Source: Vulcanimicrobiota bacterium (lineage in GTDB: Bacteria; Vulcanimicrobiota; Vulcanimicrobiia; Vulcanimicrobiales; Vulcanimicrobiaceae). From it: 64,000 bases of DNA. Location of the stretch: assembly GCA_963820825.1 (NCBI GenBank), contig CAWGBN010000006.1, positions 64,001 through 128,000 of the forward strand, in the 5' to 3' direction. The translations under genes and the position numbers were made by a program. Positions 1-64,000 of this stretch are shown here, in pieces. The notes under the pieces are model-generated. The model made no database searches and had not been told where the DNA came from. It was given only the letters and a program-made list of their open reading frames with translations. How positions within the stretch are numbered: position 1 is the stretch's first letter; each line of letters begins with the position of its first letter.

Positions 1-1406
1 ATCTTTCCGAACGGGATATAGTGGCGCAGCGGAATTTCAGCGGCTGCGGCGTGGCGCAATCCGGCGATCGCCGCTGCAATCATGCAGACGCCCACGCCGA
101 TCGATACCCAGAAGGCGGCATGCAAGCCGCCGGCGAGCGTCGGCTGCATCTCTTGCGCGGCGGCGCCGAGCGCGACCCCGAAAGCGATCCCGAGTTGCAG
201 CGCGAAGCTGAGCGCGGCCGAGGCGCTTCCTTCGTCGGCATCGTCGACGTGCGCGAGACCGGCGATCATCCCGCTTTGATAGGCGAGCATGCCGCCGAAG
301 CCGCCGATACACGTCGCCGGGAAGATCGTCGCCCAATATGACGAGTGCGGCTCCATGAAGAGCAGTATCGCCTCGCCGGCGGTCATTACGGCACCCATGG
401 CGATACACATCCTGCGTACGCCGATGGCGCGCGCGATCGGCATCGTGAGCGGCGCCGCGACGAACGAGATGATCAACGCGGAAGGAAGAAAGGCGAGCCC
501 CGCTTCGAGCGGCGTGTAGCCCGAGACTTGCTGGACGTAGACCGATGCGAAGACCATGATCCCGGCATACGACATCGGCTGCAGCAGCACGATCGAGGCT
601 CCCGAGAGCAGATCCGGATAACGGAAGAGTCGCGGCGGAAGAATCGGTTCCGCGGCCAGCCGCTGCACTACGATCAACAACGCGAGCAGCACCAGCGTGA
701 TGACGATGCCGGCAATCGTCCGTAGCGAGCCGATGCCGCCGTCCGGAATCGATTCGATCGTATAGACGAACGTCACGAGCATTGCCGTGAGCAAGACCGC
801 GCCCGGCACGTCGAGCTTCGTGCGGCCTGCGACGCCGGCGTCTCGCGGCAGATGCGACGCGGCGAGCGCGAGGACGACGACAGCGAACGGCACGTTGACG
901 TAGAGCACCGAGCGCCATCCCAAATATTGAACCAGTACCCCGCCGAAGAGCATGCCGGCGGCGACGCCGGTGCTGCCGATGGTCCCCCAGAGTGCGATCG
1001 CGCGCGAGCGCGCGGCACCGGGCGCGAACATCGAGAGCACGATCGCCAACGCCGCCGGATTGACCAGCGCCGCACCCAAACCTTGAAGGCCGCGCATGGC
1101 GATCAGAAAGACGCCGTTGGGCGACAAGCCGCCCAGAAACGACGCTACCGTGAAGATTACCAACCCGATGACGAAGAAGCGGTAGCGCCCGTAGATGTCG
1201 GCGCAGCGCCCCGTCAGCATGAGAAATCCGGCGAGGAAGATCGCGTAGGTGCTCACGATCCATTGGCCCGACGATGCGGTTAGGTGAAGGTCGCGCTCCA
1301 TCGACGGCAGGGCGATGCTGACGATCGAGAAGTCGACGAGCAGCATGAAAAAGGTCGCGCTCAACAAGCCGAACGCGACCCACACTCGCCCCCGTGGGGC
1401 AATCAC
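1..1406 (-). CDS. MFS transporter, DHA2/EmrB-like; 3' end runs off the window
   Basis: Manual translation from GTG at 1406 (GTGA overlap with korB stop): VIAPRGRVWVAFGLLSATFFMLLVDFSIVSIALPSMERDLHLTASSGQWIVSTYAIFLAGFLMLTGRCADIYG, typical DHA2 N-terminus. Missing from the ORF track because no stop lies in the window. Confidence 0.9.
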   Translation of the reverse strand, partial: MIAPRGRVWVAFGLLSATFFMLLVDFSIVSIALPSMERDLHLTASSGQWIVSTYAIFLAGFLMLTGRCADIYGRYRFFVIGLVIFTVASFLGGLSPNGVFLIAMRGLQGLGAALVNPAALAIVLSMFAPGAARSRAIALWGTIGSTGVAAGMLFGGVLVQYLGWRSVLYVNVPFAVVVLALAASHLPRDAGVAGRTKLDVPGAVLLTAMLVTFVYTIESIPDGGIGSLRTIAGIVITLVLLALLIVVQRLAAEPILPPRLFRYPDLLSGASIVLLQPMSYAGIMVFASVYVQQVSGYTPLEAGLAFLPSALIISFVAAPLTMPIARAIGVRRMCIAMGAVMTAGEAILLFMEPHSSYWATIFPATCIGGFGGMLAYQSGMIAGLAHVDDADEGSASAALSFALQLGIAFGVALGAAAQEMQPTLAGGLHAAFWVSIGVGVCMIAAAIAGLRHAAAAEIPLRHYIPFGK

Positions 1407-2419
1407 GGCTGCATCAGGCGTTGCCAATCGTCGGGTTGGATTCGCAGATCTGTTTCGTCGAGCTGCGCGAGCGGCGTGCGGGTGAGGTGTTCGCGTTCGC
1501 AGAGATCCTGCTCTTTGGTGTCGACGAAGAGCAGGCCGGTCACGAACTCGCCCTTCGCGCGCGATTCGTGAATCGTGCGCAGTGCGCCGATCCCGTCGGT
1601 CGGATCGTAGTCGACGTCGAGCTTGCGAAGCAAGACGTGCGAGCCATCCTCGAGCTCGACGTCGCGGACGGTGCCGGGCTCGTAATCGACGGTGACCTCG
1701 CGCCCGCCGGCGATGTAATCGGCGGTGTGCAGCACGATGTCGTGATCCTTGACGTAGGCGTAACTCTTGGTCGACCCGGCGTGGTCGTTGAAGGTCACGC
1801 AGGGGCTGATCACGTCGAGGATCGCGGTTCCACGATGCGAGAAGGCAGCTTGAAGCAACGGCACGAGCTGCTTTCCGTCGCCCGAGAACGAACGCGCGAC
1901 GAACGTCGCGCCCAGCTCGATCGCGAGACCGCAGATATCGATCGTCGCGTACTCGTTGACCTTGCCGCCCTTCTGCGTCGATCCGACGTCGGCCGTGGCG
2001 GAGAACTGTCCCTTCGTGAGACCGTAGCATCCGTTGTTTTCGACGATGTACGTGCAGTCGACGTTGCGCCGGATCATGTGACAGTATTGTCCCAAGCCGA
2101 TGCTCGCGGTGTCGCCGTCGCCGCTGATGCCCAGAACGAGCAGATCGCGATTGGCAAGCTTCGCGCCCGTCGCAGCCGAAGGCATGCGGCCGTGCAATCC
2201 GTTGAAGCCGTGCGCTTGTTCGACGAAATAGGCGGGCGTCTTCGAAGAGCAGCCGATGCCGCTCATCTTCGCCAGCTTGTGCGGCTCGACCCCGTACTCG
2301 TAGAGCGCCTTGATCAAATGGTTGGTGATCGAGTTGTGGCCGCACCCGGCGCAGAGCGTCGTTGGAAGTCCTTTGTAGACCTCGCGCGTGAGCCCGATAA
2401 TGTTCAAATTGGCTGTCAT
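1403..2419 (-). CDS. korB: 2-oxoacid:ferredoxin oxidoreductase beta subunit
   Basis: TLCAGCGH, SGIGCSSK, HGR, TPP motif GDGD...NNGCYGLTKGQFS, SPCVTFN. Confidence 0.95.
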   Translation of the reverse strand: MTANLNIIGLTREVYKGLPTTLCAGCGHNSITNHLIKALYEYGVEPHKLAKMSGIGCSSKTPAYFVEQAHGFNGLHGRMPSAATGAKLANRDLLVLGISGDGDTASIGLGQYCHMIRRNVDCTYIVENNGCYGLTKGQFSATADVGSTQKGGKVNEYATIDICGLAIELGATFVARSFSGDGKQLVPLLQAAFSHRGTAILDVISPCVTFNDHAGSTKSYAYVKDHDIVLHTADYIAGGREVTVDYEPGTVRDVELEDGSHVLLRKLDVDYDPTDGIGALRTIHESRAKGEFVTGLLFVDTKEQDLCEREHLTRTPLAQLDETDLRIQPDDWQRLMQP

Positions 2420-2430
2420 TTTATCTCTTT

Positions 2431-2464
2431 GTTATCCTGAGGCTGTCGAAGGATTGTCGAAGGA
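2431..2464. repeat. REP-like element GTTATCCTGAG-N-GTCGAAGG with duplicated TGTCGAAGGA
   Basis: Same motif appears inverted at 5069-5107. Confidence 0.55.
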
Positions 2465-2469
2465 CATAT

Positions 2470-4293
2470 TTAATCCGCGACGACCGCCGGCGCCCGCTCC
2501 TCCTCGAGGAGCGGATCGATGATCGCGTGCGCGTCGATGGGGACGCCGTTGTAGTGACGAATTGATTCGAGCCGGCCGAGCAGATGCGTCGGCAGCTCGG
2601 CGCGCATGATTCCGAAGAGCTGACCGTCGCGATTCTGCTCCACGACGTAGACGCGGTCGTGGCGCTTGACGAAGGCCGCTACGTCCGGCGAGAGCGGCAG
2701 CGCGCGCACCCGCATGTAGTTGAACTCGATGCCCGCGTCGCTGAGAAAATCGCGCGCTTCGACGACTGCGTGGTGCGTCGTGCCGTAGGCCAGGATCGCG
2801 ATCTTCGTGCCTTTCTTCTCCTCGACGACCGGCGCCGGCACGGCCGTTCGCGCCGTTTCGTGTTTGCGCACGAGCCGGTCGAGGTTGCGTTGCCAAACGT
2901 CGGGCATCTCGGAGTAGCGCGCCTCCTCGTCGTGACCGGTGCCGCGCGTAAAGAAGCCGGCGTTTGGGTGCTGCGTTCCCGGCAGCGTGCGATACGGAAT
3001 CCCGTCCTTGTCGACGTCGCGATAGCGCCCCCATGACTTCATCGACGAAAGATCGTCGGCCCCGAGCACCTTACCGCGGTCGAACGGTTTATCCGGGTAG
3101 CGAAGCGGCGGCGTCAGCCAGGCGTTCATCCCCAGATCGAGGTCGCTGAGCACGAAGACCGGCGTCTGAAAGCGCTCGGCGAGATCGAACGACTCCATTG
3201 CGAACTCGTACGCTTCGGCGACGGTCGCCGGCAAGAGGACGATATGCTTGGTATCGCCGTGCGAGAGCGTGTAGGTAAAGGCAACGTCGCCCTGCATCGT
3301 GCGCGTCGGCAATCCGGTCGACGGCCCGGCGCGCTGCACGTCGAAGATCACGCCCGGAACTTCGGCAAAATATCCGTATCCGGCATACTCGGCCATCAGC
3401 GAGATTCCCGGACCGGAGGTCGAGGTCATCGCGCGCGCCCCGGCCCAGCCGGCGCCGAAGACGATCCCGGCGGCTGCGAGCTCGTCCTCAGCCTGGACGA
3501 TCGCGACGTTGTGCCGCCCGGTCTCTTTATCGACGCGGTAGCGGTCGCAGTATTGAATGAAGTACTCGCAGAGCGACGACGAAGGCGTGATCGGATACCA
3601 CGCGGCAACCGTACAGCCGCCCATCAAGCATCCCAATGCGGCCGCGCGATTCCCCTCCATGAACATCAAACCGTCGGTCTTACCCGTCATCGGTACGAAA
3701 CGGAACGGGTCGTGCTTTTCGAGGTGCGTGCGCGCGTATTCGAGGCCGACGTTTACCGCGGTGAGATTGAGCTCGACCGCCGACGACTTGTTGCGAAACT
3801 GCGCTCGCAGGCTCTCTTCGATGGTGGCGATCGGGATATCGAAGAGGTGCGCGAGCGCGCCCACGTAGATCATGTTCATCAAATACTTGCGAAGGTCGCC
3901 CTTATCGGCGAAATGCTCCTTCGCTAAAGCCGTGAACGGAACGGGATAGTAGCTGAGATCCTCGCGCAGCGTATCGCCCTTGCACGGGAAGCTCTCTTCG
4001 TGCACGACCGCGCCGCCGGGCTTGACGCCGGCGACGTCTTGCGCCCACGTCGCCGCGTTGAGCGCGACCAGCACGTCGAAGTCGCGGGCGCGGCACTGAT
4101 AGCCGAGCGCCGAGACGCGCACGTCGAACCACGTCGGCAGCCCCTCGATATTCGAGGGAAAGACGTTCTTCGGAGCGACCGGAATTCCGAGACGCGCGAC
4201 GGCGTTGGTGAGCACGAGATTCGAAGACTGGCTGCCCGACCCGTTGACCGTCGCTACGCGAATGGTGAAATCGTTAACGTTGCGCGCTGGCAT
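2470..4293 (-). CDS. korA: 2-oxoacid:acceptor oxidoreductase alpha subunit (fused gamma-alpha)
   Basis: Start MPARNVNDFTIRVATVNGSGSQS; YPITPSS, QAEDE, TSGPG, QRAGPSTGLPT. Confidence 0.95.
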   Translation of the reverse strand: MPARNVNDFTIRVATVNGSGSQSSNLVLTNAVARLGIPVAPKNVFPSNIEGLPTWFDVRVSALGYQCRARDFDVLVALNAATWAQDVAGVKPGGAVVHEESFPCKGDTLREDLSYYPVPFTALAKEHFADKGDLRKYLMNMIYVGALAHLFDIPIATIEESLRAQFRNKSSAVELNLTAVNVGLEYARTHLEKHDPFRFVPMTGKTDGLMFMEGNRAAALGCLMGGCTVAAWYPITPSSSLCEYFIQYCDRYRVDKETGRHNVAIVQAEDELAAAGIVFGAGWAGARAMTSTSGPGISLMAEYAGYGYFAEVPGVIFDVQRAGPSTGLPTRTMQGDVAFTYTLSHGDTKHIVLLPATVAEAYEFAMESFDLAERFQTPVFVLSDLDLGMNAWLTPPLRYPDKPFDRGKVLGADDLSSMKSWGRYRDVDKDGIPYRTLPGTQHPNAGFFTRGTGHDEEARYSEMPDVWQRNLDRLVRKHETARTAVPAPVVEEKKGTKIAILAYGTTHHAVVEARDFLSDAGIEFNYMRVRALPLSPDVAAFVKRHDRVYVVEQNRDGQLFGIMRAELPTHLLGRLESIRHYNGVPIDAHAIIDPLLEEERAPAVVAD

Positions 4294-4357
4294 ACTTGGT
4301 TGGTTACGCGCCGCAGGCCGGAGGCCTGCGGGGATGGCCGCCAGAAGGACGGCCCGG

Positions 4358-5068
4358 ATGCTGGCGCTCTCGCACGTTATCCTGCACGTGGGGTTTTGCG
4401 GTGCCATCGCTCGGATGCCGGCCGAAACAACCGTGGCACTGCGCGTTCACCTCGCCGACCGTTCCGGTCGCACGCAAGTCGATAAGGTCTTTCGCGTCGA
4501 GCGCGGCGACGAATCCGAAGCGATCGTCGAGTTCGACAGCGCCTTCGGCACCTACCGGCTCGACCTCGTCGCGCCGCGGTACCGCTGCTCGGCGACCGAT
4601 TACCTGTTTCTCATTTCGGGGCACGATCGGAGCGTGACGGAGAAGCTCGCCGATGCGTCGGCTCCCGCGCTGCCCGCGCCGGTACTGCTCTCCGGCACGG
4701 CTCCGCAGTCCTTTCTCTACGTCCAGCCGACGTTCGTACTCTTCGATAAGAGTCAGACCGCCTGCGATAAACCCGTGCCCCAGCCGCTGACGACGAACGT
4801 CAGCGTTGAGAACGATCAGGACGGATACTACATCTCGCTCTATCCCGATCGGTCGGCTGCGCCCGGCTCGCAGCAGCTCGCGCTGCGGCTGCGAACGCCG
4901 ACGCGACAGTACCACTACGTGCGCGTTCCGATCTCGTTTCCAATGGCACCGACGGGTTGGCCGACGAGCGTTACGCTCGACGTGACCGAGGATATGATCG
5001 ACGGACTCGCGGGCGATCCGGTCAACACTCTGCTCTGCCCGAAGATGTGGCGCACCTCGGCCGGATAG
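4358..5068 (+). CDS. Hypothetical protein (start 4334 or 4358)
   Basis: Long ORF with natural composition, divergent from korA; no recognised motif. Confidence 0.65.
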
Positions 5069-5107
5069 CCCTTCGACTCCGCCGCCGCGCGGCTCGCTCA
5101 GGATGAC
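5069..5107. repeat. REP-like element (reverse complement GTCATCCTGAGC-N-GTCGAAGGG)
   Basis: Matches the 2431-2464 motif; starts right after a stop codon. Confidence 0.6.
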
Positions 5108-5146
5108 AAAAAAAGGAAACAGGCGCACCTCAACGGTGCGCCTGTT
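5108..5146 (-). terminator. Rho-independent terminator of groESL
   Basis: 12-bp perfect stem AACAGGCGCACC/GGTGCGCCTGTT, 5-nt loop, followed on the minus strand by TCC and a T7 tract. Confidence 0.9.
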
Positions 5147-5172
5147 AGTCTCGACAGTCCGCGTTCGGACTA

Positions 5173-6848
<1,676 letters not shown>

Positions 6849-7154
6849 TTAAACGCCGGCCGGCACTTTGTCGACGATGGCGAGAATGTCTTTTTCCGGA
6901 ATGATGAGATACTCGGTACCGTCGATCTTGACTTCGCTGCCCGAGTACTTGCGATAGAGCACGCGATCGCCGACCTTGACGTGCATCTCGACCTGAGTGC
7001 CCTTATCGGTCACCCGGCCGGTTCCGACAGCCCGAATGATGCCCTCTTGGGGCTTCTCCTTGGCCGTATCCGGAAGAAAGACGCCGCCGCTGGTCTTGTC
7101 GTCCTGCTCTACGTGCTCGACAACGACGTTGTCGAACAAGGGCTTGAGATTCAC
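6849..7154 (-). CDS. groS: Co-chaperonin GroES
   Basis: GTG start with GGAGG RBS; LKPLFDNVVV, TSGGVFLPDTAKEKPQEG, VGDRVLY. Confidence 0.97.
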   Translation of the reverse strand: MNLKPLFDNVVVEHVEQDDKTSGGVFLPDTAKEKPQEGIIRAVGTGRVTDKGTQVEMHVKVGDRVLYRKYSGSEVKIDGTEYLIIPEKDILAIVDKVPAGV

Positions 7155-7200
7155 GCTAAACCTCCACTGAAATATCGGTAATATAGGTGAGGAACACAAT

Positions 7201-7227
7201 TTAGCACTCTTCGCGCTCGAGCGCTAG
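7201..7227. promoter_or_regulatory. CIRCE element 1 (HrcA operator)
   Basis: TTAGCACTC-N9-GAGCGCTAG against consensus TTAGCACTC-N9-GAGTGCTAA, upstream of groES. Confidence 0.92.
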
Positions 7228-7234
7228 CCGTGCC

Positions 7235-7264
7235 ATATTAGCAGAGTCTGCTCGCGAGTGCAAG
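7235..7264 (-). promoter_or_regulatory. CIRCE element 2 overlapping the sigmaA-type groESL promoter
   Basis: Plus strand TTAGCAGAG-N9-GAGTGCAAG (7238-7264); minus strand TTGCAC-17 nt-TAATAT. Confidence 0.85.
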
Positions 7265-7319
7265 GACCCTTTCTCCAGGGTGGCGCTCTGGCGGCTAGGC
7301 GAGCGAGCGCCTTCTCTCT

Positions 7320-7598
7320 TTAGAGAATGAGTCGGGCCGGCGAGACGAAGAGCAGGTAGGCCTGGGCCGCCGCCACCGCGGCAAAGAAGAGGACCACCCA
7401 GGGCGGCTTCACCCAACAGCGCCATTGCCGAACGCCCGCGGCGTAGGCCGCGCTGTAGAGCACCACGGCCGCGACCGAGAGCACGAGCACGGCGTACTTA
7501 CCGAAGAGGAGCGCGAGAAAGGCCGCCTTGCAGAACGTGAAGGCGTAGCCCTCGATCTCCTTACCGCGCTGGACTCTGGTCGAGTTCTCCACGAGCAA
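7320..7598 (-). CDS. Small membrane protein (92 aa, 2-3 TM)
   Basis: Hydrophobic ORF overlapping the 3' end of the radical SAM gene; AAAGGA upstream. Confidence 0.75.
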   Translation of the reverse strand: MLVENSTRVQRGKEIEGYAFTFCKAAFLALLFGKYAVLVLSVAAVVLYSAAYAAGVRQWRCWVKPPWVVLFFAAVAAAQAYLLFVSPARLIL

Positions 7599-9090
7599 CC
7601 ATTCCTTTCATGGCGCGCGTTCGCACTTTTGGGAAGAGGCGCGCCGCACAGAACGGCATGCGCACCGGATCGTTCCCCGCGCCGGCGACGTGCACGCAGC
7701 ATTGTTCGAGCCGTTCGGTAATGAGGGTATCGGCGTCCATGAAGTGCTTGATCGTCACGCGTTTGACCCGCTCGCCGACAAAGCGCGCCGTCGCATCCTT
7801 CGCAAACGCCATCCGGATGAGCTCGCCGATGCCCCCGAAGTCGCACGCGTCGCAGAGCGTGCGCAGGTGCTTCGCGAGCTCCGGGCGCGAGAGCGTCATC
7901 GTCTCCGACATGACGCTCATCAGGCCGTCGCGCACGCGCTCGAGCGTCTCGGTGAAGGCGATCTGGTTTGCGAAGACGCTCAAATGCTCGCGTAGCGCGG
8001 CTTCTCCGACGACCGACGCGAGCCCGACGAACCGCCCATGACGGCCGCGCAGGAAGTAGCCGATCGAGCAGCAGTCGGGATGGCTGCACGGTAGGGCGAT
8101 CAGATCGTGCGTACCGACGCCGTAGCGCGACTGCGCGGCGATGCGCGCGAGAACGCCGGTCGTCGTGATCCGCGACATCGGATCGACTCCCGGTGCGCGG
8201 CCCGAAGCAAAGATCGGCTGAAACATGACGCCGCCTACGTACGGCGTCTCGAATGCCGTGTCGAGCACCTCGCCGATCTGATCGGCGTTCTCTGGAACGA
8301 CGGTCATGACGAGCGTGGTAAAGACCCGCGCCCCACTCAGCCGCGCAACCGCGCGGGATTTTACCTCGCGCAGGTCGACCCCGCGCAGGGTTGCGTGCGT
8401 TGCCGCACGCTGCCCGTCGTACTGCAGATAGACCTCAACCCGCTCGCGCAGTCCGCGGAGAGAGTCGAGCAAGCCGTCTTCGTTTGCGAGACGCACGCCG
8501 TTGGTGTTGAGCAGAATGCGGGTGATGGGAAGCGCGCAGAGCCGATCGATCAGTTCGCGAATCTGCGGATGCACGGTCGGTTCGCCGCCCGAGAGCATGA
8601 CGACGTCGAGGCGCCCGGCTTCGCGTTCGATCGCCGTCTCGACCGCATGCACGGCCGATTCCAGTGGAAGATAGTGGCCGAGCGCCGGACTCGAGCTCGT
8701 GTAACATGCCGGACAGGTCAGATTGCACTGTGTCGTCAGATCGAGCAAGTAAATACACGAGTGCTGGAGGTGCCCCGGCCCGAGCCCGTGCTCGTAACCG
8801 GTCGGCACCGGATAGAGCTCGTTCGTATCGGGATTGATGATCTTGGTCGGAACCCGCCACTGCTGCAGGTAACGCCAGAGCGATGCGTCCTCTTCGTAGA
8901 GCGACCAAACCTCGCCGTGACCGCGCCGGCACCAACGCCGCAGGTAGACCGCGCCGTCCCGTTCGACGAGATGACCGTCGCAGAAATCGTCCGGATACTG
9001 CGGATCGAATCCGTCGTGCTCCGAAAAGCAGCGCGGGCAGACCGCACGCACGCTCTTGAGAACCGTGTAGTCGTAAACGCCGAGGGGCAT
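7561..9090 (-). CDS. Radical SAM protein of the MJ0619/tetraether synthase (Tes, GDGT-MAS)-like family
   Basis: N-terminal CPRC...CRRGHG, CNLTCPAC, SGGEPTVHP, NTNG, YLQYDG, C-terminal PCSHPDCC, RLEQCCVH, PFCA. Confidence 0.85.
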   Translation of the reverse strand: MPLGVYDYTVLKSVRAVCPRCFSEHDGFDPQYPDDFCDGHLVERDGAVYLRRWCRRGHGEVWSLYEEDASLWRYLQQWRVPTKIINPDTNELYPVPTGYEHGLGPGHLQHSCIYLLDLTTQCNLTCPACYTSSSPALGHYLPLESAVHAVETAIEREAGRLDVVMLSGGEPTVHPQIRELIDRLCALPITRILLNTNGVRLANEDGLLDSLRGLRERVEVYLQYDGQRAATHATLRGVDLREVKSRAVARLSGARVFTTLVMTVVPENADQIGEVLDTAFETPYVGGVMFQPIFASGRAPGVDPMSRITTTGVLARIAAQSRYGVGTHDLIALPCSHPDCCSIGYFLRGRHGRFVGLASVVGEAALREHLSVFANQIAFTETLERVRDGLMSVMSETMTLSRPELAKHLRTLCDACDFGGIGELIRMAFAKDATARFVGERVKRVTIKHFMDADTLITERLEQCCVHVAGAGNDPVRMPFCAARLFPKVRTRAMKGMVARGELDQSPAR

Positions 9091-9401
9091 CAGTGCATGT
9101 TTCCGAGGCCGCCGATGATGGCGTTGCAGAGCGCCGTGAGTCCCAAGAGTCCGGCCGCCGATCCGGTGACCAAGCCGCTCATGAAGTCGATCCGCCTTCG
9201 CGCGAGCGCAACGCCCCAGACTCCCAGTGCAAACCCGCCGACGTAGATGACGGCAAAGCCGTAGGCCGCGTTTGAAGTGAATCGCTCGCCGATCGTCGCC
9301 GCGAGGAGAACCGCGAGCGGCATTACGACGAAGCCGCCGACCGCGATTCCCACCATCAGCCCTACGAAGAACTGACCGTGGAGAGGTGTCTTCGCGGCCA
9401 C
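9090..9401 (-). CDS. Small membrane protein (~103 aa, 3 TM); start approximate
   Basis: VAAKTPLHGQFFVGLMVGIAVGGFVVMPLAVLLAA...LLGLTALCNAIIGGLGNMH; stop overlaps the radical SAM ATG (TGATG). Confidence 0.75.
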   Translation of the reverse strand: MAAKTPLHGQFFVGLMVGIAVGGFVVMPLAVLLAATIGERFTSNAAYGFAVIYVGGFALGVWGVALARRRIDFMSGLVTGSAAGLLGLTALCNAIIGGLGNMH

Positions 9402-10060
9402 AGTTGCGTCAGCTTGAATCCGAAGAAGAAGAGGCCCCCGATGCAGAGCACTTGTGCGAGCGTCAGGCCGAGCGGCGTCGCCGGCGCGACGCGAAAGAAC
9501 TCGACCGCGAAGCGATCGGCGCAAAAGAGCACTCCGCCGAAGTAGAAGAGGCCGTTCTCGGGGAGCACTCTTTTCGATTCGAGTGCCGCGAGCGCGGCAA
9601 AGGCGATCGCCGCCGCCGCCGCGAGATAGAGTTGCGCGGGATGGCGCCACGCGCCATGATCGTGCACCGCCCACGCGACGGAGGCGGCTCTGCCGTAACA
9701 GCAGCCGCCGATGAAACACCCGATTCGTCCGATCGCCTCGCCCGCCGGAATCGCGAGCGCGAAGAGATCGCCGGTGGGGCGCGCGATGCCCAAATGCCGC
9801 TTCATCGCGACGACCGCGAGCCACCCGCCGAGAATCCCGCCTTCGATCGTCTTCCCGGGGAGACCGGTTGCGAGCAGCTGCAGCAGGTTGGCACCGGCGA
9901 GCCCGCCGATCAGTCCCGCCGCCATGATCTGCGCCGCGACGTCCCCGGCCAATCCGCGGCGCCGCGCCATCTGCCAGAAGACGAACGCCGCGGTCGCATA
10001 TGCGGCAACGTACAGCGGCGCCGCAAGGAGCCAGCGTGCGTGCCCGTCGAGCGAATCCAT
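9362..10060 (-). CDS. Prolipoprotein diacylglyceryl transferase (Lgt)-like membrane protein, divergent subfamily
   Basis: GRIGCFIGGCCYG, RHPAQLY, RFAVEFFR, GLTLAQ; GKTIEGG in place of canonical SFHGG. Confidence 0.85.
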   Translation of the reverse strand: MDSLDGHARWLLAAPLYVAAYATAAFVFWQMARRRGLAGDVAAQIMAAGLIGGLAGANLLQLLATGLPGKTIEGGILGGWLAVVAMKRHLGIARPTGDLFALAIPAGEAIGRIGCFIGGCCYGRAASVAWAVHDHGAWRHPAQLYLAAAAAIAFAALAALESKRVLPENGLFYFGGVLFCADRFAVEFFRVAPATPLGLTLAQVLCIGGLFFFGFKLTQLWPRRHLSTVSSS

Positions 10061-10103
10061 TACCTACCGCCACTTCTGCCAGGCGGGTCACCCGCCTGCG
10101 CGA

Positions 10104-11253
10104 ATGGGACTAGCCGTGCAGATTCTGCGCATCTCGCTGCGCGCGCTGCGTCATAACGCCGCGCTGCTGCGCGATCTCGTCGGCCCGCAACGCGCCGCCT
10201 TCGTCGTGAAGGGGAATGCGTACGGTCACGGATTGCTCCCGGTAGCGCGCGCGATCGAACCGTTTGCGACGCGTCTCTGCGTCTATACGATCGAAGAAGC
10301 GCTCGCGCTGCGAGCCGGCGGCATCGCGGCCGCACTGCTCGTGCTCGGGCCGATTCCGCCGGAGGCGCTCGACGACGCACTCGCGGCGAACGTTGAGGTC
10401 GTGCTCTGGAACGCCGGCGAGTTCGCGCGCCGGCTCGGCGCGAGCGCGCGCAAGCGCGAGACGAGCGCCGCGGTGCACGTCAAGGTCAACACCGATCTCA
10501 ATCGGCTCGGCTTCGAGCCGCATCAACTCGCCGATGCGCTCGACGCGCTCGCGCGCATGCCGGAGATCGAGATCGCCGGCGTCTTTTCGCATCTCGCCGC
10601 GGCCGAAGAACTCGACTCGCCGTATACGATGTTCCAGCTCGGCGCTTTCGAGCGCGCGCTGGCGCAGGCGAGACTCGTTCTCGAGCGGATCGGGCGAGCG
10701 CCGCTGCGCCACATCGCCGCGTCCGCCGCCGCCATGCTCTGGCCGCAGACGCGCCTCGACTTGGTTCGCTTCGGCATCGCGCTCTACGGTCTGATGCCCT
10801 CGCCGCAGACGCGCGAAGCGTTGGGATCCGCGGCGCCCGACCTGCGGCCCGCACTCTCGTACCGTTCGCAGCTCGTCGTAACGCGTACGATCGCGGCCGG
10901 AGCCTCGGTCGGGTACGGCCGCACCTTTCACGCACCGCGCGAGATGCGCATCGGCGTCGTTCCGGCCGGCTATGCCGACGGCGTGCCTCGCGCACTCTCC
11001 AATCGCGGCAGCGTTCATCGTCGACGGTGCGCTCTGCCCGATCGTCGGGCGCGTTGCGATGAACATGACCGAGATAGACCTCACCGGCGCGCCCCGCGCG
11101 CGCCCCGGTTCGGAGGTCACGCTCATCGGATGCGACGGCGACGCGGCGGTCCGCGCCGACGACTGGGCGGCGTGGACCGAGAGCATCAACTACGAAATCG
11201 TTGCGCGCTTGCCGGGCGAACTGCGGCGCGAATACGAAGAGGCGATCGGTTAG
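10104..11253 (+). CDS. alr: Alanine racemase, apparent frameshift at ~11010
   Basis: VVKGNAYGHG, VFSHLA, VGYG, GYADG; second frame GRVAMNM...INYEIV. Confidence 0.95.
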
Positions 11254-11970
11254 GCGACGGCGGCGATCGCTTCCTCGAGCTCGATCGTGCCGTTATAAAG
11301 CGCGCTTCCGACGATGCACGAGTCCACGGTAACCGGAACCAGTTGCGTGAGCTCGCGCAGGTCGGCAATATTGCGCGCGCCGCCGCTTGCGGTGACCTTC
11401 ACCTCGGCGGCGTTGGCGACGGCGTTGAGCGCCTCGATGTCGTAGCCTTCACCCATTCCGTCGCGCCGGATCTCGGTAAAGATGATCCGGGAGACGCCCC
11501 ACTGGGCGACGCGCCGCACGAGCGCGTCGCGATCGATCGGAGTGCGCTCTTGCCAGCCGTGCGTCGCGACCTGCGTGCCGCGCGCGTCGATGCCGGCGAT
11601 GACTCTGCCGGGAAATCGGTTGATGATATGGCGCGCAAGCCGTTCGTCCTCAACGAGCAGCGTTCCGATGATAATCTCCGAAGCGCCCGCGGCAAAGGCG
11701 TCCTCGGCGTGCTTGAGCGCGCGCAGGCCTCCGCCGGTCTGCACCGGCACGTCGACCGCCTCGCAGATGCGCGCGACCGCGGCGAGATTCTCGCCCGAAC
11801 CAAAGGCTGCGTCGAGATCGATCACGTGCAGCCGTCGCGCGCCCGCATCGACGAAGGCTTTCGCTCGTTCGACCGGATCGTCGCCATACGCCGACCTCGG
11901 TCGTCGGATCGCCTTGCTTCATGCGGACGCATTTGCCGCCGCGCAAGTCGATCGCCGGAACGACGAGCAT
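11250..11970 (-). CDS. hisA: ProFAR isomerase HisA, apparent frameshift at ~11892
   Basis: VPAIDLRGGKCVRMKQGD; LHVIDLDAA, QTGGGLR, TEIRRDGM, ASGG, VGSALY. Confidence 0.95.
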
Positions 11971-11981
11971 TTAGTCGGCCG

Positions 11982-13151
11982 TCATCCGCGCGCGCCGTTC
12001 GTCGAACGCTGCTCGATCGGAACGTACGGTCCGGCCGCCGGACCTTCGTAGGTCGCTTGCGGGCGAATGAGCCGATTGTCGGCGAGCTGCTCGAGAATGT
12101 GACCGGTCCATCCGGCGATCCGGCCGCAGGCGAAGAGACAGGTAAACTCGTCGCCCGGAATTCCGAGATCGGCGAGGACCGGTGCCGTGTAGAAGTCGAC
12201 GTTCGCGTAGATCGTATTGCCGGGTTTCTTCTCTTGGAGAACCTTGCGGCTCGCCTCTTCGACGCCATGCGCCGTTTCGTACCAGCGATCGCCGCCGCCG
12301 ACGTGTTCGGCGAGTTCCTTCGCCATCGCCTCGAGATGACGGGCGCGCGGATCGCGCACCTTGTATTCGCGATGACCCATTCCCATGATGCGTTTCCCGC
12401 GATCGAGCAGGTCGCGCACGTACGGCTCGGCGTTCTCGGGCGACTTCACCTCGGTGAACGTGCGAAACGCCGCGGTCGCCGCGCCGCCGTGCAGATCGCC
12501 CTGCAGCGTTGCCAGCGCGGCGGTGACCGATGCATAGATGTCGGCGCGAGTCGAGGCGGCGACGCGCGCGGCAAAGGTCGATGCGTTATACGAGTGATCG
12601 GCGAGCAGCACGAAGTACGTGTCGAGCGCGTCTTCTTCAATTGCGTGCGGCACTTTGCCGCTTCGCATGTAGAGAAAGTTGCCGGCCTGCGAGAGGTCCG
12701 AACGCGGCGCGACGGGCTCGAGCTCGCGGCGAATCCGATCCCAGGCCGCGACGATCGTCGGCAGCTTCGCGATCAGCTCGATCGCGGTATGCACGTCGGA
12801 ACGGTGCTCGCCCTGCGCGTTGACCGGAGAGAAGAGTCCCAGACCGCTGACGATCGTGCGCAGCACGTCCATCGGCCAGGCCGTCTTCGGAACGTTCTGC
12901 ATCGCGTTGACGAGCGGCTCGGGAAGGGCACGGCACGACGCCAGCTCGCGCTTGAGCACCTCGAGTTGGTGGCGGTTCGGCAGGCTGCCGTAGAGCAGCA
13001 GGTGGACGATCTCTTCAAACGTCGCGTTCGGAGCGAGATCGTCGATGTCGTAACCACGGTAGGTAAGGCGGCCGAGCGTCCCTTCGACGTTACTAAGCGC
13101 GGTGGTCCCGACGACGACCCCTTCGAGACCACGATCGACAACGGTAGGCAA
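11982..13151 (-). CDS. Citrate synthase / 2-methylcitrate synthase family
   Basis: TTG start with GGAGG RBS; GLEGV, YRGY, DHSYNASTF, LHGGA, MGMGHREYK.DPR, ANVDFY. Confidence 0.93.
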   Translation of the reverse strand: MPTVVDRGLEGVVVGTTALSNVEGTLGRLTYRGYDIDDLAPNATFEEIVHLLLYGSLPNRHQLEVLKRELASCRALPEPLVNAMQNVPKTAWPMDVLRTIVSGLGLFSPVNAQGEHRSDVHTAIELIAKLPTIVAAWDRIRRELEPVAPRSDLSQAGNFLYMRSGKVPHAIEEDALDTYFVLLADHSYNASTFAARVAASTRADIYASVTAALATLQGDLHGGAATAAFRTFTEVKSPENAEPYVRDLLDRGKRIMGMGHREYKVRDPRARHLEAMAKELAEHVGGGDRWYETAHGVEEASRKVLQEKKPGNTIYANVDFYTAPVLADLGIPGDEFTCLFACGRIAGWTGHILEQLADNRLIRPQATYEGPAAGPYVPIEQRSTNGARG

Positions 13152-13290
13152 GGATTTCCTCCATAGACGGCAAGGTATAACGGCAAGGCATAACGGTCGG
13201 GGTTTTCCCCGGCGGCAAAGCTTCGACTCCTCGGAGAGTCGGCCTGTGACGAGAGGCATCGGCGTGCCGGCTGGTTGAATTGGCACTCCC

Positions 13291-13725
13291 GTGGACCCAC
13301 TCGACCTGACGAAACGCCCCCCGCGCAGCCCGCGCGCGCTCTTACCCGGGCTCGATCTGCTCATGGCCGCCCGGACGGTCGACAAAATCCGCGCCACGCT
13401 TCCCGGCGGGAATATCGGCGAGTATCAGATCACCGGCTTCAGCTCGAGTCTGCTCAACGCGCTCGGAATCGTCGAGAGCGCCTTACGTGCCGCGGTCGCG
13501 CGTGCCGCATCGGACGCCGAGATCGGAGGCTGGATTCGAGAGCACAGCGACCCCAGCCGTTACCCGGAGATCAACGCTAAACAAGAAGGACGAACGATCG
13601 GCGAGCGCTTGGACGATCCCACGTTCGTCGCACGTTATCCGCTCGCTCGCCGCCTTCCACCCGAAGCCTCCCGGCTCGATCTGCTCATCGCCGACGATGC
13701 GGCGGCCTTCGAAGAGCGCGCCTAG
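13291..13725 (+). CDS. DUF5069-like protein
   Basis: DLTKRPPRSPR...ARTVDKIRA...GEY pattern. Confidence 0.7.
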   Translation: MDPLDLTKRPPRSPRALLPGLDLLMAARTVDKIRATLPGGNIGEYQITGFSSSLLNALGIVESALRAAVARAASDAEIGGWIREHSDPSRYPEINAKQEGRTIGERLDDPTFVARYPLARRLPPEASRLDLLIADDAAAFEERA

Positions 13726-14132
13726 CCGCCGTCCCCGACGACCTCTTCGGCCGAGACGGTCGACCGCCAGCAAATCTGCCAACGCTCGCCCTCGCGACGA
13801 AAGACGTACGTATCGAAGCCGCGCTCGCTGCCGCTGCGTCCACCGAACTCGTAGCGCATGCGCCACGGCATCGTCGCAACCGCAACGTCGCCGTAGGTAT
13901 CGACTTCGGGGTCGTCGATGCTCACCTCGAGAACCGTCGCGCTGCGGATGAAGTCGCCGTAGCTGGCCGCAACCGCCGCGCGCCCGCGCGCGACGCGCGC
14001 GAGACTCGGCGCTACGACGATCGCATCCTCGGTAAAATGCGGCGCGACGAGCTCGGCGATCGCTTCGGGTTCGACCTCTCGCCAAATCCGGTTGACTTCG
14101 GCCAGAACGCCGACGGGATCAAGCGACGGCAT
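13722..14132 (-). CDS. NTF2/SnoaL-like (DUF4440) protein
   Basis: HFTEDAIVV, GRAAV, YGDVAV, GFDTYVFRREGERWQI; overlaps the ddl stop. Confidence 0.8.
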   Translation of the reverse strand: MPSLDPVGVLAEVNRIWREVEPEAIAELVAPHFTEDAIVVAPSLARVARGRAAVAASYGDFIRSATVLEVSIDDPEVDTYGDVAVATMPWRMRYEFGGRSGSERGFDTYVFRREGERWQICWRSTVSAEEVVGDGG

Positions 14133-15072
14133 CGCGCAGGTCGGCACGAGCGCGCGCGTAGCCGACGATCCGGTCGATCAACGATTCGAACGAGATGCCG
14201 ACCGCCGCACAGGCATCGGGAACGAGGCTCACCGGCGTCAAGCCGGGGAGAGAGTTGATCTCCAGGAGATGCGGACGCTGATCGGACGTGACGATAAAGT
14301 CGCTTCGCGAGTAATCGCGCAGCCCCAGCAGACGATGCGCAGAGAGCGCGAGCATCTGCAGGCGTGCGGCGAGATCTTCGTCGATCGGCGCCGGGACGAC
14401 GTGCGTGCTGCCGCCGGGCTCGTACTTGGCATCGTAACTGTAGAAGCCGTCGCGATTGGCGACGATCTCGACGATCGGCAGCGCCTCTTCGCCGAGCACC
14501 GCACAGGTAAACTCCCGGCCCTCCAGATACTCCTCGGCGAGAATCTGCGAGTAATTTTTCGAGGCCTCGAGCATCGCACTCGTCCACTCTTCGTGCGTGC
14601 GAACGATCGCGACGCCGGCCGAGGAGCCCTCGAAGCGCGGCTTGACGACGAGCGGAAGGTCGAGCGAACCCGGCAGCAGCGGCAGGGTCCCGCCGCTCAG
14701 ATCGAAGAGATCCCAAACCGGCGTCGGCAGCCCCTCCGCCGCGAGCAGTTTCTTGGTGAGATGCTTGTCCATCGAGAGTGCCGCCGCTTCCAGCCCGCTG
14801 CCGGTATACGGAATCGAGAGATACTCGAGCAATGCTTGAACGTGGCCGTCCTCGCCGCCAGGTCCGTGCAGCGCGATGAAGACGATGTCGGGCTTGAGCT
14901 GACGAACGGCGTCGAGAAAGCGCTCGTCGTAATCGAGCGATTGCGCGTCATACCCAAGCGAGTTGAGCGCGCGCACGACTTCGGAGCCCGAACGGATCGA
15001 GATCTCTCGCTCCGCGCTACTGCCGCCCATCACGACGGCGACGCGCTCTTTGCTGCGGGTATTACGTTGCAT
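14119..15072 (-). CDS. ddl: D-alanine--D-alanine ligase
   Basis: GGSSAEREIS, ALHGPGGEDG, MDKHLTK, GSSAGV, YDAKY, EINSLPG. Confidence 0.97.
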   Translation of the reverse strand: MQRNTRSKERVAVVMGGSSAEREISIRSGSEVVRALNSLGYDAQSLDYDERFLDAVRQLKPDIVFIALHGPGGEDGHVQALLEYLSIPYTGSGLEAAALSMDKHLTKKLLAAEGLPTPVWDLFDLSGGTLPLLPGSLDLPLVVKPRFEGSSAGVAIVRTHEEWTSAMLEASKNYSQILAEEYLEGREFTCAVLGEEALPIVEIVANRDGFYSYDAKYEPGGSTHVVPAPIDEDLAARLQMLALSAHRLLGLRDYSRSDFIVTSDQRPHLLEINSLPGLTPVSLVPDACAAVGISFESLIDRIVGYARARADLRDAVA

Positions 15073-16018
15073 CGATGAAAACTCCAACCAAGTGCACTTC
15101 GAGCTGTAAATCGACGTTCGAGCGGTCGCGCACCGCCCGGCGTACGCGTGCGAGCAGCGTTGCGACGTCTCGTGCCGTCGCTCCGCCGAGGTTATTGATG
15201 AAGTTGGCGTGCAGCTTCGAAACTTCCGCTCCGCCTTCGCGCCATCCCTTGGCCCCCGCATCTTCGATCAACCGTGCCGCCGCCGCGCCGGGCGGGTTGC
15301 GAAAGCAGGAGCCTGCGTTGGGCAGCGCGATCGGCTGCGTCTTCTTGCGCCGGATGAGGCGCGTCTGCATCTCGCTGCGGACGTCGCGCGCGCTCGAGCC
15401 GGCGAAGTCGAGCACGACCCGCGAGACGACGACGTCGCGGTCGAGCGTCGAGTGGCGATAGAGGTACTGCACCCCGGCGGCGTGCGGCTCCGGCCGCCCC
15501 GGCGACTGCACCCACACCTCGCGAACGAACTCTCCGATCTCCCGATCGGTGCCGGCATTCATTCGCAACGATCCGCCGATCGTTCCGGGAATCCCGGCCA
15601 GCGAACCGATACCCTCGGCGCCGGCCGTCGCCGCCTTTGCCGTCACGAGTGCCATGTCGGCCGATCCGCCGGCCTCGACGACGACGCGCTCGCCCTCGTT
15701 ACGGACGTTCACCGCCGCAAAATCTCCGGCGAGCCGGATGACGACCCCGCGAACGCCGCCGTCGCCGACGAGCACGTTGCTCCCGGCGCCGACGATCCAC
15801 CACGGCATCCGCCGGCGCAGGCAGAAGCGCATCAGCCGCGCCAGCTCCGTCTCGTCCTGCACGGCTGCGAACGCGTCGGCCGGACCGCCGATCTTCCACG
15901 AAGTATACGGCGCGAGCGGTTCGTCGAAGCGAACCCGCGACCCAAAGATCTCCCGCAGCGATTCGCGATCCGCATCGTCGAGCAGCGAGCGCAGCGCTCG
16001 CGCGGTGGTGACGCTCAC
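15062..16018 (-). CDS. murB: UDP-N-acetylenolpyruvoylglucosamine reductase
   Basis: IGGPAD, GAGSNVLV, GIPGTIGG..RMNAG, NAGSCFRNP, HANFINN. Confidence 0.97.
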   Translation of the reverse strand: MSVTTARALRSLLDDADRESLREIFGSRVRFDEPLAPYTSWKIGGPADAFAAVQDETELARLMRFCLRRRMPWWIVGAGSNVLVGDGGVRGVVIRLAGDFAAVNVRNEGERVVVEAGGSADMALVTAKAATAGAEGIGSLAGIPGTIGGSLRMNAGTDREIGEFVREVWVQSPGRPEPHAAGVQYLYRHSTLDRDVVVSRVVLDFAGSSARDVRSEMQTRLIRRKKTQPIALPNAGSCFRNPPGAAAARLIEDAGAKGWREGGAEVSKLHANFINNLGGATARDVATLLARVRRAVRDRSNVDLQLEVHLVGVFIDAT

Positions 16019-17406
16019 GCGCGCAGCGGCGTGACGCGCGCTTCGACCGGCGTGGAGAAGCGTTGCGCCAATCGCACCGCGACGTCGGTAATGTCGCCGG
16101 CACCGAGCATCAGCACCAGCGCGCCGGCGGGAGCCTCCTCATAGAGTCTTCGCTCGAGCTCGGCGACCGATTCGGCATACTCGACTCTCGCGCCGAGGGC
16201 CGCGAGCGACTCGCCGATCGAACGTTCGCTCACGCCCGGGATCGCGGGTTCCGACGCGGCGTAGACCGGCGCGAGATAGATGCTGTCGGCGCCGCGCAGC
16301 GCCGCGGCGAACTCCCGCGCCAAGAAAGCGGTTCGCGTATATCGGTGCGGCTGGAATGCGACGATCAGCTCGCCGGGATGGCAGCGGCGCGCAGCGGCGA
16401 TCGTGGCACTGACCGCGGTTGGATGGTGGGCGTAATCGTCGACGATGGTAACGCGCTCGTTCGCAAGCAGAATCTCGAAGCGGCGGCGCACGCCGCGAAA
16501 CTCGCGCAGGGCCGTCGCGATCGCGGAGAAGGGCACGCCGAGCTCGAGGCCGATCGCGATCGCGGCGAGAGCGTTCTGCGCGTTCATCGCGCCCGGCACG
16601 CGAAGCTCGATCCGTCCCAGCGTTCGATCGCCCGCGAGCAGATCGAACGCGGAGCCGAAACCGGCGAAGGTAAGATTGACGGCGCGCAGCGACGCGGATG
16701 GGTCGAGTCCAAAGGTGACGATTCGCGCGCGCAGATCGTGCGCGGTGAGCGAAGCGGAGAGCGAGTTGTCGGCGCCGATCACCGCGAGACCGCGCTCGGG
16801 GAGCTTCGCGAGAAACTCCGCGAAGGCGCGCGCCAGCGCCGGCAGCTCGTCGTCGCTGGCGAGGTGATCGTTCTCGAGATTCGTGACGACGGCCATCGCC
16901 GGTTCGAGCAGCGCAAAGGATCCATCCGATTCGTCGGCTTCGGTAACGAACCAGGGCGAGGTTCCGTCGTGGGCGTTGCTTCCAAGCGAGACATCGATGC
17001 CGCCGAGCACGAGACTCGCATCGATCCCGCCGTGACGCAAGACCGCGTGCGTCATCGCCGTCGTGGTCGTCTTACCGTGCGTTCCGCAGACGGCGATCCC
17101 GTTTCGCCCGGCGAGCAGACGTGCGAGCATCTCTCCGCGATGTAAGATCGGAGTGCCGAGTCGCGCCGCCGCCGCGCACTCGGGATTGCGGCGGTCGATC
17201 GCCGAGCTGACGACGACGGTGCTCGCGGCGCGCACGTTGCGCGCGTGGTGTCCGATCGTAATCCGGGCACCCTCGGCGCGCAACCGCTGCAGAAGCGGTG
17301 TCTCGCCGAGATCCGAGCCGGAGACGCTCTCACCGCGTGCCAGCAGAATGCGGGCGATCGCGCTCATCCCGATGCCGCCGATGCCGACGAAGTGGTAGCT
17401 CGTCAC
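16015..17406 (-). CDS. murC: UDP-N-acetylmuramate--L-alanine ligase
   Basis: HFVGIGGIGMS, GTHGKTTTT, EADESDGSF, DDYAHHP, FQPHRYTRT. Confidence 0.97.
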   Translation of the reverse strand: MTSYHFVGIGGIGMSAIARILLARGESVSGSDLGETPLLQRLRAEGARITIGHHARNVRAASTVVVSSAIDRRNPECAAAARLGTPILHRGEMLARLLAGRNGIAVCGTHGKTTTTAMTHAVLRHGGIDASLVLGGIDVSLGSNAHDGTSPWFVTEADESDGSFALLEPAMAVVTNLENDHLASDDELPALARAFAEFLAKLPERGLAVIGADNSLSASLTAHDLRARIVTFGLDPSASLRAVNLTFAGFGSAFDLLAGDRTLGRIELRVPGAMNAQNALAAIAIGLELGVPFSAIATALREFRGVRRRFEILLANERVTIVDDYAHHPTAVSATIAAARRCHPGELIVAFQPHRYTRTAFLAREFAAALRGADSIYLAPVYAASEPAIPGVSERSIGESLAALGARVEYAESVAELERRLYEEAPAGALVLMLGAGDITDVAVRLAQRFSTPVEARVTPLRA

Positions 17407-18497
17407 GCGTTCTCTCTTCGCGACGTCAAGAGATCGATCCGGGCAAGAATCGCGGTCAGCGGGTCGGCTCCCCCCAAACGCGCGGCCCCTTCCGCCAGCT
17501 CGCGCAGCCGGAGCGGTTCGACCGTCTGCGCCAACAGGGAGGGCAAGCCTCCGTCTTGCAACTGCGCGTCGGTGAGGACGACGGCCGCACTGCCCGCGGC
17601 AAATCGTGCCGCGTTTGCGTCTTGATGGCCCTCCGCCGCATGCGGATACGGAACGAGGATTGCGGGCTTTCCGAGCGCGGCCAACTCGCCGAGCGTCGAC
17701 GCTCCGGCGCGCGAGAGAACCAGGTCGGCAACCGCGTACGCGTCGGCCATGTCGTCGAGATAGGCGCGCGCGTTCGGCAGCTCCGAGGCGACGCGATCGA
17801 AATCGGTTCGCCCCGTCAACGCCAGGAGTTGCCAACCCGGCGGCAATCCGCGCTCGCGCGTCATTTGGATCAAGGCATCATTGATCGAGCGCGCGCCTTG
17901 ACTTCCGCCCATCGCAACGAGCGTACGCCGCGACGGATCGAGCCCGAGGCGCGCGATCGCATCCTCGCGCGGCGGCAGCGCGCGCAACGTCGATCGGATC
18001 GGGATTCCGGTCGCCCGGTACTTCCCATTCGACCGGCCGCCGGCCGCGTACGGCGGAATCCAGACTTCGTCGACGATCGGGGCGAGTAGTCGGTTCGTCA
18101 AACCCGGCGCCGCGTTGGGCTCGAGCAGGACGAGCGGCGCGCGCGAGAGCCCCATCGCGCGCCGGATGCGCGCGGCCAGCGCGACCGGAAAGCAGACGTA
18201 GCCGCCCGTCGCAATTACGAGATCGGGTCGTTGCGCCGCGAGAAGCCGCAGGCTCTGGAGCGTGCCTTTGATATTCGATGCGATCGTTCGAACGAGGTCA
18301 AAGGAGGGCGAACGCGGCAGCGAGCGGCTCGAAATCGCGTGGAGATCGTAGCCGGCCGTCGGAACGATCGTCGCTTCGAGGCGATCGGCGGTACCGATGA
18401 AGGCAATCTTCGCGCGCCGCTCGCGTAAGGCATCGGCGATCGCGATCGCCGGATAGAGGTGCCCGCCGGTTCCGCCCCCAGCAAAGACGACGGTCAC
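17403..18497 (-). CDS. murG: Lipid II GlcNAc transferase
   Basis: GGGTGGHLYP, GGYV, GGSQGA, SRAGASTL.EL, HQDANA. Confidence 0.97.
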   Translation of the reverse strand: MTVVFAGGGTGGHLYPAIAIADALRERRAKIAFIGTADRLEATIVPTAGYDLHAISSRSLPRSPSFDLVRTIASNIKGTLQSLRLLAAQRPDLVIATGGYVCFPVALAARIRRAMGLSRAPLVLLEPNAAPGLTNRLLAPIVDEVWIPPYAAGGRSNGKYRATGIPIRSTLRALPPREDAIARLGLDPSRRTLVAMGGSQGARSINDALIQMTRERGLPPGWQLLALTGRTDFDRVASELPNARAYLDDMADAYAVADLVLSRAGASTLGELAALGKPAILVPYPHAAEGHQDANAARFAAGSAAVVLTDAQLQDGGLPSLLAQTVEPLRLRELAEGAARLGGADPLTAILARIDLLTSRRENA

Positions 18498-19642
18498 GTA
18501 TAGGGCGTCCGGCGCGCGTGGCGCGCCGGAGAGTTTCGCCCGACGTTGGCGATGAGCGCGACCGCAATGCAGTTGACGACGAGCGAGCTGCCGCCGAACG
18601 AGATGAAGGGCAACGGCACGCCGGTCACCGGCCACGACGACGAAACGACGCCGATATTGATGAAGGCCTGAATGGTGATCATCGCCGCGCAGCCGATCGC
18701 GAGGAAGAAGCCGAAGCGATCGGGTGCCGCAAGCGCGATGCGGATCGAACGGTAGGCAAGCGTAACGAAGAGGACGATGACGGCCAGCGTCCCGATCAAT
18801 CCCAACTCTTCGCCGAGCACCGAGAAGATGAAGTCCGTATACTGCTCGGGCAGATAGAAGAACTTCGCGCGCGAGGCGCCGAGACCGACGCCGAAGAGCC
18901 CGCCGCTCCCCAAGGCGAGGAGCGATTGAACGATGTGGAAACCGGTATTGAGCGGATCCTTCCACGGATCGACGAAGGCAAAGACGCGCGCGCGCCGGTA
19001 GGGACTCGCCAGCACGCTGAGCGCGGCAAACGGAACCATCGCGACCACGATCGCGGCGAGATGGAGTAGACGCGCGCCGCCGGCGAAGAAGAGCGCGAGC
19101 GCGATGAAGAGCAGCAGGCTCGCCGTGCCCATATCGGGTTCTTTGAGCACCAAGACCGCCATGATCGCGACCGGAATGCAGAGCGGAACGAGTCCGCGCG
19201 CGAGCGAGGTGATGCGCTCGCCGCGCGTCGACAAGACGGCAGAGAGATAGATCACCAGTGCGAGCTTCGCGAACTCCGAGGGTTCGATGCTCAATCCCGC
19301 CGCGCCGATCCAGCGGCGTCCGCCGTTGACGCCGAAACCGACGTGCGGAACGAAGACGAGCATGAGGCCGAAAATGGCCGCGACGAGCAGGTACGGCGCG
19401 ATCGAGCGCAATCGGTGATAGTCGATTCGATAACAAACGTAGGCGGCGCCCAGGCCGACGGCCAGCCAAATCAATTGACGCTTGAGATAGTACGCGATGT
19501 CGCCATGCTCGGCATACGCCGTCGCGCTCGACGCCGAGAAGACCATAACCAAACCGATCGCAATCAGCGCCGCGACGGCCGTGAAGAGCACGGTGTCGAG
19601 CGGCGCGCGCGCCGATGCGCGCAACGTCGCCGCGCTATGCAC
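18494..19642 (-). CDS. ftsW: Peptidoglycan polymerase FtsW
   Basis: GGRRWI, EPSEFAK, EPDMGT, LPEQYTDFIF..LGEELG, GVPLPFISFGGSS. Confidence 0.96.
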   Translation of the reverse strand: MHSAATLRASARAPLDTVLFTAVAALIAIGLVMVFSASSATAYAEHGDIAYYLKRQLIWLAVGLGAAYVCYRIDYHRLRSIAPYLLVAAIFGLMLVFVPHVGFGVNGGRRWIGAAGLSIEPSEFAKLALVIYLSAVLSTRGERITSLARGLVPLCIPVAIMAVLVLKEPDMGTASLLLFIALALFFAGGARLLHLAAIVVAMVPFAALSVLASPYRRARVFAFVDPWKDPLNTGFHIVQSLLALGSGGLFGVGLGASRAKFFYLPEQYTDFIFSVLGEELGLIGTLAVIVLFVTLAYRSIRIALAAPDRFGFFLAIGCAAMITIQAFINIGVVSSSWPVTGVPLPFISFGGSSLVVNCIAVALIANVGRNSPARHARRTPYT

Positions 19643-21035
19643 CGGCCGTCTCCCGCAGCGCGTTGACGGCTGCAACGAACTGCTCGCCGCGGTCTTCGGC
19701 CGATTCGAACATGTCAAACGAGGCGCAGCCCGGTGAGAGTAAGACCACGCCGCCGGCACCCGCAAACTCCCGAGCGCGTCCGACCGCCTCTTCCATCGAT
19801 CCCGCGTGGGCGACGGCGACGCCGGAGGCGGCACGAGTGATCTCTTGCGCGGCTTCGCCGATCGTCACGAGCGCCCGCGCGCGCTCGCGGATCGCCGCGC
19901 CCATCGCTTCGAAGGTGGTGCCCTTCGCGCGTCCGCCGGCGATGAGGACGACCGGCACCTCGTAGGTATAGAGCGCCGCGACGACCGCCGCCGGATTCGT
20001 CGCCTTGGAATCGTCGACGTAGCGGATGCCGTCGATCTCGGCGACGGTCTTGAGACGGTGCGGCATCGGCTCGAAGCTCTTGATCGACTCACGCAGCGTT
20101 TCGACCGCGCACCCCGTCGCCAGCGCGGCGAGCAGCGCCGCCATTGCGTTGCGCACGTTGTGCTCGCCGGGAAGCGGGATCTCTTCGCGGGCAACGATCG
20201 GAATCGGCCGCGGATCGCCCGCGACCGGCGCATACATCACCAGCCCGTCGCGCAGGTACATCGTCGCGCGATCGGGGCGCTCGAGCGAGAACCAGAGCTG
20301 GCGCGCCTGCGCGCGCGCGTTGCCGTCGCGCCAATCCAGCACCGCAACGCGCGGATCGTCGAGATTGCCGACGAACCAGTCGGTCATCGATTGATTCGCG
20401 CAGATGCGATACTTCGCTTCGGCGTACTCCTCCATCGAATGGTAGCGGTCGAGATGGTCGGGCTCGATGTCGAGCAAGACCGCGACGCGCGGCTTAAACG
20501 CACGAATCGTCTCGAGCTGAAAGGAAGAGACCTCGGCAACGACCCACTCGTCGGCCGCCGCGCCGCGCACTTCCTTGATGAGCGGGTTGCCGATGTTTCC
20601 GCCGACCCGCACCCGCCGGCCGCAGCCGCGCAGCAAGTGTCCGATCAGCGCGGTGGTCGTCGACTTACCCTTCGTTCCGGTGACCGCCACGATCGGCGCC
20701 CCGCAGAGCCGGTAGGCGAGCTCGATCTCGCCGAGCACCGGAACGTCGGCTTCGTGCATGCGGCGCACGACCGGCGAGGTCGGCGGAACGCCGGGCGATA
20801 GCACCGCGCAGCCGAGATCGCGGGCGATCGCGCCAATCGACGCGGGCTCGACGAACTGCGCGCCGTGAGCCCGTGCGAAGGCGATGGGGTCGACGAGTTC
20901 CGCGACGGCCTTCTCGTCGGTCGCGTAGAGCGTCACGTTCTGCTCGCTCAAGATCTCGATACTCGCTAAACCGCTGCGTCCGAGGCCGATGATCAGGATC
21001 TTCTCGCCGGCATCAAATTGAAAAGGTTCGCTCAT
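19635..21035 (-). CDS. murD: UDP-MurNAc-L-Ala--D-glutamate ligase
   Basis: GLGRSG, SPGVP, TGTKGKSTTT, EVSSFQL, DDSKATN, LSPGCASFD. Confidence 0.97.
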   Translation of the reverse strand: MSEPFQFDAGEKILIIGLGRSGLASIEILSEQNVTLYATDEKAVAELVDPIAFARAHGAQFVEPASIGAIARDLGCAVLSPGVPPTSPVVRRMHEADVPVLGEIELAYRLCGAPIVAVTGTKGKSTTTALIGHLLRGCGRRVRVGGNIGNPLIKEVRGAAADEWVVAEVSSFQLETIRAFKPRVAVLLDIEPDHLDRYHSMEEYAEAKYRICANQSMTDWFVGNLDDPRVAVLDWRDGNARAQARQLWFSLERPDRATMYLRDGLVMYAPVAGDPRPIPIVAREEIPLPGEHNVRNAMAALLAALATGCAVETLRESIKSFEPMPHRLKTVAEIDGIRYVDDSKATNPAAVVAALYTYEVPVVLIAGGRAKGTTFEAMGAAIRERARALVTIGEAAQEITRAASGVAVAHAGSMEEAVGRAREFAGAGGVVLLSPGCASFDMFESAEDRGEQFVAAVNALRETAGA

Positions 21036-22003
21036 CGCACGATGGCCCATCCTAACAGCGAAGCGAGCACCGACGCAAGCCAAAAGCGCGAGGTCACCTT
21101 CGTCTCGGGCCATCCGCTGAGTTCGAAGTGATGATGCAGCGGGCTCATTCGCAGTATTCGCCGTCCGCCCGTCGCCTTGAAGTACCCGACTTGCAGGATG
21201 ACCGAGAGCGCTTCGGCGACGAAGACCGCGCCGATTACGACGAGCAGCAGCATCTCTCCGGTGAGTATCGCCGATCCGGCGAGTAAGGCTCCGAGCGCGA
21301 GCGAACCGGTATCGCCCATGAAGATGCGTGCCGGATGCAGGTTGAAGAGCAGAAAGCCGGCGCAGGCACCGATGCCCGCGGCGGCGGCAACGGCCACGCC
21401 CGGCACCGAGGCGCTCGTCGCGACGAGCGCGAGCACGACGAGCGGCGGAATCATCGTCCCGGCCGCGAGTCCGTCGAGACCGTCGGTGAGATTCACCGCA
21501 TGGGTCGTTGCGGTAATGGCGAGAATCCCGAGCAGCAGCCAGAGCCAGTGCGGCGCCACCAGCGCAAAGCTGCCGGCGTGGAAGAGGACGTCGGGCGGGA
21601 AGAGGCTCGGTGAGGCGGCCGCCACCCGCAAGAAGAACGCCGCGGCGAGCGCGGTCGCCAAGAACTTCGTGCGCGCGCGCAGGCCGCGATTCGCGCCGTT
21701 GCGGATCGCGAGCATATCGTCGACCGCGCCGATTCCGGCGCAGAGCGCGACGAGCAAGACGAGTTCGGGTAGTAAAGGAAGACGCACGCTCGCAAGCGCC
21801 ACGAGCAGCACCACGACGAAGACGATGCCGCCCATTGTCGGCGTTCCCGTCTTGGTTTGATGGGTTTCGGGAGCGTCTTCGTAGGCGCGCTGGCGCACCT
21901 CGAGGCGGCCGAGGATCGCGAGCAGCGCCGCGGTCGTGAGTGCGGCGACGAGAAAGCCGGCGAGAACCCAGAGACCGAGCGTCGCCCACGACGGATTGCT
22001 CAC
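21032..22003 (-). CDS. mraY: Phospho-MurNAc-pentapeptide transferase
   Basis: KTGTPTMGG, VNLTDGLDGL, FMGDTGSL, PLHHHFE. Confidence 0.97.
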   Translation of the reverse strand: MSNPSWATLGLWVLAGFLVAALTTAALLAILGRLEVRQRAYEDAPETHQTKTGTPTMGGIVFVVVLLVALASVRLPLLPELVLLVALCAGIGAVDDMLAIRNGANRGLRARTKFLATALAAAFFLRVAAASPSLFPPDVLFHAGSFALVAPHWLWLLLGILAITATTHAVNLTDGLDGLAAGTMIPPLVVLALVATSASVPGVAVAAAAGIGACAGFLLFNLHPARIFMGDTGSLALGALLAGSAILTGEMLLLVVIGAVFVAEALSVILQVGYFKATGGRRILRMSPLHHHFELSGWPETKVTSRFWLASVLASLLGWAIVR

Positions 22004-22713
22004 GACGGCGCCTCGAGCAGCGGATTCGGCCCGCTGGCGCGCCATTTCAGCACCACGATCGGCGTCTGCTCGTCGCTGTTGCCGTGGGGATTGTCGAGCA
22101 GCGTCGCTTCCACGCTTGTCGCGCGGACGCCGGTCGAACACCCCAGCACCTTCGCTCGTCCGAGATCGTTCACATCGACCACCGCGCAAGCGATGCCGGT
22201 CTGCTCTTGGACGAGGCGTGCGAAGCCGGCGGCGTCGCGCGGCGCGAAGACGATCGCACGCTCGTACGGCGGCATCGTCCCGGTGTAACCGTCGAAGGCC
22301 GCAATTGCTTCGCCCATTACCTCGTAGAAGGCGCCGCGCCGGCCGACGATCCGGCCGGCAAGCTGCAGCAGCGTCGCGTAGACGACCTTCCACGTTCCGA
22401 CCCGATCGATGACGAGCTGGACCGACTCCGGCTGACTGATCGTCGCCATCGGATCGGCGCGCCGCGAGAGTGCGAAGGCCAGGCGCGACGGGCGAACGTA
22501 CTCGGCGGCGAGCAGCTCGCCTTGCGCGATCGCAACGGCGGTCTCCGAAACGGTGATGACGTCACCCGGTCGCGCGATGCCGCGCACCGCGCGCGCGATC
22601 GATGCGACGAGATCGTCGCCGGGGCAAACGAGCGGCGTTCGGATGGGGATCGCGGTCAGCCCGGCCGGCACCTCCGGGCGGGTTACGAGCAGACCGCGCG
22701 TTGCAAGGCTCAC
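22000..22713 (-). CDS. Coenzyme F420-0:gamma-glutamyl ligase (CofE)-like protein
   Basis: PIRTPLVCPGDDL, GDVITVSETAVAIAQG, AFDG, VVDVND, DNP.GN.DEQTP; 4-nt overlaps with both murF and mraY. Confidence 0.8.
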   Translation of the reverse strand: MSLATRGLLVTRPEVPAGLTAIPIRTPLVCPGDDLVASIARAVRGIARPGDVITVSETAVAIAQGELLAAEYVRPSRLAFALSRRADPMATISQPESVQLVIDRVGTWKVVYATLLQLAGRIVGRRGAFYEVMGEAIAAFDGYTGTMPPYERAIVFAPRDAAGFARLVQEQTGIACAVVDVNDLGRAKVLGCSTGVRATSVEATLLDNPHGNSDEQTPIVVLKWRASGPNPLLEAPS

Positions 22714-24086
22714 GTGCGCAACTCTTCGACGATCTCTTCCAATTTGTATCTGCGCGAGCCCTTCAAGAGGACGACGTCGTCGGGTCGAACGTGCTCGCGC
22801 AGCCATCGTGCCGCTTCGGAGTTCGTAGCGATCTGAACGATCTGGCGGTCGGTGAGACCGCCGCGCTGCGCGCCCCGCCGCAGATCGGCGGCATAATCTC
22901 CGCTCACCAGAAGCACGTCGACGCGCGCCGCCGCGTGAGCGCCGACGCGCTCGTGCAGCGCGCGCGACTCCTCGCCGAGCTCGGCCATCGAGGCGAGCAC
23001 CGCAATATGGCGCGCCGCCGTCTCGCCGGCAAAGGCGTCGAGTGCGGCAATCATCCCGTTGGCGTTGGCATTGTACGCATCGTAGATTAGTTGAATACCG
23101 TGCAGCGCGAGACGATCGTAGCGCCCTTGCGGTAGGCGCAGATCCGGGATCAGCGCGATGAGCGGTTCGAGCGGCACCTCGAGCTCGATCGCGCCCGCAA
23201 TCGCGGCCGCGAGATTCGCGCGGTTGTGCACTCCCGGCACCCGCACGTCCAACGCGAGCTCGACGCGCTCGCTGCCGGTACGATGGAGGAGACGCCGGTT
23301 GCCGAGCACGGTATACGCCGATCCCGCCAATGCGTGCTCTTCGATCGGCTCTTCCTCAACGGAGAACCAGTGCGGCGCACGAGCGAGCGTCACGGCGCGA
23401 CGGCGCGACGCTTCGTCGCCCGCGTTGAGCACCGCGCGCGCTCCGCGCGCAAAGAGTCCCCACTTCGTCTCCTCGAGACGCTCGCGCGAACGCATGATCT
23501 CCACGTGCGCGTCGCCGACGTTGGTGAGGATGCCGGCTTCGGGGCGAGCGATCTCGACGAGCGCCGCGACGTCGCCGTAATGGCGGGCGCCCATCTCGAC
23601 GACGAGCACGTCGTGGGCCTCGTTCGACGCGCGTAACAAGAGTTTGCTGACGCCGATCTCGTTGTTCTCGTTCTCGGGCGTGGCCAGGATACGCTCGCCG
23701 AACTTTGCCGCGAGCAACTGCGCGAGGAACGCTTTGGTCGTCGTCTTGCCGGTGCTGCCGGTAACGGCGATGACTCGGCCGCGAAAGCACCCGCGCGCCG
23801 CTCCCGCAAGCGCCATGTAGGCCGCCGTCGTATCGCGCACGAGCATCGTCGCGATACCCGGCACGCGCGCTTCGGGCCGGTCGACGACGAGCATCGAGGC
23901 GCCTCGCCGCACCGCCTCCGCAGCGTAATCGTGACCGTCGAACCGCTCGCCGCGCAACGCGACGAAGGTCTCGCCGGGTCGAATCGTCCGCGTATCGGTG
24001 TTCGCGCGAAGCGTCGCCGGTGCGGTTTGCCCGTCCACGAGCTTCGCCGAGGTTGCCGCGATTGCCGAATCGAGCGGAACGTTCAT
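22710..24086 (-). CDS. murF: UDP-MurNAc-tripeptide--D-Ala-D-Ala ligase
   Basis: DTRT, GERFDGH, TGSTGKTTTK, NNEIG, DAYNAN, MAELG, KGSR. Confidence 0.97.
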   Translation of the reverse strand: MNVPLDSAIAATSAKLVDGQTAPATLRANTDTRTIRPGETFVALRGERFDGHDYAAEAVRRGASMLVVDRPEARVPGIATMLVRDTTAAYMALAGAARGCFRGRVIAVTGSTGKTTTKAFLAQLLAAKFGERILATPENENNEIGVSKLLLRASNEAHDVLVVEMGARHYGDVAALVEIARPEAGILTNVGDAHVEIMRSRERLEETKWGLFARGARAVLNAGDEASRRRAVTLARAPHWFSVEEEPIEEHALAGSAYTVLGNRRLLHRTGSERVELALDVRVPGVHNRANLAAAIAGAIELEVPLEPLIALIPDLRLPQGRYDRLALHGIQLIYDAYNANANGMIAALDAFAGETAARHIAVLASMAELGEESRALHERVGAHAAARVDVLLVSGDYAADLRRGAQRGGLTDRQIVQIATNSEAARWLREHVRPDDVVLLKGSRRYKLEEIVEELRT

Positions 24087-25552
24087 CGCAGCGCCCCGCG
24101 CGCGGCGAGTGCTTCGCGCACGACCGCGCCGTCGTCGAACGGCAAGACGCGATCGCCGACGATTTGATAGGTTTCGTGCCCCTTCCCGGCGACGAGCACC
24201 ACGTCACCGGAACGGGCTTCGGCGATCGCTCGTTCGATCGCACGCCGGCGGTCGAGCTCCACGACATAATCTCGCCTGCCGATTCCGGCGGCGATCGCAT
24301 CGACGATTGCTTGCGGCGCTTCGGAACGCGGATTGTCGCTGGTGAGGTAGATGCGATCGGCGAGCCGCGCCGCGACCGCGCCCATCTCCGGGCGCTTTCC
24401 CCGATCGCGATCTCCGCCGCAGCCGAAGACGACGGCGATCCTGCCGTTCGCCGTCTCGCGCAGCGACTGCAGCGCCGATTCGAGCGCGTCGGGCGTGTGC
24501 GCGTAATCGACGACGACCGCGACGTCGCCGCCGGCGTGCCGCTCCATCCGGCCCGGAACGCGCGCGATCTGCGCGAGCGCCTGCGCGCTCGTGCCGTCGT
24601 CGATCCCGAAGCAGCGCGCGACGCCGATTGCGGCCAACGCGTTCCAAACGTTGAAACGCCCCGCCAGCGGAAGCTCGTACCGCCGTCCGTCGACGACGAA
24701 GCGGCTCGACCCCGCTTCGACGACGATCTCTTTCGGAACGAGGCTCGCATCGCGCTCCATACCGTAGGTGATCACCTCGCGTCCGTCGCGGCGCAGCTCC
24801 CCGGCCCATCGGCGGCCGTGCGGATCGTCGGCGTTGAGCACGCAGCGTTTCGCGAGCTCGAAGAGCCGCCGCTTTGCCGCAGCGTACGCTTCTACCGTTT
24901 CGTGAAAGTCGAGGTGGTCGCGCGCGACGTTGGTCAGGGCCGCCGCGAAGAAGCGCACGTCGTCGATTCGGTCGAGCGCAAGCGCGTGGGAGCTCACCTC
25001 CATCGCGACGGCGGCGGCGCCGGCGTCGCGCATCTCCGCGAGCAATCGGTGGAGTTCGGGCGGGAGCGGCGTCGTGTTCTCGAGATGCCATGTTTGCTCG
25101 GCGAACTCCGCGCCGACCGTCCCGACGACTCCGCACGGCGTTCCCGCAGCGCCCAGAATCGCGGCGATCATGTGCGTCACCGTCGTCTTGCCGTTCGTAC
25201 CGGTGACGCCGACCACCGCGAGATCGTGCGACGGATCGCCGTAAAATGCCGCCGCCAGCGCCGAGAGCGCGCGCCGCGCGTCGCGTACGCGCACGGCCGC
25301 AACCTCGGCCGGAAGGCTTACGTTCGCATCCGCCTCCAGGACCACGGCGCGAGCGCCTCGCGCGATTGCGTCGTCAACGTAGCGACGGCCGTCGGTATGG
25401 CTCCCGCGCAGCGCGACGAAGAGCGCGCCGGGTTCGACCTCGCGCGAGTCGATCGCAATCTGGGTAATCGTAAGGTCGCGCTCGCCGGAGATCTCCGTCC
25501 ACGCGACCCGGCTCAGCAGCGTCGCAAGCGCGACGCTGCGATCACCGCCCAC
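24083..25552 (-). CDS. murE: UDP-MurNAc-dipeptide--meso-diaminopimelate ligase
   Basis: TGTNGKTT, MEVSSH, DHLDFH, DYAHTPD, GCGGDRD, DNPR (mDAP-type motif), GKGHE. Confidence 0.97.
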   Translation of the reverse strand: MGGDRSVALATLLSRVAWTEISGERDLTITQIAIDSREVEPGALFVALRGSHTDGRRYVDDAIARGARAVVLEADANVSLPAEVAAVRVRDARRALSALAAAFYGDPSHDLAVVGVTGTNGKTTVTHMIAAILGAAGTPCGVVGTVGAEFAEQTWHLENTTPLPPELHRLLAEMRDAGAAAVAMEVSSHALALDRIDDVRFFAAALTNVARDHLDFHETVEAYAAAKRRLFELAKRCVLNADDPHGRRWAGELRRDGREVITYGMERDASLVPKEIVVEAGSSRFVVDGRRYELPLAGRFNVWNALAAIGVARCFGIDDGTSAQALAQIARVPGRMERHAGGDVAVVVDYAHTPDALESALQSLRETANGRIAVVFGCGGDRDRGKRPEMGAVAARLADRIYLTSDNPRSEAPQAIVDAIAAGIGRRDYVVELDRRRAIERAIAEARSGDVVLVAGKGHETYQIVGDRVLPFDDGAVVREALAARGALR

Positions 25553-27281
25553 GCCGTGCGACGGAAGCGCTCGGCAAGACTCCGGCGTGCAGCATGGCAT
25601 CGCGGGCGATCTCGGCAAATGCGGGTGCGGCGACGATGCTTCCGTAGTATGCGCCGATCGGCCGTTCCACTTTCACGTAAATGACGTAACGGGCATGCGG
25701 GTAGGGGACCATTCCGATGAACGACGCCGCGTAGTATCCCGCGCGATACTCACCGTCGACCACCATCTGCGCCGTACCGGTCTTTCCCGCCGTCGCATAG
25801 CCTGCAATCCGTGCGCTCGGGTCTCCGGTACCGTGAAGGACGACCGTGCGGAGGAACGAGCGCAGCTCCGCGGCAGTGCGCTGCGAGAATACGCGCCGCA
25901 CTACCTCCGGCGAGTAGCGCCGCACGAGCGCGCCATGCGGATCGTAAACGCCGTGCACGATGCGCGGCTGCATCAGCAGCCCGCCGTTGGCGATTGCGGC
26001 GTAGTAGCGCGTCATCGCCAGCGGCGTGACCGAGACGCCTTGACCGAAGGACATCGTCGCGAGTGACGAGCCGCTCCACTGCGACGGCGGCGGCACGATT
26101 CCCGGATTCTCGCCGGAAAGGCCGACGCCGGTTGGCGTTCCGAATCCCGCCTTGCGCTCCATCGCATAGAGTGTCTTGCCGCCGATCGCAAGACCGACCT
26201 CGGCCGCACCGACGTTGTGCGAAAGCGCGATGATCTGCTCGAGCGTCTCGCTGCCCCCGGCTCCCATGAGACCGTCTTCCGCATTGTGAATCGTCTGACC
26301 GCCTACTTCGATCTCGTTGCGCGCGGGAAAGCGGCTCGCGAGGGTGACTTTGTGCGATTCGAGGGCGGCGGCCGCAGTGATGAGCTTATACGTGGAGCCG
26401 GGTTCGTAGGCATCCATCACCGCGCGATCGCGCCGCTGCGCGTCGTTGAATTTCCAGAAGCGGTTCGGATCGAAATCCGGCATGTTGGCCATCGCGAGGA
26501 TCTCGCCGGTCCACGGATCCATCACGATCGCGGTTCCGTCGAGCGCGTGATACGCGTTCACCTGCTTCGCGAGCGCCCGCTCGGCAACGAACTGAAGGTA
26601 CGGATCGATCGTTAGCTCGACGTCCAATCCAGGCTGCGCCGGCATGATGACGCGCTCTCGGCCGAAGGGTATCGGGCGCCCGAACTCATCGGCTTCGAGC
26701 GTGACTCGTCCCGACTGACCGCGCAGCACGTCATCGTAGGCATATTCGATTCCGTCGAGGCCGTTTTCATCGGTACCGACAAAGCCGATGACGGTCGAGC
26801 CGAGGCGCCCGGCGGTGTCGACGCGTAATCCCGTCTGCTCTTCTTTGAGGTCGATGCCGATCAGGCCGAGACTGCGGACGCGCGCCGCTTCGTCGTGCGG
26901 CACCTTTCGCGCGATCCACGCGAACCAGAGATGCCGGTCGTGCAGCGCGGCGATCGTCGCCGCGTCGAGCCTGCCGAAGATCCGTTCGAGCTTCGTAACC
27001 GTCGCATCGGGATCGACGATCTCGCGCGGCACCGCGTAGACGCTCTCCGACGGGAGCGAACGGACGAGCACGTTTCCGCTGCGATCGAGAATGCCGCCGC
27101 GGCGTGCAAAGACCTCGACGGTATCGGAACGCTGGGCGAGCGCCTCTCTCGCATAGAGCGAACCTTTGAGCGCTTGGACGTCGTAGAGCCGCCACGCGAG
27201 AAAGAGCGCGACGATGAGACATGCATAGAACGAGAGCCGGGCGCGCATCGGAGCGACGCGCGCAAAGGTTCGCTGATGCAT
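25542..27281 (-). CDS. ftsI: Class B PBP FtsI
   Basis: RGGILDRSG, EPGSTYK (SxxK), SHN (SxN), KTGTAQ. Confidence 0.95.
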   Translation of the reverse strand: MHQRTFARVAPMRARLSFYACLIVALFLAWRLYDVQALKGSLYAREALAQRSDTVEVFARRGGILDRSGNVLVRSLPSESVYAVPREIVDPDATVTKLERIFGRLDAATIAALHDRHLWFAWIARKVPHDEAARVRSLGLIGIDLKEEQTGLRVDTAGRLGSTVIGFVGTDENGLDGIEYAYDDVLRGQSGRVTLEADEFGRPIPFGRERVIMPAQPGLDVELTIDPYLQFVAERALAKQVNAYHALDGTAIVMDPWTGEILAMANMPDFDPNRFWKFNDAQRRDRAVMDAYEPGSTYKLITAAAALESHKVTLASRFPARNEIEVGGQTIHNAEDGLMGAGGSETLEQIIALSHNVGAAEVGLAIGGKTLYAMERKAGFGTPTGVGLSGENPGIVPPPSQWSGSSLATMSFGQGVSVTPLAMTRYYAAIANGGLLMQPRIVHGVYDPHGALVRRYSPEVVRRVFSQRTAAELRSFLRTVVLHGTGDPSARIAGYATAGKTGTAQMVVDGEYRAGYYAASFIGMVPYPHARYVIYVKVERPIGAYYGSIVAAPAFAEIARDAMLHAGVLPSASVARRGR

Positions 27282-27311
27282 TCCTTCGACCGCCCTAGCG
27301 ACGGGTTACGC

Positions 27312-27761
27312 TCACTGCGAGCGCGTCACCGCCGGAGCGAAGAATCCGGCCAGCGTCGAGAAGAGTGCAAAACGCGACCGCACGCGAGCGACCCGCGGCG
27401 GCTCGATTCTCACGACCGCAAGGGTCTGCGGTTCGCGCATGCCCAATCGCGCGGCAATCGCCGCGAGCCGGTCGTCGGAACGAAGCGCGGCGATGCGATC
27501 GTCGAGCCGCATCGTCTCTTCCTGCAACGCTTCGCGGTCGGCTCGCGCCGTGGCCACCGCATAGCTCAACCCGGTGAGGCTGGACGTCAGCAGGACGTAG
27601 CTCATCAGCAAGAAGAGCAAGCAGCTCAGGGCGATGAAGACCCGGCCGACGCCCGTATAGCGCGCTCGCGATTTGCGCACCATCCGCCGCTGCGTCGCGG
27701 CCCGCACGGTTCGCGGGTTGCGAATCCGCGACGCGCGCTCGATGAGACGCGGTGCGACCAT
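27312..27761 (-). CDS. ftsL: FtsL-like cell division protein
   Basis: Between rsmH and ftsI; basic N-terminus, single TM, coiled coil, IAARLGM. Confidence 0.75.
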   Translation of the reverse strand: MVAPRLIERASRIRNPRTVRAATQRRMVRKSRARYTGVGRVFIALSCLLFLLMSYVLLTSSLTGLSYAVATARADREALQEETMRLDDRIAALRSDDRLAAIAARLGMREPQTLAVVRIEPPRVARVRSRFALFSTLAGFFAPAVTRSQ

Positions 27762-28634
27762 CAGCTTGCCTTTCGTTGCGCGGCGCGCAGCTTCGCGCTG
27801 CGCGCGCGCCGATTCTCGGCGATCTCCTCGCGGCCTGGGAGAACCGGGCGCTTCGTCAGCACGTCGAGACGCTCGTCGTTGCGGAAGCTCTGCTTGACGA
27901 TTCGGTCTTCGAGCGAATGGAAGCTGATCGCGACGACGCGTCCGGCGCCGCGCAGACGGCCGACGGCTCCGTGCAAACCTTCGCGCAACGCTTCGAGCTC
28001 GTCGTTCACCGCGATGCGCAACGCCTGAAAGACTCGCGTCGCCGGATGAACTCGCTCGCGCCGGCCGCGGCGCTGCACCACGCCCGGCAACGAGCTGGGC
28101 GAACTCCGCGGTCGTACTCGGCAGATTGGCATTCGTCCGGCGGGCGACGATCGCGCGCGCGATGCGCCGCGCGGAGCGCTCTTCGCCATAGTAAAAGAAG
28201 ATATCCGCGAGCTCGCCTTCGCTCGCCGTCGAGAGTATATCGTAGGCGCTGCGTCCCGCGCCGGGATCCATCCGCATGTCGAGCGCAGCCGGTTTTCCGA
28301 GCGAGAAGCCGCGCTCGGGATCGTCAAGTTGCATCGACGAGACTCCCAAATCGAAGAGGACGCCGTCGATCGAGTCGATTGCGAATCGATCGAGGACGTG
28401 AGTGATTTCCCGAAAGTTTGCCTGAGCGAAGACCAACCGCGAGTCGGAGATCGCAGCGGCGCGAGCCGCCGCGTGCGGATCGGCATCGATTGCGATCACG
28501 CGACCACCCTCGAGCCGCTCCAGCATCGAGCGCGTATGTCCGCCCGCCCCGAACGTGGCGTCGACGTAGATCCCGTCGGGGCGTATCGCCAGATACTCCA
28601 TGGCAGCCTCGAGCAGCACCGGAACGTGGCTCAC
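27761..28634 (-). CDS. rsmH: 16S rRNA m4C1402 methyltransferase, apparent frameshift at ~28084
   Basis: [23 protein letters not shown]; second frame [30 protein letters not shown]. Confidence 0.96.
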
Positions 28635-28646
28635 GCCGCCGCCACA

Positions 28647-29087
28647 TCACAGACCAAACTCGGCCATGAAGCTGGGGATCTCGCCCTCGGGGGGCGCCTG
28701 GAAGTCGTACCGCTCCTTCGCCCAAATCTCGATCCGCGTGAGCAGTCCGACCGAGACGACCTGCCGTTCGATGCCCGCATAGGAACGCAGCCGCGCGGGA
28801 ACGACCACCCGTCCCTGCGCGTCGCAACCGACCTCTTCGCTATGCGCGAAGAGATAGCGGATATGGCGGCGGTAGCGCTCGTCCTTGGTGGGAACCGCCT
28901 CGAGCCGGCCGCAGAACTCGACCCACGTGGCGGTCGGGTAGAGCGCCAGGCAGGCATCGGGAGGGGCGATCGTTAGGACAAACTGGGGCCCGAGTCGCTC
29001 GCGGAAGCGCGCCGGCACGATAAGCCGCCCCTTGTGGTCAAGGGCGTGCTGCTCCGAACCGGCAAAGCGCGGCAGTTCCGCGTGCAC
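28647..29087 (-). CDS. mraZ: Transcriptional regulator MraZ
   Basis: LDHKGRLIVP and DAQGRVVVP repeats, IEIW. Confidence 0.95.
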   Translation of the reverse strand: MHAELPRFAGSEQHALDHKGRLIVPARFRERLGPQFVLTIAPPDACLALYPTATWVEFCGRLEAVPTKDERYRRHIRYLFAHSEEVGCDAQGRVVVPARLRSYAGIERQVVSVGLLTRIEIWAKERYDFQAPPEGEIPSFMAEFGL

Positions 29088-29100
29088 AAAGTCCTCCGGA

Positions 29101-29156
29101 AGGCACCACTAAGCACTACTTCCCACCACTATACGCCCCAGCTTTCCTTAAGGCAA
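29101..29156 (-). promoter_or_regulatory. dcw promoter with MraZ-type direct repeats
   Basis: Minus strand TTGCCT-17 nt-TATAGT, then 10-nt periodic AGTGGTGGGA AGTAGTGCTT AGTGGTGCCT. Confidence 0.8.
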
Positions 29157-29319
29157 GGTAAACGGCGCAACCTTTTGGCCGCTTGGCACTCCACGATATT
29201 GACTGCTAGGGCTTGAGAACTTCGCTAATTCGGTTGCAGCATCGACGCGATATCCGACGGTCCGGTCGGATAGGCGAAGAGCGCGCTCTCGAGCGTGGCC
29301 GCCGGAACTCCGGCGCGGA

Positions 29320-29688
29320 TTGCTCTCGACGGCGATCGTCGTCGGATCGACGAAGTGAGCCGCGCCGTGGTACGTCGCGATTTTCGATTCGCGCAACGCC
29401 AACTCGCGTTGCGCCGGAAACGGATCGGGAAAGGAACGTTTGAAGCGCATGAGCTCGTTCCAATCGATGCCGATCGTCCTGCGATCCCGCTGCCGCGCAT
29501 GCGTTGCGACCCGTCGACGAGCTCGGCGGAACCGACGAGAATCTCCTTCGGATTCGCATCCGCGCAGCGGGCAGGTGCCGCCATAAGGCAAGCGATCGAC
29601 GATCGCGACGCCCCGCATTCGCGCGCGTCTGCGCGACGCTCGTGCCGGCAGCACCCGTGCCGATGACGACGACGTCGAAATCGGTCAG
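29320..29688 (-). pseudogene. Truncated pyridine nucleotide-disulfide oxidoreductase (glutathione reductase/Lpd-like)
   Basis: Across three frames: DFDVVVIGTGAAG, VAIVDRLPYGGTCPLRGC, PKEILV, IDWNELMRFKRSF; ends after about 120 codons. Confidence 0.8.
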
Positions 29689-30548
29689 TGCGAAGCGCTC
29701 GCTTTGGCGACGCGTTCGGCGTCAATCAATCCGCGCTTCCGCGCGAGGCCCCAACGGTAACCGCCCAGCTCTCCCGATCCGCGGATGACGCGATGGCACG
29801 GTATCAGCACCGCCGTTGGATTCTGCGCGCACGCCTGCGCAACCGCTCGCGCCGCGGTCGGCCGGCCGATCGCCGAGGCAACTTCGGCATACGACGCCAC
29901 GTCGCCGGCCGGAATGCTCTGCAGATATCGCCAGACGCGCATTTGAAAGGCGGTCGCGCGGATGTCGAGCGGCAGATCGGGTGAGGGACCCTCGCCGGCG
30001 AGATAGCGCGCGATCGCTTCGACCCAGATGCGGAACTGCGGATGGTACGGCTCGCGCATCGGTTCGATTCGCGCTTCGCGATACTCGCGGCGCAGTTTTT
30101 CCAGCAACTCGTCGCGCGTCTCGCCGAATCCGACGAAGCAGACGCCGCGGTCGGTCGCCCCGATCGTCATTAGCCCCAGCGGCGTCGGAAGCGACGCATA
30201 GGAGATCGTTACGCCCGCGCCGCCGCGGCGATACTGCCGAGGGGTCATGCCGAGGTTCGAGGTCGCGTTCTCGTAGACGCGGCTCGTCGACGCGTAGCCC
30301 GCGTCGAGCGCCGCCATGTCGATCGGCTTGGCGCGCCCGAGGCCCTCTTTGAGCTTACGCAGGCGAACCGTTGCCAGATACTGCTTGGGCGTGACCCCGA
30401 CCACACGCTTAAAGGTGCGGGCGAAATGGAAGCGGCTCATGGCCGCGCGCTCGGCAAGCTCAGCGAGCGTCAAGGCTTCGTCGCTATGATCTTCGACGTA
30501 CCGGCAGACGTCGCGTATCAGGTCGGCGTTAGGATTCGTTTTTGGCAT
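29685..30548 (-). CDS. AraC-HTH plus O6-methylguanine-DNA methyltransferase (Ada-like, no N-terminal Zn domain)
   Basis: LAELAERAAMSRFHFARTFK; FQMRVW, AARAVA.AC..N, PCHRV active site. Confidence 0.92.
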   Translation of the reverse strand: MPKTNPNADLIRDVCRYVEDHSDEALTLAELAERAAMSRFHFARTFKRVVGVTPKQYLATVRLRKLKEGLGRAKPIDMAALDAGYASTSRVYENATSNLGMTPRQYRRGGAGVTISYASLPTPLGLMTIGATDRGVCFVGFGETRDELLEKLRREYREARIEPMREPYHPQFRIWVEAIARYLAGEGPSPDLPLDIRATAFQMRVWRYLQSIPAGDVASYAEVASAIGRPTAARAVAQACAQNPTAVLIPCHRVIRGSGELGGYRWGLARKRGLIDAERVAKASASH

Positions 30549-30656
30549 GAATAGACTCTAATGATGCTCGAGGGCCAAAACCATCGGAAAGTTGCGAAGT
30601 AGTCGTGGCCTGCCTGCCAGGCCCTGCCGCGGGCGGGGAAGAAAGGCGCCCCTGCG

Positions 30657-31127
30657 ATGAGTCGATTCCTCGGAATCTGCGGCCTTTTGGCTCTGCTCTG
30701 CGCCTGCAGCGGCGGGTACTTGCCGTATGCTTCCGGCTCGCTCAATCCGGCAGCGATCAACGCGCTGGTGAGCGGAGCCTCAGAGGCGGACGGGGTGCCG
30801 CCCGGATTGGTGCACGCGGTGCTGATGGCCGAATCGGCGGGCAACCCCTCGGCAATCAGCGGCGCCGGAGCCCAAGGGCTCATGCAACTGATGCCCGGTA
30901 CGTCGGCCGGCTGCGGCATCGCCAATCCCTTCGACCCGACCGAAAACGTCCAGTGCGGTACGGGTTATCTTCACTCGCTGCTTCGCCGCTATCACAACAA
31001 CGTAACGCTCGCCGTCGCCGCCTACAACGCAGGCCCGGGCGCGGTCGACCGCTATCACGGCGTACCGCCGTATCCGGAGACGCGCGCCTACGTCGCGCGC
31101 GTGCTCAACGCGTACCGCAACTACTAA
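30657..31127 (+). CDS. Lytic transglycosylase (SLT domain), probable lipoprotein
   Basis: LCAC lipobox-like; AES, GAQGLMQLMP, AAYNAG, ETRAYV. Confidence 0.93.
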   Translation: MSRFLGICGLLALLCACSGGYLPYASGSLNPAAINALVSGASEADGVPPGLVHAVLMAESAGNPSAISGAGAQGLMQLMPGTSAGCGIANPFDPTENVQCGTGYLHSLLRRYHNNVTLAVAAYNAGPGAVDRYHGVPPYPETRAYVARVLNAYRNY

Positions 31128-31140
31128 AGCGCGGCCGCTG

Positions 31141-32295
31141 ATGGCGACGCTGACGTATCAACAACCGCTCCCGCGCGTCCGCTCGACGTTTCTGCGTCTG
31201 CCGATTCTCGACAGCTATTTGCTGCGCGAGATGGCCGTGCCGTTCTTCTTTGCCTTCGGCGCGTTTCTGCTCTTCTGGGCGCTGAATATCTTCTTTCTCG
31301 CAGCCGACTACATCATCAACCAGCACGCGCCGTTCTTCTTGGTTCTGCGCTTCGTCGTTTTCCGCATCCCGCAGGCAATTCCGATGGCCTTCCCCTTCGG
31401 CTGCCTCTTCGCTGCGCTGCTGGCGATGGGCCGGGTGATGGGCGACAACGAAGTAACCGCGATGCGGACGGCCGGAATTCCGGTCAAGCGCATCGTGCTT
31501 GCGCCGCTGCTCTTCGGCGTGGGAATGTTCGCCATCGCCTACTGCATGAACGAGTGGGTAGCGCCGGCCTCGGTCGATCTCTCGACCCGCACCTTCTACC
31601 AGATCATCTACCATACCGACGCGCTGCCGGTCGAGCCGCAGTTCTTCCGAAAGGATCCCGACACCGGAAACACGTTCTACGTCGGTCAGGTCGCGCCGGA
31701 CAATCGGACGATGCTCGACGTACAGATCTTCAAGCCGGCAAAGTTCGGTCCGTGGAACGAAACGCTGCAATCGAAGACGGCCTCGGTCGCGGGCAGCAGC
31801 CTCGTCCTGCACGACGTCATCGATACGCGCTACAACGACGACGGCTTCGTCACCAATCAGCAGCACGTCAAGAGCGTGACGATCGGGCTCCCGCTCGGCG
31901 AGACCGCCTCGCAGTTCGTCAGTCAGGTCAATAACGACCCCTGGACGATGAGCAGCAAGTCGCTGCGCACCCAGGTCAACGCGCTGCAGTCGCAGGGAAT
32001 CGGCGGCACGGCGATGGGAAATCTGCAGATCAATCTCGCCGATAAGCTGGCCTGGCCGTTTTCCTGCATCATCGGCGTTCTCGTGGCGGTGCCGCTCGCG
32101 CTGCGCTTCGGTAAGCGCGGGCGCATGCTCGGCATCGCGCTCTCCATCATTGCCTTCTTCGCGTATTACCTTATGGTTTCAGCGGCATCCGCATTCGGAA
32201 GAAATGGAGCCATGAATCCGTACCTCGCCGCGTGGCTGCCGAATATCATCATCGGAGTCGCCGGCGCGGTTCTCCTTTGGCTAGAAGAGCACTGA
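31141..32295 (+). CDS. LptF/LptG family permease
   Basis: ILDSYLLREM, DNEVTAMRTAGI, periplasmic beta domain, AAWLPNII. Confidence 0.92.
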   Translation: MATLTYQQPLPRVRSTFLRLPILDSYLLREMAVPFFFAFGAFLLFWALNIFFLAADYIINQHAPFFLVLRFVVFRIPQAIPMAFPFGCLFAALLAMGRVMGDNEVTAMRTAGIPVKRIVLAPLLFGVGMFAIAYCMNEWVAPASVDLSTRTFYQIIYHTDALPVEPQFFRKDPDTGNTFYVGQVAPDNRTMLDVQIFKPAKFGPWNETLQSKTASVAGSSLVLHDVIDTRYNDDGFVTNQQHVKSVTIGLPLGETASQFVSQVNNDPWTMSSKSLRTQVNALQSQGIGGTAMGNLQINLADKLAWPFSCIIGVLVAVPLALRFGKRGRMLGIALSIIAFFAYYLMVSAASAFGRNGAMNPYLAAWLPNIIIGVAGAVLLWLEEH

Positions 32296-32298
32296 GGC

Positions 32299-34800
32299 GT
32301 GCCGTTCGGCAATCGAGTACGTTGCGGTATCACCGCGATAGCGGTGCTCGCCGCCTGCGCCGGCGCGGCCTTTCCGGCGATCGCTCCGGCTACCGGGCAA
32401 GACCAACAGCAGCTCGCGCTATCGCTCTTTAACACGCAGAGCTGCGCGCAGCACTATCGCGACGACTCGCAGACGGTCGCGCAAGCGACCGCGACCCCGA
32501 GCGAAGAGCCCGCGCCGATCACGACGCCCGGCCTGCCGAACCCGCCCAACGGCGTCGGCAACGGCACCTATACGGTCCGCCGCACGCCGCCGCCGAATCC
32601 GGGAGAGTCGCCCGGCGTAACGCCGCCCCCGATCCCGACCGCGACGCCCGCCGCGACGCCGACGCTCGAGCCGATCTTCTTGGTTCGGGGCGGCGAGACG
32701 CCCCCGCCGATTCCGCCGGCCGGCGAATCGACGCCCATGCCCTCACCCGCGCCGAGCGGCGTTCCGACGCTCGCGCCGGGCAACATCGCGGTCATCTCCG
32801 ACAAGTGGACGGGAAACCGCGCGCGAGGACAGCCGAGCGATGCGATCGGCAACGTGCACATCTACTACGGCGACGAAGAGATCGTCGGCGAGCACGCGCA
32901 TTTCGACGGCGTACGCACGATCACGATCACCGGGAATCCCTTTCTGGTCAATCACGAGCACAACTCGGTGCTCGGTGCCGACGTCATCGTCTTCGACACG
33001 GTCGCGCAGACCGCGAAGCTCGTAAACGGAAAAGGCGCGAGCGACGAAGGCGTCCAGCGCGGCTTGATTCACTTTTCCGCCAGCGACCTGCATACCGACC
33101 CCGACGGAACGGCGCACGGCCTGGATCCGTACATCACCACCTGCGAGAACCCTCGGGGCGGCTACCATATCACCGGAAAAGACATGGAGGTCTACCCGGG
33201 CGACAAGATCGTCGTCCACAAAGCCGTGCTCTGGCTCGGCGCGGCCGCGGTCTTCTATCTGCCGCTGCTCGTGATCCCGCTGCGCAGCCTCGAGAATCAG
33301 CGCGGACGCCAGCATTGGTTCCCCGAAGTCGGGTACAACTCGTACGAAGGCGCCTGGATCAAGATCCAGATCCCATTCGGCAAAGATCAGTATTACTACG
33401 GTTACTACATCGTCAATTATTTCACGATGCAGGGCTTGGGCCTCGGCTACGTCGGATTCTATGCGAGCAAGAAAGGGCGACGGAGCGCGAGCGTCAACAT
33501 CTACACGCTCAGCAATCGCCAGGCCGGCGGACGCGAGACGAACCTCGCGCTCGCAGAACAAGAGAATTTCTCCGAACACCTGCGCAGCAACTTTCAGTTT
33601 TCATATCAGTCGAACTACGGCCCGCTCATTACGCTTCCGCCGAACGAGTCGTTTAGTGAAGCGCTCGTTCACCAGACCTCGCAAACGTCTCAGAACTATA
33701 GCTACACGCATTCGTCGATCAGCGGGCAGTCGAGCGCCGATAGCTTCACCTTCAGCGATACGAGGCAATTCAACGAGAATCTCAACGAAACCATCACTTA
33801 CGACATCAGCAACAGCGCCGCGAGCTTCGGCGGCGTGAGCGAATTCAGCAATCAATCCGAGTTCGATTACCTCCTGCAATACACGACCTCGGGCGCCGAT
33901 TACCAGATGGAGTGGGATAAGATTTACGCACAGGAGGCGACCGGCATCAACAAGATTCCGGAGTTCGAAGTGCGGCCGACGAACTTTTTCCAGCACTTCA
34001 TCTTTCCGCTGTCGGCCGACCTAACCGTCGGCGAGTACAGTAATCCCGCCGGGGAGGGGCAGCCGTTAGCGTTGGCGACCTGGCGCGGCGACGCCAACCT
34101 CGTCGCCGGACCGATCGAAGCGAAGGTCTTTGGAAGCGACTTTCAGGGAACCGTTACGGTCGATCAATACGCCTACGGCACGGGCGATCTCAAAGCATCG
34201 GTCGAGCAAGACTTGAGCCTCACCACGCCGATCAGCCAGCACGTCGTCAACACGCTTACCTACAACGAGGCGAACTATAACGGCCCTGCGCTCGTGCCGT
34301 TTCAATATCTCGATCAGCAGCCGACGCAGAACACCAAGAACGCGCAGGATTTGATTCGCCTCTTCAACGACGACATCTATGCGTTCTCGGTCGGCTGGTC
34401 GACGAATTTCGACGCCGTCGCGCAACCGCTAAGTTATCAGCTCTCCGCGCGCCCCTCCCCGCGTTCCGTCGTCTTGCTCAGCGGGTCGTTCATTCCCGGG
34501 CCCGGCCAGGGGTTCGAAACGACGAACCTTCAGCTATCGACGCCGTTCGGCCGCAACGCATCGCTGCAGTTCGTCACCAATATCAACTGGCGCCCCTCGT
34601 TAGGACTCGGCGAGTTCTTCTCCGACAAGGTAATCTACTACACCCGGACCATCGGCAACTGTTACCAGCTGCTCGTACTCTACAACGAGGCGCAACAAGC
34701 GGTCAACGTCGGGCTCAATTTGCTCGCCTTCCCGTCGCAAACCGCGGTCTTCAATCTCGGCCAACCGCAGCAAGTGGTGCCGACCACCTTCAACTTCTGA
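32299..34800 (+). CDS. LptD-like outer-membrane beta-barrel with Pro/Thr-rich N-terminal linker
   Basis: Signal peptide, OstA-like region (GNVHIYYG), YITTC..P..YHI, FYLP, aromatic/polar strands, C-terminal Phe. Confidence 0.8.
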   Translation: MPFGNRVRCGITAIAVLAACAGAAFPAIAPATGQDQQQLALSLFNTQSCAQHYRDDSQTVAQATATPSEEPAPITTPGLPNPPNGVGNGTYTVRRTPPPNPGESPGVTPPPIPTATPAATPTLEPIFLVRGGETPPPIPPAGESTPMPSPAPSGVPTLAPGNIAVISDKWTGNRARGQPSDAIGNVHIYYGDEEIVGEHAHFDGVRTITITGNPFLVNHEHNSVLGADVIVFDTVAQTAKLVNGKGASDEGVQRGLIHFSASDLHTDPDGTAHGLDPYITTCENPRGGYHITGKDMEVYPGDKIVVHKAVLWLGAAAVFYLPLLVIPLRSLENQRGRQHWFPEVGYNSYEGAWIKIQIPFGKDQYYYGYYIVNYFTMQGLGLGYVGFYASKKGRRSASVNIYTLSNRQAGGRETNLALAEQENFSEHLRSNFQFSYQSNYGPLITLPPNESFSEALVHQTSQTSQNYSYTHSSISGQSSADSFTFSDTRQFNENLNETITYDISNSAASFGGVSEFSNQSEFDYLLQYTTSGADYQMEWDKIYAQEATGINKIPEFEVRPTNFFQHFIFPLSADLTVGEYSNPAGEGQPLALATWRGDANLVAGPIEAKVFGSDFQGTVTVDQYAYGTGDLKASVEQDLSLTTPISQHVVNTLTYNEANYNGPALVPFQYLDQQPTQNTKNAQDLIRLFNDDIYAFSVGWSTNFDAVAQPLSYQLSARPSPRSVVLLSGSFIPGPGQGFETTNLQLSTPFGRNASLQFVTNINWRPSLGLGEFFSDKVIYYTRTIGNCYQLLVLYNEAQQAVNVGLNLLAFPSQTAVFNLGQPQQVVPTTFNF

Positions 34801-34818
34801 TCACGGTTTCGCATCGCA

Positions 34819-34965
34819 GCATGCTTTACCGTGCAGTGTCGGTACGCTCGTCGCCCGCGTCCTGCGGGCTCCTGCTGCACCGCGCTCGCGCCACCTGCTG
34901 CGGAAATTTAGACCTCCTGTCAGTGGCGCTCGCGTCGGAGCCCCTCCCAGCACGGTAAAGCATGC
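34819..34965. repeat. Structured palindromic element A
   Basis: Perfect 16-bp inverted arms 34819-34834 / 34950-34965 enclosing nested hairpins. Confidence 0.75.
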
Positions 34966-34982
34966 CGCAGACTAAAGCGTCG

Positions 34983-35138
34983 AGCGGCGCGGAGGTGCCC
35001 GACGAGAAGCGTTCCAACTTTTCCGGACCAGCCACGGACGGCTGCTTCAAAACTTCGTTGGTCCGGAAAAGTGGACGAGCAGGAGCGAACAGGAGGTGAG
35101 CGACGAGCGTCTTCGAGTCGGGTACGTCTCGCGCCGCT
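34983..35138. repeat. Structured palindromic element B
   Basis: 9-bp outer arms, perfect 14-bp inner stem 35017-35030 / 35059-35072, core shared with element A in opposite orientation. Confidence 0.75.
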
Positions 35139-35141
35139 AAG

Positions 35142-35309
35142 TCAGGGTGTGTCGCACTCGGGGTGGCCGCATGCGCAGGTCTCGCCTTCGATGCCTTGTT
35201 CGTCGGCGTTTCGGCAGAAGTTGCTGCAGTAGACGTCGCTCCCGTCGACCGGCCCGGTCACCGAGCAGTTACAGATGCCGTGCGAACATTCAAGCGGAGA
35301 TTCGTGCAT
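35142..35309 (-). CDS. Bacterial metallothionein (SmtA/BmtA-like), 55 aa; not in the ORF track
   Basis: MHESPLECSHGICNCSVTGPVDGSDVYCSNFCRNADEQGIEGETCACGHPECDTP: 8 Cys, 3 His, YCSxxC and CGHxxC motifs. Confidence 0.85.
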   Translation of the reverse strand: MHESPLECSHGICNCSVTGPVDGSDVYCSNFCRNADEQGIEGETCACGHPECDTP

Positions 35310-35315
35310 CGCGGC

Positions 35316-36065
35316 CTACGACCCGGTCGACCCAGACGAGCACGGCGATGCGGCCGGGTTGTTCGCGATCTCGATGCTGGTGATCTGCGCGGCCGGATCG
35401 CTGATGTTCGGGTCGAGCGCATAGAATGTGGTGTCGAAGCACGTCAGCATATTCAACGTCGGCGAGACCCATTGCGGATCGGCCGGGCCGCCGGCGCCCA
35501 TCGAATCTACGAAACGCCACACACCCGAGCCACTTGCCGCCGTCGTAAACGCGTTGAACTTCCAGTTGTTCGAGGGAGTGGCGCTGGGCGAGGGATTCGG
35601 CGACGGCGTCGAGTTGAAAATTCGTTTTTGAGCGAGGATCGAAAACTCGGTGCCAAGGCCGCCTGCGTTAAGGTTGTAGGAGAACTGTTGAGGCGTCGTG
35701 ATGAGCGGGTGCCAGACCGGAGGAACGTGCGGGTTCTGATTGCTGCGAACGAACTGCACGAGTTGGGCGTTGGTAGAAACGCCGTTTCCCCGTGCCACGA
35801 TCGCCCATGAGTATCCGTCCCAGTTCGTCTGAATCGTATCGGTGGAAGGCGTGCGGCCATCGCCGGTCGTGTTCAGCACGACCAGGTACTGGTAGTTGCT
35901 GAAGTTGAAAGGCGCTTGAACGTTGAAGAATACCGCAAAGTATCCCGGGGGCGCGCCACCGGGCCCTAAGCCCGCAGGATTTGGCGTGACCTGACGACCA
36001 CACGCCGCAACGATGAACGCCGTTATTAGAACGACTACGAAACCGAAACTCAATCTGCGAATCAT
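35316..36065 (-). CDS. Hypothetical lipoprotein
   Basis: GAGGAG RBS; MIRRLSFGFVVVLITAFIVAAC lipobox; beta-rich mature domain. Confidence 0.8.
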   Translation of the reverse strand: MIRRLSFGFVVVLITAFIVAACGRQVTPNPAGLGPGGAPPGYFAVFFNVQAPFNFSNYQYLVVLNTTGDGRTPSTDTIQTNWDGYSWAIVARGNGVSTNAQLVQFVRSNQNPHVPPVWHPLITTPQQFSYNLNAGGLGTEFSILAQKRIFNSTPSPNPSPSATPSNNWKFNAFTTAASGSGVWRFVDSMGAGGPADPQWVSPTLNMLTCFDTTFYALDPNISDPAAQITSIEIANNPAASPCSSGSTGS

Positions 36066-37572
36066 GGTCTCCTCGGTGACCTTGCGCGACGCCGGTCTCG
36101 CCGCCGTTGCTGCTATTGCTTTGGCGGCGGCATTTCCAAAGATCGGCGCGGCATGGCTCGTGCCCATCGGCACTGCAGCGCTGTTCTGGACTTGGCAAGG
36201 TGCCTCCTGGAAACGTGCGGCGCTCCTCGGTTGGTTCGCGGGATTAATTTTTTTCACGCTCGATTTCGCATGGGTTGGGCATACGGTCGGACGGTACATC
36301 GGCGTTTTCGGACCGTTTCTCGCCTTGGGACCCGCGCTGATCGAGGCGCCGTTCTTCGCGCTCGCCGGCGCACTCGCCGCCGTCGCCTACGAGCATATGC
36401 GACCGAACGTTGCGCCGGTCGGTGCCGCTGCGGCATTTACCGTCTGCGAATGGCTGCGTTCGATCGGGGTGCTTGCCGCGCCCTTCGACCAGCTCGGATA
36501 TACGCAAGCCGATTCACCGGTGCGCGCGATTGCAGCGTATGCGGGCACGTACGGTGTTACCTTCGTGCTCTGCGCGATCGGCGCGTATGCAGCCGACGCC
36601 CTGCATCGCCGCACGTGGCAGCCTTTTACCATCGCCGCGGTTGCGTTCGCGGCGCTGACCGTTGCGGCTTGGAACGCGTGGCCCGCGCGCAACTTGCCGC
36701 CCCCGACGATTGCCGTAGCGGCAATCCAGGGCAACATCGCTCAATCGTTCAAGTGGAATCCCCGCGCGCTCAAGGTTGCAGTGCGGCGCTACACAGCGAT
36801 GACGCGCGTCGCCAGCGCCGGCCGCCCGCGTTTGATCGTGTGGCCGGAGACGGTCATCACGACGGAACTCGACGCCGATATGGATCTCGTCGACCGTTTC
36901 AACGCTCTCGCCCGCACGTCGAAGGCAACGATCGTTGCGGGGAGCCTCGCGGCAGGGCCCGGCGCGCTCTATAACGCGCTCTACGTCTTCTCCCCGGGCG
37001 GAGGCTACGCCGTTTACAATAAGCGACAGCTCGTGCCGTTCGCCGAGTGGTTTCCGGGTCGCGCGTTTCTCTCGTGGCTGCCCTACATCGGTGCGCTCAA
37101 CGGCGGGCTGACGCCCGGAAGGACCGACGGCGTCTATAAGACCAAGGCGCTGCCGATCGCTCCGCTCATCTGCTGGGAGTCGGCCTTTGCCGATCTGGCA
37201 TACGCACAGGTGCGCCGCGGTGCGCAGCTTCTCGTCATCAGCACCGACGACGCGTGGTTCGGAAAGACTTCGGGCCCCTACATGCACGCACAGATCGCCC
37301 AGTTGCGCGCGGTCGAAACCGGCGCGTACGTCGTGCGCGCCGCCGCGACCGGAATCAGCGGCATCATCGCGCCCGACGGAACGTGGCAGATTCGAAGTGC
37401 GGTGGGAGTGCGCCGGATCGTAAAGGGACGCGTCGGCCCGCGCGTCGACACCTTCTTCTCGCGAATCGGACCGACGACCGTCGCGCTGCTCTTGGGCGTG
37501 CTCTATCTCGCGCTCTTGATACCGGTAACCGCGACGTTGCCGCCTCATGCGGGGGAATGGCCCGATGCGTAA
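36064..37572 (+). CDS. lnt: Apolipoprotein N-acyltransferase (start 36064 ATG or 36076 GTG)
   Basis: QGNI, VWPET, KRQLVPFAE, LICWES, RAVETG, RAAATGIS. Confidence 0.95.
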   Translation: MVSSVTLRDAGLAAVAAIALAAAFPKIGAAWLVPIGTAALFWTWQGASWKRAALLGWFAGLIFFTLDFAWVGHTVGRYIGVFGPFLALGPALIEAPFFALAGALAAVAYEHMRPNVAPVGAAAAFTVCEWLRSIGVLAAPFDQLGYTQADSPVRAIAAYAGTYGVTFVLCAIGAYAADALHRRTWQPFTIAAVAFAALTVAAWNAWPARNLPPPTIAVAAIQGNIAQSFKWNPRALKVAVRRYTAMTRVASAGRPRLIVWPETVITTELDADMDLVDRFNALARTSKATIVAGSLAAGPGALYNALYVFSPGGGYAVYNKRQLVPFAEWFPGRAFLSWLPYIGALNGGLTPGRTDGVYKTKALPIAPLICWESAFADLAYAQVRRGAQLLVISTDDAWFGKTSGPYMHAQIAQLRAVETGAYVVRAAATGISGIIAPDGTWQIRSAVGVRRIVKGRVGPRVDTFFSRIGPTTVALLLGVLYLALLIPVTATLPPHAGEWPDA

Positions 37573-38125
37573 TACAGCCCTTTGGTGGAAACGCCTGGCC
37601 GTCGGGGCGGGCGTCGCGTTAGGGATTTACGTCGTCGTCGAGATCGTGCTCGCCGGCGGCGGCGCGCCGCCCCCGCCGCCGAACCAAGCGCCGATCGATC
37701 TGCGCGGCGGTCACGTGATGAACAACCACATCGCGACGCGCTCGTGGACCTTCGACTACGATCATGCGCGTCTCTCGTCCGACGGACTCAGCGGCAGCGT
37801 CGACGGCGTGCGCAACGGCATCGTCTTCCGCAAAGGCAAGCCCTATCTGCGTGTCTCGGCCAAGCACGTTCAGTTGAACGTTCAGACCCTCGACTTCACT
37901 GCGGTCGGAAAGGTTCACATCGAACGCATCGACGATCCCCAACATCGCTCCTTCGATACCGATCTGGTCACCTGGACGAACGACGCGAAGATGATGCGGA
38001 TGCCGCATCCCGCGTACGTGCACTCAGGAGATCAAACGTTGAGAATCGACGGCATCACCATCAACTTCGACGACAACACCGTCCACCTGGGAAAGGTTAG
38101 CGGCGGCGTCAACATCGCTCATTAA
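37565..38125 (+). CDS. LptC-like membrane-anchored beta-jellyroll protein
   Basis: Single N-terminal TM, Pro linker, repeating short beta strands, ~186 aa; other Lpt genes nearby. Confidence 0.6.
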   Translation: MRNTALWWKRLAVGAGVALGIYVVVEIVLAGGGAPPPPPNQAPIDLRGGHVMNNHIATRSWTFDYDHARLSSDGLSGSVDGVRNGIVFRKGKPYLRVSAKHVQLNVQTLDFTAVGKVHIERIDDPQHRSFDTDLVTWTNDAKMMRMPHPAYVHSGDQTLRIDGITINFDDNTVHLGKVSGGVNIAH

Positions 38126-38128
38126 CGA

Positions 38129-38230
38129 AAAAGTCCTGATTTAGATGCGGCTCTAGGAGAGGCGGGGCGACGTTTACTGCGGTAAACGAGCCCCGACTTC
38201 GACAACGAGCCGCGCTAAATCAGGACTTTT
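38129..38230. repeat. Structured palindromic element C between convergent genes (may also terminate transcription)
   Basis: Perfect 16-bp arms 38129-38144 / 38215-38230, then GCGGCTC/GAGCCGC, CGGGGC/GCCCCG and CGTTTAC/GTAAACG stems. Confidence 0.75.
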
Positions 38231-38528
38231 CGTCGGAGAGTTTCTTTTTGGCCTCGGCAATCAGCTTCTTAACCTTCTGACCGCCCTTATGTCCAATCTC
38301 TTCGTAAAAATCCGAGCCGTATTTTTCCTTGACGACCTTGCCGCCTTTTTGGCCGATTGATTCGTAGAACTCAACGCCGTGGCGATCGCGGGTCGCCTTT
38401 CCCCCTTTACGACCGATGTCTTCGTAAAAGGTCGATCCGTAGCGATCTCGCACGGTATCCCCGCCCTTTTTACCCGCTTCACGCACGGACATTTCGCGTT
38501 TTGCCGCTTGGTCGTGCTTATCAGCCAT
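38220..38528 (-). CDS. KGG-repeat general stress protein (GsiB/YciG-like)
   Basis: Repeats FYEDIGRKGG, FYESIGQKGG, FYEEIGHKGG. Confidence 0.9.
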   Translation of the reverse strand: MADKHDQAAKREMSVREAGKKGGDTVRDRYGSTFYEDIGRKGGKATRDRHGVEFYESIGQKGGKVVKEKYGSDFYEEIGHKGGQKVKKLIAEAKKKLSDEKS

Positions 38529-38563
38529 CGGTCTCCTTCATGTAGTTTTAATGGGAGGGAGAG

Positions 38564-38776
38564 TTACGAGGCCGCCTTTCGCTTCGGACGCTGACCGCCT
38601 TTTTGTCCGATCACTTCGTAGAAGGAGGGACCGTACTTACTCTTCGTGGCTTCCCCGCCCTTACGTCCGATCTCTTCGTAGAATTCCGAGCCGTATTTCG
38701 CCTTCACGCGCTCGCCGCCGCGGCGGCCCGCCTCGCGAACGCTCATACCTCCAGCGTTACCGGTCTCTTGTGCCAT
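38564..38776 (-). CDS. KGG-repeat general stress protein (GsiB-like)
   Basis: MSVREAGRRGG, FYEEIGRKGG, FYEVIGQKGG; GAGGA RBS. Confidence 0.9.
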   Translation of the reverse strand: MAQETGNAGGMSVREAGRRGGERVKAKYGSEFYEEIGRKGGEATKSKYGPSFYEVIGQKGGQRPKRKAAS

Positions 38777-38815
38777 TCGAATGTTCCTCTCTGGTTCAAA
38801 GTTCCGAGTTATTCT

Positions 38816-38840
38816 ATTCCCATACAAGCGCTCGGTAAAC
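38816..38840 (-). promoter_or_regulatory. SigmaB/SigF-type promoter
   Basis: GTTTAC-13 nt-GGGAAT about 40 nt upstream of the first KGG gene. Confidence 0.7.
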
Positions 38841-38872
38841 TCAGGATTCCCTGAGAATTCGAGGACGTTCCC

Positions 38873-39469
38873 TTAAAACGCGGTTGGGGTCGTCCCCGTG
38901 AGCGCCTCGTAAATCAATCGGGTTCGATCGCGCAAGCGCGCGAGGTTGCCGTCGTTCTCGATGACGTAATCGGCCGCAGCACGAGCGCGCTCGGGTTCGA
39001 TCTGCGCGGCCATCCGCGCACGGACGCGAGCCTCGTCGAGCTTATCGCGCTCGACGACACGGCCGATGCGCTCCTCGAGGGGGGCGACGACCAGAACCGA
39101 CCGGTCGACGAGCCGGTCGTAGCCGGTCTCGAAGAGGAGGGGGACGACGTGGACGATGAGCTGGCCGGGCTTCGCCCGGGCCTCACGCTCGAGGGCGACG
39201 CGGCGGATATGGGGGTGGAGCAGGGCGTTGAGCCGCTCCCGGGCTCGCGGGTCGGCGAAGACGATGTCGGCAAGGGCGGCGCGGTCGAGGGCGCCGTTTC
39301 GCACCGCTTGGGGCCAGACGCGGGCGACCTCCATGAGCCCATCGCTGTTGGGGGCGACGACCTCCCGGGCGATCGCATCGGTGTCGACGACGAAGGCGCC
39401 GAGGTCCGCGAAAACCTCGGCGACTACACTCTTCCCCGCCCCGATGCCGCCGGTCAGACCAACGCGCAC
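38873..39469 (-). CDS. coaE: Dephospho-CoA kinase
   Basis: GLTGGIGAGKS, DTDAIAREVV, LDRAALA, PLLFE, ADYVIEN. Confidence 0.96.
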   Translation of the reverse strand: MRVGLTGGIGAGKSVVAEVFADLGAFVVDTDAIAREVVAPNSDGLMEVARVWPQAVRNGALDRAALADIVFADPRARERLNALLHPHIRRVALEREARAKPGQLIVHVVPLLFETGYDRLVDRSVLVVAPLEERIGRVVERDKLDEARVRARMAAQIEPERARAAADYVIENDGNLARLRDRTRLIYEALTGTTPTAF

Positions 39470-39475
39470 GGCGAG

Positions 39476-40636
39476 TTACTCGGCCTGGAGCGGCTCCGTC
39501 GCTGCCGGCGCTGCCGGTTCGAGCCCGATCTCTTCGGCGGCCGCATACTGCTCGATCTCTTCGGGCGGGATGTCGGCAACGTGCTGAATCGAGGCCGTGA
39601 TCCGGCGGGTCGCGTGGTTGATCGTGAGCAGCGTGACCTCGACCTCCTGGCCCGCGCCGAACTGCGCGGAGGCGTCGAACTCGCCCTTGGGCACCATCGC
39701 GAGGATGCCGGGGATGACTTCGACCAAGAGATAGTTCGGCGTCACTTTGACGATCTGCGCGGCCAACTTGTTCGTCTCGTAGAGACGGTCGGCGTATTGA
39801 TCCCACGGATCGGGAAGCGCGTGCTTGAGCGAGAGGCTGACTTTCTTCGCCTCGGGATCGAACTTCATGATCTCGACTTGGACCACGTCGCCGATCTTGA
39901 CGACTTCGGAAGGATGTTTGATCCGCGCGTAGGCGAGCTCGCTATTGTGGATCAGACCGTCGATACCGCCGAGGTCGACGAACGCGCCGAAATCGGCCAA
40001 ACGCACAACGACGCCTTCGCGAATCTGTCCGACCTCGAGCGTGTCGAGCAGCTCCTGTTTCTTCGCTTGCAGCTCTTCCTCGAGAACGAGGCGCTGCGAA
40101 AGAACGACGCGGTGGCGCTTATGGTCGAGATCGATCACCTTCAAGCGAAGGTGCTGGCCGACCAGCTCGTCGAGATTGCCAACCGGCTGACGGCGAATCT
40201 GCGAGGCGGGAACGAAGCCGCGCATGCCGAGGTCGACGAGCACTCCGCCCTTGACCACCTGCGTGACCGTTGCTTCGATGACTTCGTCGCGATCGTGCGC
40301 CTCGATTACTTTCTCCCACGTCTTGAGCGCGCGCGCGCGCCGCTCCGAGAGAAAGAGCGTTCCGTCAAGCTCGTCGATGCGATGGATCATCACCTCGAGC
40401 GTGTCGCCGACGCGAAGCAATTTGGGATCCACCGCGAGCGATAACTCGCGGAACGGAAGGACGCCTTCGGATTTTCCTCCGACGTCGACGAGCACTTCGT
40501 CCTTATCCTTTTGAACGATCGTGCCGGTGAGGACTTGTCCTTCGTCGAGGACCTTGAGCGATTCTTCGTAGAGACGCTGCTCGAGCGCTAACTGATCTTC
40601 TTCGTATTGAACCGGAGCGACTTCAGTTGTAGAGAT
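39476..40636 (-). CDS. rpsA: 30S ribosomal protein S1 (4 S1 domains); start codon uncertain
   Basis: [52 protein letters not shown]. Confidence 0.92.
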
Positions 40637-40664
40637 TTGACTTTTCCCACTTTCGTAATTTTTA

Positions 40665-41477
40665 TTATCGTTGACATCGCCGGCACCACCACGTCCCGCG
40701 GGCTGCGAGTACGGTGCGAACGATGCGCGCGCCGCAGCGCGGGCAAGGCCCACCGTCTCTGCCGTAGACCGAGAGGTTGTTTTGGAAACCACCTTGCAGT
40801 CCGTCGGCATCTACGTAGTCGTCGACGCTGGTTCCGCGCAGATCGACGGCGCGTTGCAGAATGTCGACGATGGCACGACGTAAGCGGCAAATCGCCGGTT
40901 TCCTCAAGCTCCGTGAGGGACGGCTCGGACGGATCCGAGCTTCCCACAGCGCTTCGCATGCATAGATGTTTCCGATGCCCGCGATGCGCCGTTGATCGAG
41001 GAGCAATGCCTTGACCGGCGTCGTCCGCCCCGACAGCATACCGATAAAGGCTTCATGTGTAAAGCCTGAGGAGAGCGGTTCGACGCCGAGTTCGCGGTCC
41101 CACGCTTCGCCCGGCTCCACGAGCCGCATTCGGCCGAAGGTTCGGACGTCCGAGAACCGCAGGCGGCCGCCCCCCGCGAAGTGCAGGATCACGTGCGTTC
41201 CCGGTAACTCGGGCCGCCCGTCGGCGGCGACGACGAGCCGTCCGGTCATACGCAGGCTGGTAACGAGCGACCGCCCCGAGGCCAGCTCGAGGATCGCATA
41301 CTTGCCGCGCCGGCGGACTCGGTCGATGCGCTCTCCGGCGACCGCACGCGCGAAGCGCACGCCTGCGGGTGCAACGGCGATTTTGGCCAGGCGAATCTCG
41401 GCACGTTCGATCGTCTTGCCGACGACCTTGCCGGCGAGACCGCGCACGATCGTCTCGACTTCGGGAAGCTCGGGCAT
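40665..41477 (-). CDS. mutM: Formamidopyrimidine-DNA glycosylase
   Basis: MPELPEVE, RRGKY, GIGNIYA, C-terminal CPRC...CRRC zinc finger. Confidence 0.97.
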   Translation of the reverse strand: MPELPEVETIVRGLAGKVVGKTIERAEIRLAKIAVAPAGVRFARAVAGERIDRVRRRGKYAILELASGRSLVTSLRMTGRLVVAADGRPELPGTHVILHFAGGGRLRFSDVRTFGRMRLVEPGEAWDRELGVEPLSSGFTHEAFIGMLSGRTTPVKALLLDQRRIAGIGNIYACEALWEARIRPSRPSRSLRKPAICRLRRAIVDILQRAVDLRGTSVDDYVDADGLQGGFQNNLSVYGRDGGPCPRCGARIVRTVLAARGTWWCRRCQR

Positions 41478-41489
41478 TTGTAAAGTAGC

Positions 41490-41918
41490 TTACATAGTAG
41501 ATGAAGAAACGCCGCGCAGATCGAGTTTGACCTCAGCCGCGATGCCGTCTTTCGCCGCCTCGCCTGCGTGCAGCTCGATCACGTACTTCGCCGTGCCGCT
41601 CTCGCGCGCAATGGCCTCGTCGCCGATTCCCGCGCGCGGAACGGGAACGTCGGCGTAGACGCGCCGGACCGTGCCGTCTGCGGCGACGAAGATCATATCG
41701 AGCGGTACGAGCGTGTCTTTCATCCAGAAATCGACCGGCCCGTCCGCATCGAAGACGAAGATCATGCCGGTATGCGCCGGCACCGTCGTGCGATCCATCA
41801 AGCCGTGGGCGCGCTGTGCGTCGGTACGAGCGACTTCCAGGGTGAGGTCGGCACGCGGCGCGTGTACGACGACGGACGGCAGCGCGGTCGCGAGCATCGC
41901 CGCGAGGAGCTTAAACAC
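41490..41918 (-). CDS. DUF192 family protein
   Basis: GLMDR, GMIFVF, FWMKDTLVPLDMIF, YVIELHAG. Confidence 0.9.
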   Translation of the reverse strand: MFKLLAAMLATALPSVVVHAPRADLTLEVARTDAQRAHGLMDRTTVPAHTGMIFVFDADGPVDFWMKDTLVPLDMIFVAADGTVRRVYADVPVPRAGIGDEAIARESGTAKYVIELHAGEAAKDGIAAEVKLDLRGVSSSTM

Positions 41919-44529
41919 GCTCGAGCGGCTCCGTTACGATCGGCTCGACGTCGTACCAACTCCGCCCCGCCTTGAGCGTCACTTCGAGCGGCACCGATAA
42001 CTCGATCGCTCGCTCCATATGATCGCGCACCAGCCCCGACGCTTCTGCGAGCCGGCTCTTGTGCACCTCGAAGATCAACTCGTCGTGGATCTGCAGGAGC
42101 ATCGTCGCATCGAGACCCGACTCGTCGAGGGCGCGGTCGATCCGCACCATCGCCAGCTTCATTAAATCTGCGGCGCTGCCTTGCAACGGTGCGTTCGTCG
42201 CTTCGCGCTCGGCCGCCGCGCGCAGCATGTAGTTTCCGGAGATGAGTCCGGGCATGTATCGCCGCCGGCCGAGAATCGTCGAAACGTATCCGGTGCGCCG
42301 CCCCTCTTCGATCGTCTGCTGGATGTACGCGCGCACTTCGGGAAAGCGCGCGAAGTACGCGGTCGTGATCTCCTTGGCCTCGGCGCGGCTGATCTCTAGA
42401 CGCTGCGCGAGTCCGAAATCCGACATGCCGTAGAAGAGCCCGAAGTTGACGCTCTTGGCCATCCGCCGCTGATTCGGATCGACGTGCTCGTTCGGGGCGA
42501 TATTGAAGATCTGACGCGCGGTGAAGTCGTGAATGTCCTGCGCCTCTTCGAAGGCGGTGCGCAGCGCGCGATCGCCCGAAAGATGAGCCATGAGTCGTAG
42601 CTCGATCTGGCTGTAATCGGCAGCGAGGAGCACGTACTCGTCGCTGCGCGCGACGAAGGCGCGGCGGATTCGCCGCCCGAGCTCGCCGCGAACGGGAATG
42701 TTCTGCAGGTTCGGATTCGTCGACGAGAGCCGGCCGGTGGCCGTCGCCGTCTGGTTGAACTCGGTGCGCAGCCGCCGGTCACGCGGGTCGACGAGCTGCG
42801 GAATTACGTCGACGTAGGTATTCTTGAGCTTGGTAACTTCGCGCCACTCCAAGACGAGCGCACAGATCGGATACTCGCGCGCCAAGCCTTGCAGCACCTC
42901 GACACCGGTCGCCCATCCGGTCTTGGTCTTCTTGCTTCCGGGGATCTGCAGCTTTCCAAAGAGGACTCTGCCGAGCTGCTGCGGCGAACCGATGTTGAAC
43001 TCTTCGCCGGCAAAGTCGTAGACTTGTTGCTGCAGGCGCGCCGCGGCCGCGTCGACCTCGCCGCCGATCGCATCGAGCTCGCGCGGATCGATCGTAACGC
43101 CGGCCGCTTCCATCTTCGCCAGCACCGGTGCGAGCGGAACCTCCACCTCGCAATAGAGGCGCAGCTGATCGCGCGCTTCGAGCTCCGCGCGCGCCTTTGC
43201 GACGATCTGCAGCGCCGCGTCGGCGCAGGCCGCCGCTTCGCCCGGCAGCTCCACACCGAGCAACTGTGCCGCCGCATCCTCGATATCGGCGTACCCGCGC
43301 GCCGGATCGAGCAGATGCGCGGCGATCATCGCATCGTCGGTGAAGCGGACCGGCGCCATGCCCGCCTCGCGCATAACGTGCAGGAGCCGTTTGGCGTCGT
43401 ACGCACCGGCCGAGTCGCCCGCAAGGAGGCTCGCAAGCGCGTCGCGCACGCCGGCGTCTTGCAGCGCGCCGCGCGCAAAGCTCACGCCCTCGCCGGCGCG
43501 CACGGTGATGCCGAGTTCGTCTCCCCGCATCGCCAGGACGGGGCTTGCGCTGCCCGCGAGCGCGCGCAACTCGCCGGCGAGGCGCGCGAACTCGGGAGCG
43601 TCGACGCAGTGGACGTAACTGCGATAGTTGCCGGCAAGCTTTGCGCCGGTATCGAAGAGCGGCAGATCCGACGGCGGCTGCAGCTTCGCGAGCAGCGTCT
43701 TGAATTCGAGATCGGCGTAGAGATGGTAGAGGTCGCGATCCGAAGGAACTTCGTACCGGCTGCTCTCCCAATCGATCGCGAGCGGAAGGTCGCGGCGCAC
43801 GATCGAGACGGCGCGGCAGAGACAGGCCTGTTGGCCGTATTGCTCGATCAACGCCTGCAGTTTCGGATTGCCGGCGAGCGCCGGATCGGCAACGAGCGCG
43901 TCGAGCGATCCTGCCGCTTGCAGCAGTTTGGTCGCGGTCTTCTCGCCGACGCCGGGAACGCCGGGAAGGTTATCCGACGGATCGCCTTTGAGACCGCGAA
44001 AATCGGGGAGTTGCTCGGGCTCGAGCCCGAAGCGTTCGCGAACCGCCGCCGAATCGTAGCGCCCGAGCTCCGTGATGCCGCGCCGCGTCGTCAGCACCGT
44101 CGTTCGTTCGTCGACGATCTGCAAGAGATCGAGGTCGCCGGTCACGACGACCGTCTGTTCGCCGGCCTCTTCGGCCTGGCGCGCGAGCGTCGCGATGACG
44201 TCGTCGGCCTCTTGCCCTTCGATCTCGACGATTGGAATGCGATACGTCTCGAGCACGCGCCGCACCAGCGCGAACTGGCTGCGCAGCTCGTCGGGCATGA
44301 CCCGTCGCTGCGCCTTATACTCGGCGAAGAGCGCGAGTCGATCGGCCGGCATGCCTTTGTCGAACGCGGCGAGCACGTGCGTCGGCTTTTCGTCGGCGAT
44401 GATCTTGTTGAGCATCATCGTAAAGCCGTAGACGGCGTTGATCGGCATGCCTCGGCTCGTCGTCAATCCGGGCAGGGCGAAGAACGCCCGGTAGACGAGG
44501 CCGTAGGTGTCGAGCAGCATCAGTGCCAT
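41911..44529 (-). CDS. polA: DNA polymerase I
   Basis: 5'-3' exonuclease (YRAFFA, EADD, GDPSDN), TGRLSS.NPNLQNIP, DYSQIELR, QIHDEL. Confidence 0.98.
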   Translation of the reverse strand: MALMLLDTYGLVYRAFFALPGLTTSRGMPINAVYGFTMMLNKIIADEKPTHVLAAFDKGMPADRLALFAEYKAQRRVMPDELRSQFALVRRVLETYRIPIVEIEGQEADDVIATLARQAEEAGEQTVVVTGDLDLLQIVDERTTVLTTRRGITELGRYDSAAVRERFGLEPEQLPDFRGLKGDPSDNLPGVPGVGEKTATKLLQAAGSLDALVADPALAGNPKLQALIEQYGQQACLCRAVSIVRRDLPLAIDWESSRYEVPSDRDLYHLYADLEFKTLLAKLQPPSDLPLFDTGAKLAGNYRSYVHCVDAPEFARLAGELRALAGSASPVLAMRGDELGITVRAGEGVSFARGALQDAGVRDALASLLAGDSAGAYDAKRLLHVMREAGMAPVRFTDDAMIAAHLLDPARGYADIEDAAAQLLGVELPGEAAACADAALQIVAKARAELEARDQLRLYCEVEVPLAPVLAKMEAAGVTIDPRELDAIGGEVDAAAARLQQQVYDFAGEEFNIGSPQQLGRVLFGKLQIPGSKKTKTGWATGVEVLQGLAREYPICALVLEWREVTKLKNTYVDVIPQLVDPRDRRLRTEFNQTATATGRLSSTNPNLQNIPVRGELGRRIRRAFVARSDEYVLLAADYSQIELRLMAHLSGDRALRTAFEEAQDIHDFTARQIFNIAPNEHVDPNQRRMAKSVNFGLFYGMSDFGLAQRLEISRAEAKEITTAYFARFPEVRAYIQQTIEEGRRTGYVSTILGRRRYMPGLISGNYMLRAAAEREATNAPLQGSAADLMKLAMVRIDRALDESGLDATMLLQIHDELIFEVHKSRLAEASGLVRDHMERAIELSVPLEVTLKAGRSWYDVEPIVTEPLERV

Positions 44530-44545
44530 CGTTATCGGTGCCCCA

Positions 44546-46894
44546 TCATCGCACGATCACCGTCGACGAACCCGCCGTTACGCTTCCGTCATCGGCGATT
44601 CCGAGCACCGAGAGATCGTATCTGCCGCTGCGCTGTGGAAGTTCGATCGCGATCGCACCGCCCGCCGTCCGGGTGACGTCCCACGAGATCGCCTCGGTCT
44701 CGGCTTGAGCGAGCGAGAGCTCCGGCGGCGGTTGCGTGCGGCGCACGAACCCGAGTGCCTGCGCGCGATCGCCGGTCGAGCGCACCCAGGGGTGCCACGT
44801 TACCGTACCGGGCGCGCTGTTCTGCGTCGTGCTGACGCCGATCGCGAGCAGCGATGGAGCCGAACGAAAGAGCGCGCTGCCGGACGGTGCTCCGCGGCTG
44901 ATCCGCACGACGAACGTTTGCGGACCCGTCGATCCGCCGTCGAATGCAATCTTCGCCGCTTCTCCCGGAGCGAAGACCCCGCTGCTCAATGCGAGCTGCG
45001 CGGAGTGCGGCCGTCCCGGCGCCGCGAGCACGACCGGCACGGTGTTCCATTCGATCGCGCCGCCGCGGACGAATGCCGCACCGACGCTCAACTCGCCCGC
45101 CGCATCGGTCGCCGCTAGACGCGCGACGGCGTGTCCTTGCGAGACCCGCACGACGCGAAGCTCGACGCCGAGCGCGCTCTCGAAGGTGATCAATGCGTCG
45201 CCCTGCGATCCCGAAGCGTCGGCGTCGACGGTAATCTCGTCGCCGGGCCGATAGACGTCGCGGTCGAGGTGCACGTGCACGTCCGCGCTGCCCCCTTCGA
45301 CCGGCGCGGACGCCTGCGGATCGATACGCACTTGTGCCGCATCGATCGCTCGCCCGCCGCGATCGATCCAAGCGAGCAGAAAGTTCGTACCGAGATCGGG
45401 CGCGCTGAATGCGCCGCGAGCGTGGCCGCGCGCATCGAGAGTGAGATTCTGCTGCGAGCGCGAGATGCCGTGCGCGAGCGCGACGCTCACCGTCGCACCG
45501 GCGAGCGGTTTTCCCTCGAGGGTGTTGGCGTAGACGTCGAAGCCGAGCGGCGTGCCGATGCTCTGCTCGGCCCGATCGAGTTCCAAGCGGATCGCCGCAT
45601 CGGCCGTCGGCACGATCACGCGCGTCGCCGCGGTCGCGCCGCCCGATTCGACCCGGACGCCGTACGTCGAACCGAACTCATCGCTCGGATGCGGAACGAG
45701 CACGGTTGCGTTTCCGCTTTCGTCGGTCGTAACGGCAGCACCGAACCAAGGAGTCGCCGCCCACGGCGCGTTTTCGGGGATCTCGCCCGCATACACGTGC
45801 GGCGAGCGCACTACGGTCACGCGCACCGAAACGCCGCCCCGCGACGAATGGACGGACAACGGTACGTCGTGACGGGAGTCGCACGTACCGTTGCAGGCGG
45901 CGCCGATCTCCAGCGAGAGTCCGCCGGCGTTTGCGTCGACGTCGAGCGTCGCACCACCGATACCGCCGCCGGCCTGCGCGAGCACCGTGTACTCGCCGGC
46001 CGGCGCGTTCTGCGGTATGGCGAACGATGCGGTGAACGCACCCGCGGCATCGAGCGGTACGCGTTGCTCCGCGATCGGGGTCGCGCCGTTGCGCAGCGAG
46101 ATCGCCGCGCTCCCGGTGCTGGGGCGCAGAACTCCGCGCAGGCGCGTTCGCGCGAAGCCGGCGATGCGGACGCTCTCACCCGCGTGCACGACCGCGGAAT
46201 CGGTTCGCACGCCGACGATCGTCTCCGGGAGCGGCGGTTGCGGAAGCAGACTTAAGAAGGCATAGCTGCTTCCCCACTGCGCGAGCGCGAAGACCGGGCG
46301 CGGCGAGCGATTCCAGCGCACGAGACCGTCGCGATCGGTCATCGCCGTCACGAAGCTGCGATTGACGACAAACGCAACGCGCATGCGCGCGAGCGGACTG
46401 CCCGTTCCAAGATCGCCGGCATAGAGGAGCAAGCCGCCCGGCGTCTCCTTCGAGATCAAACCGACGCGCGAGCGATTGATCCAGACTTGCTCGCCGACGT
46501 CGCCGCGGCGCGCCTCGACGACGAAGAAACCTTCACGGCTACCGAGCGGGACGTTCACTGCGTTCGATTGGAACTGGTATCCACCCGGCGGCGTAAAGGT
46601 AAACGAGAGCGTCGCGCGCCGCCCGGCGGTGACGATCGCGCGCGGACTGAAGTTCGACCCGGCGGTCAGTACGTCTGCCGGATCGACCTGATAGACCGAG
46701 ATCGCGACGGGAGAGCTCGAATAGGTATCCAAGCGAACCGTAGTCGGCTTCCACGGTACGCTCGAATCCGCGGCAAAGAGTTGAAAATTTGCATCCAGCC
46801 GGTGGAGGTCGACGATCTGGCGCTCGGCGCGAACCGGCGCCGCTGCGGCTGCGACGGCAATCAAACCGGCGAGCAGTAAACGAGCAGGCTGCAT
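44546..46894 (-). CDS. Secreted alpha-2-macroglobulin-like protein (MG domains only)
   Basis: Signal peptide; TDSAVVHAGESV, GEYTV, LDRDVYRPGDEI, terminal ISW...IELP...YDLSV; no CxEQ. Confidence 0.65.
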   Translation of the reverse strand: MQPARLLLAGLIAVAAAAAPVRAERQIVDLHRLDANFQLFAADSSVPWKPTTVRLDTYSSSPVAISVYQVDPADVLTAGSNFSPRAIVTAGRRATLSFTFTPPGGYQFQSNAVNVPLGSREGFFVVEARRGDVGEQVWINRSRVGLISKETPGGLLLYAGDLGTGSPLARMRVAFVVNRSFVTAMTDRDGLVRWNRSPRPVFALAQWGSSYAFLSLLPQPPLPETIVGVRTDSAVVHAGESVRIAGFARTRLRGVLRPSTGSAAISLRNGATPIAEQRVPLDAAGAFTASFAIPQNAPAGEYTVLAQAGGGIGGATLDVDANAGGLSLEIGAACNGTCDSRHDVPLSVHSSRGGVSVRVTVVRSPHVYAGEIPENAPWAATPWFGAAVTTDESGNATVLVPHPSDEFGSTYGVRVESGGATAATRVIVPTADAAIRLELDRAEQSIGTPLGFDVYANTLEGKPLAGATVSVALAHGISRSQQNLTLDARGHARGAFSAPDLGTNFLLAWIDRGGRAIDAAQVRIDPQASAPVEGGSADVHVHLDRDVYRPGDEITVDADASGSQGDALITFESALGVELRVVRVSQGHAVARLAATDAAGELSVGAAFVRGGAIEWNTVPVVLAAPGRPHSAQLALSSGVFAPGEAAKIAFDGGSTGPQTFVVRISRGAPSGSALFRSAPSLLAIGVSTTQNSAPGTVTWHPWVRSTGDRAQALGFVRRTQPPPELSLAQAETEAISWDVTRTAGGAIAIELPQRSGRYDLSVLGIADDGSVTAGSSTVIVR

Positions 46895-46949
46895 GCGTCT
46901 GCGCTGCTTCGGCAGGTCGAAGTACGAAGCCCGCGTAAAGCGCAACAGC

Positions 46950-47117
46950 GTGGACGAACAGGCGGCAGGAGAACGCCCCACCTCGACGCGATGCCGTTTC
47001 TGCGGCTTCGAAGAGGGAGCAGACGATGCGCGGAGCGTGCGCGAGAAGGCACACTTTCAGGTCGTCGTCGCCTGCGGATCGTGCGGCCATCCCTTCGCGG
47101 TTCTCGCGCGAAACTGA
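46950..47117 (+). CDS. Small zinc-ribbon protein (55 aa)
   Basis: CRFC...CGSC pair; ends 4 nt before the next gene. Confidence 0.55.
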   Translation: MDEQAAGERPTSTRCRFCGFEEGADDARSVREKAHFQVVVACGSCGHPFAVLARN

Positions 47118-47121
47118 CCGC

Positions 47122-47673
47122 GTGAAGAACGTTTCGGTCGCACTCGCGACGCTCGCGATGGTCGTCGCTACCGCGCTTCCGGCATTGGCGGCGACGCCCT
47201 CACCCAAGCCGAAGCCGGCGCCGACACGCGTCGTAATCGAGCTGCCGAACATTCCACTGCACTCGGAAGTCGTCGTCGAAGTCAATGCCAAGGGGCAAGT
47301 CGTCCGCGTGAAGTCGACGAAACCGTCGAAACGAGCTTCGTTCAATTTTCAGACGTACGGCAACGCCTTGCAGATGTGGATCCGGCGCCCCGATGGCAGC
47401 GCGCAGGTCGGCCTCTACCGCGTTACCTACGATTACACTCCGAAGACCCACAACGTTACGCGGCACGTCGCGCTGATCTCGGCCGGCGGTAACTGGGCGA
47501 ACGATCCGGGCGCGGCCAACGTCATGGTCGAGATGGAGAAGAAACAAGCCGCGGCCGCCGCCGAAACGGAACGCAAAGAACAAGAACAGATCAACAAACT
47601 CCCCTCGCTCAACGAGATCCGCGGCTCACCGAGCCCGAAGCCGACCCACGCCGCGACGCTGCCGCCTGATTGA
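47122..47673 (+). CDS. Secreted protein with a TonB C-terminal-like domain
   Basis: Signal peptide, PSPKPKP linker, VVVEVNAKGQVVRVKSTKPS...ALQMW pattern. Confidence 0.5.
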   Translation: MKNVSVALATLAMVVATALPALAATPSPKPKPAPTRVVIELPNIPLHSEVVVEVNAKGQVVRVKSTKPSKRASFNFQTYGNALQMWIRRPDGSAQVGLYRVTYDYTPKTHNVTRHVALISAGGNWANDPGAANVMVEMEKKQAAAAAETERKEQEQINKLPSLNEIRGSPSPKPTHAATLPPD

Positions 47674-48518
47674 GACTCGTCACCTACCGGACGCCGGACG
47701 GACGGATGCGGCCGGGAGTGCTCGAGGGCGAGATGATTCGCACCATTGCATCGCCGACGATGCTCGACTACATCGCGCTCGCACCGCACGAACGGATCGC
47801 CTGGCACACACCCGACGACCTGGTTCCGCTCGCCGGCGCCGTACTCGACGCGCCGCTTCGCCCCACACGCAACGTCTTCTGCGTCGGCCGGAACTACCTC
47901 GAGCACGCGACCGAGGGCGCGCGCGCGGCCGGCCGCGAGTTGAAGCTGCCCGACGTACCGACGTTCTTTACCAAAGCCTCCACCGCGATCGCCGCGCCCG
48001 GGGCGACGCTGCAGTTGAGCGCGTCGATCTCGCGCGAATACGATTTCGAGGCGGAGCTCGCGGTCGTCATCGGCGTGCGCTGCAAGAACGTGCCCGAAGC
48101 GGAGGCGCTCCACGTCGTCTTCGGTTATACCGCGATCAACGATCTGACCGCCCGCGACCTGCAGCGCGCGCACCATCAGTGGTTTAAAGGAAAGAGCCTC
48201 GACGATACCGCTCCGGTCGGACCGTGGATCGTCACTCCCGAGGAGGTCGGCGACCCCCACGCGCTCGAGCTTCGCCTGCGTCTCAACGGCGTGGAGAAGC
48301 AGCATAGCAACACCGGAAAGATGATCTTTCGGGTACCGCGGATCATCGCGGAGCTGAGCAAGGGAATGACGCTGCTTCCCGGCGACCTGATCGCGACCGG
48401 CACGCCCGAGGGCGTCGGCTTCGCGCGGACCCCACCGGAATTTCTCACCGACGGCGACGTCCTTGAGGTCGATATCGAGCGGATCGGCGTTCTGCGCAAC
48501 GCCCTCCATATCGCGTAA
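47670..48518 (+). CDS. Fumarylacetoacetate hydrolase family protein
   Basis: CVGRNYLEH, DFEAELAVVIG, NDLTARD, GKSLD, TGTPEGVG. Confidence 0.95.
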   Translation: MRLVTYRTPDGRMRPGVLEGEMIRTIASPTMLDYIALAPHERIAWHTPDDLVPLAGAVLDAPLRPTRNVFCVGRNYLEHATEGARAAGRELKLPDVPTFFTKASTAIAAPGATLQLSASISREYDFEAELAVVIGVRCKNVPEAEALHVVFGYTAINDLTARDLQRAHHQWFKGKSLDDTAPVGPWIVTPEEVGDPHALELRLRLNGVEKQHSNTGKMIFRVPRIIAELSKGMTLLPGDLIATGTPEGVGFARTPPEFLTDGDVLEVDIERIGVLRNALHIA

Positions 48519-48587
48519 CGCCGCGGTCGTCTCGTCGGTCAAACGAAGGGCGCGGTCGCATCGGAGCCGTATGACAAGCCCCCGAGT

Positions 48588-49706
48588 ATGATTATTGCCG
48601 TTCCTCGCGAGGCTGCGGTAAAGGAGCGCAGGGTGGCGCTCGTGCCCGAAACCGTTGCGCGATTCGTCAAGTTGGGTGCCGGCGTCCGCATTCAGCGCGG
48701 TGCCGGCAATGCAGCCGCCTTCCCCGACGAGCTCTACGGCGCCGCGGGCGCGAGCTTCGCCGACGACGCGCGCGCGCTCGCCGGCGACGCCGATGCCATC
48801 GTTACCGTCGGGCGCCCGAGTGACGAGGTGCTTGCCGCGCTTCGCCCCGGCAGCGTAATCGTCGGTTTTCTCAATCCACTCGGCGACCCGGCCTACGTCG
48901 AACGGCTCGCGCAAGCGCGGGTAACGGCTCTTGCGATGGAGATGATTCCACGGATCACGCGCGCGCAGTCAATGGACGCGCTCTCGTCGCAGAGCAACAT
49001 CGCGGGCTATAAAGCGGTTCTCCTCGGAGCGGCGGCGTTGCCGAAGTTCTTTCCGATGCTCACGACCGCGGCGGGCACGATCGCGCCGGCAAAAGTCTTG
49101 GTGCTCGGTGCCGGCGTCGCCGGATTGCAAGCGATTGCGACCGCGCGCCGCCTCGGTGCGGTCGTCAGCGGCTACGACGTCCGTGCCGTCGTCAAGGAGC
49201 AAGTCTTATCGCTGGGTGCCGCCTTCCTCGAGTTCGATCTCGGGGGCGACGCCGAAGGCGCGGGGGGTTACGCGAAGGAGCTCACGCCGGAGCAGCAGGA
49301 GCGCCAACGCGCGTGGATGGTCGAGCAGATCGGCGCGAACGACGTCGTGATCACGACCGCGCTCGTTCCCGGCCGAAAGGCTCCGGTACTGATCACCGAG
49401 GCGGCGGTCGCAGCGATGAAACCGGGAAGCGTCGTCGTCGATTTGGCGGCCGAGGCGGGCGGGAACTGCGCGCTGACCGTTACCGACGAAATCGTCACAT
49501 CGCCCAACGGCGTCACCATCATCGGCACGACGAATTTACCCGGGACGATGCCGGCCGATGCCAGCCGCCTCTACTCACGCAACGTCTTCGCGCTGCTCTC
49601 GCCGTGGATCAAGGACGGCACGCTCGCGATCGATCCCGCCGACGACGTTGCGAAGGGAGCGGTCATCGCCCGCGATGGCGAGGCCCTCGGCCGAGGAGGA
49701 TCGTGA
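48588..49706 (+). CDS. pntAA: NAD(P) transhydrogenase alpha-1 subunit
   Basis: ERRVALVP, RAQSMDALSSQ, GAGVAGLQA, GGYAK, GGNC. Confidence 0.96.
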   Translation: MIIAVPREAAVKERRVALVPETVARFVKLGAGVRIQRGAGNAAAFPDELYGAAGASFADDARALAGDADAIVTVGRPSDEVLAALRPGSVIVGFLNPLGDPAYVERLAQARVTALAMEMIPRITRAQSMDALSSQSNIAGYKAVLLGAAALPKFFPMLTTAAGTIAPAKVLVLGAGVAGLQAIATARRLGAVVSGYDVRAVVKEQVLSLGAAFLEFDLGGDAEGAGGYAKELTPEQQERQRAWMVEQIGANDVVITTALVPGRKAPVLITEAAVAAMKPGSVVVDLAAEAGGNCALTVTDEIVTSPNGVTIIGTTNLPGTMPADASRLYSRNVFALLSPWIKDGTLAIDPADDVAKGAVIARDGEALGRGGS

Positions 49707-50014
49707 TGGACGTAGCCCACTACATCGAGTTGCTGACCGTACTCGTGCTCGCCGTCTTCGTCGGCTTCGAGGTGATCTCGAAGGTGCCGACGACGTTGCA
49801 CACGCCGTTGATGTCGGCGACGAACGCGATTCACGGAATCGTCCTCGCCGGCGCGATCGTCATCGTCGCGCGCCTTCTCACCGGAAGCGCCGAGATTGGA
49901 TTGACGATTCTCGCCATCGCGGCGGTTACGCTCGGCGCGATCAACGTCTTCGGCGGTTTCGCCGTGACCGAGCGCATGCTGCAAATGTTCAAGCGTAAGG
50001 AGCCGGGCAAGTGA
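49706..50014 (+). CDS. pntAB: NAD(P) transhydrogenase alpha-2 subunit
   Basis: VPTTLHTPLMSATNAIHG, NVFGGFAVTERMLQMF. Confidence 0.96.
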   Translation: MDVAHYIELLTVLVLAVFVGFEVISKVPTTLHTPLMSATNAIHGIVLAGAIVIVARLLTGSAEIGLTILAIAAVTLGAINVFGGFAVTERMLQMFKRKEPGK

Positions 50015-51411
50015 CGGCGACGGCGATCGGAACCTCCCTTGCCGATCTCGTTGCGATTGCGCTCTTCATCTACGGCCTTCACGAGCTGAACTCGCCGGCG
50101 ACGGCACAGCGCGGAAACCGGTTCGCGATGGCGGGCATGGTCATCGCGCTCGTCTCGATTCTCGTTCAAACGGGCGCGGTCGGCTGGTGGGCCGTTGCGA
50201 TCGGCGTCGCGATCGGCGGCATCGTCGGCATCTACGCTGCCCTCAAAGTCAAGATGACCGCGATGCCGCAGATGGTCGCACTCTACAACGGCGCCGGCGG
50301 CGGCGCCGCCGCCTTGATCTCGACCGTCGGGTTCTTCATCGCCCGTGGCACGGGTAGTCCCGACGTCGTCGTCGCGGTTTCGCTGGTGCTCTCGGCGATC
50401 ATCGGCGCGATCAGTCTCGCGGGTTCGATCGTCGCCTTCCTCAAGCTCCAAGAACTGATGACCGGACGTCCCGTCACCTATCCCGGCCAGCAGATCGTCA
50501 ACGGAATCGTCCTGCTTGGAATTCTCGCGTTGGCAATCTGGTTCGTTGCGACTCTGGGACTGCTGCCGGCCTGGGCATTCGTCGCGCTCTTGCTCGGCGC
50601 GCTGCTCCTCGGCGTGCTCTTCGTCTTACCGATCGGCGGCGCCGACATGCCGGTCGTCATCTCGCTACTGAACTCGTTCACCGGCGTCGCGGTCGCGATT
50701 ACCGGTTTCGAGATCGACTCGTCGCTGCTCATCATCTGCGGCGCGCTCGTCGGCGCGAGCGGAACGATTCTCACCGTCGCGATGAGCCGCGCGATGAACC
50801 GCCCGCTGACCAACGTGCTCTTCGGCGCCTTCGGCGCCGCGGGTGGAACTGAGGTTGCGACGGCGAGCGGCGCGCCGCAGCAGATTCGCAGCACGAGCGC
50901 CGACGACGTCGGCGTCATGCTCGCGTACGCGTCGAAGGTGATCTTCGTTCCGGGCTACGGCATGGCGGTGGCGCAGGCGCAGCATAGCGTCAAAGCGCTC
51001 GCGGATCAGCTCGAGAAGCGCGGCGTCAAAGTTCTCTACGCGATCCATCCCGTCGCCGGGCGCATGCCCGGACACATGAACGTGCTGCTCGCCGAGGCAA
51101 ACGTTCCGTACAATCAACTCCTCGACATGGAGGATGCGAATCCCGAGTTTCCGACCGCCGACGTCGCGCTCGTCATCGGCGCCAACGACGTGACGAACCC
51201 GGCCGCGCGAACGGTCGCCTCGTCGCCGATCTACGGGATGCCGATTCTCGATGTCGACAAGGCCGCTAACGTCGTCGTGCTCAAGCGCTCGATGCGCTCC
51301 GGCTTTGCCGGAATCGAGAATCCGCTCTACGAGCTGCCGAACTGTTCGATGCTCTTCGGCGATGCGAAGGCCTCGGTCGAGGCGCTGACCGGCGCGGTTA
51401 AAGCGTTGTAG
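50011..51411 (+). CDS. pntB: NAD(P) transhydrogenase beta subunit
   Basis: MTAMPQMVA, IGGADMPVVIS, PGYGMAVAQAQ, HPVAGRMPGHMNVLLAEA. Confidence 0.97.
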   Translation: MTATAIGTSLADLVAIALFIYGLHELNSPATAQRGNRFAMAGMVIALVSILVQTGAVGWWAVAIGVAIGGIVGIYAALKVKMTAMPQMVALYNGAGGGAAALISTVGFFIARGTGSPDVVVAVSLVLSAIIGAISLAGSIVAFLKLQELMTGRPVTYPGQQIVNGIVLLGILALAIWFVATLGLLPAWAFVALLLGALLLGVLFVLPIGGADMPVVISLLNSFTGVAVAITGFEIDSSLLIICGALVGASGTILTVAMSRAMNRPLTNVLFGAFGAAGGTEVATASGAPQQIRSTSADDVGVMLAYASKVIFVPGYGMAVAQAQHSVKALADQLEKRGVKVLYAIHPVAGRMPGHMNVLLAEANVPYNQLLDMEDANPEFPTADVALVIGANDVTNPAARTVASSPIYGMPILDVDKAANVVVLKRSMRSGFAGIENPLYELPNCSMLFGDAKASVEALTGAVKAL

Positions 51412-54400
51412 CCGGCGCCCCGCCTTCGGGTAACGGCGGGGGAGGCATCGGCGGTTTTGGAAGATCTTCGGGTCGCGGCGGTCCGGTCTTGCGTCTCTTG
51501 CGTTCGGTCAGCTCGACGACGACGATGTAAAGCACCGGCACGATCGCGAGGTTCATGATCGTGGAGACGAGCATACCGCCCAGAACGGCGGTCCCGAGCG
51601 AGATCCGCGACTGCGCGCCGTCTCCGTGCGCGAAGGCGAGCGGAATGATGCCGAGGATGAAGGCAATCGAGGTCATGAGAATCGGGCGCAGCCGCGTCGC
51701 CGCCGCGTGCGCGACCGCCTCGACCGCTTCCATGCCCTCCGCGCGCAGCTGGTTGGCGAACTCGACTATCAAGATCGCGTTCTTCGCCGCCAAGCCGATG
51801 AGCATGACGTAGCCGATCTGTGCGTAGATGTCGGAGGAGGTAATCGGCAGTGGGACGATGTGCCCGGCCATCAGTGAGTGCACGATCTGGCTCAGCCGCT
51901 CGGTGAGACTGCGGAGGTAGATCGCGCCGATCGCTCCGAGCAGCGCGACCGGCACCGCGAGCATGATCACGAAGGGCGTGGAGAGGCTCTCGTACTGCGC
52001 CACCAAGACCAAGAAGACGAAGAGCAATCCCATCGCGAAGACGGCGACGGTCTGCGGACCGCTCTGCACTTGCTGGCGAGCGATACCGCTCCATTCATAA
52101 CCCATGCCCTTGGGCAGATTCGCGACGACGTGGCGCTGGATCGAATCGAGCGCCTGTCCGGAACTCGCTCCGGGGCCGGGATTTCCGTCGATCTCCAGCG
52201 CGTTGTACTCGTTGAAGCGCATGATGGAGACGTTGTTCGTGGCCATCTTCGTCGTGAGGAATTGGCTCACGGGCATCATCGCGCCGGCCGAATTTGCCAC
52301 GTAGATTCGCGAGAGGTCTTGCGGCGTCGTCCGTTGGCCGGCTTTCGCCTGCAAGACGACCTGATACGATCGCGTTCCGTAGTCGAAGAAGTTGACGAAC
52401 GTCGAGCCCGTCGTACCGTTGAGCGTGTCGAAGAACGCGCTCGGCGTTACGCCGAACGCGAGCGCCTTGGCACGATCGAACTCGGTGACGAGGTACGTTC
52501 CGGTGAAGATCGTGGGGAATCGCACCTGCGAGAGCGTCGAGTCTCTCTTCGCCCCGGCCAAGATCGTGTTGCCGACCTTGTTCAGCGCCGGCAAACCGAG
52601 GTTGTTGATATCCTCGATCTCGATGGCGAATCCGCCGGTCGAGCCCAAGCCGGGTATTGCCGGGGGATTCGCGGGAATTGCGCTGAGGTTTGGAATCTGC
52701 AAGAACTGCCGGTAGAGGTCGTACTGGACGGCCAGCGAGGAGTTCTGCACGCCGTGCCGTTCGGAGAGCGGCTTAAGCTGCAAGAAGATCGTCGCTTGAT
52801 TCGAGCTGTTGTTGGCGAATCCGAAGCCGACGCCTGAGGTCGCCGCTTCGACTTGCGGCATCTTACGCATCATGCCTTCGAGGCGTTTGACCATTGCGGT
52901 GGTCTGGTCCATCGACGATTGGATCGGCAGCGTCACCAGCACGTAGAGCAGACTCTGATCTTCGTTCGGGAGAAAGCCCGTCGGGGTGATCTTGAACATC
53001 ACACCTAAGAGCGCGATCGCCCCGATGAAGATCGCGATCATGATCTTCTGGTGACGGATCAGCACCGGGACCTTTGCTTGATACCAAGCCGTCATCGCGT
53101 GCAGGCGATCGTTGAACCAAAGCATGAACCGGTTCTTGGTCGGCTCCGCGCCGTGCACGAGCTCGTAAGTCAAGACCGGTGCGAGCGTCATCGCCGTGAA
53201 GAGCGAGATCCCGATCGAGGCGGCCATCGTCAAGGCGAACTGCTGGAAGAGCAGTCCGGTCGTGCCCGGCAGGAAGGCCACGGGAATGAAGACCGACATG
53301 AGCACCAGGGACGTCGCAACGACGGCGCCGCCGATCTCGTTCATCGCGCGAACGGTCGCCTGAAACGAGTTCGTCTTATCGTCGACGATGTGGCGCACGA
53401 TGTTCTCGAGCACGACGATGGCGTCGTCGACGACGAGCCCGGTCGCGAGCGTCAACCCGAAGAGCGTGAGCGTGTTGATCGAGAAGCCCAGCACCTTCAT
53501 CGCCGCGAACGTTCCGACCAGCGAGACCGGAATCGTGATCGACGGGATCAGCGTGCTGTGCCAGCTCTGCAGGAAGATGAAGATGACCAAGACGACGAGC
53601 AGGATCGCGATCAAGAGCGTTACGACGACTTCCTTGATCGAGGCGCGCACGAAATCGGAGGTGTCGAAGGCAATCTTATACGCGTAGCCGGTCGGCATCG
53701 TCTCGGCGATGCGGGCCATCGTCGACCGGACGTTCTGCGAGATCTGCAGCGAGTTGGCGGTGGGTTCGCCTTCGATGGCCAGCACGACGGCGGTCTGTCC
53801 GTTATAGCGCGCCGAGGTGATGTAGTTCTGGGCTCCGAGCTCGACCTGGGCTACGTCGCCGAGTCGTAAGTATCCGCCGTTGGGCTGCGCCGCGACGACG
53901 ATCTGTTTGAACTCTTCGGGAGTCTGCAGCCGTCCGTTGATCGAGATCGGAATTTGAAAGGGCTGCTTGCCAGTCGTGGGCGGCTGACCGATCGAACCGG
54001 GCGCAACGTCGGCGTTATTCTGTTTGATGACGTTGAGAACGGTGTCGATCGAGATGTTGTTCGACTCGAGTTTATGCGGGTCGACCCAAATGCGCATTCC
54101 GTAGGTGCGATCGCCGAGCACCTCGACCTGGCCGACGCCGGGCACGCGCTTGAGATTCTCGATGACGTTGAGATCGGCGTAATTGCTGACGTCGACGTCG
54201 GAGACCGCCGAGCTCGTCGAGAGCATCGCAACCGCGATCGTGATATTGCCGGAGCTCTTCTCGACGCTGACGCCTTGATTCTGTACCGCCGACGGGAGCT
54301 GTGCGAGCGTGAGGTCGACGCCGTGCTGCACGTTGGTTTGGTCGGTCGTGGGGTCGGTGCCCAACGCGAAGGTGCAGGTGATCACGCTCGTCCCGTTCGC

Positions 54401-54649
54401 GCTGGAGTACGACTGCATGTACTGCAGACCGTCGGCGCCGTTGATATTGATCTCGAGCGGCGTCGTGACCGAGCGCATGACCATCTCGGCGGTGGCGCCG
54501 GGATATTGCGAGGTCACGGTGACAGTCGGCGGCGAGATCTGCGGGTACTGGGAGATCGGAAGCGTCGGAATCGTTATGAGGCCGGCGAGCAGCACGATGA
54601 AGCTCAGGACGGCCGCAAAATGCGGTCGCCGCAGGAAAAACTCGATCAA
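51398..54649 (-). CDS. RND efflux permease (AcrB/HAE1 family)
   Basis: LPISQYP, GFSINTLTLFG, VDDAIVVLEN, KNAILIVEFA, RLRPILMTS. Confidence 0.96.
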   Translation of the reverse strand: MIEFFLRRPHFAAVLSFIVLLAGLITIPTLPISQYPQISPPTVTVTSQYPGATAEMVMRSVTTPLEININGADGLQYMQSYSSANGTSVITCTFALGTDPTTDQTNVQHGVDLTLAQLPSAVQNQGVSVEKSSGNITIAVAMLSTSSAVSDVDVSNYADLNVIENLKRVPGVGQVEVLGDRTYGMRIWVDPHKLESNNISIDTVLNVIKQNNADVAPGSIGQPPTTGKQPFQIPISINGRLQTPEEFKQIVVAAQPNGGYLRLGDVAQVELGAQNYITSARYNGQTAVVLAIEGEPTANSLQISQNVRSTMARIAETMPTGYAYKIAFDTSDFVRASIKEVVVTLLIAILLVVLVIFIFLQSWHSTLIPSITIPVSLVGTFAAMKVLGFSINTLTLFGLTLATGLVVDDAIVVLENIVRHIVDDKTNSFQATVRAMNEIGGAVVATSLVLMSVFIPVAFLPGTTGLLFQQFALTMAASIGISLFTAMTLAPVLTYELVHGAEPTKNRFMLWFNDRLHAMTAWYQAKVPVLIRHQKIMIAIFIGAIALLGVMFKITPTGFLPNEDQSLLYVLVTLPIQSSMDQTTAMVKRLEGMMRKMPQVEAATSGVGFGFANNSSNQATIFLQLKPLSERHGVQNSSLAVQYDLYRQFLQIPNLSAIPANPPAIPGLGSTGGFAIEIEDINNLGLPALNKVGNTILAGAKRDSTLSQVRFPTIFTGTYLVTEFDRAKALAFGVTPSAFFDTLNGTTGSTFVNFFDYGTRSYQVVLQAKAGQRTTPQDLSRIYVANSAGAMMPVSQFLTTKMATNNVSIMRFNEYNALEIDGNPGPGASSGQALDSIQRHVVANLPKGMGYEWSGIARQQVQSGPQTVAVFAMGLLFVFLVLVAQYESLSTPFVIMLAVPVALLGAIGAIYLRSLTERLSQIVHSLMAGHIVPLPITSSDIYAQIGYVMLIGLAAKNAILIVEFANQLRAEGMEAVEAVAHAAATRLRPILMTSIAFILGIIPLAFAHGDGAQSRISLGTAVLGGMLVSTIMNLAIVPVLYIVVVELTERKRRKTGPPRPEDLPKPPMPPPPLPEGGAPATTL

Positions 54650-54709
54650 GAGTCAGCTTCCGGCGAGAGAGCGCTCATTCTCAAAACGAGCGTTCGGATG
54701 CTACCAGGT

Positions 54710-56332
54710 CTAATTCCTTGCAGCGATGCTCGGTCGCCCGCCCGCAGAAAGCGCGTGCAATCGCCACGCAAACGCGTTCCAGGTCGGGACGAAGGCGTTG
54801 GGCGAGAAGCCGCTCAGTCGCGTGCGATATGCGTAGATGTAATCGGCGTTGAAGAGGTAGAGCACCGGAACCTGCTGCGCGACGATGCGCCCGATCTCTC
54901 CGTAGAGACGCTTGCGCGCGCGTTGTTCGGTAGCCGCGAGCGCGTCGCGCTCGAGGCGCTCGACGCGCGAATCGCACCAGCGCATGTAGTTCGACGGCGC
55001 GCCGCAACCCAGCACGGCGGAGTCGTCGGGATCGGCGCCCATCGTCCACGGGACGTAGGCGAGATCGAAGTTCCCTTGCGCGAGCACGCCGGTGCGCGGG
55101 AGAAAGAGCTGCGCGTTGCTGACCGCTTTGATGGTCACGTCGACGCCGCGCTCGTGCAGCGCCGCCGCGACCGTTGCGGCGACCCGCACGCCCGTCGCCG
55201 TCTCCGGAAACTGGACGTAGGTGAGATGGAGCGGCGCGTTCGCGCGCCGGCGCATTCCGTCCGGACCGCGCGACCAGCCGGCCCGGTCGAAGAGCCGGTC
55301 GGCACCGGCAGGATCGTATCCGGGCTCGCGCACGGCGGGATCGTACGCCCACGAGAACTGCGGCTGAATGACGTTCGTCACCGGATAGAACCCCAGCGTG
55401 ATCTTGCGCGAGATCGCGTCGCGATCGATCGACATGGCAAGGGCGCGGCGGATGCGGACGTCGTCGAGCGGAGCGCGCGACGTGTTGAAGGCGAGACCCG
55501 CGACGACCGCGGTCGGCACCCGGCTGACGCGGATCTGCGAATCGCTGCTGACGACCGCGAGCTGCGCGGGCGCGAGCAGGTTCCAATCGATCGCGCCCGA
55601 GCGCAGCAAGAGCAGATTCGTCGACGGGTCGGGGATCGTACCGACCTCGAGCTCGGCGATCGAAGGCTTGCCTCGCCAGTATCGCGCATTGGCCGCATAA
55701 CGCAGCGATTCGCCGCGACGCCACGAGACGAACCGGTACGGTCCATCGCCGACGCTCGGCGCCGCGTTGAAGGGCGCACGCGCGAGCGGACGTTGCGCGG
55801 CGAGCACGTGGGACGGCAGGACGAACTGCGGCGAGAACCCGTCGGAGAAGTACGTCAGCACTGCCGGTGCCCAGGCGTGCTTTAGATGAAAGATCACGGT
55901 TAGCGGACCCGCGGCATTCGCGCGGTCGATGAGATCGTAGCCTTCATGCGAGCGAACCGGATTGCGCGGATCGAGGATCGCACGCAGGGTGAATAGGACG
56001 TCGCTCGCGGTTACCGGCACGCCGTCGCTCCATCGAACTCCCGGCCGAAGCCGGTAACGAATCGTTCGGCCGTCGGCCGAGATGCCGCCGTTAGCTCGTG
56101 CCGGGATCTCGCGCAGGAGAACCGGAACCGGGCGCCCCCGGGCGTCCAAGTCGATGAAGGGTTCAAAGACCAAGCGAGCGGCTTGCTGCTCGACCGATGC
56201 GGCGTCGGGATTCAAGAAGAGCGGATTGAGATTGCGCGGATCGGCCGCGAGATCGAATCGGAGAGCGGCGGCGGGGGCGGGCTGGCCACCGCGGAAGCAG
56301 CCCGGCGAGGCCGCAAAAGCCGCCAACAGCAA
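54710..56332 (-). CDS. ABC transporter peptide-binding protein (family 5); start approximate
   Basis: NLNPL, WSDGVPVTASDV, VGDGPYRF, DVRIRRAL, NYMRWCD. Confidence 0.9.
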   Translation of the reverse strand: MLLAAFAASPGCFRGGQPAPAAALRFDLAADPRNLNPLFLNPDAASVEQQAARLVFEPFIDLDARGRPVPVLLREIPARANGGISADGRTIRYRLRPGVRWSDGVPVTASDVLFTLRAILDPRNPVRSHEGYDLIDRANAAGPLTVIFHLKHAWAPAVLTYFSDGFSPQFVLPSHVLAAQRPLARAPFNAAPSVGDGPYRFVSWRRGESLRYAANARYWRGKPSIAELEVGTIPDPSTNLLLLRSGAIDWNLLAPAQLAVVSSDSQIRVSRVPTAVVAGLAFNTSRAPLDDVRIRRALAMSIDRDAISRKITLGFYPVTNVIQPQFSWAYDPAVREPGYDPAGADRLFDRAGWSRGPDGMRRRANAPLHLTYVQFPETATGVRVAATVAAALHERGVDVTIKAVSNAQLFLPRTGVLAQGNFDLAYVPWTMGADPDDSAVLGCGAPSNYMRWCDSRVERLERDALAATEQRARKRLYGEIGRIVAQQVPVLYLFNADYIYAYRTRLSGFSPNAFVPTWNAFAWRLHALSAGGRPSIAARN

Positions 56333-56417
56333 AATAATCCGTCCTCGGCGACTTGCGCCGAATGGATTTATGGTGTTATTGTTGTCAAGCCGAATATTCT
56401 TCGGCAAATCTCCTCCT

Positions 56418-56894
56418 ATGTCGAATATGGTGATGATCAACAGCGAGCTCGACGAGCTCGACCTCCAACTCCTCGACGCGTTGCAGCGCAACGCGCGCTC
56501 GACCTTTACCGAACTGGGTGCCGTCATCGGGCTCAAGGCGCCGGCGGTCCACGACCGGGTCAAGCGACTCGAGCAGCGCGGCTACATTCGCGGCTATTCG
56601 GCGCAGCTCGATTCCGAGCGTCTCGGACTGCACTTGACGGCCTTCGTGAGCTGCTACACCTCGCCGGAGTGCAAGTACGACGATTTCACCCGGCGCCTGA
56701 GCGAGATGCCGGAGATCTGCGAAGTTCACTCGGTCGCGGGCGAGGAGACGTTTCTCTGCAAAGTCGTTACTCGTTCGACGCAGCACCTCGACGAATTGCT
56801 TGCCCGCCTCAAAGCGACGCCCGGCATGGCGCGAACCCGCACGACGATCGTGCTGAGCATGCCGTTCGAGCGCGGCGGCGTCACGGTTCGCTAG
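56418..56894 (+). CDS. Lrp/AsnC family regulator
   Basis: LDELDLQLLDALQRNAR, RVKRLEQRGYIRGY, VHSVAGE, TRTTIVL. Confidence 0.95.
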   Translation: MSNMVMINSELDELDLQLLDALQRNARSTFTELGAVIGLKAPAVHDRVKRLEQRGYIRGYSAQLDSERLGLHLTAFVSCYTSPECKYDDFTRRLSEMPEICEVHSVAGEETFLCKVVTRSTQHLDELLARLKATPGMARTRTTIVLSMPFERGGVTVR

Positions 56895-56896
56895 CG

Positions 56897-57981
56897 ATGC
56901 ACGCCTCGTTGCGTTCCGCCGGTCATCCGTTGGGCGCCCATCGCGTGCTCGATCCGCCGGGCGCGATGCCGCAAGATGCGTGGCGCATCGATAACACGCC
57001 GATTGCAGCTTCGAACGAAATGCTCTGCGAGGTCGAAGCGCTCAACATCGATTCGGCCTCCTTCAAGCAGATCGCCGACGCGTGCGGCTTCGACGCGCAG
57101 CGGATCGGCGAACACGTCGTCGAGACCGTGCGCGAGCGAGGAAAGCAGCACAATCCGGTCACCGGCAGCGGAGGAATGTTCGTCGGCCGCGTTCTCGAGG
57201 TCGGCGAAGCGCTGCGCGAACGAGCCGGCCCGCAGCCGGGAGATCGGATCGCGTCGCTCGTCTCGCTGACGCTCACGCCGTTGCAGATCGAGCGCATCGA
57301 GCGCGTCGACGTCGCAACCGGCCGCATCTGGATTCGCGGAAAGGCGATTCTCTTCGAGAGCGCACTCTGGGCTCGGCTTCCCAGCGACATCGACGAAGGC
57401 GTCGCGCTCGCGGTGCTCGACGTCGCCGGCGCGCCCGCGCAGGTTCGCAAGCTCTGCTCGGCCGGGCGACACGGTCGTCATCGTCGGCGCCGACGGCAAG
57501 AGCGGATTGCTCTCCTGCGCGCAAGCCAAGGCGCGCGTCGGGAGTCGCGGACGCGTCATCGGGATCGTCCCGAACGACTCCACGCCGGGCGCACAACTGC
57601 TCCGGCGCGAAGGACTCGTCGACGATTTACTCGTCGCCGACGCGCGCAGCGCCCTGCGATTGAGCGAGCGGGTCGCAGCGACGCGCTCCGGGTCTCGCCG
57701 ATATCGTGGTCAACTGCGTCAACGTCGCGGGAACCGAGCTCGCCTCGATTCTCTGCGCGCGCGAAGGCGGCACGGTTTACTTCTTTTCGATGTCGACGTC
57801 GTTCACTGCCGCGGCCCTCGGTGCCGAAGGCGCCGGCCGCGACGTGAACATGATGATCGGCAACGGTTACACCAAGGGCCATGCCGAGCTCGCGCTGCAG
57901 ACGCTGCGCGACCATCCCGCCCTGCACGCCCATTTCAACGCCACGTACGGCACCACGCCCTCCAGCCACGTCGAGGAATAA
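56897..57981 (+). CDS. kdd: L-erythro-3,5-diaminohexanoate dehydrogenase, two apparent frameshifts (~57461, ~57681)
   Basis: GAHRVLDPPGAMPQ, LNIDSASF, GKQHNPVTGSGGM, LVSLTLTPL, LDVAGAPAQ, GKSG, FFSM.TSF..AALGAEG, IGNGY. Confidence 0.88.
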
Positions 57982-57994
57982 AGAGAGGATTCTT

Positions 57995-59377
57995 ATGAGC
58001 ACGACATCGGTCAGCCCGCATCTCAAACCGCCGGCGCCGCCGGAGCAGTTCGAGTACAAGCGGCTCAAGCAGGGCGAGTTTTGGCGCCACATTCCGGCCT
58101 ATGCCGAGGTCGACGAAGCGACGTTCCTCGACCATCTCTGGCAGCAGCGCCAATCGGTCAAGACCGCCGAGGAACTGCTTCAAACGATCCGCGAGGTCTG
58201 CTCGCCGGAGTTCTATCGCGATGCCGAAGCCGGCTTCCGCAAGGCGCCGATGGCGGTTCGCGTCTCCCCGTACGCGATCTCGTTGATCGATTGGAACGAT
58301 CCGGTCGACGATCCGATTCGCCGGCAGTTCATTCCGCTGGCATCCACGTCGCTGCCCGACCATCCTCGGCTGACGCTCGATTCGCTCCACGAACAGCAGG
58401 ACTCGCCGATACCAGGTCTCGTCCATCGCTACGTCGACAAGGCGCTCTTTCTGCCGCTCAACACCTGCCCCGTTTACTGCCGGTTCTGCACGCGCAGCTA
58501 CGCCATCGGGCCGGATACCGAGAACGTCGATAAGGTCGCGCTCGCCAAGACGCCCAAACAGTGGCAAGACGCCTTTCAATACATCTCCGAGCGCCCCGAG
58601 CTCGAAGACATCGTCATCTCCGGCGGCGACGTCTACCAGCTTCCCGCCAAGAACATCGAGCTGATCGGTAACGCGCTGCTCGACATTCCGCACGTTCGCC
58701 GGATGCGCTTTGCGACCAAAGGGCCGGCGATCATGCCGATGAAATTGCTCACCCACACCGAGTGGCTCGACGCGATCACCGCGATCGTCGAGCGCGGGCG
58801 TACCCTCGGCAAGGAAGTCGTGCTGCATACCCATTTCAACGCTCCCGAAGAGATCACGTGGATCACCGAGAAGGCGATGCGCGTGCTCTTCGAGCGCGGC
58901 ATTTTCACGCGCAATCAGTCGGTGCTCATTCGCGGCGTCAACGACACGCGCGAACGGATGCAGCTGCTCGTCAAGCGGCTCGGCCACGTAAACGTGCATC
59001 CCTATTACGTCTACATGCACGACATGGTCAAGGGCGTCGAGGAGCTTCGAACGACGATCGGGACCGCGGTCGACACCGAGAAGTTCGTGCGCGGGAGCAC
59101 CGCGGGCTTCAATACGCCGACCTTTGTCTGCGACGCACCGGGCGGCGGCGGCAAGCGCGACGTACACTCGTACGAGTACTACGACCGCACCAACGGGATC
59201 GCCGTCTATGCCGCGCCGAGCGTCAAGCCGGGTAAGGCATTCGTCTACTTCGATCCGATCGACAAGCTCGCGCCGGAGGTTCAAGCCCGCTGGGCCGTGC
59301 GTCAGATCGCCGACGAGATGATCCACGAGGCGATCCGCCAGGCCGGCATCGGGGAACAGCAGCTCGTCCTCGCGTAA
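57995..59377 (+). CDS. kamA: Lysine 2,3-aminomutase (KamA family radical SAM/PLP enzyme)
   Basis: DPIRRQFIP, HRYVDKALF, CPVYCRFCTR, SGGD, NQSVLIRGVND, DAPGGGGK. Confidence 0.88.
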   Translation: MSTTSVSPHLKPPAPPEQFEYKRLKQGEFWRHIPAYAEVDEATFLDHLWQQRQSVKTAEELLQTIREVCSPEFYRDAEAGFRKAPMAVRVSPYAISLIDWNDPVDDPIRRQFIPLASTSLPDHPRLTLDSLHEQQDSPIPGLVHRYVDKALFLPLNTCPVYCRFCTRSYAIGPDTENVDKVALAKTPKQWQDAFQYISERPELEDIVISGGDVYQLPAKNIELIGNALLDIPHVRRMRFATKGPAIMPMKLLTHTEWLDAITAIVERGRTLGKEVVLHTHFNAPEEITWITEKAMRVLFERGIFTRNQSVLIRGVNDTRERMQLLVKRLGHVNVHPYYVYMHDMVKGVEELRTTIGTAVDTEKFVRGSTAGFNTPTFVCDAPGGGGKRDVHSYEYYDRTNGIAVYAAPSVKPGKAFVYFDPIDKLAPEVQARWAVRQIADEMIHEAIRQAGIGEQQLVLA

Positions 59378-59405
59378 ACGACGTTCAGAGAAAGGAACAC
59401 CCGAG

Positions 59406-61346
59406 ATGTCTACTTCGAGCGTTCGCGCGATCGCGCTCTCGCTGATCGCCGCCCTTGCCTTCGCCGCGCCGCCTCCGGCCCGAGCCGATCTTCCGCCGCT
59501 GATTCCGCGCGCGGTGCTCTTCGGCAATCCGGAGAAGGCATCGCCCGCGATCTCCTCCGACGGAAGGATGCTCGCCTACCTCGCACCGTCGAACGGCGTA
59601 CTCTCCATCTGGGTACGCACGATCGGCGAGAATGACGACCGCGTCGTCGCCACCGACCCCTTCCGGCCGATTCGCAACGTCGTCTGGCAGCCGGACGGCA
59701 AACACGTCCTCTACGAACAGGACAAGGGCGGCAACGAGAATTTCCACGTCTATCAGACCGACATCGCAACGCGCTCGACGCGCGACCTCACGCCCTTCGG
59801 CGATAAGGTCCGTTCGGATATCGAAGCGGTCGATCCGCGCTATCCGAACCAAATGCTGGTGACGTCGAACAAGCGCGACCCCAACGTCTTCGACGTCTAC
59901 CGAATCAATTTGCGCACGGACGTCGCGGCTCTCGACACGCGCAACCCGGGAACGATCGGCGGCTGGGCCGAGGATAATAAACTCGTCGTGCGCGCCGCGG
60001 TGCAGAACAATTCCGACGGTTCCACCGAGATTCTCGTTCGGGCGAATCCCTCCGCGCCGTGGCATACGCTTTTGAAGGCCTCTCCCGACGACTCGATCGC
60101 GCCGTTCGCTTTCAGCGCCGACAACCGGTCGCTCTACGTTTCGTCGAGCCTCGGAGTGAACGCGTCGCAGTTGCTGCTCTACGATTTGAGCAACGGGACG
60201 AGCTCGGTTGTGGTCTCCGACCCGACGTACGACGTCGGCGCTCCGCTGATCGACGAGAAGAGCCGCAAGCTCGCCGCGGTCTCCTTCCAGCGCGACCGGA
60301 CCGAGTGGCAAGTGCTCGATCTCGCCTACCAGAGCGACTTCGCGGCGCTCCAGAAAATTCACGATGGCGACATCGGGTTTCTGAGCAGCACCGCAAACGG
60401 ACGGCGACTGATCGTCGCCTATCTGGTCGATAACGGACCGACCTCCTACTACTCCTACGATCGGAAGACGAAGCGCGGCACCTTTCTCTTCGTCTCACGC
60501 CCAGCCTTATTGAAGTATCAGCTCGCGTCGATGCAGCCGATCTCGTATAAGGCCGGCGACGGGCTCACGATTCACGGCTACCTGACGCTTCCGGTCGGCG
60601 TCGCTCCGAAGAATCTGCCGATGGTCTTGTTCGTGCACGGCGGCCCGTGGGCGCGCGACACGTGGGGCTACAGCGGCTACGTGCAGTGGTTGGCCAACCG
60701 CGGCTACGCGGTGCTGCAAGTAAACTTCCGCGGCTCGACCGGCTACGGCAAGAACTTTCTCAACGCGGGAAACCGGCAATGGGCCGGCACGATGCATCAG
60801 GATCTCGTCGATGCCAAGAACTGGGCGGTCACGCAAGGATATGCCGACCCGGCCAAGGTGGCGATTATGGGTGGCAGTTACGGCGGTTATGCCGTGCTCG
60901 CCGGCGTTACGTTCTCACCCGACGTCTTTGCCGCCGGCGTCGACATCGTCGGTCCGTCGAACTTGAACACCCTGCTGCAATCGATTCCGCCGTATTGGTC
61001 GACCGGACGGGCAACGTTCGCGCTGCGGATGGGCGATTCGGTCGATTTCTTGAACTCGCAATCGCCGCTCTTCAAAGCCGATCGGATCAAGGTGCCACTG
61101 CTCATCGGACAGGGCGCCAACGATCCGCGGGTCAACCGGCGCGAGAGCGACCAGATCGTCGCGGCGATGCGCAAGAATAACGAGCCGGTCGAGTACGTCG
61201 TCTTTCCGGACGAGGGTCACGGCTTCGCACGGCCGGAGAACAACAAGCGCTTCAACGCCGCGGTCGAGGCCTTTCTCGGCAAATACTTGGGCGGCCGCGT
61301 CGAGCCGGCCGGACCCGACGAGAGCATCGCCTCGTTCGAGCACTGA
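59406..61346 (+). CDS. Secreted S9 family peptidase (acylaminoacyl/dipeptidyl peptidase)
   Basis: Signal peptide; VHGGPW, GGSYGG, GANDPRV, DEGHGF triad. Confidence 0.95.
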   Translation: MSTSSVRAIALSLIAALAFAAPPPARADLPPLIPRAVLFGNPEKASPAISSDGRMLAYLAPSNGVLSIWVRTIGENDDRVVATDPFRPIRNVVWQPDGKHVLYEQDKGGNENFHVYQTDIATRSTRDLTPFGDKVRSDIEAVDPRYPNQMLVTSNKRDPNVFDVYRINLRTDVAALDTRNPGTIGGWAEDNKLVVRAAVQNNSDGSTEILVRANPSAPWHTLLKASPDDSIAPFAFSADNRSLYVSSSLGVNASQLLLYDLSNGTSSVVVSDPTYDVGAPLIDEKSRKLAAVSFQRDRTEWQVLDLAYQSDFAALQKIHDGDIGFLSSTANGRRLIVAYLVDNGPTSYYSYDRKTKRGTFLFVSRPALLKYQLASMQPISYKAGDGLTIHGYLTLPVGVAPKNLPMVLFVHGGPWARDTWGYSGYVQWLANRGYAVLQVNFRGSTGYGKNFLNAGNRQWAGTMHQDLVDAKNWAVTQGYADPAKVAIMGGSYGGYAVLAGVTFSPDVFAAGVDIVGPSNLNTLLQSIPPYWSTGRATFALRMGDSVDFLNSQSPLFKADRIKVPLLIGQGANDPRVNRRESDQIVAAMRKNNEPVEYVVFPDEGHGFARPENNKRFNAAVEAFLGKYLGGRVEPAGPDESIASFEH

Positions 61347-61358
61347 CTCTCCCGCGCA

Positions 61359-61922
61359 ATGAACCAGCGCCTCCGGCTCGACTTCGTCATCGCGATTTGT
61401 GCGCTCTTGATCAGCACGGTCGCCGCCGTGGCGACCGTCTATCAAACGCACGTTATCGCCCGGCAATTTAGCGCGACGGTCTGGCCCTACGTCAGTTTCG
61501 ACGAGAGCAACTCCCCATCGTCGGTCGAGCTCGACCTTCGCAACGACGGGCTCGGCCCCGCGATCGTTCGTTCCGTCGGCATAACTTTCGACGGCAAACC
61601 GCAGACCTCGATCGAGGCGATGCTCGCAGCCTTCGCCACCGGCGAACCCCAAGCACAGGCCGCGGCTCGCGCCGCAATTCGCGCGGGCGCCAAGCTGAAG
61701 ATCACGACGAGCACGCCGACTTCCGGCATGGTCATCCCGGCGAACGCGCAGCACGTTATCATCCGGCTCGAGGGCCCCATACTCGTGCGGTATTTCCAGC
61801 CGGCCGTCAAGCGCGTCGGGATCTCGCTCTGCTACTGTTCGCTCACGGGAACGTGCTGGACGCAAAGCTTCCAAAGCCGCGATAGCGAGCCGAGAACCGT
61901 AGCCTCCTGCCCTCGCAGCTAG
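61359..61922 (+). CDS. Hypothetical membrane-anchored protein
   Basis: N-terminal TM, SATVWPY, NDGLGPA, CYCSL..TCW. Confidence 0.7.
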   Translation: MNQRLRLDFVIAICALLISTVAAVATVYQTHVIARQFSATVWPYVSFDESNSPSSVELDLRNDGLGPAIVRSVGITFDGKPQTSIEAMLAAFATGEPQAQAAARAAIRAGAKLKITTSTPTSGMVIPANAQHVIIRLEGPILVRYFQPAVKRVGISLCYCSLTGTCWTQSFQSRDSEPRTVASCPRS

Positions 61923-61971
61923 CCCGTGATTTGCGTGCAGCCGGCGCCGTAAGGCTTACGCCGAAGATGCT

Positions 61972-62470
61972 CTATTGACTGATGACCGCACCGACCGGCT
62001 CGATCAGCGTTCCCGGCGGTATAGTGCTGTGCAACGTACCGGCGGGATAGTCGAAGACTTGGACTTGCGTGTTGTAATTTTCGATGGCGACGACCTTGCT
62101 TCCCAATATGAAAAAGGCTGAAGCCTCGGCGGCGCCACTGAGGGTCGTGCTTCCGAAAGTCGTACCGTCGCGGTTCACTTGCCATATCACTGAGCCAAAC
62201 GCATCTCCCACGGCGCAGTGGTGATTTGCCCATTGCAGATCACCCGTAGCCGCAATGCTCGGCTGAAGCGTAAGCGGAAGCATTGGGCCTAGCGGATTCT
62301 GGTGCCTGATCTTTGCATATTGCGGGACGGAAAGCCCACCCGCTATCCATAAGTTGCCCTGCGGGTCGTAGTTTAGCCCGTCGACGATCGAAACCACGTT
62401 CGAGTAGATCTCGACCGGAGTTCCGCTCGCATTCAGGTAGATGCTCAGCAGAAATGCTTCATCGATTGAT
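61972..62470 (-). pseudogene. C-terminal fragment of an NHL/beta-propeller-like protein
   Basis: GLNYDPQGNLWIAG, GDLQW, VQVFDYPAG, PVGAVIS; no signal peptide or good start; visibly lower GC. Confidence 0.5.
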
Positions 62471-62521
62471 ACTCCAAAGCCGAATCGGCAACCAACCGAA
62501 AGAGTAGCTGGAGCCGCTCTA

Positions 62522-63826
62522 TCACGCCGGGTGCGATCGAGCAATGGCCCGGAGCATGACCGGTCCGCTCGGACGTAGTGTCACGAGCGGCGCGAGCTTC
62601 ACCGCGGGACCGGGCGCAAGCGCAAAACGGTAACGCGTAAGAAGCGCCTGCAGCACGATCGCGGCTTCGCGCATTGCAAACTCTTCGCCGATGCAGCGCC
62701 GCGCGCCGCCGCCGAATGGGACGTACGCGAACGGTGGGGGCTCGGCGCCGTGCCAACGCTCGGGATCGAACGCATCCGGATTTGGAAAGTAGTCGGCGCG
62801 GCGATGCAAGAGCAACGGCGCGAGAAAGACCGTCGTCGTTGCCGGGATGAACGAACCGTCGCCGAGCGTGACGTCCCGGATCGCTTCGCGTCCGATGATC
62901 CATGCCGGCGGATAGAGCCGTAAGACCTCTTTGAGGACGCGCTCGAGATACTCGCGATCTCCTTGTGCCGCCGCCGCGCCCGCGCGCCGATCGACCGCTT
63001 CGTGCTGCGCGAGGAGATAGAGCGTCCACGTCAAGAGATTTGCGGTCGTTTCGTGCCCCGCCATGAAGAGCGTCATGATCTCGTCGCGCACTTGTTCGTC
63101 CGAGGGCTGGTAGCCCGTTTCGCCGTCACGCGCCGCCAGCAAGAGCGAGAGCGCGTCGTGGCGTTCGCTTCCATCGCGCCGGCGGCGGGCGATCAGCTCG
63201 TAGATGATCGCGTCGAGCATGCTGCGCGCGCGCCAGAAGCGCCGGGTGTTGCGCAGCGGCAGACGCTGGCGCAGCGCCCCGAGCGGCGTGAGCATCGCGG
63301 GAAACTCGTTCATCATCAGCCGCAGCGCGTCGGCAACCGCCTCCGACGCATCGCTCTCGTCGCTTCCGAAGAGCGTCTCGGTCGCGATGCGCAGCGTCAG
63401 CTCCGTCATCGCGCGGTGCGCGTCGAACGGCAGGTCGGCCTCGAGACGTGCCGCAAACTCCACGGCGTCGCGCTCCATGATCTGCGCGTACTCGGCGATT
63501 CGCTCTCGGTGGAACGCCGGCTGGACGATTCGGCGCATCTGCCGGTGCAGCGGATCCTCGCTGGTGAGCAGCCCTTCGCCGAGGAGCAGCCGGAGCACTC
63601 GCGTTCCCAGCGACTTCGAGAACGCATGCTGCTGCGTAACCAGGATCTCTTTGATCGACGCGGGCTCGTTGACGAAGACGTACGAACGCCACGGCAGCGC
63701 AAAGGCGGTGATGTTGCCGTAGCGTTGCGTCGTCTCGCGTAAGAAATCGGGAAAGCGTTTGAACGGAACGGGGAGCAGACCGCGCAGCGTCTGCCACCGG
63801 CTCGGACCCGGAATCTTACCGGGCAT
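62522..63826 (-). CDS. Cytochrome P450
   Basis: AGHETT I-helix, EVLR, FDPERW, FGGGARRCIG heme motif. Confidence 0.96.
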   Translation of the reverse strand: MPGKIPGPSRWQTLRGLLPVPFKRFPDFLRETTQRYGNITAFALPWRSYVFVNEPASIKEILVTQQHAFSKSLGTRVLRLLLGEGLLTSEDPLHRQMRRIVQPAFHRERIAEYAQIMERDAVEFAARLEADLPFDAHRAMTELTLRIATETLFGSDESDASEAVADALRLMMNEFPAMLTPLGALRQRLPLRNTRRFWRARSMLDAIIYELIARRRRDGSERHDALSLLLAARDGETGYQPSDEQVRDEIMTLFMAGHETTANLLTWTLYLLAQHEAVDRRAGAAAAQGDREYLERVLKEVLRLYPPAWIIGREAIRDVTLGDGSFIPATTTVFLAPLLLHRRADYFPNPDAFDPERWHGAEPPPFAYVPFGGGARRCIGEEFAMREAAIVLQALLTRYRFALAPGPAVKLAPLVTLRPSGPVMLRAIARSHPA

Positions 63827-64000
63827 CGGCCGCCCGGTACGCCGCAACGTTTCCATAGCGGCAGAGGAGCTTATATTCACCGCGCGCGACCTCCGCTTCC
63901 ACCGCCGGCCGAACCCGCGTTTGATAGGCGACGTTCGGATAATCTCCGGCGTAGACGAGGTACTCGACGCCGCTCGCGCGATCGATCGTCGCCCGCGGCC
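63816..64000 (-). CDS. 3' end of an unidentified gene overlapping the P450 start
   Basis: Open frame ...ATIDRASGVEYLVYAGDYPNVAYQ...GEYKLLCRYGNVAAYRAADAR*. Confidence 0.6.
   Translation of the reverse strand, partial: PRATIDRASGVEYLVYAGDYPNVAYQTRVRPAVEAEVARGEYKLLCRYGNVAAYRAADAR

What the first reader, a model, noticed from the sequence alone, without database searches (positions are those of the whole stretch)
7320..10060. Candidate new lipid/lipoprotein modification system: Lgt-like enzyme + tetraether-synthase-like radical SAM + two small membrane proteins
Seen: four co-oriented, overlapping genes (Lgt-like, 3-TM protein, radical SAM, 2-3 TM protein). The radical SAM has the MJ0619/Tes layout: N-terminal CxxC...CxxxH, CxxxCxxC, and C-terminal Cys motifs (PCSHPDCC, QCCVH, PFC). 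Established: archaeal Tes/GDGT-MAS joins lipid tails by C-C coupling; Lgt transfers diacylglyceryl from phosphatidylglycerol to a Cys. Inference: the pair may make tail-linked (macrocyclic or membrane-spanning) lipids, or attach them to a protein. Both small membrane proteins carry Cys residues (FTFCK, RCWVKPP; TALCN) that could be acceptors. A link to bacterial membrane-spanning lipids of uncertain origin is speculative.
Basis: partly seen in the sequence, partly recalled or inferred. Interest (0 to 1): 0.8.

Follow-up and report, generated by a model that had tools for sequence, protein, structure and literature searches.

The report
Lgt-paralog plus Tes-like radical-SAM membrane cassette
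Four overlapping genes pair an altered copy of the enzyme that lipidates bacterial lipoproteins with a relative of the archaeal tetraether-lipid synthase and two small cysteine-bearing membrane proteins, forming a conserved, apparently undescribed module that probably builds or remodels a lipid on a dedicated small protein.

Summary
Window 7320-10060 (- strand) holds four overlapping genes: an Lgt-fold paralog, a 3-TM protein with a C-terminal Cys (smA), a 509-aa radical SAM enzyme, and a small membrane protein with two Cys (smB).

The radical SAM enzyme has the full-length fold of GDGT-MAS/Tes (TM 0.78). It scores far below the Tes and TrsS cut-offs, lacks the Tes N-terminal [4Fe-4S] motif, carries extra invariant Cys motifs, and forms a separate clade.

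The Lgt paralog keeps the lipid-phosphate residues (Ec R143, R239, E243). E. coli H103 is replaced, and an invariant Cys sits at N146. A canonical lgt lies elsewhere in the genome.

The pairing is not chance:
- 73 of 80 related loci have the Lgt paralog within 1.5 kb.
- In 301 Eremiobacterota genomes, all 30 with the paralog are among the 32 with the radical SAM enzyme.
- The cassette recurs in Actinomycetota.
- Natural Lgt-like/radical-SAM fusion proteins exist.

It is accessory: 32 of 301 Eremiobacterota and 7 of 401 Actinomycetota genomes carry it.

Function is inferred only. The most likely reading (about 0.4) is lipidation of the small proteins' cysteine plus radical remodelling of lipid tails. 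A role in free membrane-spanning lipids is a live rival, and a brGDGT link is untested.

I found no published description. This scan has noted the same kind of cassette on other DNA before.

The parts
9362..10060 (-). Lgt-fold paralog (232 aa, 7 predicted TM helices, minimal head domain). Its signature motif reads GRIGCFIGGCCYG.
   Evidence: PF01790 at 78.3 bits. The Lgt equivalog models score far below their cut-offs. The AF2 model has pLDDT 91.8, and its only Foldseek hit at E<=0.001 is E. coli Lgt 5azb (TMq 0.75). Residues R112, C115, G123, R183 and R190 are invariant in 38 sequences.
9090..9401 (-). smA: a small 3-TM protein with a GxxxG motif and an invariant Cys 11 residues from the C-terminus. 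The start at 9401 (GTG) is inferred by homology; the minimal ORF starts at 9365.
   Evidence: No Pfam or NCBIfam family matched. G64, G68 and C80 are invariant in 20 sequences from two phyla.
7561..9090 (-). Radical SAM enzyme of the Tes/TrsS superfamily (509 aa). It has an N-terminal CxxC...CxxxH zinc-ribbon/rubredoxin-like motif, a CX3CX2C radical SAM motif at 122-129, and C-terminal Cys motifs PCSHPDCC, CxxC, CCVH and PFC.
   Evidence: NF045646 TrsS at 198.6 bits (cut-off 490) and NF045702 Tes at 157.2 bits (cut-off 450). 7tol_A matches at 108 bits. The AF2 model has pLDDT 83 and matches 7tom at E 5e-32, TM 0.78. Invariant residues are listed.
7320..7592 (-). smB: a small membrane protein with two invariant Cys (FTFC-K, and WRC-W after a basic loop). 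The start at 7592 (GTG) is inferred by homology; the ORF from the TTG starts at 7598.
   Evidence: Iterated HMM searches link Eremiobacterota and Actinomycetota members in 52 of 80 loci. It is single-copy in the genome. The protein atlas returned only 'hypothetical protein' clusters.

Best explanation
The four genes encode one membrane-bound machine for making a specially lipidated small protein.

Shown:
- The genes are a conserved, co-inherited cassette.
- Gene 1 has the Lgt fold with the phospholipid-phosphate residues intact.
- Gene 3 has the whole GDGT-MAS/Tes fold with a radical SAM cluster motif and a C-terminal auxiliary-cluster motif.
- In other lineages the two enzymes occur as one polypeptide, Lgt-like at the N-terminus and radical SAM at the C-terminus. 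That places the radical SAM domain on the face where Lgt's C-terminus lies.

Inferred:
1. The Lgt paralog binds a glycerophospholipid (probably phosphatidylglycerol) in its central cavity at the outer leaflet. It transfers or holds the diacylglyceryl part on the invariant Cys of smA-type proteins. That Cys ends a signal-peptide-like helix: a basic stretch, about 20 uncharged residues, small residues, then Cys, 5-16 residues from the C-terminus.
2. The Tes-like enzyme, docked on the cytoplasmic side, uses 5'-deoxyadenosyl radical chemistry on an unactivated lipid-tail carbon to form a new C-C or C-S bond. It probably uses a C-terminal auxiliary cluster, as Tes does.
3. smB, with one Cys next to a strongly basic (cytoplasmic) loop, is a further subunit or second acceptor.

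I put the module-level claim (one functional unit acting in or on the membrane) at about 0.95, lipid chemistry at about 0.6, and the specific lipidate-then-remodel scheme at about 0.4.
For: Linkage:
- 73 of 80 loci found with the radical SAM protein have an Lgt-like hit within 1.5 kb, 72 of them on the same strand. Five of the 7 misses are cut contigs.
- In 301 Eremiobacterota genomes the radical SAM gene is in 32 and the Lgt paralog in 30. All 30 lie within the 32, none among the 269 others, and 28 share a contig within about 1.2 kb.
- The cassette recurs in Actinomycetota at 44-48% radical SAM identity, with gene order varying.
- Fusion proteins P0165 (671 aa) and P0166 (733 aa) carry LGT + Zn_ribbon_HMPTM + Radical_SAM. 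Their Lgt domains are closer to the window's paralog (36-40% identity) than to the genome's canonical Lgt (25-29%).

Specialised paralog:
- A canonical lgt is present in the window's genome and in all three actinobacterial genomes checked.
- Equivalents of Ec R143, G154, R239 and R246 are invariant, E243 is kept in at least 90%, and Cys at Ec N146 is invariant.

Acceptor-like small proteins:
- The Cys is invariant, with a median tail of 10 residues, a median uncharged stretch of 20, and a basic stretch before it.
- N-terminal parts vary (none, zinc ribbon, Pro-rich), and some loci hold tandem paralogs (L025, L037, L038, L053, L074).
- In L022 the gene after the radical SAM enzyme encodes a 186-aa protein with an N-terminal signal-like peptide ending AALC.

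Lipid-tail enzyme:
- Foldseek gives 7tom at E 5e-32 and TM 0.78 over the full length. The next hit (SkfB) covers only the core, at TM 0.30.
- The C-terminal FMD...CCxH...FC motif is shared with GDGT-MAS.
- GDGT-MAS uses a C-terminal cluster sulfur as a transient partner for the lipid radical (PMC9433317, passages).
Against: - No experiment bears on any step.
- E. coli H103 is Glu here and Ser in the actinobacterial copies. E151 is Cys in the window's lineage. In E. coli, H103A/N/Q/R/Y and E151A/Q are inactive (PMC4728403, passages), so canonical transfer may be lost.
- The residues before the Cys ([ATV][GAS][LFI]C) do not fit the canonical lipobox.
- Lgt's active site faces the outer leaflet while a radical SAM enzyme must be cytoplasmic. 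The two chemistries would sit on opposite faces.
- Neither small protein is universal. With crude detection, smA-type genes were seen in 66 of 80 loci and smB in 52 of 80. Two loci with full flanks (L024, L047) have the radical SAM gene alone.
- Compared with Tes, the enzyme lacks the [4Fe-4S]N ligands and has Lys at the labile Met439 position. Tes-type chemistry is therefore not assured.
Confidence: 0.4

Rival explanations
1. Free-lipid remodelling. The radical SAM enzyme couples or cross-links tails of ordinary membrane glycerolipids, giving macrocyclic, diabolic-acid-like or membrane-spanning lipids. The Lgt paralog acts as a non-transferring subunit that binds or presents lipid, and smA and smB are structural subunits of the membrane platform.
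For: - The full-length Tes fold and shared C-terminal cluster motif.
- The Lgt paralog keeps the phosphate-binding Arg residues but lacks E. coli H103 (and E151 in the window's lineage), as expected for a binder rather than a transferase.
- The fusion proteins fit a lipid-handing arrangement.
- Bacterial Tes homologues have been proposed, without proof, as makers of membrane-spanning lipids (PMC8941075, passages).
Against: - It does not explain why the small proteins' Cys is invariant, why it sits at the end of a signal-peptide-like helix, or why smA-type genes have variable N-termini and occur as tandem paralogs.
- Distribution is accessory and patchy: 32 of 301 Eremiobacterota genomes, 8 of 58 in the same genus, and 7 of 401 Actinomycetota.
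- Archaeal Tes works without such partners (recalled).
- The confirmed bacterial coupling enzyme Mss is named as a separate enzyme in the papers read (PMC13459092, PMC13274423, passages).
Confidence: 0.3
2. Peptide or cofactor chemistry rather than lipid chemistry. The radical SAM enzyme installs a thioether or other cross-link on the Cys of smA or smB (RiPP-like or cofactor-like maturation). The Lgt paralog serves only as a membrane scaffold.
For: - Every partner has invariant Cys, and the radical SAM enzyme has extra Cys motifs that could hold a second auxiliary cluster, as in thioether-forming maturases.
- SkfB is the next-best structural and sequence match for the core.
Against: - No SPASM or RRE domain was found by Pfam at E<=0.1.
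- The fold match to SkfB covers the core only (TM 0.30), against the full length for GDGT-MAS (TM 0.78).
- The 'substrates' are polytopic membrane proteins without a leader/core layout.
- A pure scaffold would not need Lgt's phosphate-binding residues kept invariant.
Confidence: 0.12
3. A cysteine-lined membrane complex for metal, metalloid or thiol-redox handling. The radical SAM enzyme would make an organometallic or sulfur-containing product.
For: - The best NCBIfam match is TrsS, a family listed among selenoproteins of unknown function (PMC13188914, table passage).
- Some actinobacterial loci lie beside metal-related genes: ArsR plus a P-type ATPase in L049, CbtA/CbtB in L061, MerR in L048, Rrf2 in L056.
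Against: - The flanking genes differ from locus to locus, and none is conserved in the 12 actinobacterial or 12 Eremiobacterota loci scanned.
- The TrsS score is 198.6 against a cut-off of 490, and TrsS (P0266) lies in the other major branch of the tree.
- No metal-binding domain was found.
Confidence: 0.05
4. Chance neighbours: a housekeeping lgt next to an unrelated radical SAM gene.
For: Only that Lgt is a common housekeeping gene.
Against: - A canonical lgt lies elsewhere (202 bits, with HGGL and RIVNFINDELWG motifs).
- Co-occurrence and adjacency are strict across two phyla.
- Fusion proteins exist.
Confidence: 0.01

Closest known systems
GDGT-MAS / tetraether synthase Tes (M. jannaschii MJ0619; PDB 7TOL, 7TOM; NCBIfam NF045702)
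   Same: - The whole-length fold matches (Foldseek E 5e-32, TM 0.78).
- It has an N-terminal CxxC...CxxH-type metal site, a CX3CX2C radical SAM motif, and the C-terminal FMD...CCxH...FC motif.
- It probably performs radical chemistry on a hydrophobic substrate.
   Different: - The HMM score is 157 against a cut-off of 450, and identity is about 21% over the structural alignment.
- The [4Fe-4S]N ligands C73/C77/C80 are absent.
- Lys stands at the labile Met439 position.
- It has extra invariant C112, PCSHPxC and CxxC motifs.
- It is a separate clade with a long stem.
- It always occurs with an Lgt paralog and small Cys proteins.
- It is bacterial and accessory.
Lgt, phosphatidylglycerol:prolipoprotein diacylglyceryl transferase (E. 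coli, PDB 5AZB/5AZC; PF01790, TIGR00544)
   Same: - Seven-TM Lgt fold (TMq 0.75).
- Equivalents of R143, G154, R239, E243, R246 and the RHPxQLY stretch are kept.
- A Cys-bearing helix end is the likely partner.
   Different: - Equivalog scores are far below their cut-offs (38 vs 118.9; 46.5 vs 334).
- H103 is replaced by Glu or Ser, N146 by an invariant Cys, and E151 by Cys in the window's lineage.
- The head domain is reduced to a short hairpin.
- It is a second copy beside a canonical lgt.
- The presumed acceptors are small polytopic proteins with a non-canonical motif and a Cys near the C-terminus.
TrsS, radical SAM (seleno)protein (NCBIfam NF045646)
   Same: It is the best-scoring curated family (198.6 bits) and belongs to the same superfamily.
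   Different: The score is well under the cut-off of 490. The one representative that passes the TrsS cut-off (P0266) carries two CX3CX2C motifs and lies in the other main branch. The function of TrsS is itself unknown. I saw only a table entry in PMC13188914.
Mss, bacterial membrane-spanning lipid synthase (Thermotoga; Sahonero-Canavesi et al. 2022)
   Same: It is a radical SAM enzyme thought to join lipid tails in bacteria (PMC13459092 and PMC13274423, passages).
   Different: I did not compare it here, because I held no Mss model or sequence. No Lgt partner is mentioned in the passages read.

Membership tests
Tes / GDGT-MAS (NF045702) | Score at or above the curated equivalog cut-off (450 bits) | tested here: not met
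   157.2 bits. Orthologue representatives P0121, P0123 and P0124 score 147-192 bits.
Tes / GDGT-MAS (NF045702) | Radical SAM CX3CX2C cluster motif | tested here: met
   C122, C126 and C129 are invariant in 36 sequences.
Tes / GDGT-MAS (NF045702) | N-terminal rubredoxin-type site CX2C...CX2H | tested here: met
   C18, C21, C54 and H58 are invariant and align with the GDGT-MAS C..H. Spacing is CX3H in the window's lineage and CX2H in Actinomycetota.
Tes / GDGT-MAS (NF045702) | N-terminal auxiliary [4Fe-4S] cluster ligated by C73, C77, C80 and a His | tested here: not met
   The aligned positions are not Cys in either phylum. There is one CX3CX2C motif, not two.
Tes / GDGT-MAS (NF045702) | C-terminal auxiliary cluster with labile Met439 | tested here: inconclusive
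   The CCxH and FC motifs are kept, but the residue aligned with Met439 is Lys. Extra Cys motifs are present. The full list of cluster ligands was not in the passages read.
Tes / GDGT-MAS (NF045702) | Full-length fold, including the C-terminal lipid-pocket domain | tested here: met
   7tom at E 5e-32, TMq 0.78, 530 alignment columns. Residues 370-430 of the model have low confidence. The pocket's hydrophobicity was not measured.
Tes / GDGT-MAS (NF045702) | Tail-to-tail C-C coupling of lipid chains | not testable with these tools
   Needs biochemistry or lipidomics.
TrsS (NF045646) | Score at or above the curated cut-off (490 bits) | tested here: not met
   198.6 bits.
Lgt (PF01790; TIGR00544, NF000778) | Pfam LGT domain and 7-TM Lgt fold | tested here: met
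   78.3 bits against a cut-off of 24.9. 5azb is the only Foldseek hit at E<=0.001, with TMq 0.75.
Lgt (PF01790; TIGR00544, NF000778) | Equivalog-level score | tested here: not met
   TIGR00544 at 38 vs 118.9; NF000778 at 46.5 vs 334.
Lgt (PF01790; TIGR00544, NF000778) | H103GGL motif (H103 is essential in E. coli) | tested here: not met
   The window reads EGGIL and the actinobacterial copies RSILGGL. Essentiality is from PMC4728403 (passages).
Lgt (PF01790; TIGR00544, NF000778) | Signature G142RLGNFINGELWG154 with N146 and E151 | tested here: not met
   The window reads GRIGCFIGGCCYG. R143 and G154 are kept, N146 is an invariant Cys, and E151 is Cys. The genome's canonical copy reads RIVNFINDELWG.
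Lgt (PF01790; TIGR00544, NF000778) | R239, E243 and R246 of the catalytic network | tested here: met
   R183 and R190 are invariant, and E187 is kept in at least 90% of 38 sequences.
Lgt (PF01790; TIGR00544, NF000778) | Being the genome's housekeeping lgt | tested here: not met
   A second match of 202.3 bits lies on contig 8. Two copies are also present in each of the 3 actinobacterial genomes checked.
SPASM/RRE-type peptide-modifying radical SAM maturases | SPASM or RRE domain | tested here: not met
   No such Pfam family at E<=0.1. NCBIfam hits to such maturases cover only the radical SAM core, at 26-46 bits.

The most novel reading that the evidence does not exclude
A new kind of protein-lipid conjugate. 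A dedicated Lgt paralog puts a glycerolipid on the near-C-terminal Cys of small membrane proteins. The Tes-like enzyme then welds the tail ends, either to a second lipid (giving a protein-anchored membrane-spanning lipid) or to a Cys of smB (giving a tail-end thioether). This would tie the two leaflets together through a protein. It would be a third route to bacterial lipoproteins and a first bacterial use of Tes-type chemistry on a protein-bound lipid.
Probability: 0.15. Interest if true: 0.9.

Novelty: new variant of a known kind. Interest (0 to 1): 0.74.

Why it matters
Lgt is the only known entry point to bacterial lipoprotein lipidation. Tes is the only structurally understood enzyme that joins unactivated lipid tails. 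A conserved, sometimes fused pairing of altered versions of both, together with small proteins carrying invariant cysteines, points to membrane chemistry not yet described: either a new protein lipidation or a new class of bacterial lipids.

The cassette occurs in cultivable Actinomycetota (Knoellia, Nonomuraea, Nocardia, Mycolicibacterium). The question can therefore be tested directly with genetics, intact-protein mass spectrometry and lipidomics.

It also warns against counting every bacterial 'Tes homologue' as a marker for brGDGT producers.

Tried and rejected
- **Complex prediction.** All four chains, each with its alignment, radical SAM enzyme as partner. Score 0.00, so no verdict either way.
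- **Sequencing runs**. No RNA holder is listed, and one DNA run holds a small share. Nothing can be said about expression, and read laying was not used.
- **Fused forms near the window's Lgt paralog.** The 'longer' search gave one 412-aa protein with only PF01790. Fusions were found only among distant representatives.
- **Conserved flanking genes.** Pfam scans covered 51 flanking proteins of 12 actinobacterial loci and 33 proteins of 11 Eremiobacterota-group loci.
  - Nothing outside the cassette is conserved across lineages.
  - In 4 of those loci (L009, L015, L022, L028) the upstream genes are hisA and alr, as in the window.
  - One ICMT/PEMT-like neighbour (L056) and one Rce1-like neighbour (L034) are single cases and cannot support a CaaX-like processing idea.
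- **groES-groEL downstream as part of the unit.** Rejected, because a promoter-like site and a CIRCE-like inverted repeat lie between smB and groES.
- **Protein atlas for smB**. Only unnamed clusters came back.
- **Literature.** Searches found no paper describing an Lgt/Tes-like pairing. TrsS appears only as a table entry, and the Haft preprint does not contain the word.
- **Careful tree.** It did not finish in two runs, so the quick tree was used.
- Failed on a wrong argument and was corrected.


Full report
**What is there.** On the - strand of window 7320-10060 lie four overlapping ORFs:
- an Lgt-like gene (9362-10060, 232 aa);
- a small membrane protein I call smA (9090-9365 as the minimal ORF);
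- a radical SAM gene (7561-9090, 509 aa);
- a second small membrane protein, smB (7320-7598).

Comparison with homologues suggests smA starts at the GTG at 9401 and smB at the GTG at 7592. On either reading the genes overlap by 1 to 40 nt. Pfam finds LGT (78.3 bits) in the first gene. In the third it finds Radical_SAM (66.9 bits) plus the HMPTM-type zinc ribbon at 25.4 bits, just under its cut-off of 27. It finds nothing for the two small proteins. NCBIfam also has nothing for them.

**Organism and setting.** The window is contig 6 of a 2.98-Mb, 85%-complete assembly. Its closest relatives are MAGs named Candidatus Cybelea / Baltobacteraceae, phylum Eremiobacterota. Downstream lie groES and groEL. 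A promoter-like site and a CIRCE-like inverted repeat sit between smB and groES, so the chaperonin genes form their own unit. Upstream, alanine racemase is transcribed divergently.

**The radical SAM enzyme.**
- *Curated families.* The best matches are TrsS (198.6 bits, cut-off 490) and Tes (157.2 bits, cut-off 450), so it is an equivalog of neither.
- *Solved structures.* By sequence the best match is GDGT-MAS (7tol, 108 bits, E 4.6e-30, residues 41-484).
- *Fold.* An AlphaFold2 model built on 36 sequences (pLDDT 83, pTM 0.86) matches 7tom over its whole length (E 5e-32, TM 0.78). The next hit, SkfB, covers only the core (TM 0.30).
- *Kept relative to GDGT-MAS* (residue numbers from PMC9433317, passages): the N-terminal CxxC...CxxH-type site, the radical SAM CX3CX2C motif, and the C-terminal FMD...CCxH...FC stretch.
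[quoted passage not shown] The position of the labile Met439 is Lys.
- *Gained:* invariant C112, PCSHPxC (C335, H337, C340) and C413xxC416.
- *Family size.* In a library of 1.84 billion representatives, 4932 proteins match at E<=1e-3 and 210 at E<=1e-30. Scores drop sharply from about 390-510 bits (P0121, P0123, P0124 and fragments) to about 220 bits.
- *Other representatives.* Of 40 full-length representatives, one (P0266) passes the TrsS cut-off and none passes the Tes cut-off.
- *Motif count.* Of 81 sequences examined, 45 carry two CX3CX2C motifs 25 residues apart, as Tes does. The window's protein, 9 locus orthologues and P0121/P0123/P0124 carry one.
- *Tree.* I used a quick maximum-likelihood tree of 80 rows. 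Representatives shorter than 420 aa or longer than 600 aa, and one without the motif, were left out. The careful search did not finish, and the root is at the midpoint only. The tree puts the window's clade (17 rows) on a stem of 0.7 with SH-aLRT 100. That clade lies inside a mostly single-motif group of 31 rows, apart from the 49-row group that holds P0266 and the best Tes scorers.

**The Lgt paralog.**
- *Fold.* Its model (pLDDT 91.8) has seven long helices and a short hairpin where E. coli Lgt has its head domain. E. coli Lgt 5azb is the only Foldseek hit at E<=0.001 (TMq 0.75).
- *Motifs.* The HMMER alignment to 5azb sets GRIGCFIGGCCYGR against the E. coli signature GRLGNFINGELWGR, EGGIL against HGGL, RHPAQLY against RHPSQLY, and RFAVEFFR against RIIVEFFR.
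- *Conservation.* In 38 sequences from both phyla, R112 (Ec R143), C115 (Ec N146), G123 (Ec G154), R183 (Ec R239) and R190 (Ec R246) are invariant. E187 (Ec E243) is kept in at least 90%.
- *What E. coli mutants say.* R143 and R239 hold the lipid head group, and mutations of H103 and E151 abolish activity (PMC4728403, passages). The paralog thus keeps the lipid-binding half of the site and changes the other half.
- *Housekeeping copy.* A canonical lgt (202.3 bits, with FHGGL and RIVNFINDELWG) lies on contig 8. Three actinobacterial genomes with the cassette also each have a canonical copy (216-229 bits) beside the cassette copy (107-124 bits).

**Is the unit conserved?**
- *Loci examined.* search for related loci matched 598 stretches, of which 496 encode a relative. 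It returned the best 80 loci: 37 at 65% identity or more, and 43 at 44-48% from Actinomycetota (Mycolicibacterium, Mycobacterium, Nocardia, Nonomuraea, Knoellia, Phycicoccus, Nostocoides, Microbacterium, Rothia and MAGs).
- *Lgt paralog.* An Lgt-like hit lies within 1.5 kb in 73 of the 80 loci: 72 on the same strand, 70 upstream and 3 downstream. Of the 7 misses, 5 are contigs cut at that side. Two (L024, L047) have full flanks and no partner.
- *smB.* An iterated HMM search from the window's smB reaches 52 of 80 loci in both phyla. It was not found in 20 of the 43 actinobacterial loci, mostly Mycolicibacterium.
- *smA.* smA-type genes share three TM helices, a GxxxG motif and a Cys near the C-terminus. 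Their N-termini vary: absent, a zinc ribbon, or Pro-rich. With HMMs and crude filters I saw them in at least 66 of 80 loci. They lie between the two enzymes, before the Lgt paralog or after smB, and sometimes in two copies.
- *Phylum samples.* In 301 Eremiobacterota genomes the radical SAM gene is present in 32 (25 of 234 high-quality genomes; 8 of 58 in the same genus). The Lgt paralog is present in 30. All 30 are among the 32, none is among the other 269, and 28 share a contig within about 1.2 kb. In a sample of 401 Actinomycetota genomes, 7 carry it. The cassette is therefore tightly co-inherited but accessory.
- *Other phylum labels.* A few loci of the 65%-or-more identity group bear names from other phyla (Binatota, Acidobacteriota, Chloroflexota, Rhodospirillales), all on short contigs. 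I cannot exclude mis-binning.

**Fusions.** Among distant representatives, P0165 (671 aa) and P0166 (733 aa) carry LGT, the zinc ribbon and Radical_SAM in one chain. A 393-aa fragment, P0243, does too. Their Lgt domains carry the GRxGC motif. They are closer to the window's paralog (36-40% identity) than to the genome's canonical Lgt (25-29%). P0166 has two CX3CX2C motifs, so the partnership is not confined to the single-motif branch.

**The small proteins.**
- *smA-type* (64 ORFs examined). The last Cys lies 5-16 residues (median 10) from the C-terminus. It follows an uncharged stretch of median 20 residues, which is preceded by a basic stretch (median net charge +2). Positions -3 to -1 are mostly [A/T/V][G/A/S][L/F/I]. 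The layout resembles a lipoprotein signal peptide, but the motif is not the canonical lipobox. By the positive-inside rule (inference only), this Cys lies at the outer face, where Lgt's active site opens (PMC4728403).
- *smB.* One Cys lies at the start of the first hydrophobic stretch. The second follows a strongly basic loop, which I take to be cytoplasmic.
- *L022.* Here the gene after the radical SAM enzyme encodes a 186-aa protein whose N-terminal signal-like peptide ends in AALC. This is a single case.

**Reading.**
- *Shown:* the genes form one conserved module of membrane proteins plus a Tes-fold radical SAM enzyme, separate from housekeeping lipoprotein synthesis.
- *Inferred:* the chemistry.
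- *Preferred scheme (about 0.4):* the Lgt paralog loads a glycerolipid onto the Cys of smA-type proteins, and the radical SAM enzyme then forms a new bond at a lipid-tail carbon. smB acts as a further subunit or acceptor.
- *Main rival (about 0.3):* tail coupling of free lipids, with the Lgt paralog as the lipid-presenting subunit.
- *Lesser rivals:* peptide cross-linking (about 0.12) and metal or redox handling (about 0.05).
- *Against the preferred scheme:* the loss of E. coli H103 (and E151), the non-canonical motif, the opposite membrane faces of the two active sites, and the absence of one or other small protein in some loci.

**Known or new.** Six literature searches and passages of nine papers gave no description of an Lgt/Tes-like pairing. 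Bacterial Tes homologues are discussed only as possible brGDGT enzymes, without partners (PMC8941075, PMC11868695, PMC13459092, PMC13274423). Supplementary tables of those papers were not read and may list members of this clade among 'Tes homologues'.

Earlier notes of this scan describe the same kind of cassette on other DNA. I treated them as leads only, and tested two of their claims:
- 'Sometimes fused' was confirmed.
- An association with an ICMT-like gene was seen once in 12 actinobacterial loci, which is too weak to use.

**Verdict.** This is a real, conserved, accessory four-gene membrane cassette. Its enzymes are new subfamilies of Lgt and of the Tes superfamily, and its function is open and directly testable in cultivable carriers.

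Noticed in passing
window 4304-6833 (- strand): groEL is read in two frames. The pieces 6159-6833 and 4304-6115 break near 6115-6190, and a second break near 5240 removes the normal stop. It is the only Cpn60 match in the assembly, so an assembly indel is more likely than a dead gene.
   Followed up: partly
window about 10107-11253 (+ strand): Alanine racemase also changes frame near 11000. Its N-terminal part lies in the long + ORF starting around 10107, and its C-terminal part in ORF 10972-11253. This is a second hint of indel errors in the assembly. The four cassette genes are intact.
   Followed up: no
window 7201-7263 (- strand): Upstream of groES there is a promoter-like TTGCAC-17 nt-TAATAT and a CIRCE-like inverted repeat (CTAGCGCTC-N9-GAGTGCTAA). 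The chaperonin operon therefore has its own heat-shock control.
   Followed up: partly
L009, L015, L022, L028 (and the window): In these Eremiobacterota loci the cassette sits in the same place as in the window, with hisA and a divergent alr upstream. A Cpn10 (groES) gene downstream was confirmed only in L009 and seen in L030. In the other three a groES/groEL pair is inferred from ORF sizes alone. Other loci (L029, L036) have different neighbours, and L029 has a DDE transposase nearby.
   Followed up: partly
L022:7493-8053 (+): In place of smB, this locus has a 186-aa protein with an N-terminal signal-like peptide ending AALC, which resembles the TALC motif of the window's smA. A 97-aa three-TM protein follows.
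   Followed up: no
L025, L037, L038, L053, L074: These cassettes hold two smA-type genes. In L037 and L038 a zinc-ribbon type and a window type sit in tandem.
   Followed up: partly
L056:4399-4905 (-) and L034:3562-4911 (+): An ICMT/PEMT-like methyltransferase lies beside the cassette in L056, and an Rce1-like CAAX protease lies beside it in L034. Each is a single case. They recall eukaryotic CaaX processing of lipidated Cys.
   Followed up: partly
L024 and L047: These loci have radical SAM orthologues (70-74% identity) with full 6-kb flanks but no Lgt paralog, smA or smB nearby. In genomes G114 and G222 the two enzymes lie on different contigs.
   Followed up: no

Follow-up and report, generated by a model that had tools for sequence, protein, structure and literature searches.

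A CofE-fold gene between murF and mraY in Eremiobacterota is a candidate peptidoglycan precursor amide ligase

The window (the whole stretch of DNA analysed, 64,000 nucleotides) encodes a dcw cluster on the minus strand, in the full order mraZ, mraW, ftsI, murE, murF, CofE-like gene, mraY, murD, ftsW, murG, murC, murB, and ddl. The features are:

22000..22713 (-), CofE-fold paralogue, 237 aa, GTG start (translation, partial PF01996 match, AlphaFold model, fold match to CofE)
22710..22713 (-), GTGA overlap of the murF stop and the start of the CofE-like gene (direct sequence reading)
22000..22003 (-), GTGA overlap of the stop of the CofE-like gene and the mraY start (direct sequence reading)
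22710..24086 (-), murF (UDP-MurNAc-tripeptide:D-Ala-D-Ala ligase), directly upstream (Mur_ligase, Mur_ligase_M, and Mur_ligase_C domains)
21032..22003 (-), mraY (phospho-MurNAc-pentapeptide transferase), directly downstream (Glycos_transf_4 and MraY_sig1)
24083..25618 (-), murE (Mur ligase domains; DNPR by motif search)
14119..21035 (-), downstream part of the dcw cluster as a whole (Pfam)
19635-21035 (-), murD (Pfam)
18494-19834 (-), ftsW (Pfam)
17403-18500 (-), murG (Pfam)
16015-17406 (-), murC (Pfam)
15062-16018 (-), murB (Pfam)
14119-15261 (-), ddl (Pfam)
25542..29087 (-), upstream part of the dcw cluster as a whole (Pfam)
25542-27281 (-), ftsI (Pfam)
27312-28634 (-), ORF that contains mraW (Pfam)
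28647-29087 (-), mraZ (Pfam)

Translation and direct reading of the sequence confirmed the claim of a preliminary description that a 237-aa CofE-fold gene overlaps both neighbors by GTGA: the plus strand reads tcac at 22710-22713 and at 22000-22003, which is GTGA on the minus strand. A longer ORF with an ATG start is available (22000-22806, 268 aa), but homologues start at the GTG position instead. MurE carries the DNPR motif ascribed to it earlier, at residue 428 of the 511-aa ORF by motif search. The CofE-like protein passes the gathering threshold of PF01996 (F420_ligase; E 3.6e-12, 46.7 bits versus a cut-off of 25) through a match that spans profile positions 2-81 of 218 only. Mur_ligase_M and Mur_ligase_C domains, though present in neighbors, were not found in this protein by Pfam.

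The occurrence of the gene is far beyond chance. Homologues are present in 149 of 151 Eremiobacterota genomes, with a full count among the high-quality ones (120/120). The preliminary description had proposed a neighborhood survey; this showed that the position is kept, with murF directly 5' and mraY directly 3' of the gene in 48 of 49 loci. In genus g5, MurF and the CofE-like domain lie in one frame (742-810 aa, 4/4 genomes; protein P0125). The search for related loci was based on an 11-row alignment, a 35-row alignment being too diverse. Beyond Eremiobacterota, the paralogue family occurs in 150 of 151 genomes of the class Negativicutes (the class that holds the Selenomonadaceae MAG), with matches in the named genera Selenomonas, Anaerovibrio, and Schwartzia, and in 40 of 121 Cyanobacteriota. 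We know of no report of polyamine-bearing peptidoglycan in Cyanobacteriota.

Public annotations name relatives "coenzyme F420-0:L-glutamate ligase." That label, together with a PF01996 score above the Pfam threshold, favors a true CofE that has diverged, or some other cofactor poly-glutamylase, sitting in the dcw cluster by happenstance. We find this barely credible. The protein scores 30.4 bits against TIGR01916, far under the cut-off of 180.65 and the 253 bits of true CofE controls, and likewise does not reach the NF009809 cut-off of 274. Profiling against F420 genes, as the preliminary description had suggested, detected none of CofC, CofD, CofG, and CofH over cut-off in the gene's own genome (85% complete), and the CofD equivalog was over cut-off in 0 of 101 genomes of the host's class and 0 of 101 Negativicutes genomes. 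The earlier statement that the window has no F420 biosynthesis gene was borne out among the window ORFs scanned (the longest ORFs, by Pfam). True CofE and the paralogue coexist in all five tested genomes from other lineages, and the tree places the 76 paralogue rows and the 5 CofE rows on opposite sides of a split that has 100% support. The fixed position of the locus also argues against happenstance. Judged by these comparisons of sequence, the CofE-like gene is a paralogue, not an orthologue, of the F420 glutamyl ligase.

The predicted structure (AlphaFold, pLDDT 90.7) has a single Foldseek match below E 0.001, the CofE of A. fulgidus (E 1e-9), and hhalign against five true CofE sequences gave 98% probability. 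An ESM Atlas search returned only clusters of the paralogue family itself. The Asp-x-Asn of CofE (TDTN) lines up with the near-invariant D180-x-N182 of the paralogue family. In both the hhalign and HMMER alignments the invariant CofE residues K40, K44, and E46 correspond to Thr/Ser, Ile, and an invariant Gln64. Just past Asp-x-Asn, the paralogue has D-L-G where CofE has G-R-x, a segment that in CofE lines the isoalloxazine pocket. With the CofE pocket residues as given in PMC10861534, neither the residues lining the F420 pocket nor the conserved Lys/Glu of the SKAEGR region are kept in the aligned CofE-like protein; for its last 45 residues hhalign gave no sequence alignment to CofE. Polar positions with little or no variation among fusions and phyla are D51, Q64, D180-x-N182-D183, N208-P209, G211, and T217. 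We infer a CofE-fold protein with a remodelled catalytic site, for which ligase chemistry is predicted from the fold alone.

Some members of the paralogue family are fused to Amidase_3 (three proteins), polysaccharide deacetylase, M20 peptidase, and adenylate kinase. Amidase_3 adjoins or is fused to the paralogue in 7 of 43 non-dcw loci, and MurT, GatD, and MurJ lie within a few kb of it in locus L144. An OKR_DC_1 decarboxylase adjoins the paralogue in L092, L103, L106, and L093, and a pyruvoyl arginine decarboxylase does so in L075, L081, L094, L068, and L082. Decarboxylases of two unrelated families are thus neighbors at 9 of the 43 non-dcw loci, and L146 is a further decarboxylase-linked locus. 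Thirteen of the 43 are neither cyanobacterial, Selenomonadales, nor of the fused-anchor type, and every one of these has a decarboxylase or Amidase_3 neighbor. Eight of 20 Negativicutes loci, and L144 as well, share a pair of histone-deacetylase-family and hydantoinase-like genes; the histone-deacetylase family includes acetylpolyamine amidohydrolases. An apparent fusion of the CofE-like gene and the decarboxylase in L092 was rejected, as these are two adjacent genes that overlap in different frames.

Neither the window gene nor any of its 48 dcw-type relatives has a decarboxylase next to it. OKR_DC_1 is encoded by 96 of 101 genomes of the host's class, and the only copy in the window genome (46% identical to the L092 neighbor) adjoins holB-like and R3H genes, away from the CofE-like gene. 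The diamine link in Eremiobacteria is therefore transferred from the decarboxylase-linked relatives, which are only 39-40% identical to the Eremiobacteria form. In the tree these relatives are a sister clade to the Eremiobacteria form, which does not branch from within them.

In all 20 sampled Negativicutes loci the paralogue is preceded by a small gene whose product has a hydrophobic helix at its N terminus, and a glutamate racemase lies within the block in 15. The racemase/thioesterase adjacency in Negativicutes may in part be inherited synteny, as the racE-rph region of Bacillus suggests. Both the Negativicutes and the cyanobacterial forms are membrane-anchored. A model of the anchor domain (P0272) comprises a helix and a generic immunoglobulin-like beta-sandwich, for which the Foldseek matches (adaptin ear domains and others) carry no functional message. 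The anchor domain matched no Pfam family even at E 5, and hmmsearch with a 23-sequence profile did not find it in the window's own genome (best E 0.76).

According to PMC10628300 and PMC12826042, polyamines on the D-Glu of peptidoglycan are documented for Negativicutes, and the OmpM tether of diderm Firmicutes binds this covalent polyamine (PMC10628300). We found no named peptidoglycan:polyamine ligase, or gene for one, in the literature searched. For Selenomonas, the activity reportedly depends on ATP and uses a lipid intermediate as acceptor. The preliminary description had predicted an OmpM-kind SLH porin as a companion of the gene. Such a companion did not turn up: no SLH domain (PF00395) was found in the gene's own genome (85% complete) or in three of five relatives searched (G022, G128, and G076), which include two complete, single-contig genomes of the host genus; G051 and G037 have one each. 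The host thus lacks an OmpM-type protein to read the modification.

We propose that the CofE-like gene may encode an NTP-dependent amide ligase that attaches a group, most likely a diamine of decarboxylase origin, to a peptidoglycan precursor, and on the genomic evidence we give this reading an even chance. A soluble cytoplasmic CofE-fold enzyme would have been recruited to precursor synthesis. By analogy with CofE, NTP and a divalent metal would be bound at the dimer interface, and a free carboxylate of the muropeptide would be activated as an acyl phosphate and then attacked by an amine to form an amide. Co-translation with murF and mraY, the MurF fusion, and the lack of a membrane anchor point to UDP-MurNAc-pentapeptide or tripeptide as the likely substrate in Eremiobacteria, right before transfer to the lipid carrier. 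The amine would most likely be a diamine (cadaverine, putrescine, or agmatine) that a basic-amino-acid decarboxylase supplies, and the site most likely the alpha-carboxyl of D-Glu, as in Negativicutes. In Negativicutes, cyanobacteria, and other Eremiobacterota classes, where a membrane-anchored beta-sandwich partner accompanies the domain, it may act on lipid-linked precursors. More tentatively, the paralogue family could be the missing enzyme that attaches diamines to the stem peptide, working at the membrane with the anchored partner in Negativicutes and cyanobacteria, perhaps by descent in glaucophyte cyanelles, and as a soluble, MurF-coupled step in Eremiobacteria.

The choice of site can be compared with the occurrence of MurT. 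MurT_C was found in 0 of 61 genomes of the host's class, so nothing known occupies the D-Glu carboxyl there. In the Bacillota sample, 11 of 36 paralogue-bearing genomes also have MurT, versus 11.4 expected if the two were independent; mutual exclusion, which we expected as support, was not seen in this sample. Such free co-occurrence with MurT/GatD speaks against the D-Glu alpha-carboxyl as the target throughout the family. The preliminary description had proposed an unrecognised, non-F420 extra step in the Mur pathway, and that core has gained ground from the lack of CofD in 101 class genomes, coexistence with true CofE, the MurF fusion, the near-universal presence in Negativicutes, and linkage to decarboxylases and peptidoglycan enzymes. 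Overall, the diamine or amino acid ligase that it put forward is partly supported.

The dcw position and the MurF fusion are silent on which amine is used. The enzyme might therefore be a precursor amide ligase with another nucleophile (an amino acid such as Gly, D-Ala, or Glu, or ammonia) or another site (the epsilon-carboxyl of meso-DAP, the carboxyl of the C-terminal D-Ala, or the lactyl carboxyl of MurNAc). An amino acid is what CofE adds, and the carboxyl of its first substrate is that of a lactyl group, as described in PMC10861534; partners of the Amidase_3 type would leave the MurNAc lactyl carboxyl exposed. The co-occurrence with MurT/GatD in Bacillota and the fusion of other clades of the family to asparagine-synthase-type amidotransferases (four proteins) point the same way. 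We nonetheless regard another nucleophile or site as unlikely, because two unrelated decarboxylase families at the non-dcw loci and the core status of the family in Negativicutes point to diamines, and because in the tree the window protein sits in a 56-row clade that does not include the AsnB-fused one.

Two further functions would take the protein away from synthesis of an amide. The replacement of several expected CofE active-site residues raises a non-catalytic adaptor or regulator, in which the CofE fold binds UDP-MurNAc-peptide, MurF, or MraY and serves to channel or gauge the flow of precursors in the manner of YvcK/GlmR; the tight coupling and the MurF fusion would fit a scaffold as well. 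Polar motifs that persist across fusions and phyla have the look of a catalytic pocket, however, the partner domains are enzymes, and decarboxylase neighbors imply a small-molecule substrate, so we hold this role to be improbable. The hydrolase fusion partners (Amidase_3, M20 peptidase, and polysaccharide deacetylase) could instead indicate reverse or different wall chemistry, such as the removal or exchange of a stem-peptide substituent by an amide hydrolase or transferase in recycling. Cytoplasmic recycling would fit Amidase_3 fusions with no obvious export signal, such as P0146 (maximum 19-mer hydropathy 1.48). Yet characterized members of the fold are ligases only, the adenylate kinase fusion suggests nucleotide use, and a biosynthetic murF-mraY operon is an odd place for a recycling enzyme; we think this quite improbable.

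Peptidoglycan synthesis is among the best-charted of pathways, and one would not expect its core operon to hold a further conserved enzyme. If the proposed diamine ligase is real, polyamine-bearing peptidoglycan would be widespread rather than a Negativicutes oddity, reaching an entire soil phylum, roughly one third of the sampled cyanobacteria and Bacillota, and some Acidimicrobiia. The paralogue family offers a concrete candidate for the gene that places polyamine on D-Glu, and new wall chemistry is predicted in Eremiobacterota, which are described as abundant in oligotrophic environments (PMC9758169). The "F420-0 ligase" label in organisms without F420 would be corrected as a widespread mis-annotation. 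The family would also inform the question of how CofE arose, described as unclear in a review (PMC8498797), and the CofE of the F420 pathway might prove to be a side branch of an older family of cell wall ligases.

Among known systems, the closest in fold is CofE and FbiB's N-terminal domain (PF01996, TIGR01916; PDB 2PHN, 2G9I, 7ULD). The paralogue differs in its low identity (~20%), in missing the equivalog cut-offs, and in loss of the F420-pocket residues. It forms a separate clade that coexists with true CofE, its host lacks the F420 pathway, and its genomic partners are cell wall and polyamine genes, not F420 genes. YvcK/GlmR-type homologues of CofD offer a parallel, in that an F420-pathway fold is reused in wall-precursor metabolism without F420. 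YvcK/GlmR is a CofD-like protein that binds UDP-sugar; it has the CofD rather than the CofE fold, and its role is regulatory rather than catalytic. MurT/GatD, which amidates the D-Glu of lipid II in Gram-positives, is likewise an extra ATP/NTP-dependent step that turns a stem-peptide carboxyl into an amide, as described in PMC3266927 and as proposed here. The folds are unrelated: MurT is a Mur ligase, and the CofE-like protein has no Mur ligase domain. MurT_C is also missing from the 61 class genomes, and the two systems occur together in 11 Bacillota genomes. The paralogue can also be compared with an unassigned activity through which the D-Glu of peptidoglycan comes to carry cadaverine or putrescine in Selenomonas and Veillonella, and N-acetylputrescine in the cyanelles of Cyanophora. 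The window protein differs from this activity in being soluble and in a dcw operon, and its host is not known to have polyamines in its wall and lacks an SLH reader. The taxonomic fit of the paralogue family is good, and the membrane-bound stage that PMC3266927 reports for Cyanophora matches the anchored forms of Negativicutes and cyanobacteria.

The CofE-like gene is embedded in a complete dcw cluster (mraZ, mraW, ftsI, murE, murF, the CofE-like gene, mraY, murD, ftsW, murG, murC, murB, and ddl), and Pfam identifies its neighbors as MurF and MraY. The window features concerned are:

22000-22713, minus strand: CofE-like gene, GTG start, 237 aa
22710-22713, minus strand: coding-strand GTGA, by which the murF stop overlaps the CofE-like start
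22000-22003, minus strand: second coding-strand GTGA, by which the CofE-like stop overlaps the mraY start
13483-15261, minus strand: end of the dcw cluster, formed by ddl plus a 200-aa ORF lacking any Pfam match
31141-32295 and 36013-37572, plus strand: LptF/LptG permease and apolipoprotein N-acyltransferase (Lnt) genes
4304-6833, minus strand: GroEL (Cpn60) split over two ORFs, 6159-6833 (profile positions 1-199) and 4304-6115 (250-490)

The preliminary description was correct on all its checkable points about this locus: the bases at the two junctions bear out translational coupling on both sides, the Pfam identities of the flanking genes bear out placement between murF and mraY, and the mDAP-type DNPR motif of MurE is present at residue 428. 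No ftsA or ftsZ family was identified among the scanned window ORFs. The LptF/LptG and Lnt genes are consistent with a diderm envelope, LPS, and triacylated lipoproteins. The split of GroEL may reflect a frameshift, misassembly, or an artifact of ORF calling.

The window protein matches PF01996 (F420_ligase; E 3.6e-12) over only the first 81 of 218 profile positions. An AlphaFold model built with 35 family members as input (pLDDT 90.7) retrieved from the PDB, via Foldseek and below E 0.001, only the CofE entries 2PHN, 2G9I, and 7ULD (E about 1e-9), and profile-profile comparison with five true CofE sequences gave 98% probability over residues 27-190. Because of these matches, we assign the predicted fold to CofE. 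The protein is nevertheless not CofE (F420-0:L-glutamate ligase) itself. Against the NCBIfam CofE equivalog it scores 30.4 bits, for a cut-off of 180.65; true CofE from related genomes scores 253 bits. The invariant K40, K44, and E46 of CofE correspond to Thr, Ile, and an invariant Gln in the paralog family. According to excerpts of PMC10861534, G153-C155 of the Archaeoglobus fulgidus enzyme, following a conserved Asp-x-Asn, line the isoalloxazine pocket; unlike in CofE, these positions are D-L-G in the paralogs. A distinct polar set (T26, D51, Q64, D180, N182, D183, N208, P209, G211, and T217) is nearly invariant across the family, and a maximum likelihood tree of 81 domains separates 5 CofE rows from 76 paralog rows by a long branch (SH-aLRT 100%).

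Genome context is in line with this separation. In the genome containing the window (85% complete), the CofE-like gene is the only PF01996 match, and no CofD, CofC, CofG, or CofH exceeds its cut-off. CofD over cut-off is likewise absent from all 101 sampled genomes of class Eremiobacteria and all 101 sampled Negativicutes genomes. The non-co-occurrence with cof genes that had been predicted thus holds for the genome and, for CofD, its class. In other Eremiobacterota classes and Acidimicrobiia, five of five genomes tested encode both a true CofE (198-262 bits) and, at a separate locus, the paralog. A CofH-like radical-SAM gene was detected at G000:C8:52351-55247 (308 bits, cut-off 374) with a fragmented, TGA-containing second copy alongside; these are probably MqnC/MqnE-type genes of the futalosine pathway rather than F420 genes.

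Homologs occur in 40 of 41 close relatives and in 149 of 151 genomes sampled across the phylum (120/120 of those of high quality). We inspected 49 Eremiobacteria-type loci: 9 from the close relatives, 3 others, and 37 from contigs named Eremiobacterota or Vulcanimicrobiota. In 48, murF is immediately upstream and mraY immediately downstream on the same strand; a contig end interrupts the remaining locus. In one genus (g5), murF and the CofE-like gene form a single open frame of 742-810 aa (4/4 genomes), and the independently called P0125 (736 aa) is the same fusion, with three Mur-ligase domains and F420_ligase. In other Eremiobacterota classes the homolog is about 400 aa and 33-43% identical, and no dcw genes occur within 8 kb at five of five loci. 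One to three unpublished genomes (G036, G551, and G558) are counted in these figures, and omitting them leaves the conclusions unchanged.

A search of 1.84 billion representatives returned 666 relatives at E <= 0.001. We scanned the domains of 20 of the 150 relatives listed, chosen for unusual length, and identified fusions to MurF (1), Amidase_3 (3), polysaccharide deacetylase (1), asparagine-synthase-type amidotransferases (4; P0238, P0261, P0269, and P0265), GNAT (P0195), adenylate kinase (P0264), and M20 peptidase (P0267). The window protein belongs to a 56-row clade that excludes the last four types. A common 400-aa form has an extra N-terminal domain, whose first element is a hydrophobic helix (22/23 sequences); its model (pLDDT 88) places an immunoglobulin-like beta-sandwich after the helix, and no Pfam family matched. 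In cyanobacteria and in the phylum's classes other than Eremiobacteria, a single polypeptide carries both this anchor domain and the ligase domain; in seven of eight Selenomonadales loci and three Bacillota loci, a separate gene directly upstream encodes the anchor. The window's genome has no anchor homolog (best E 0.76) and the window protein no hydrophobic segment. Apart from the Negativicutes treated below, the family is elsewhere patchy (Cyanobacteriota 40/121, Bacillota 36/101, and Acidimicrobiia 4/81). Several contigs among L020-L024, L066-L071, and L088 bear the labels Betaproteobacteria, Burkholderiales, or Chitinophagales, with anchor domains that resemble those of Xenobia-type Eremiobacterota (45-55% identity to P0272, the modeled anchored form); the public taxon labels may be wrong.

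When the best 80 loci are taken with one genome per species, 43 depart from the murF/mraY arrangement: 16 cyanobacterial, 8 Selenomonadales, 6 fused-anchor, and 13 other. Decarboxylases of two unrelated families adjoin the CofE-like gene in 9 of the 43, namely Orn/Lys/Arg decarboxylase (OKR_DC_1) in L092, L103, and L106 (Acidimicrobiia) and L093 (Limnochordales), and pyruvoyl arginine decarboxylase in L075, L081, L094, L068, and L082. Seven of the 43 have Amidase_3 next to or fused with the CofE-like gene, and in L093 decarboxylase, Amidase_3, and CofE-like genes follow one another on one strand. All 13 "other" loci have one or the other neighbor. An apparent decarboxylase/CofE-like fusion in L092 was rejected, being two overlapping genes in different frames. 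Among further Bacillota loci, L144 has Amidase_3 followed by the CofE-like gene, with MurJ, MurT, and GatD 2-5 kb away; L145 shares this core; L146 has LysM proteins, arginine decarboxylase, and Amidase_3 nearby; and L147 has no decarboxylase, Amidase_3, or similar cell-wall neighbor.

Our analysis establishes paralogy, F420-gene absence, operon position, fusions, and neighborhoods as well as the fold, and it is purely from the modeled fold that catalysis is predicted. By analogy with CofE, the protein would bind NTP and metal; a free muropeptide carboxyl would be phosphorylated, and an amine, putatively a decarboxylase product, would displace the phosphate. The substrate of the Eremiobacteria form would be soluble UDP-MurNAc-peptide from MurF, ahead of MraY, and that of anchored forms lipid I or II. 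The site in Negativicutes and Eremiobacteria would be D-Glu. We regard the chances of an amine-using ligase as evenly balanced; that the family is the missing peptidoglycan:diamine ligase is a more tentative proposal, which we hold to be somewhat improbable.

Several results weigh against this proposal. Decarboxylase genes are absent from the surroundings of the dcw-type gene. OKR_DC_1 occurs in 96 of 101 class genomes; identity between the window genome's copy and the Acidimicrobiia neighbor is 46%, but the neighborhood of that copy is unrelated. In the tree, the decarboxylase-, amidase-, and anchor-linked forms group in a clade of their own, to which the Eremiobacteria clade is sister and within which it does not nest; identity between the forms is only 39-40%. 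If the family and MurT/GatD both target the D-Glu alpha-carboxyl, they should exclude each other; among 101 Bacillota genomes, 36 have the paralog, 32 MurT, and 11 both (chance expectation 11.4), and in L144 the two are neighbors. The site targeted may vary from clade to clade. MurT is absent from both Negativicutes in that sample and from 61 of 61 Eremiobacteria, so there is no conflict in these two groups. The suggested outer-membrane tether with an SLH companion is unsupported here, since no SLH domain was found in the window genome or in two complete congeneric genomes; only two of five relatives tested have one. Separately, no PF02784 (Orn/DAP/Arg decarboxylase family) candidate was found in the window genome (controls positive, 13/14); we take this family to include LysA, and either the gene falls within the 15% absent from the MAG or an alternative lysine route is used.

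The diamine proposal can be compared with known polyamine-bearing walls. The Selenomonadaceae MAG with locus L074 belongs to Negativicutes, and 150 of 151 sampled genomes of that class have a strong paralog match (E <= 1e-65), including Selenomonas sputigena, Selenomonas sp., Anaerovibrio, and Schwartzia, annotated throughout as F420-0 ligase. All 20 sampled loci (L117-L136) have the anchor gene adjacent and a 4HBT thioesterase ahead of both genes, and 15 have glutamate racemase inside the block. A Hydantoinase_A and Hist_deacetyl pair lies downstream in 8 of the 20; the pair also occurs beside Amidase_3/CofE-like in L144. Excerpts of PMC10628300, PMC12826042, and bioRxiv 10.1101/2021.05.31.446380 describe cadaverine or putrescine on the D-Glu alpha-carboxyl of Negativicutes peptidoglycan and binding of this modification by the OmpM SLH domain; neither these excerpts nor those of the further literature searched name the attaching enzyme. 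In Cyanophora, putrescine modification occurs at a membrane-bound stage and is better with lipid II, according to excerpts of PMC3266927, and such a stage would fit an anchored enzyme like the anchored forms of the paralog family.
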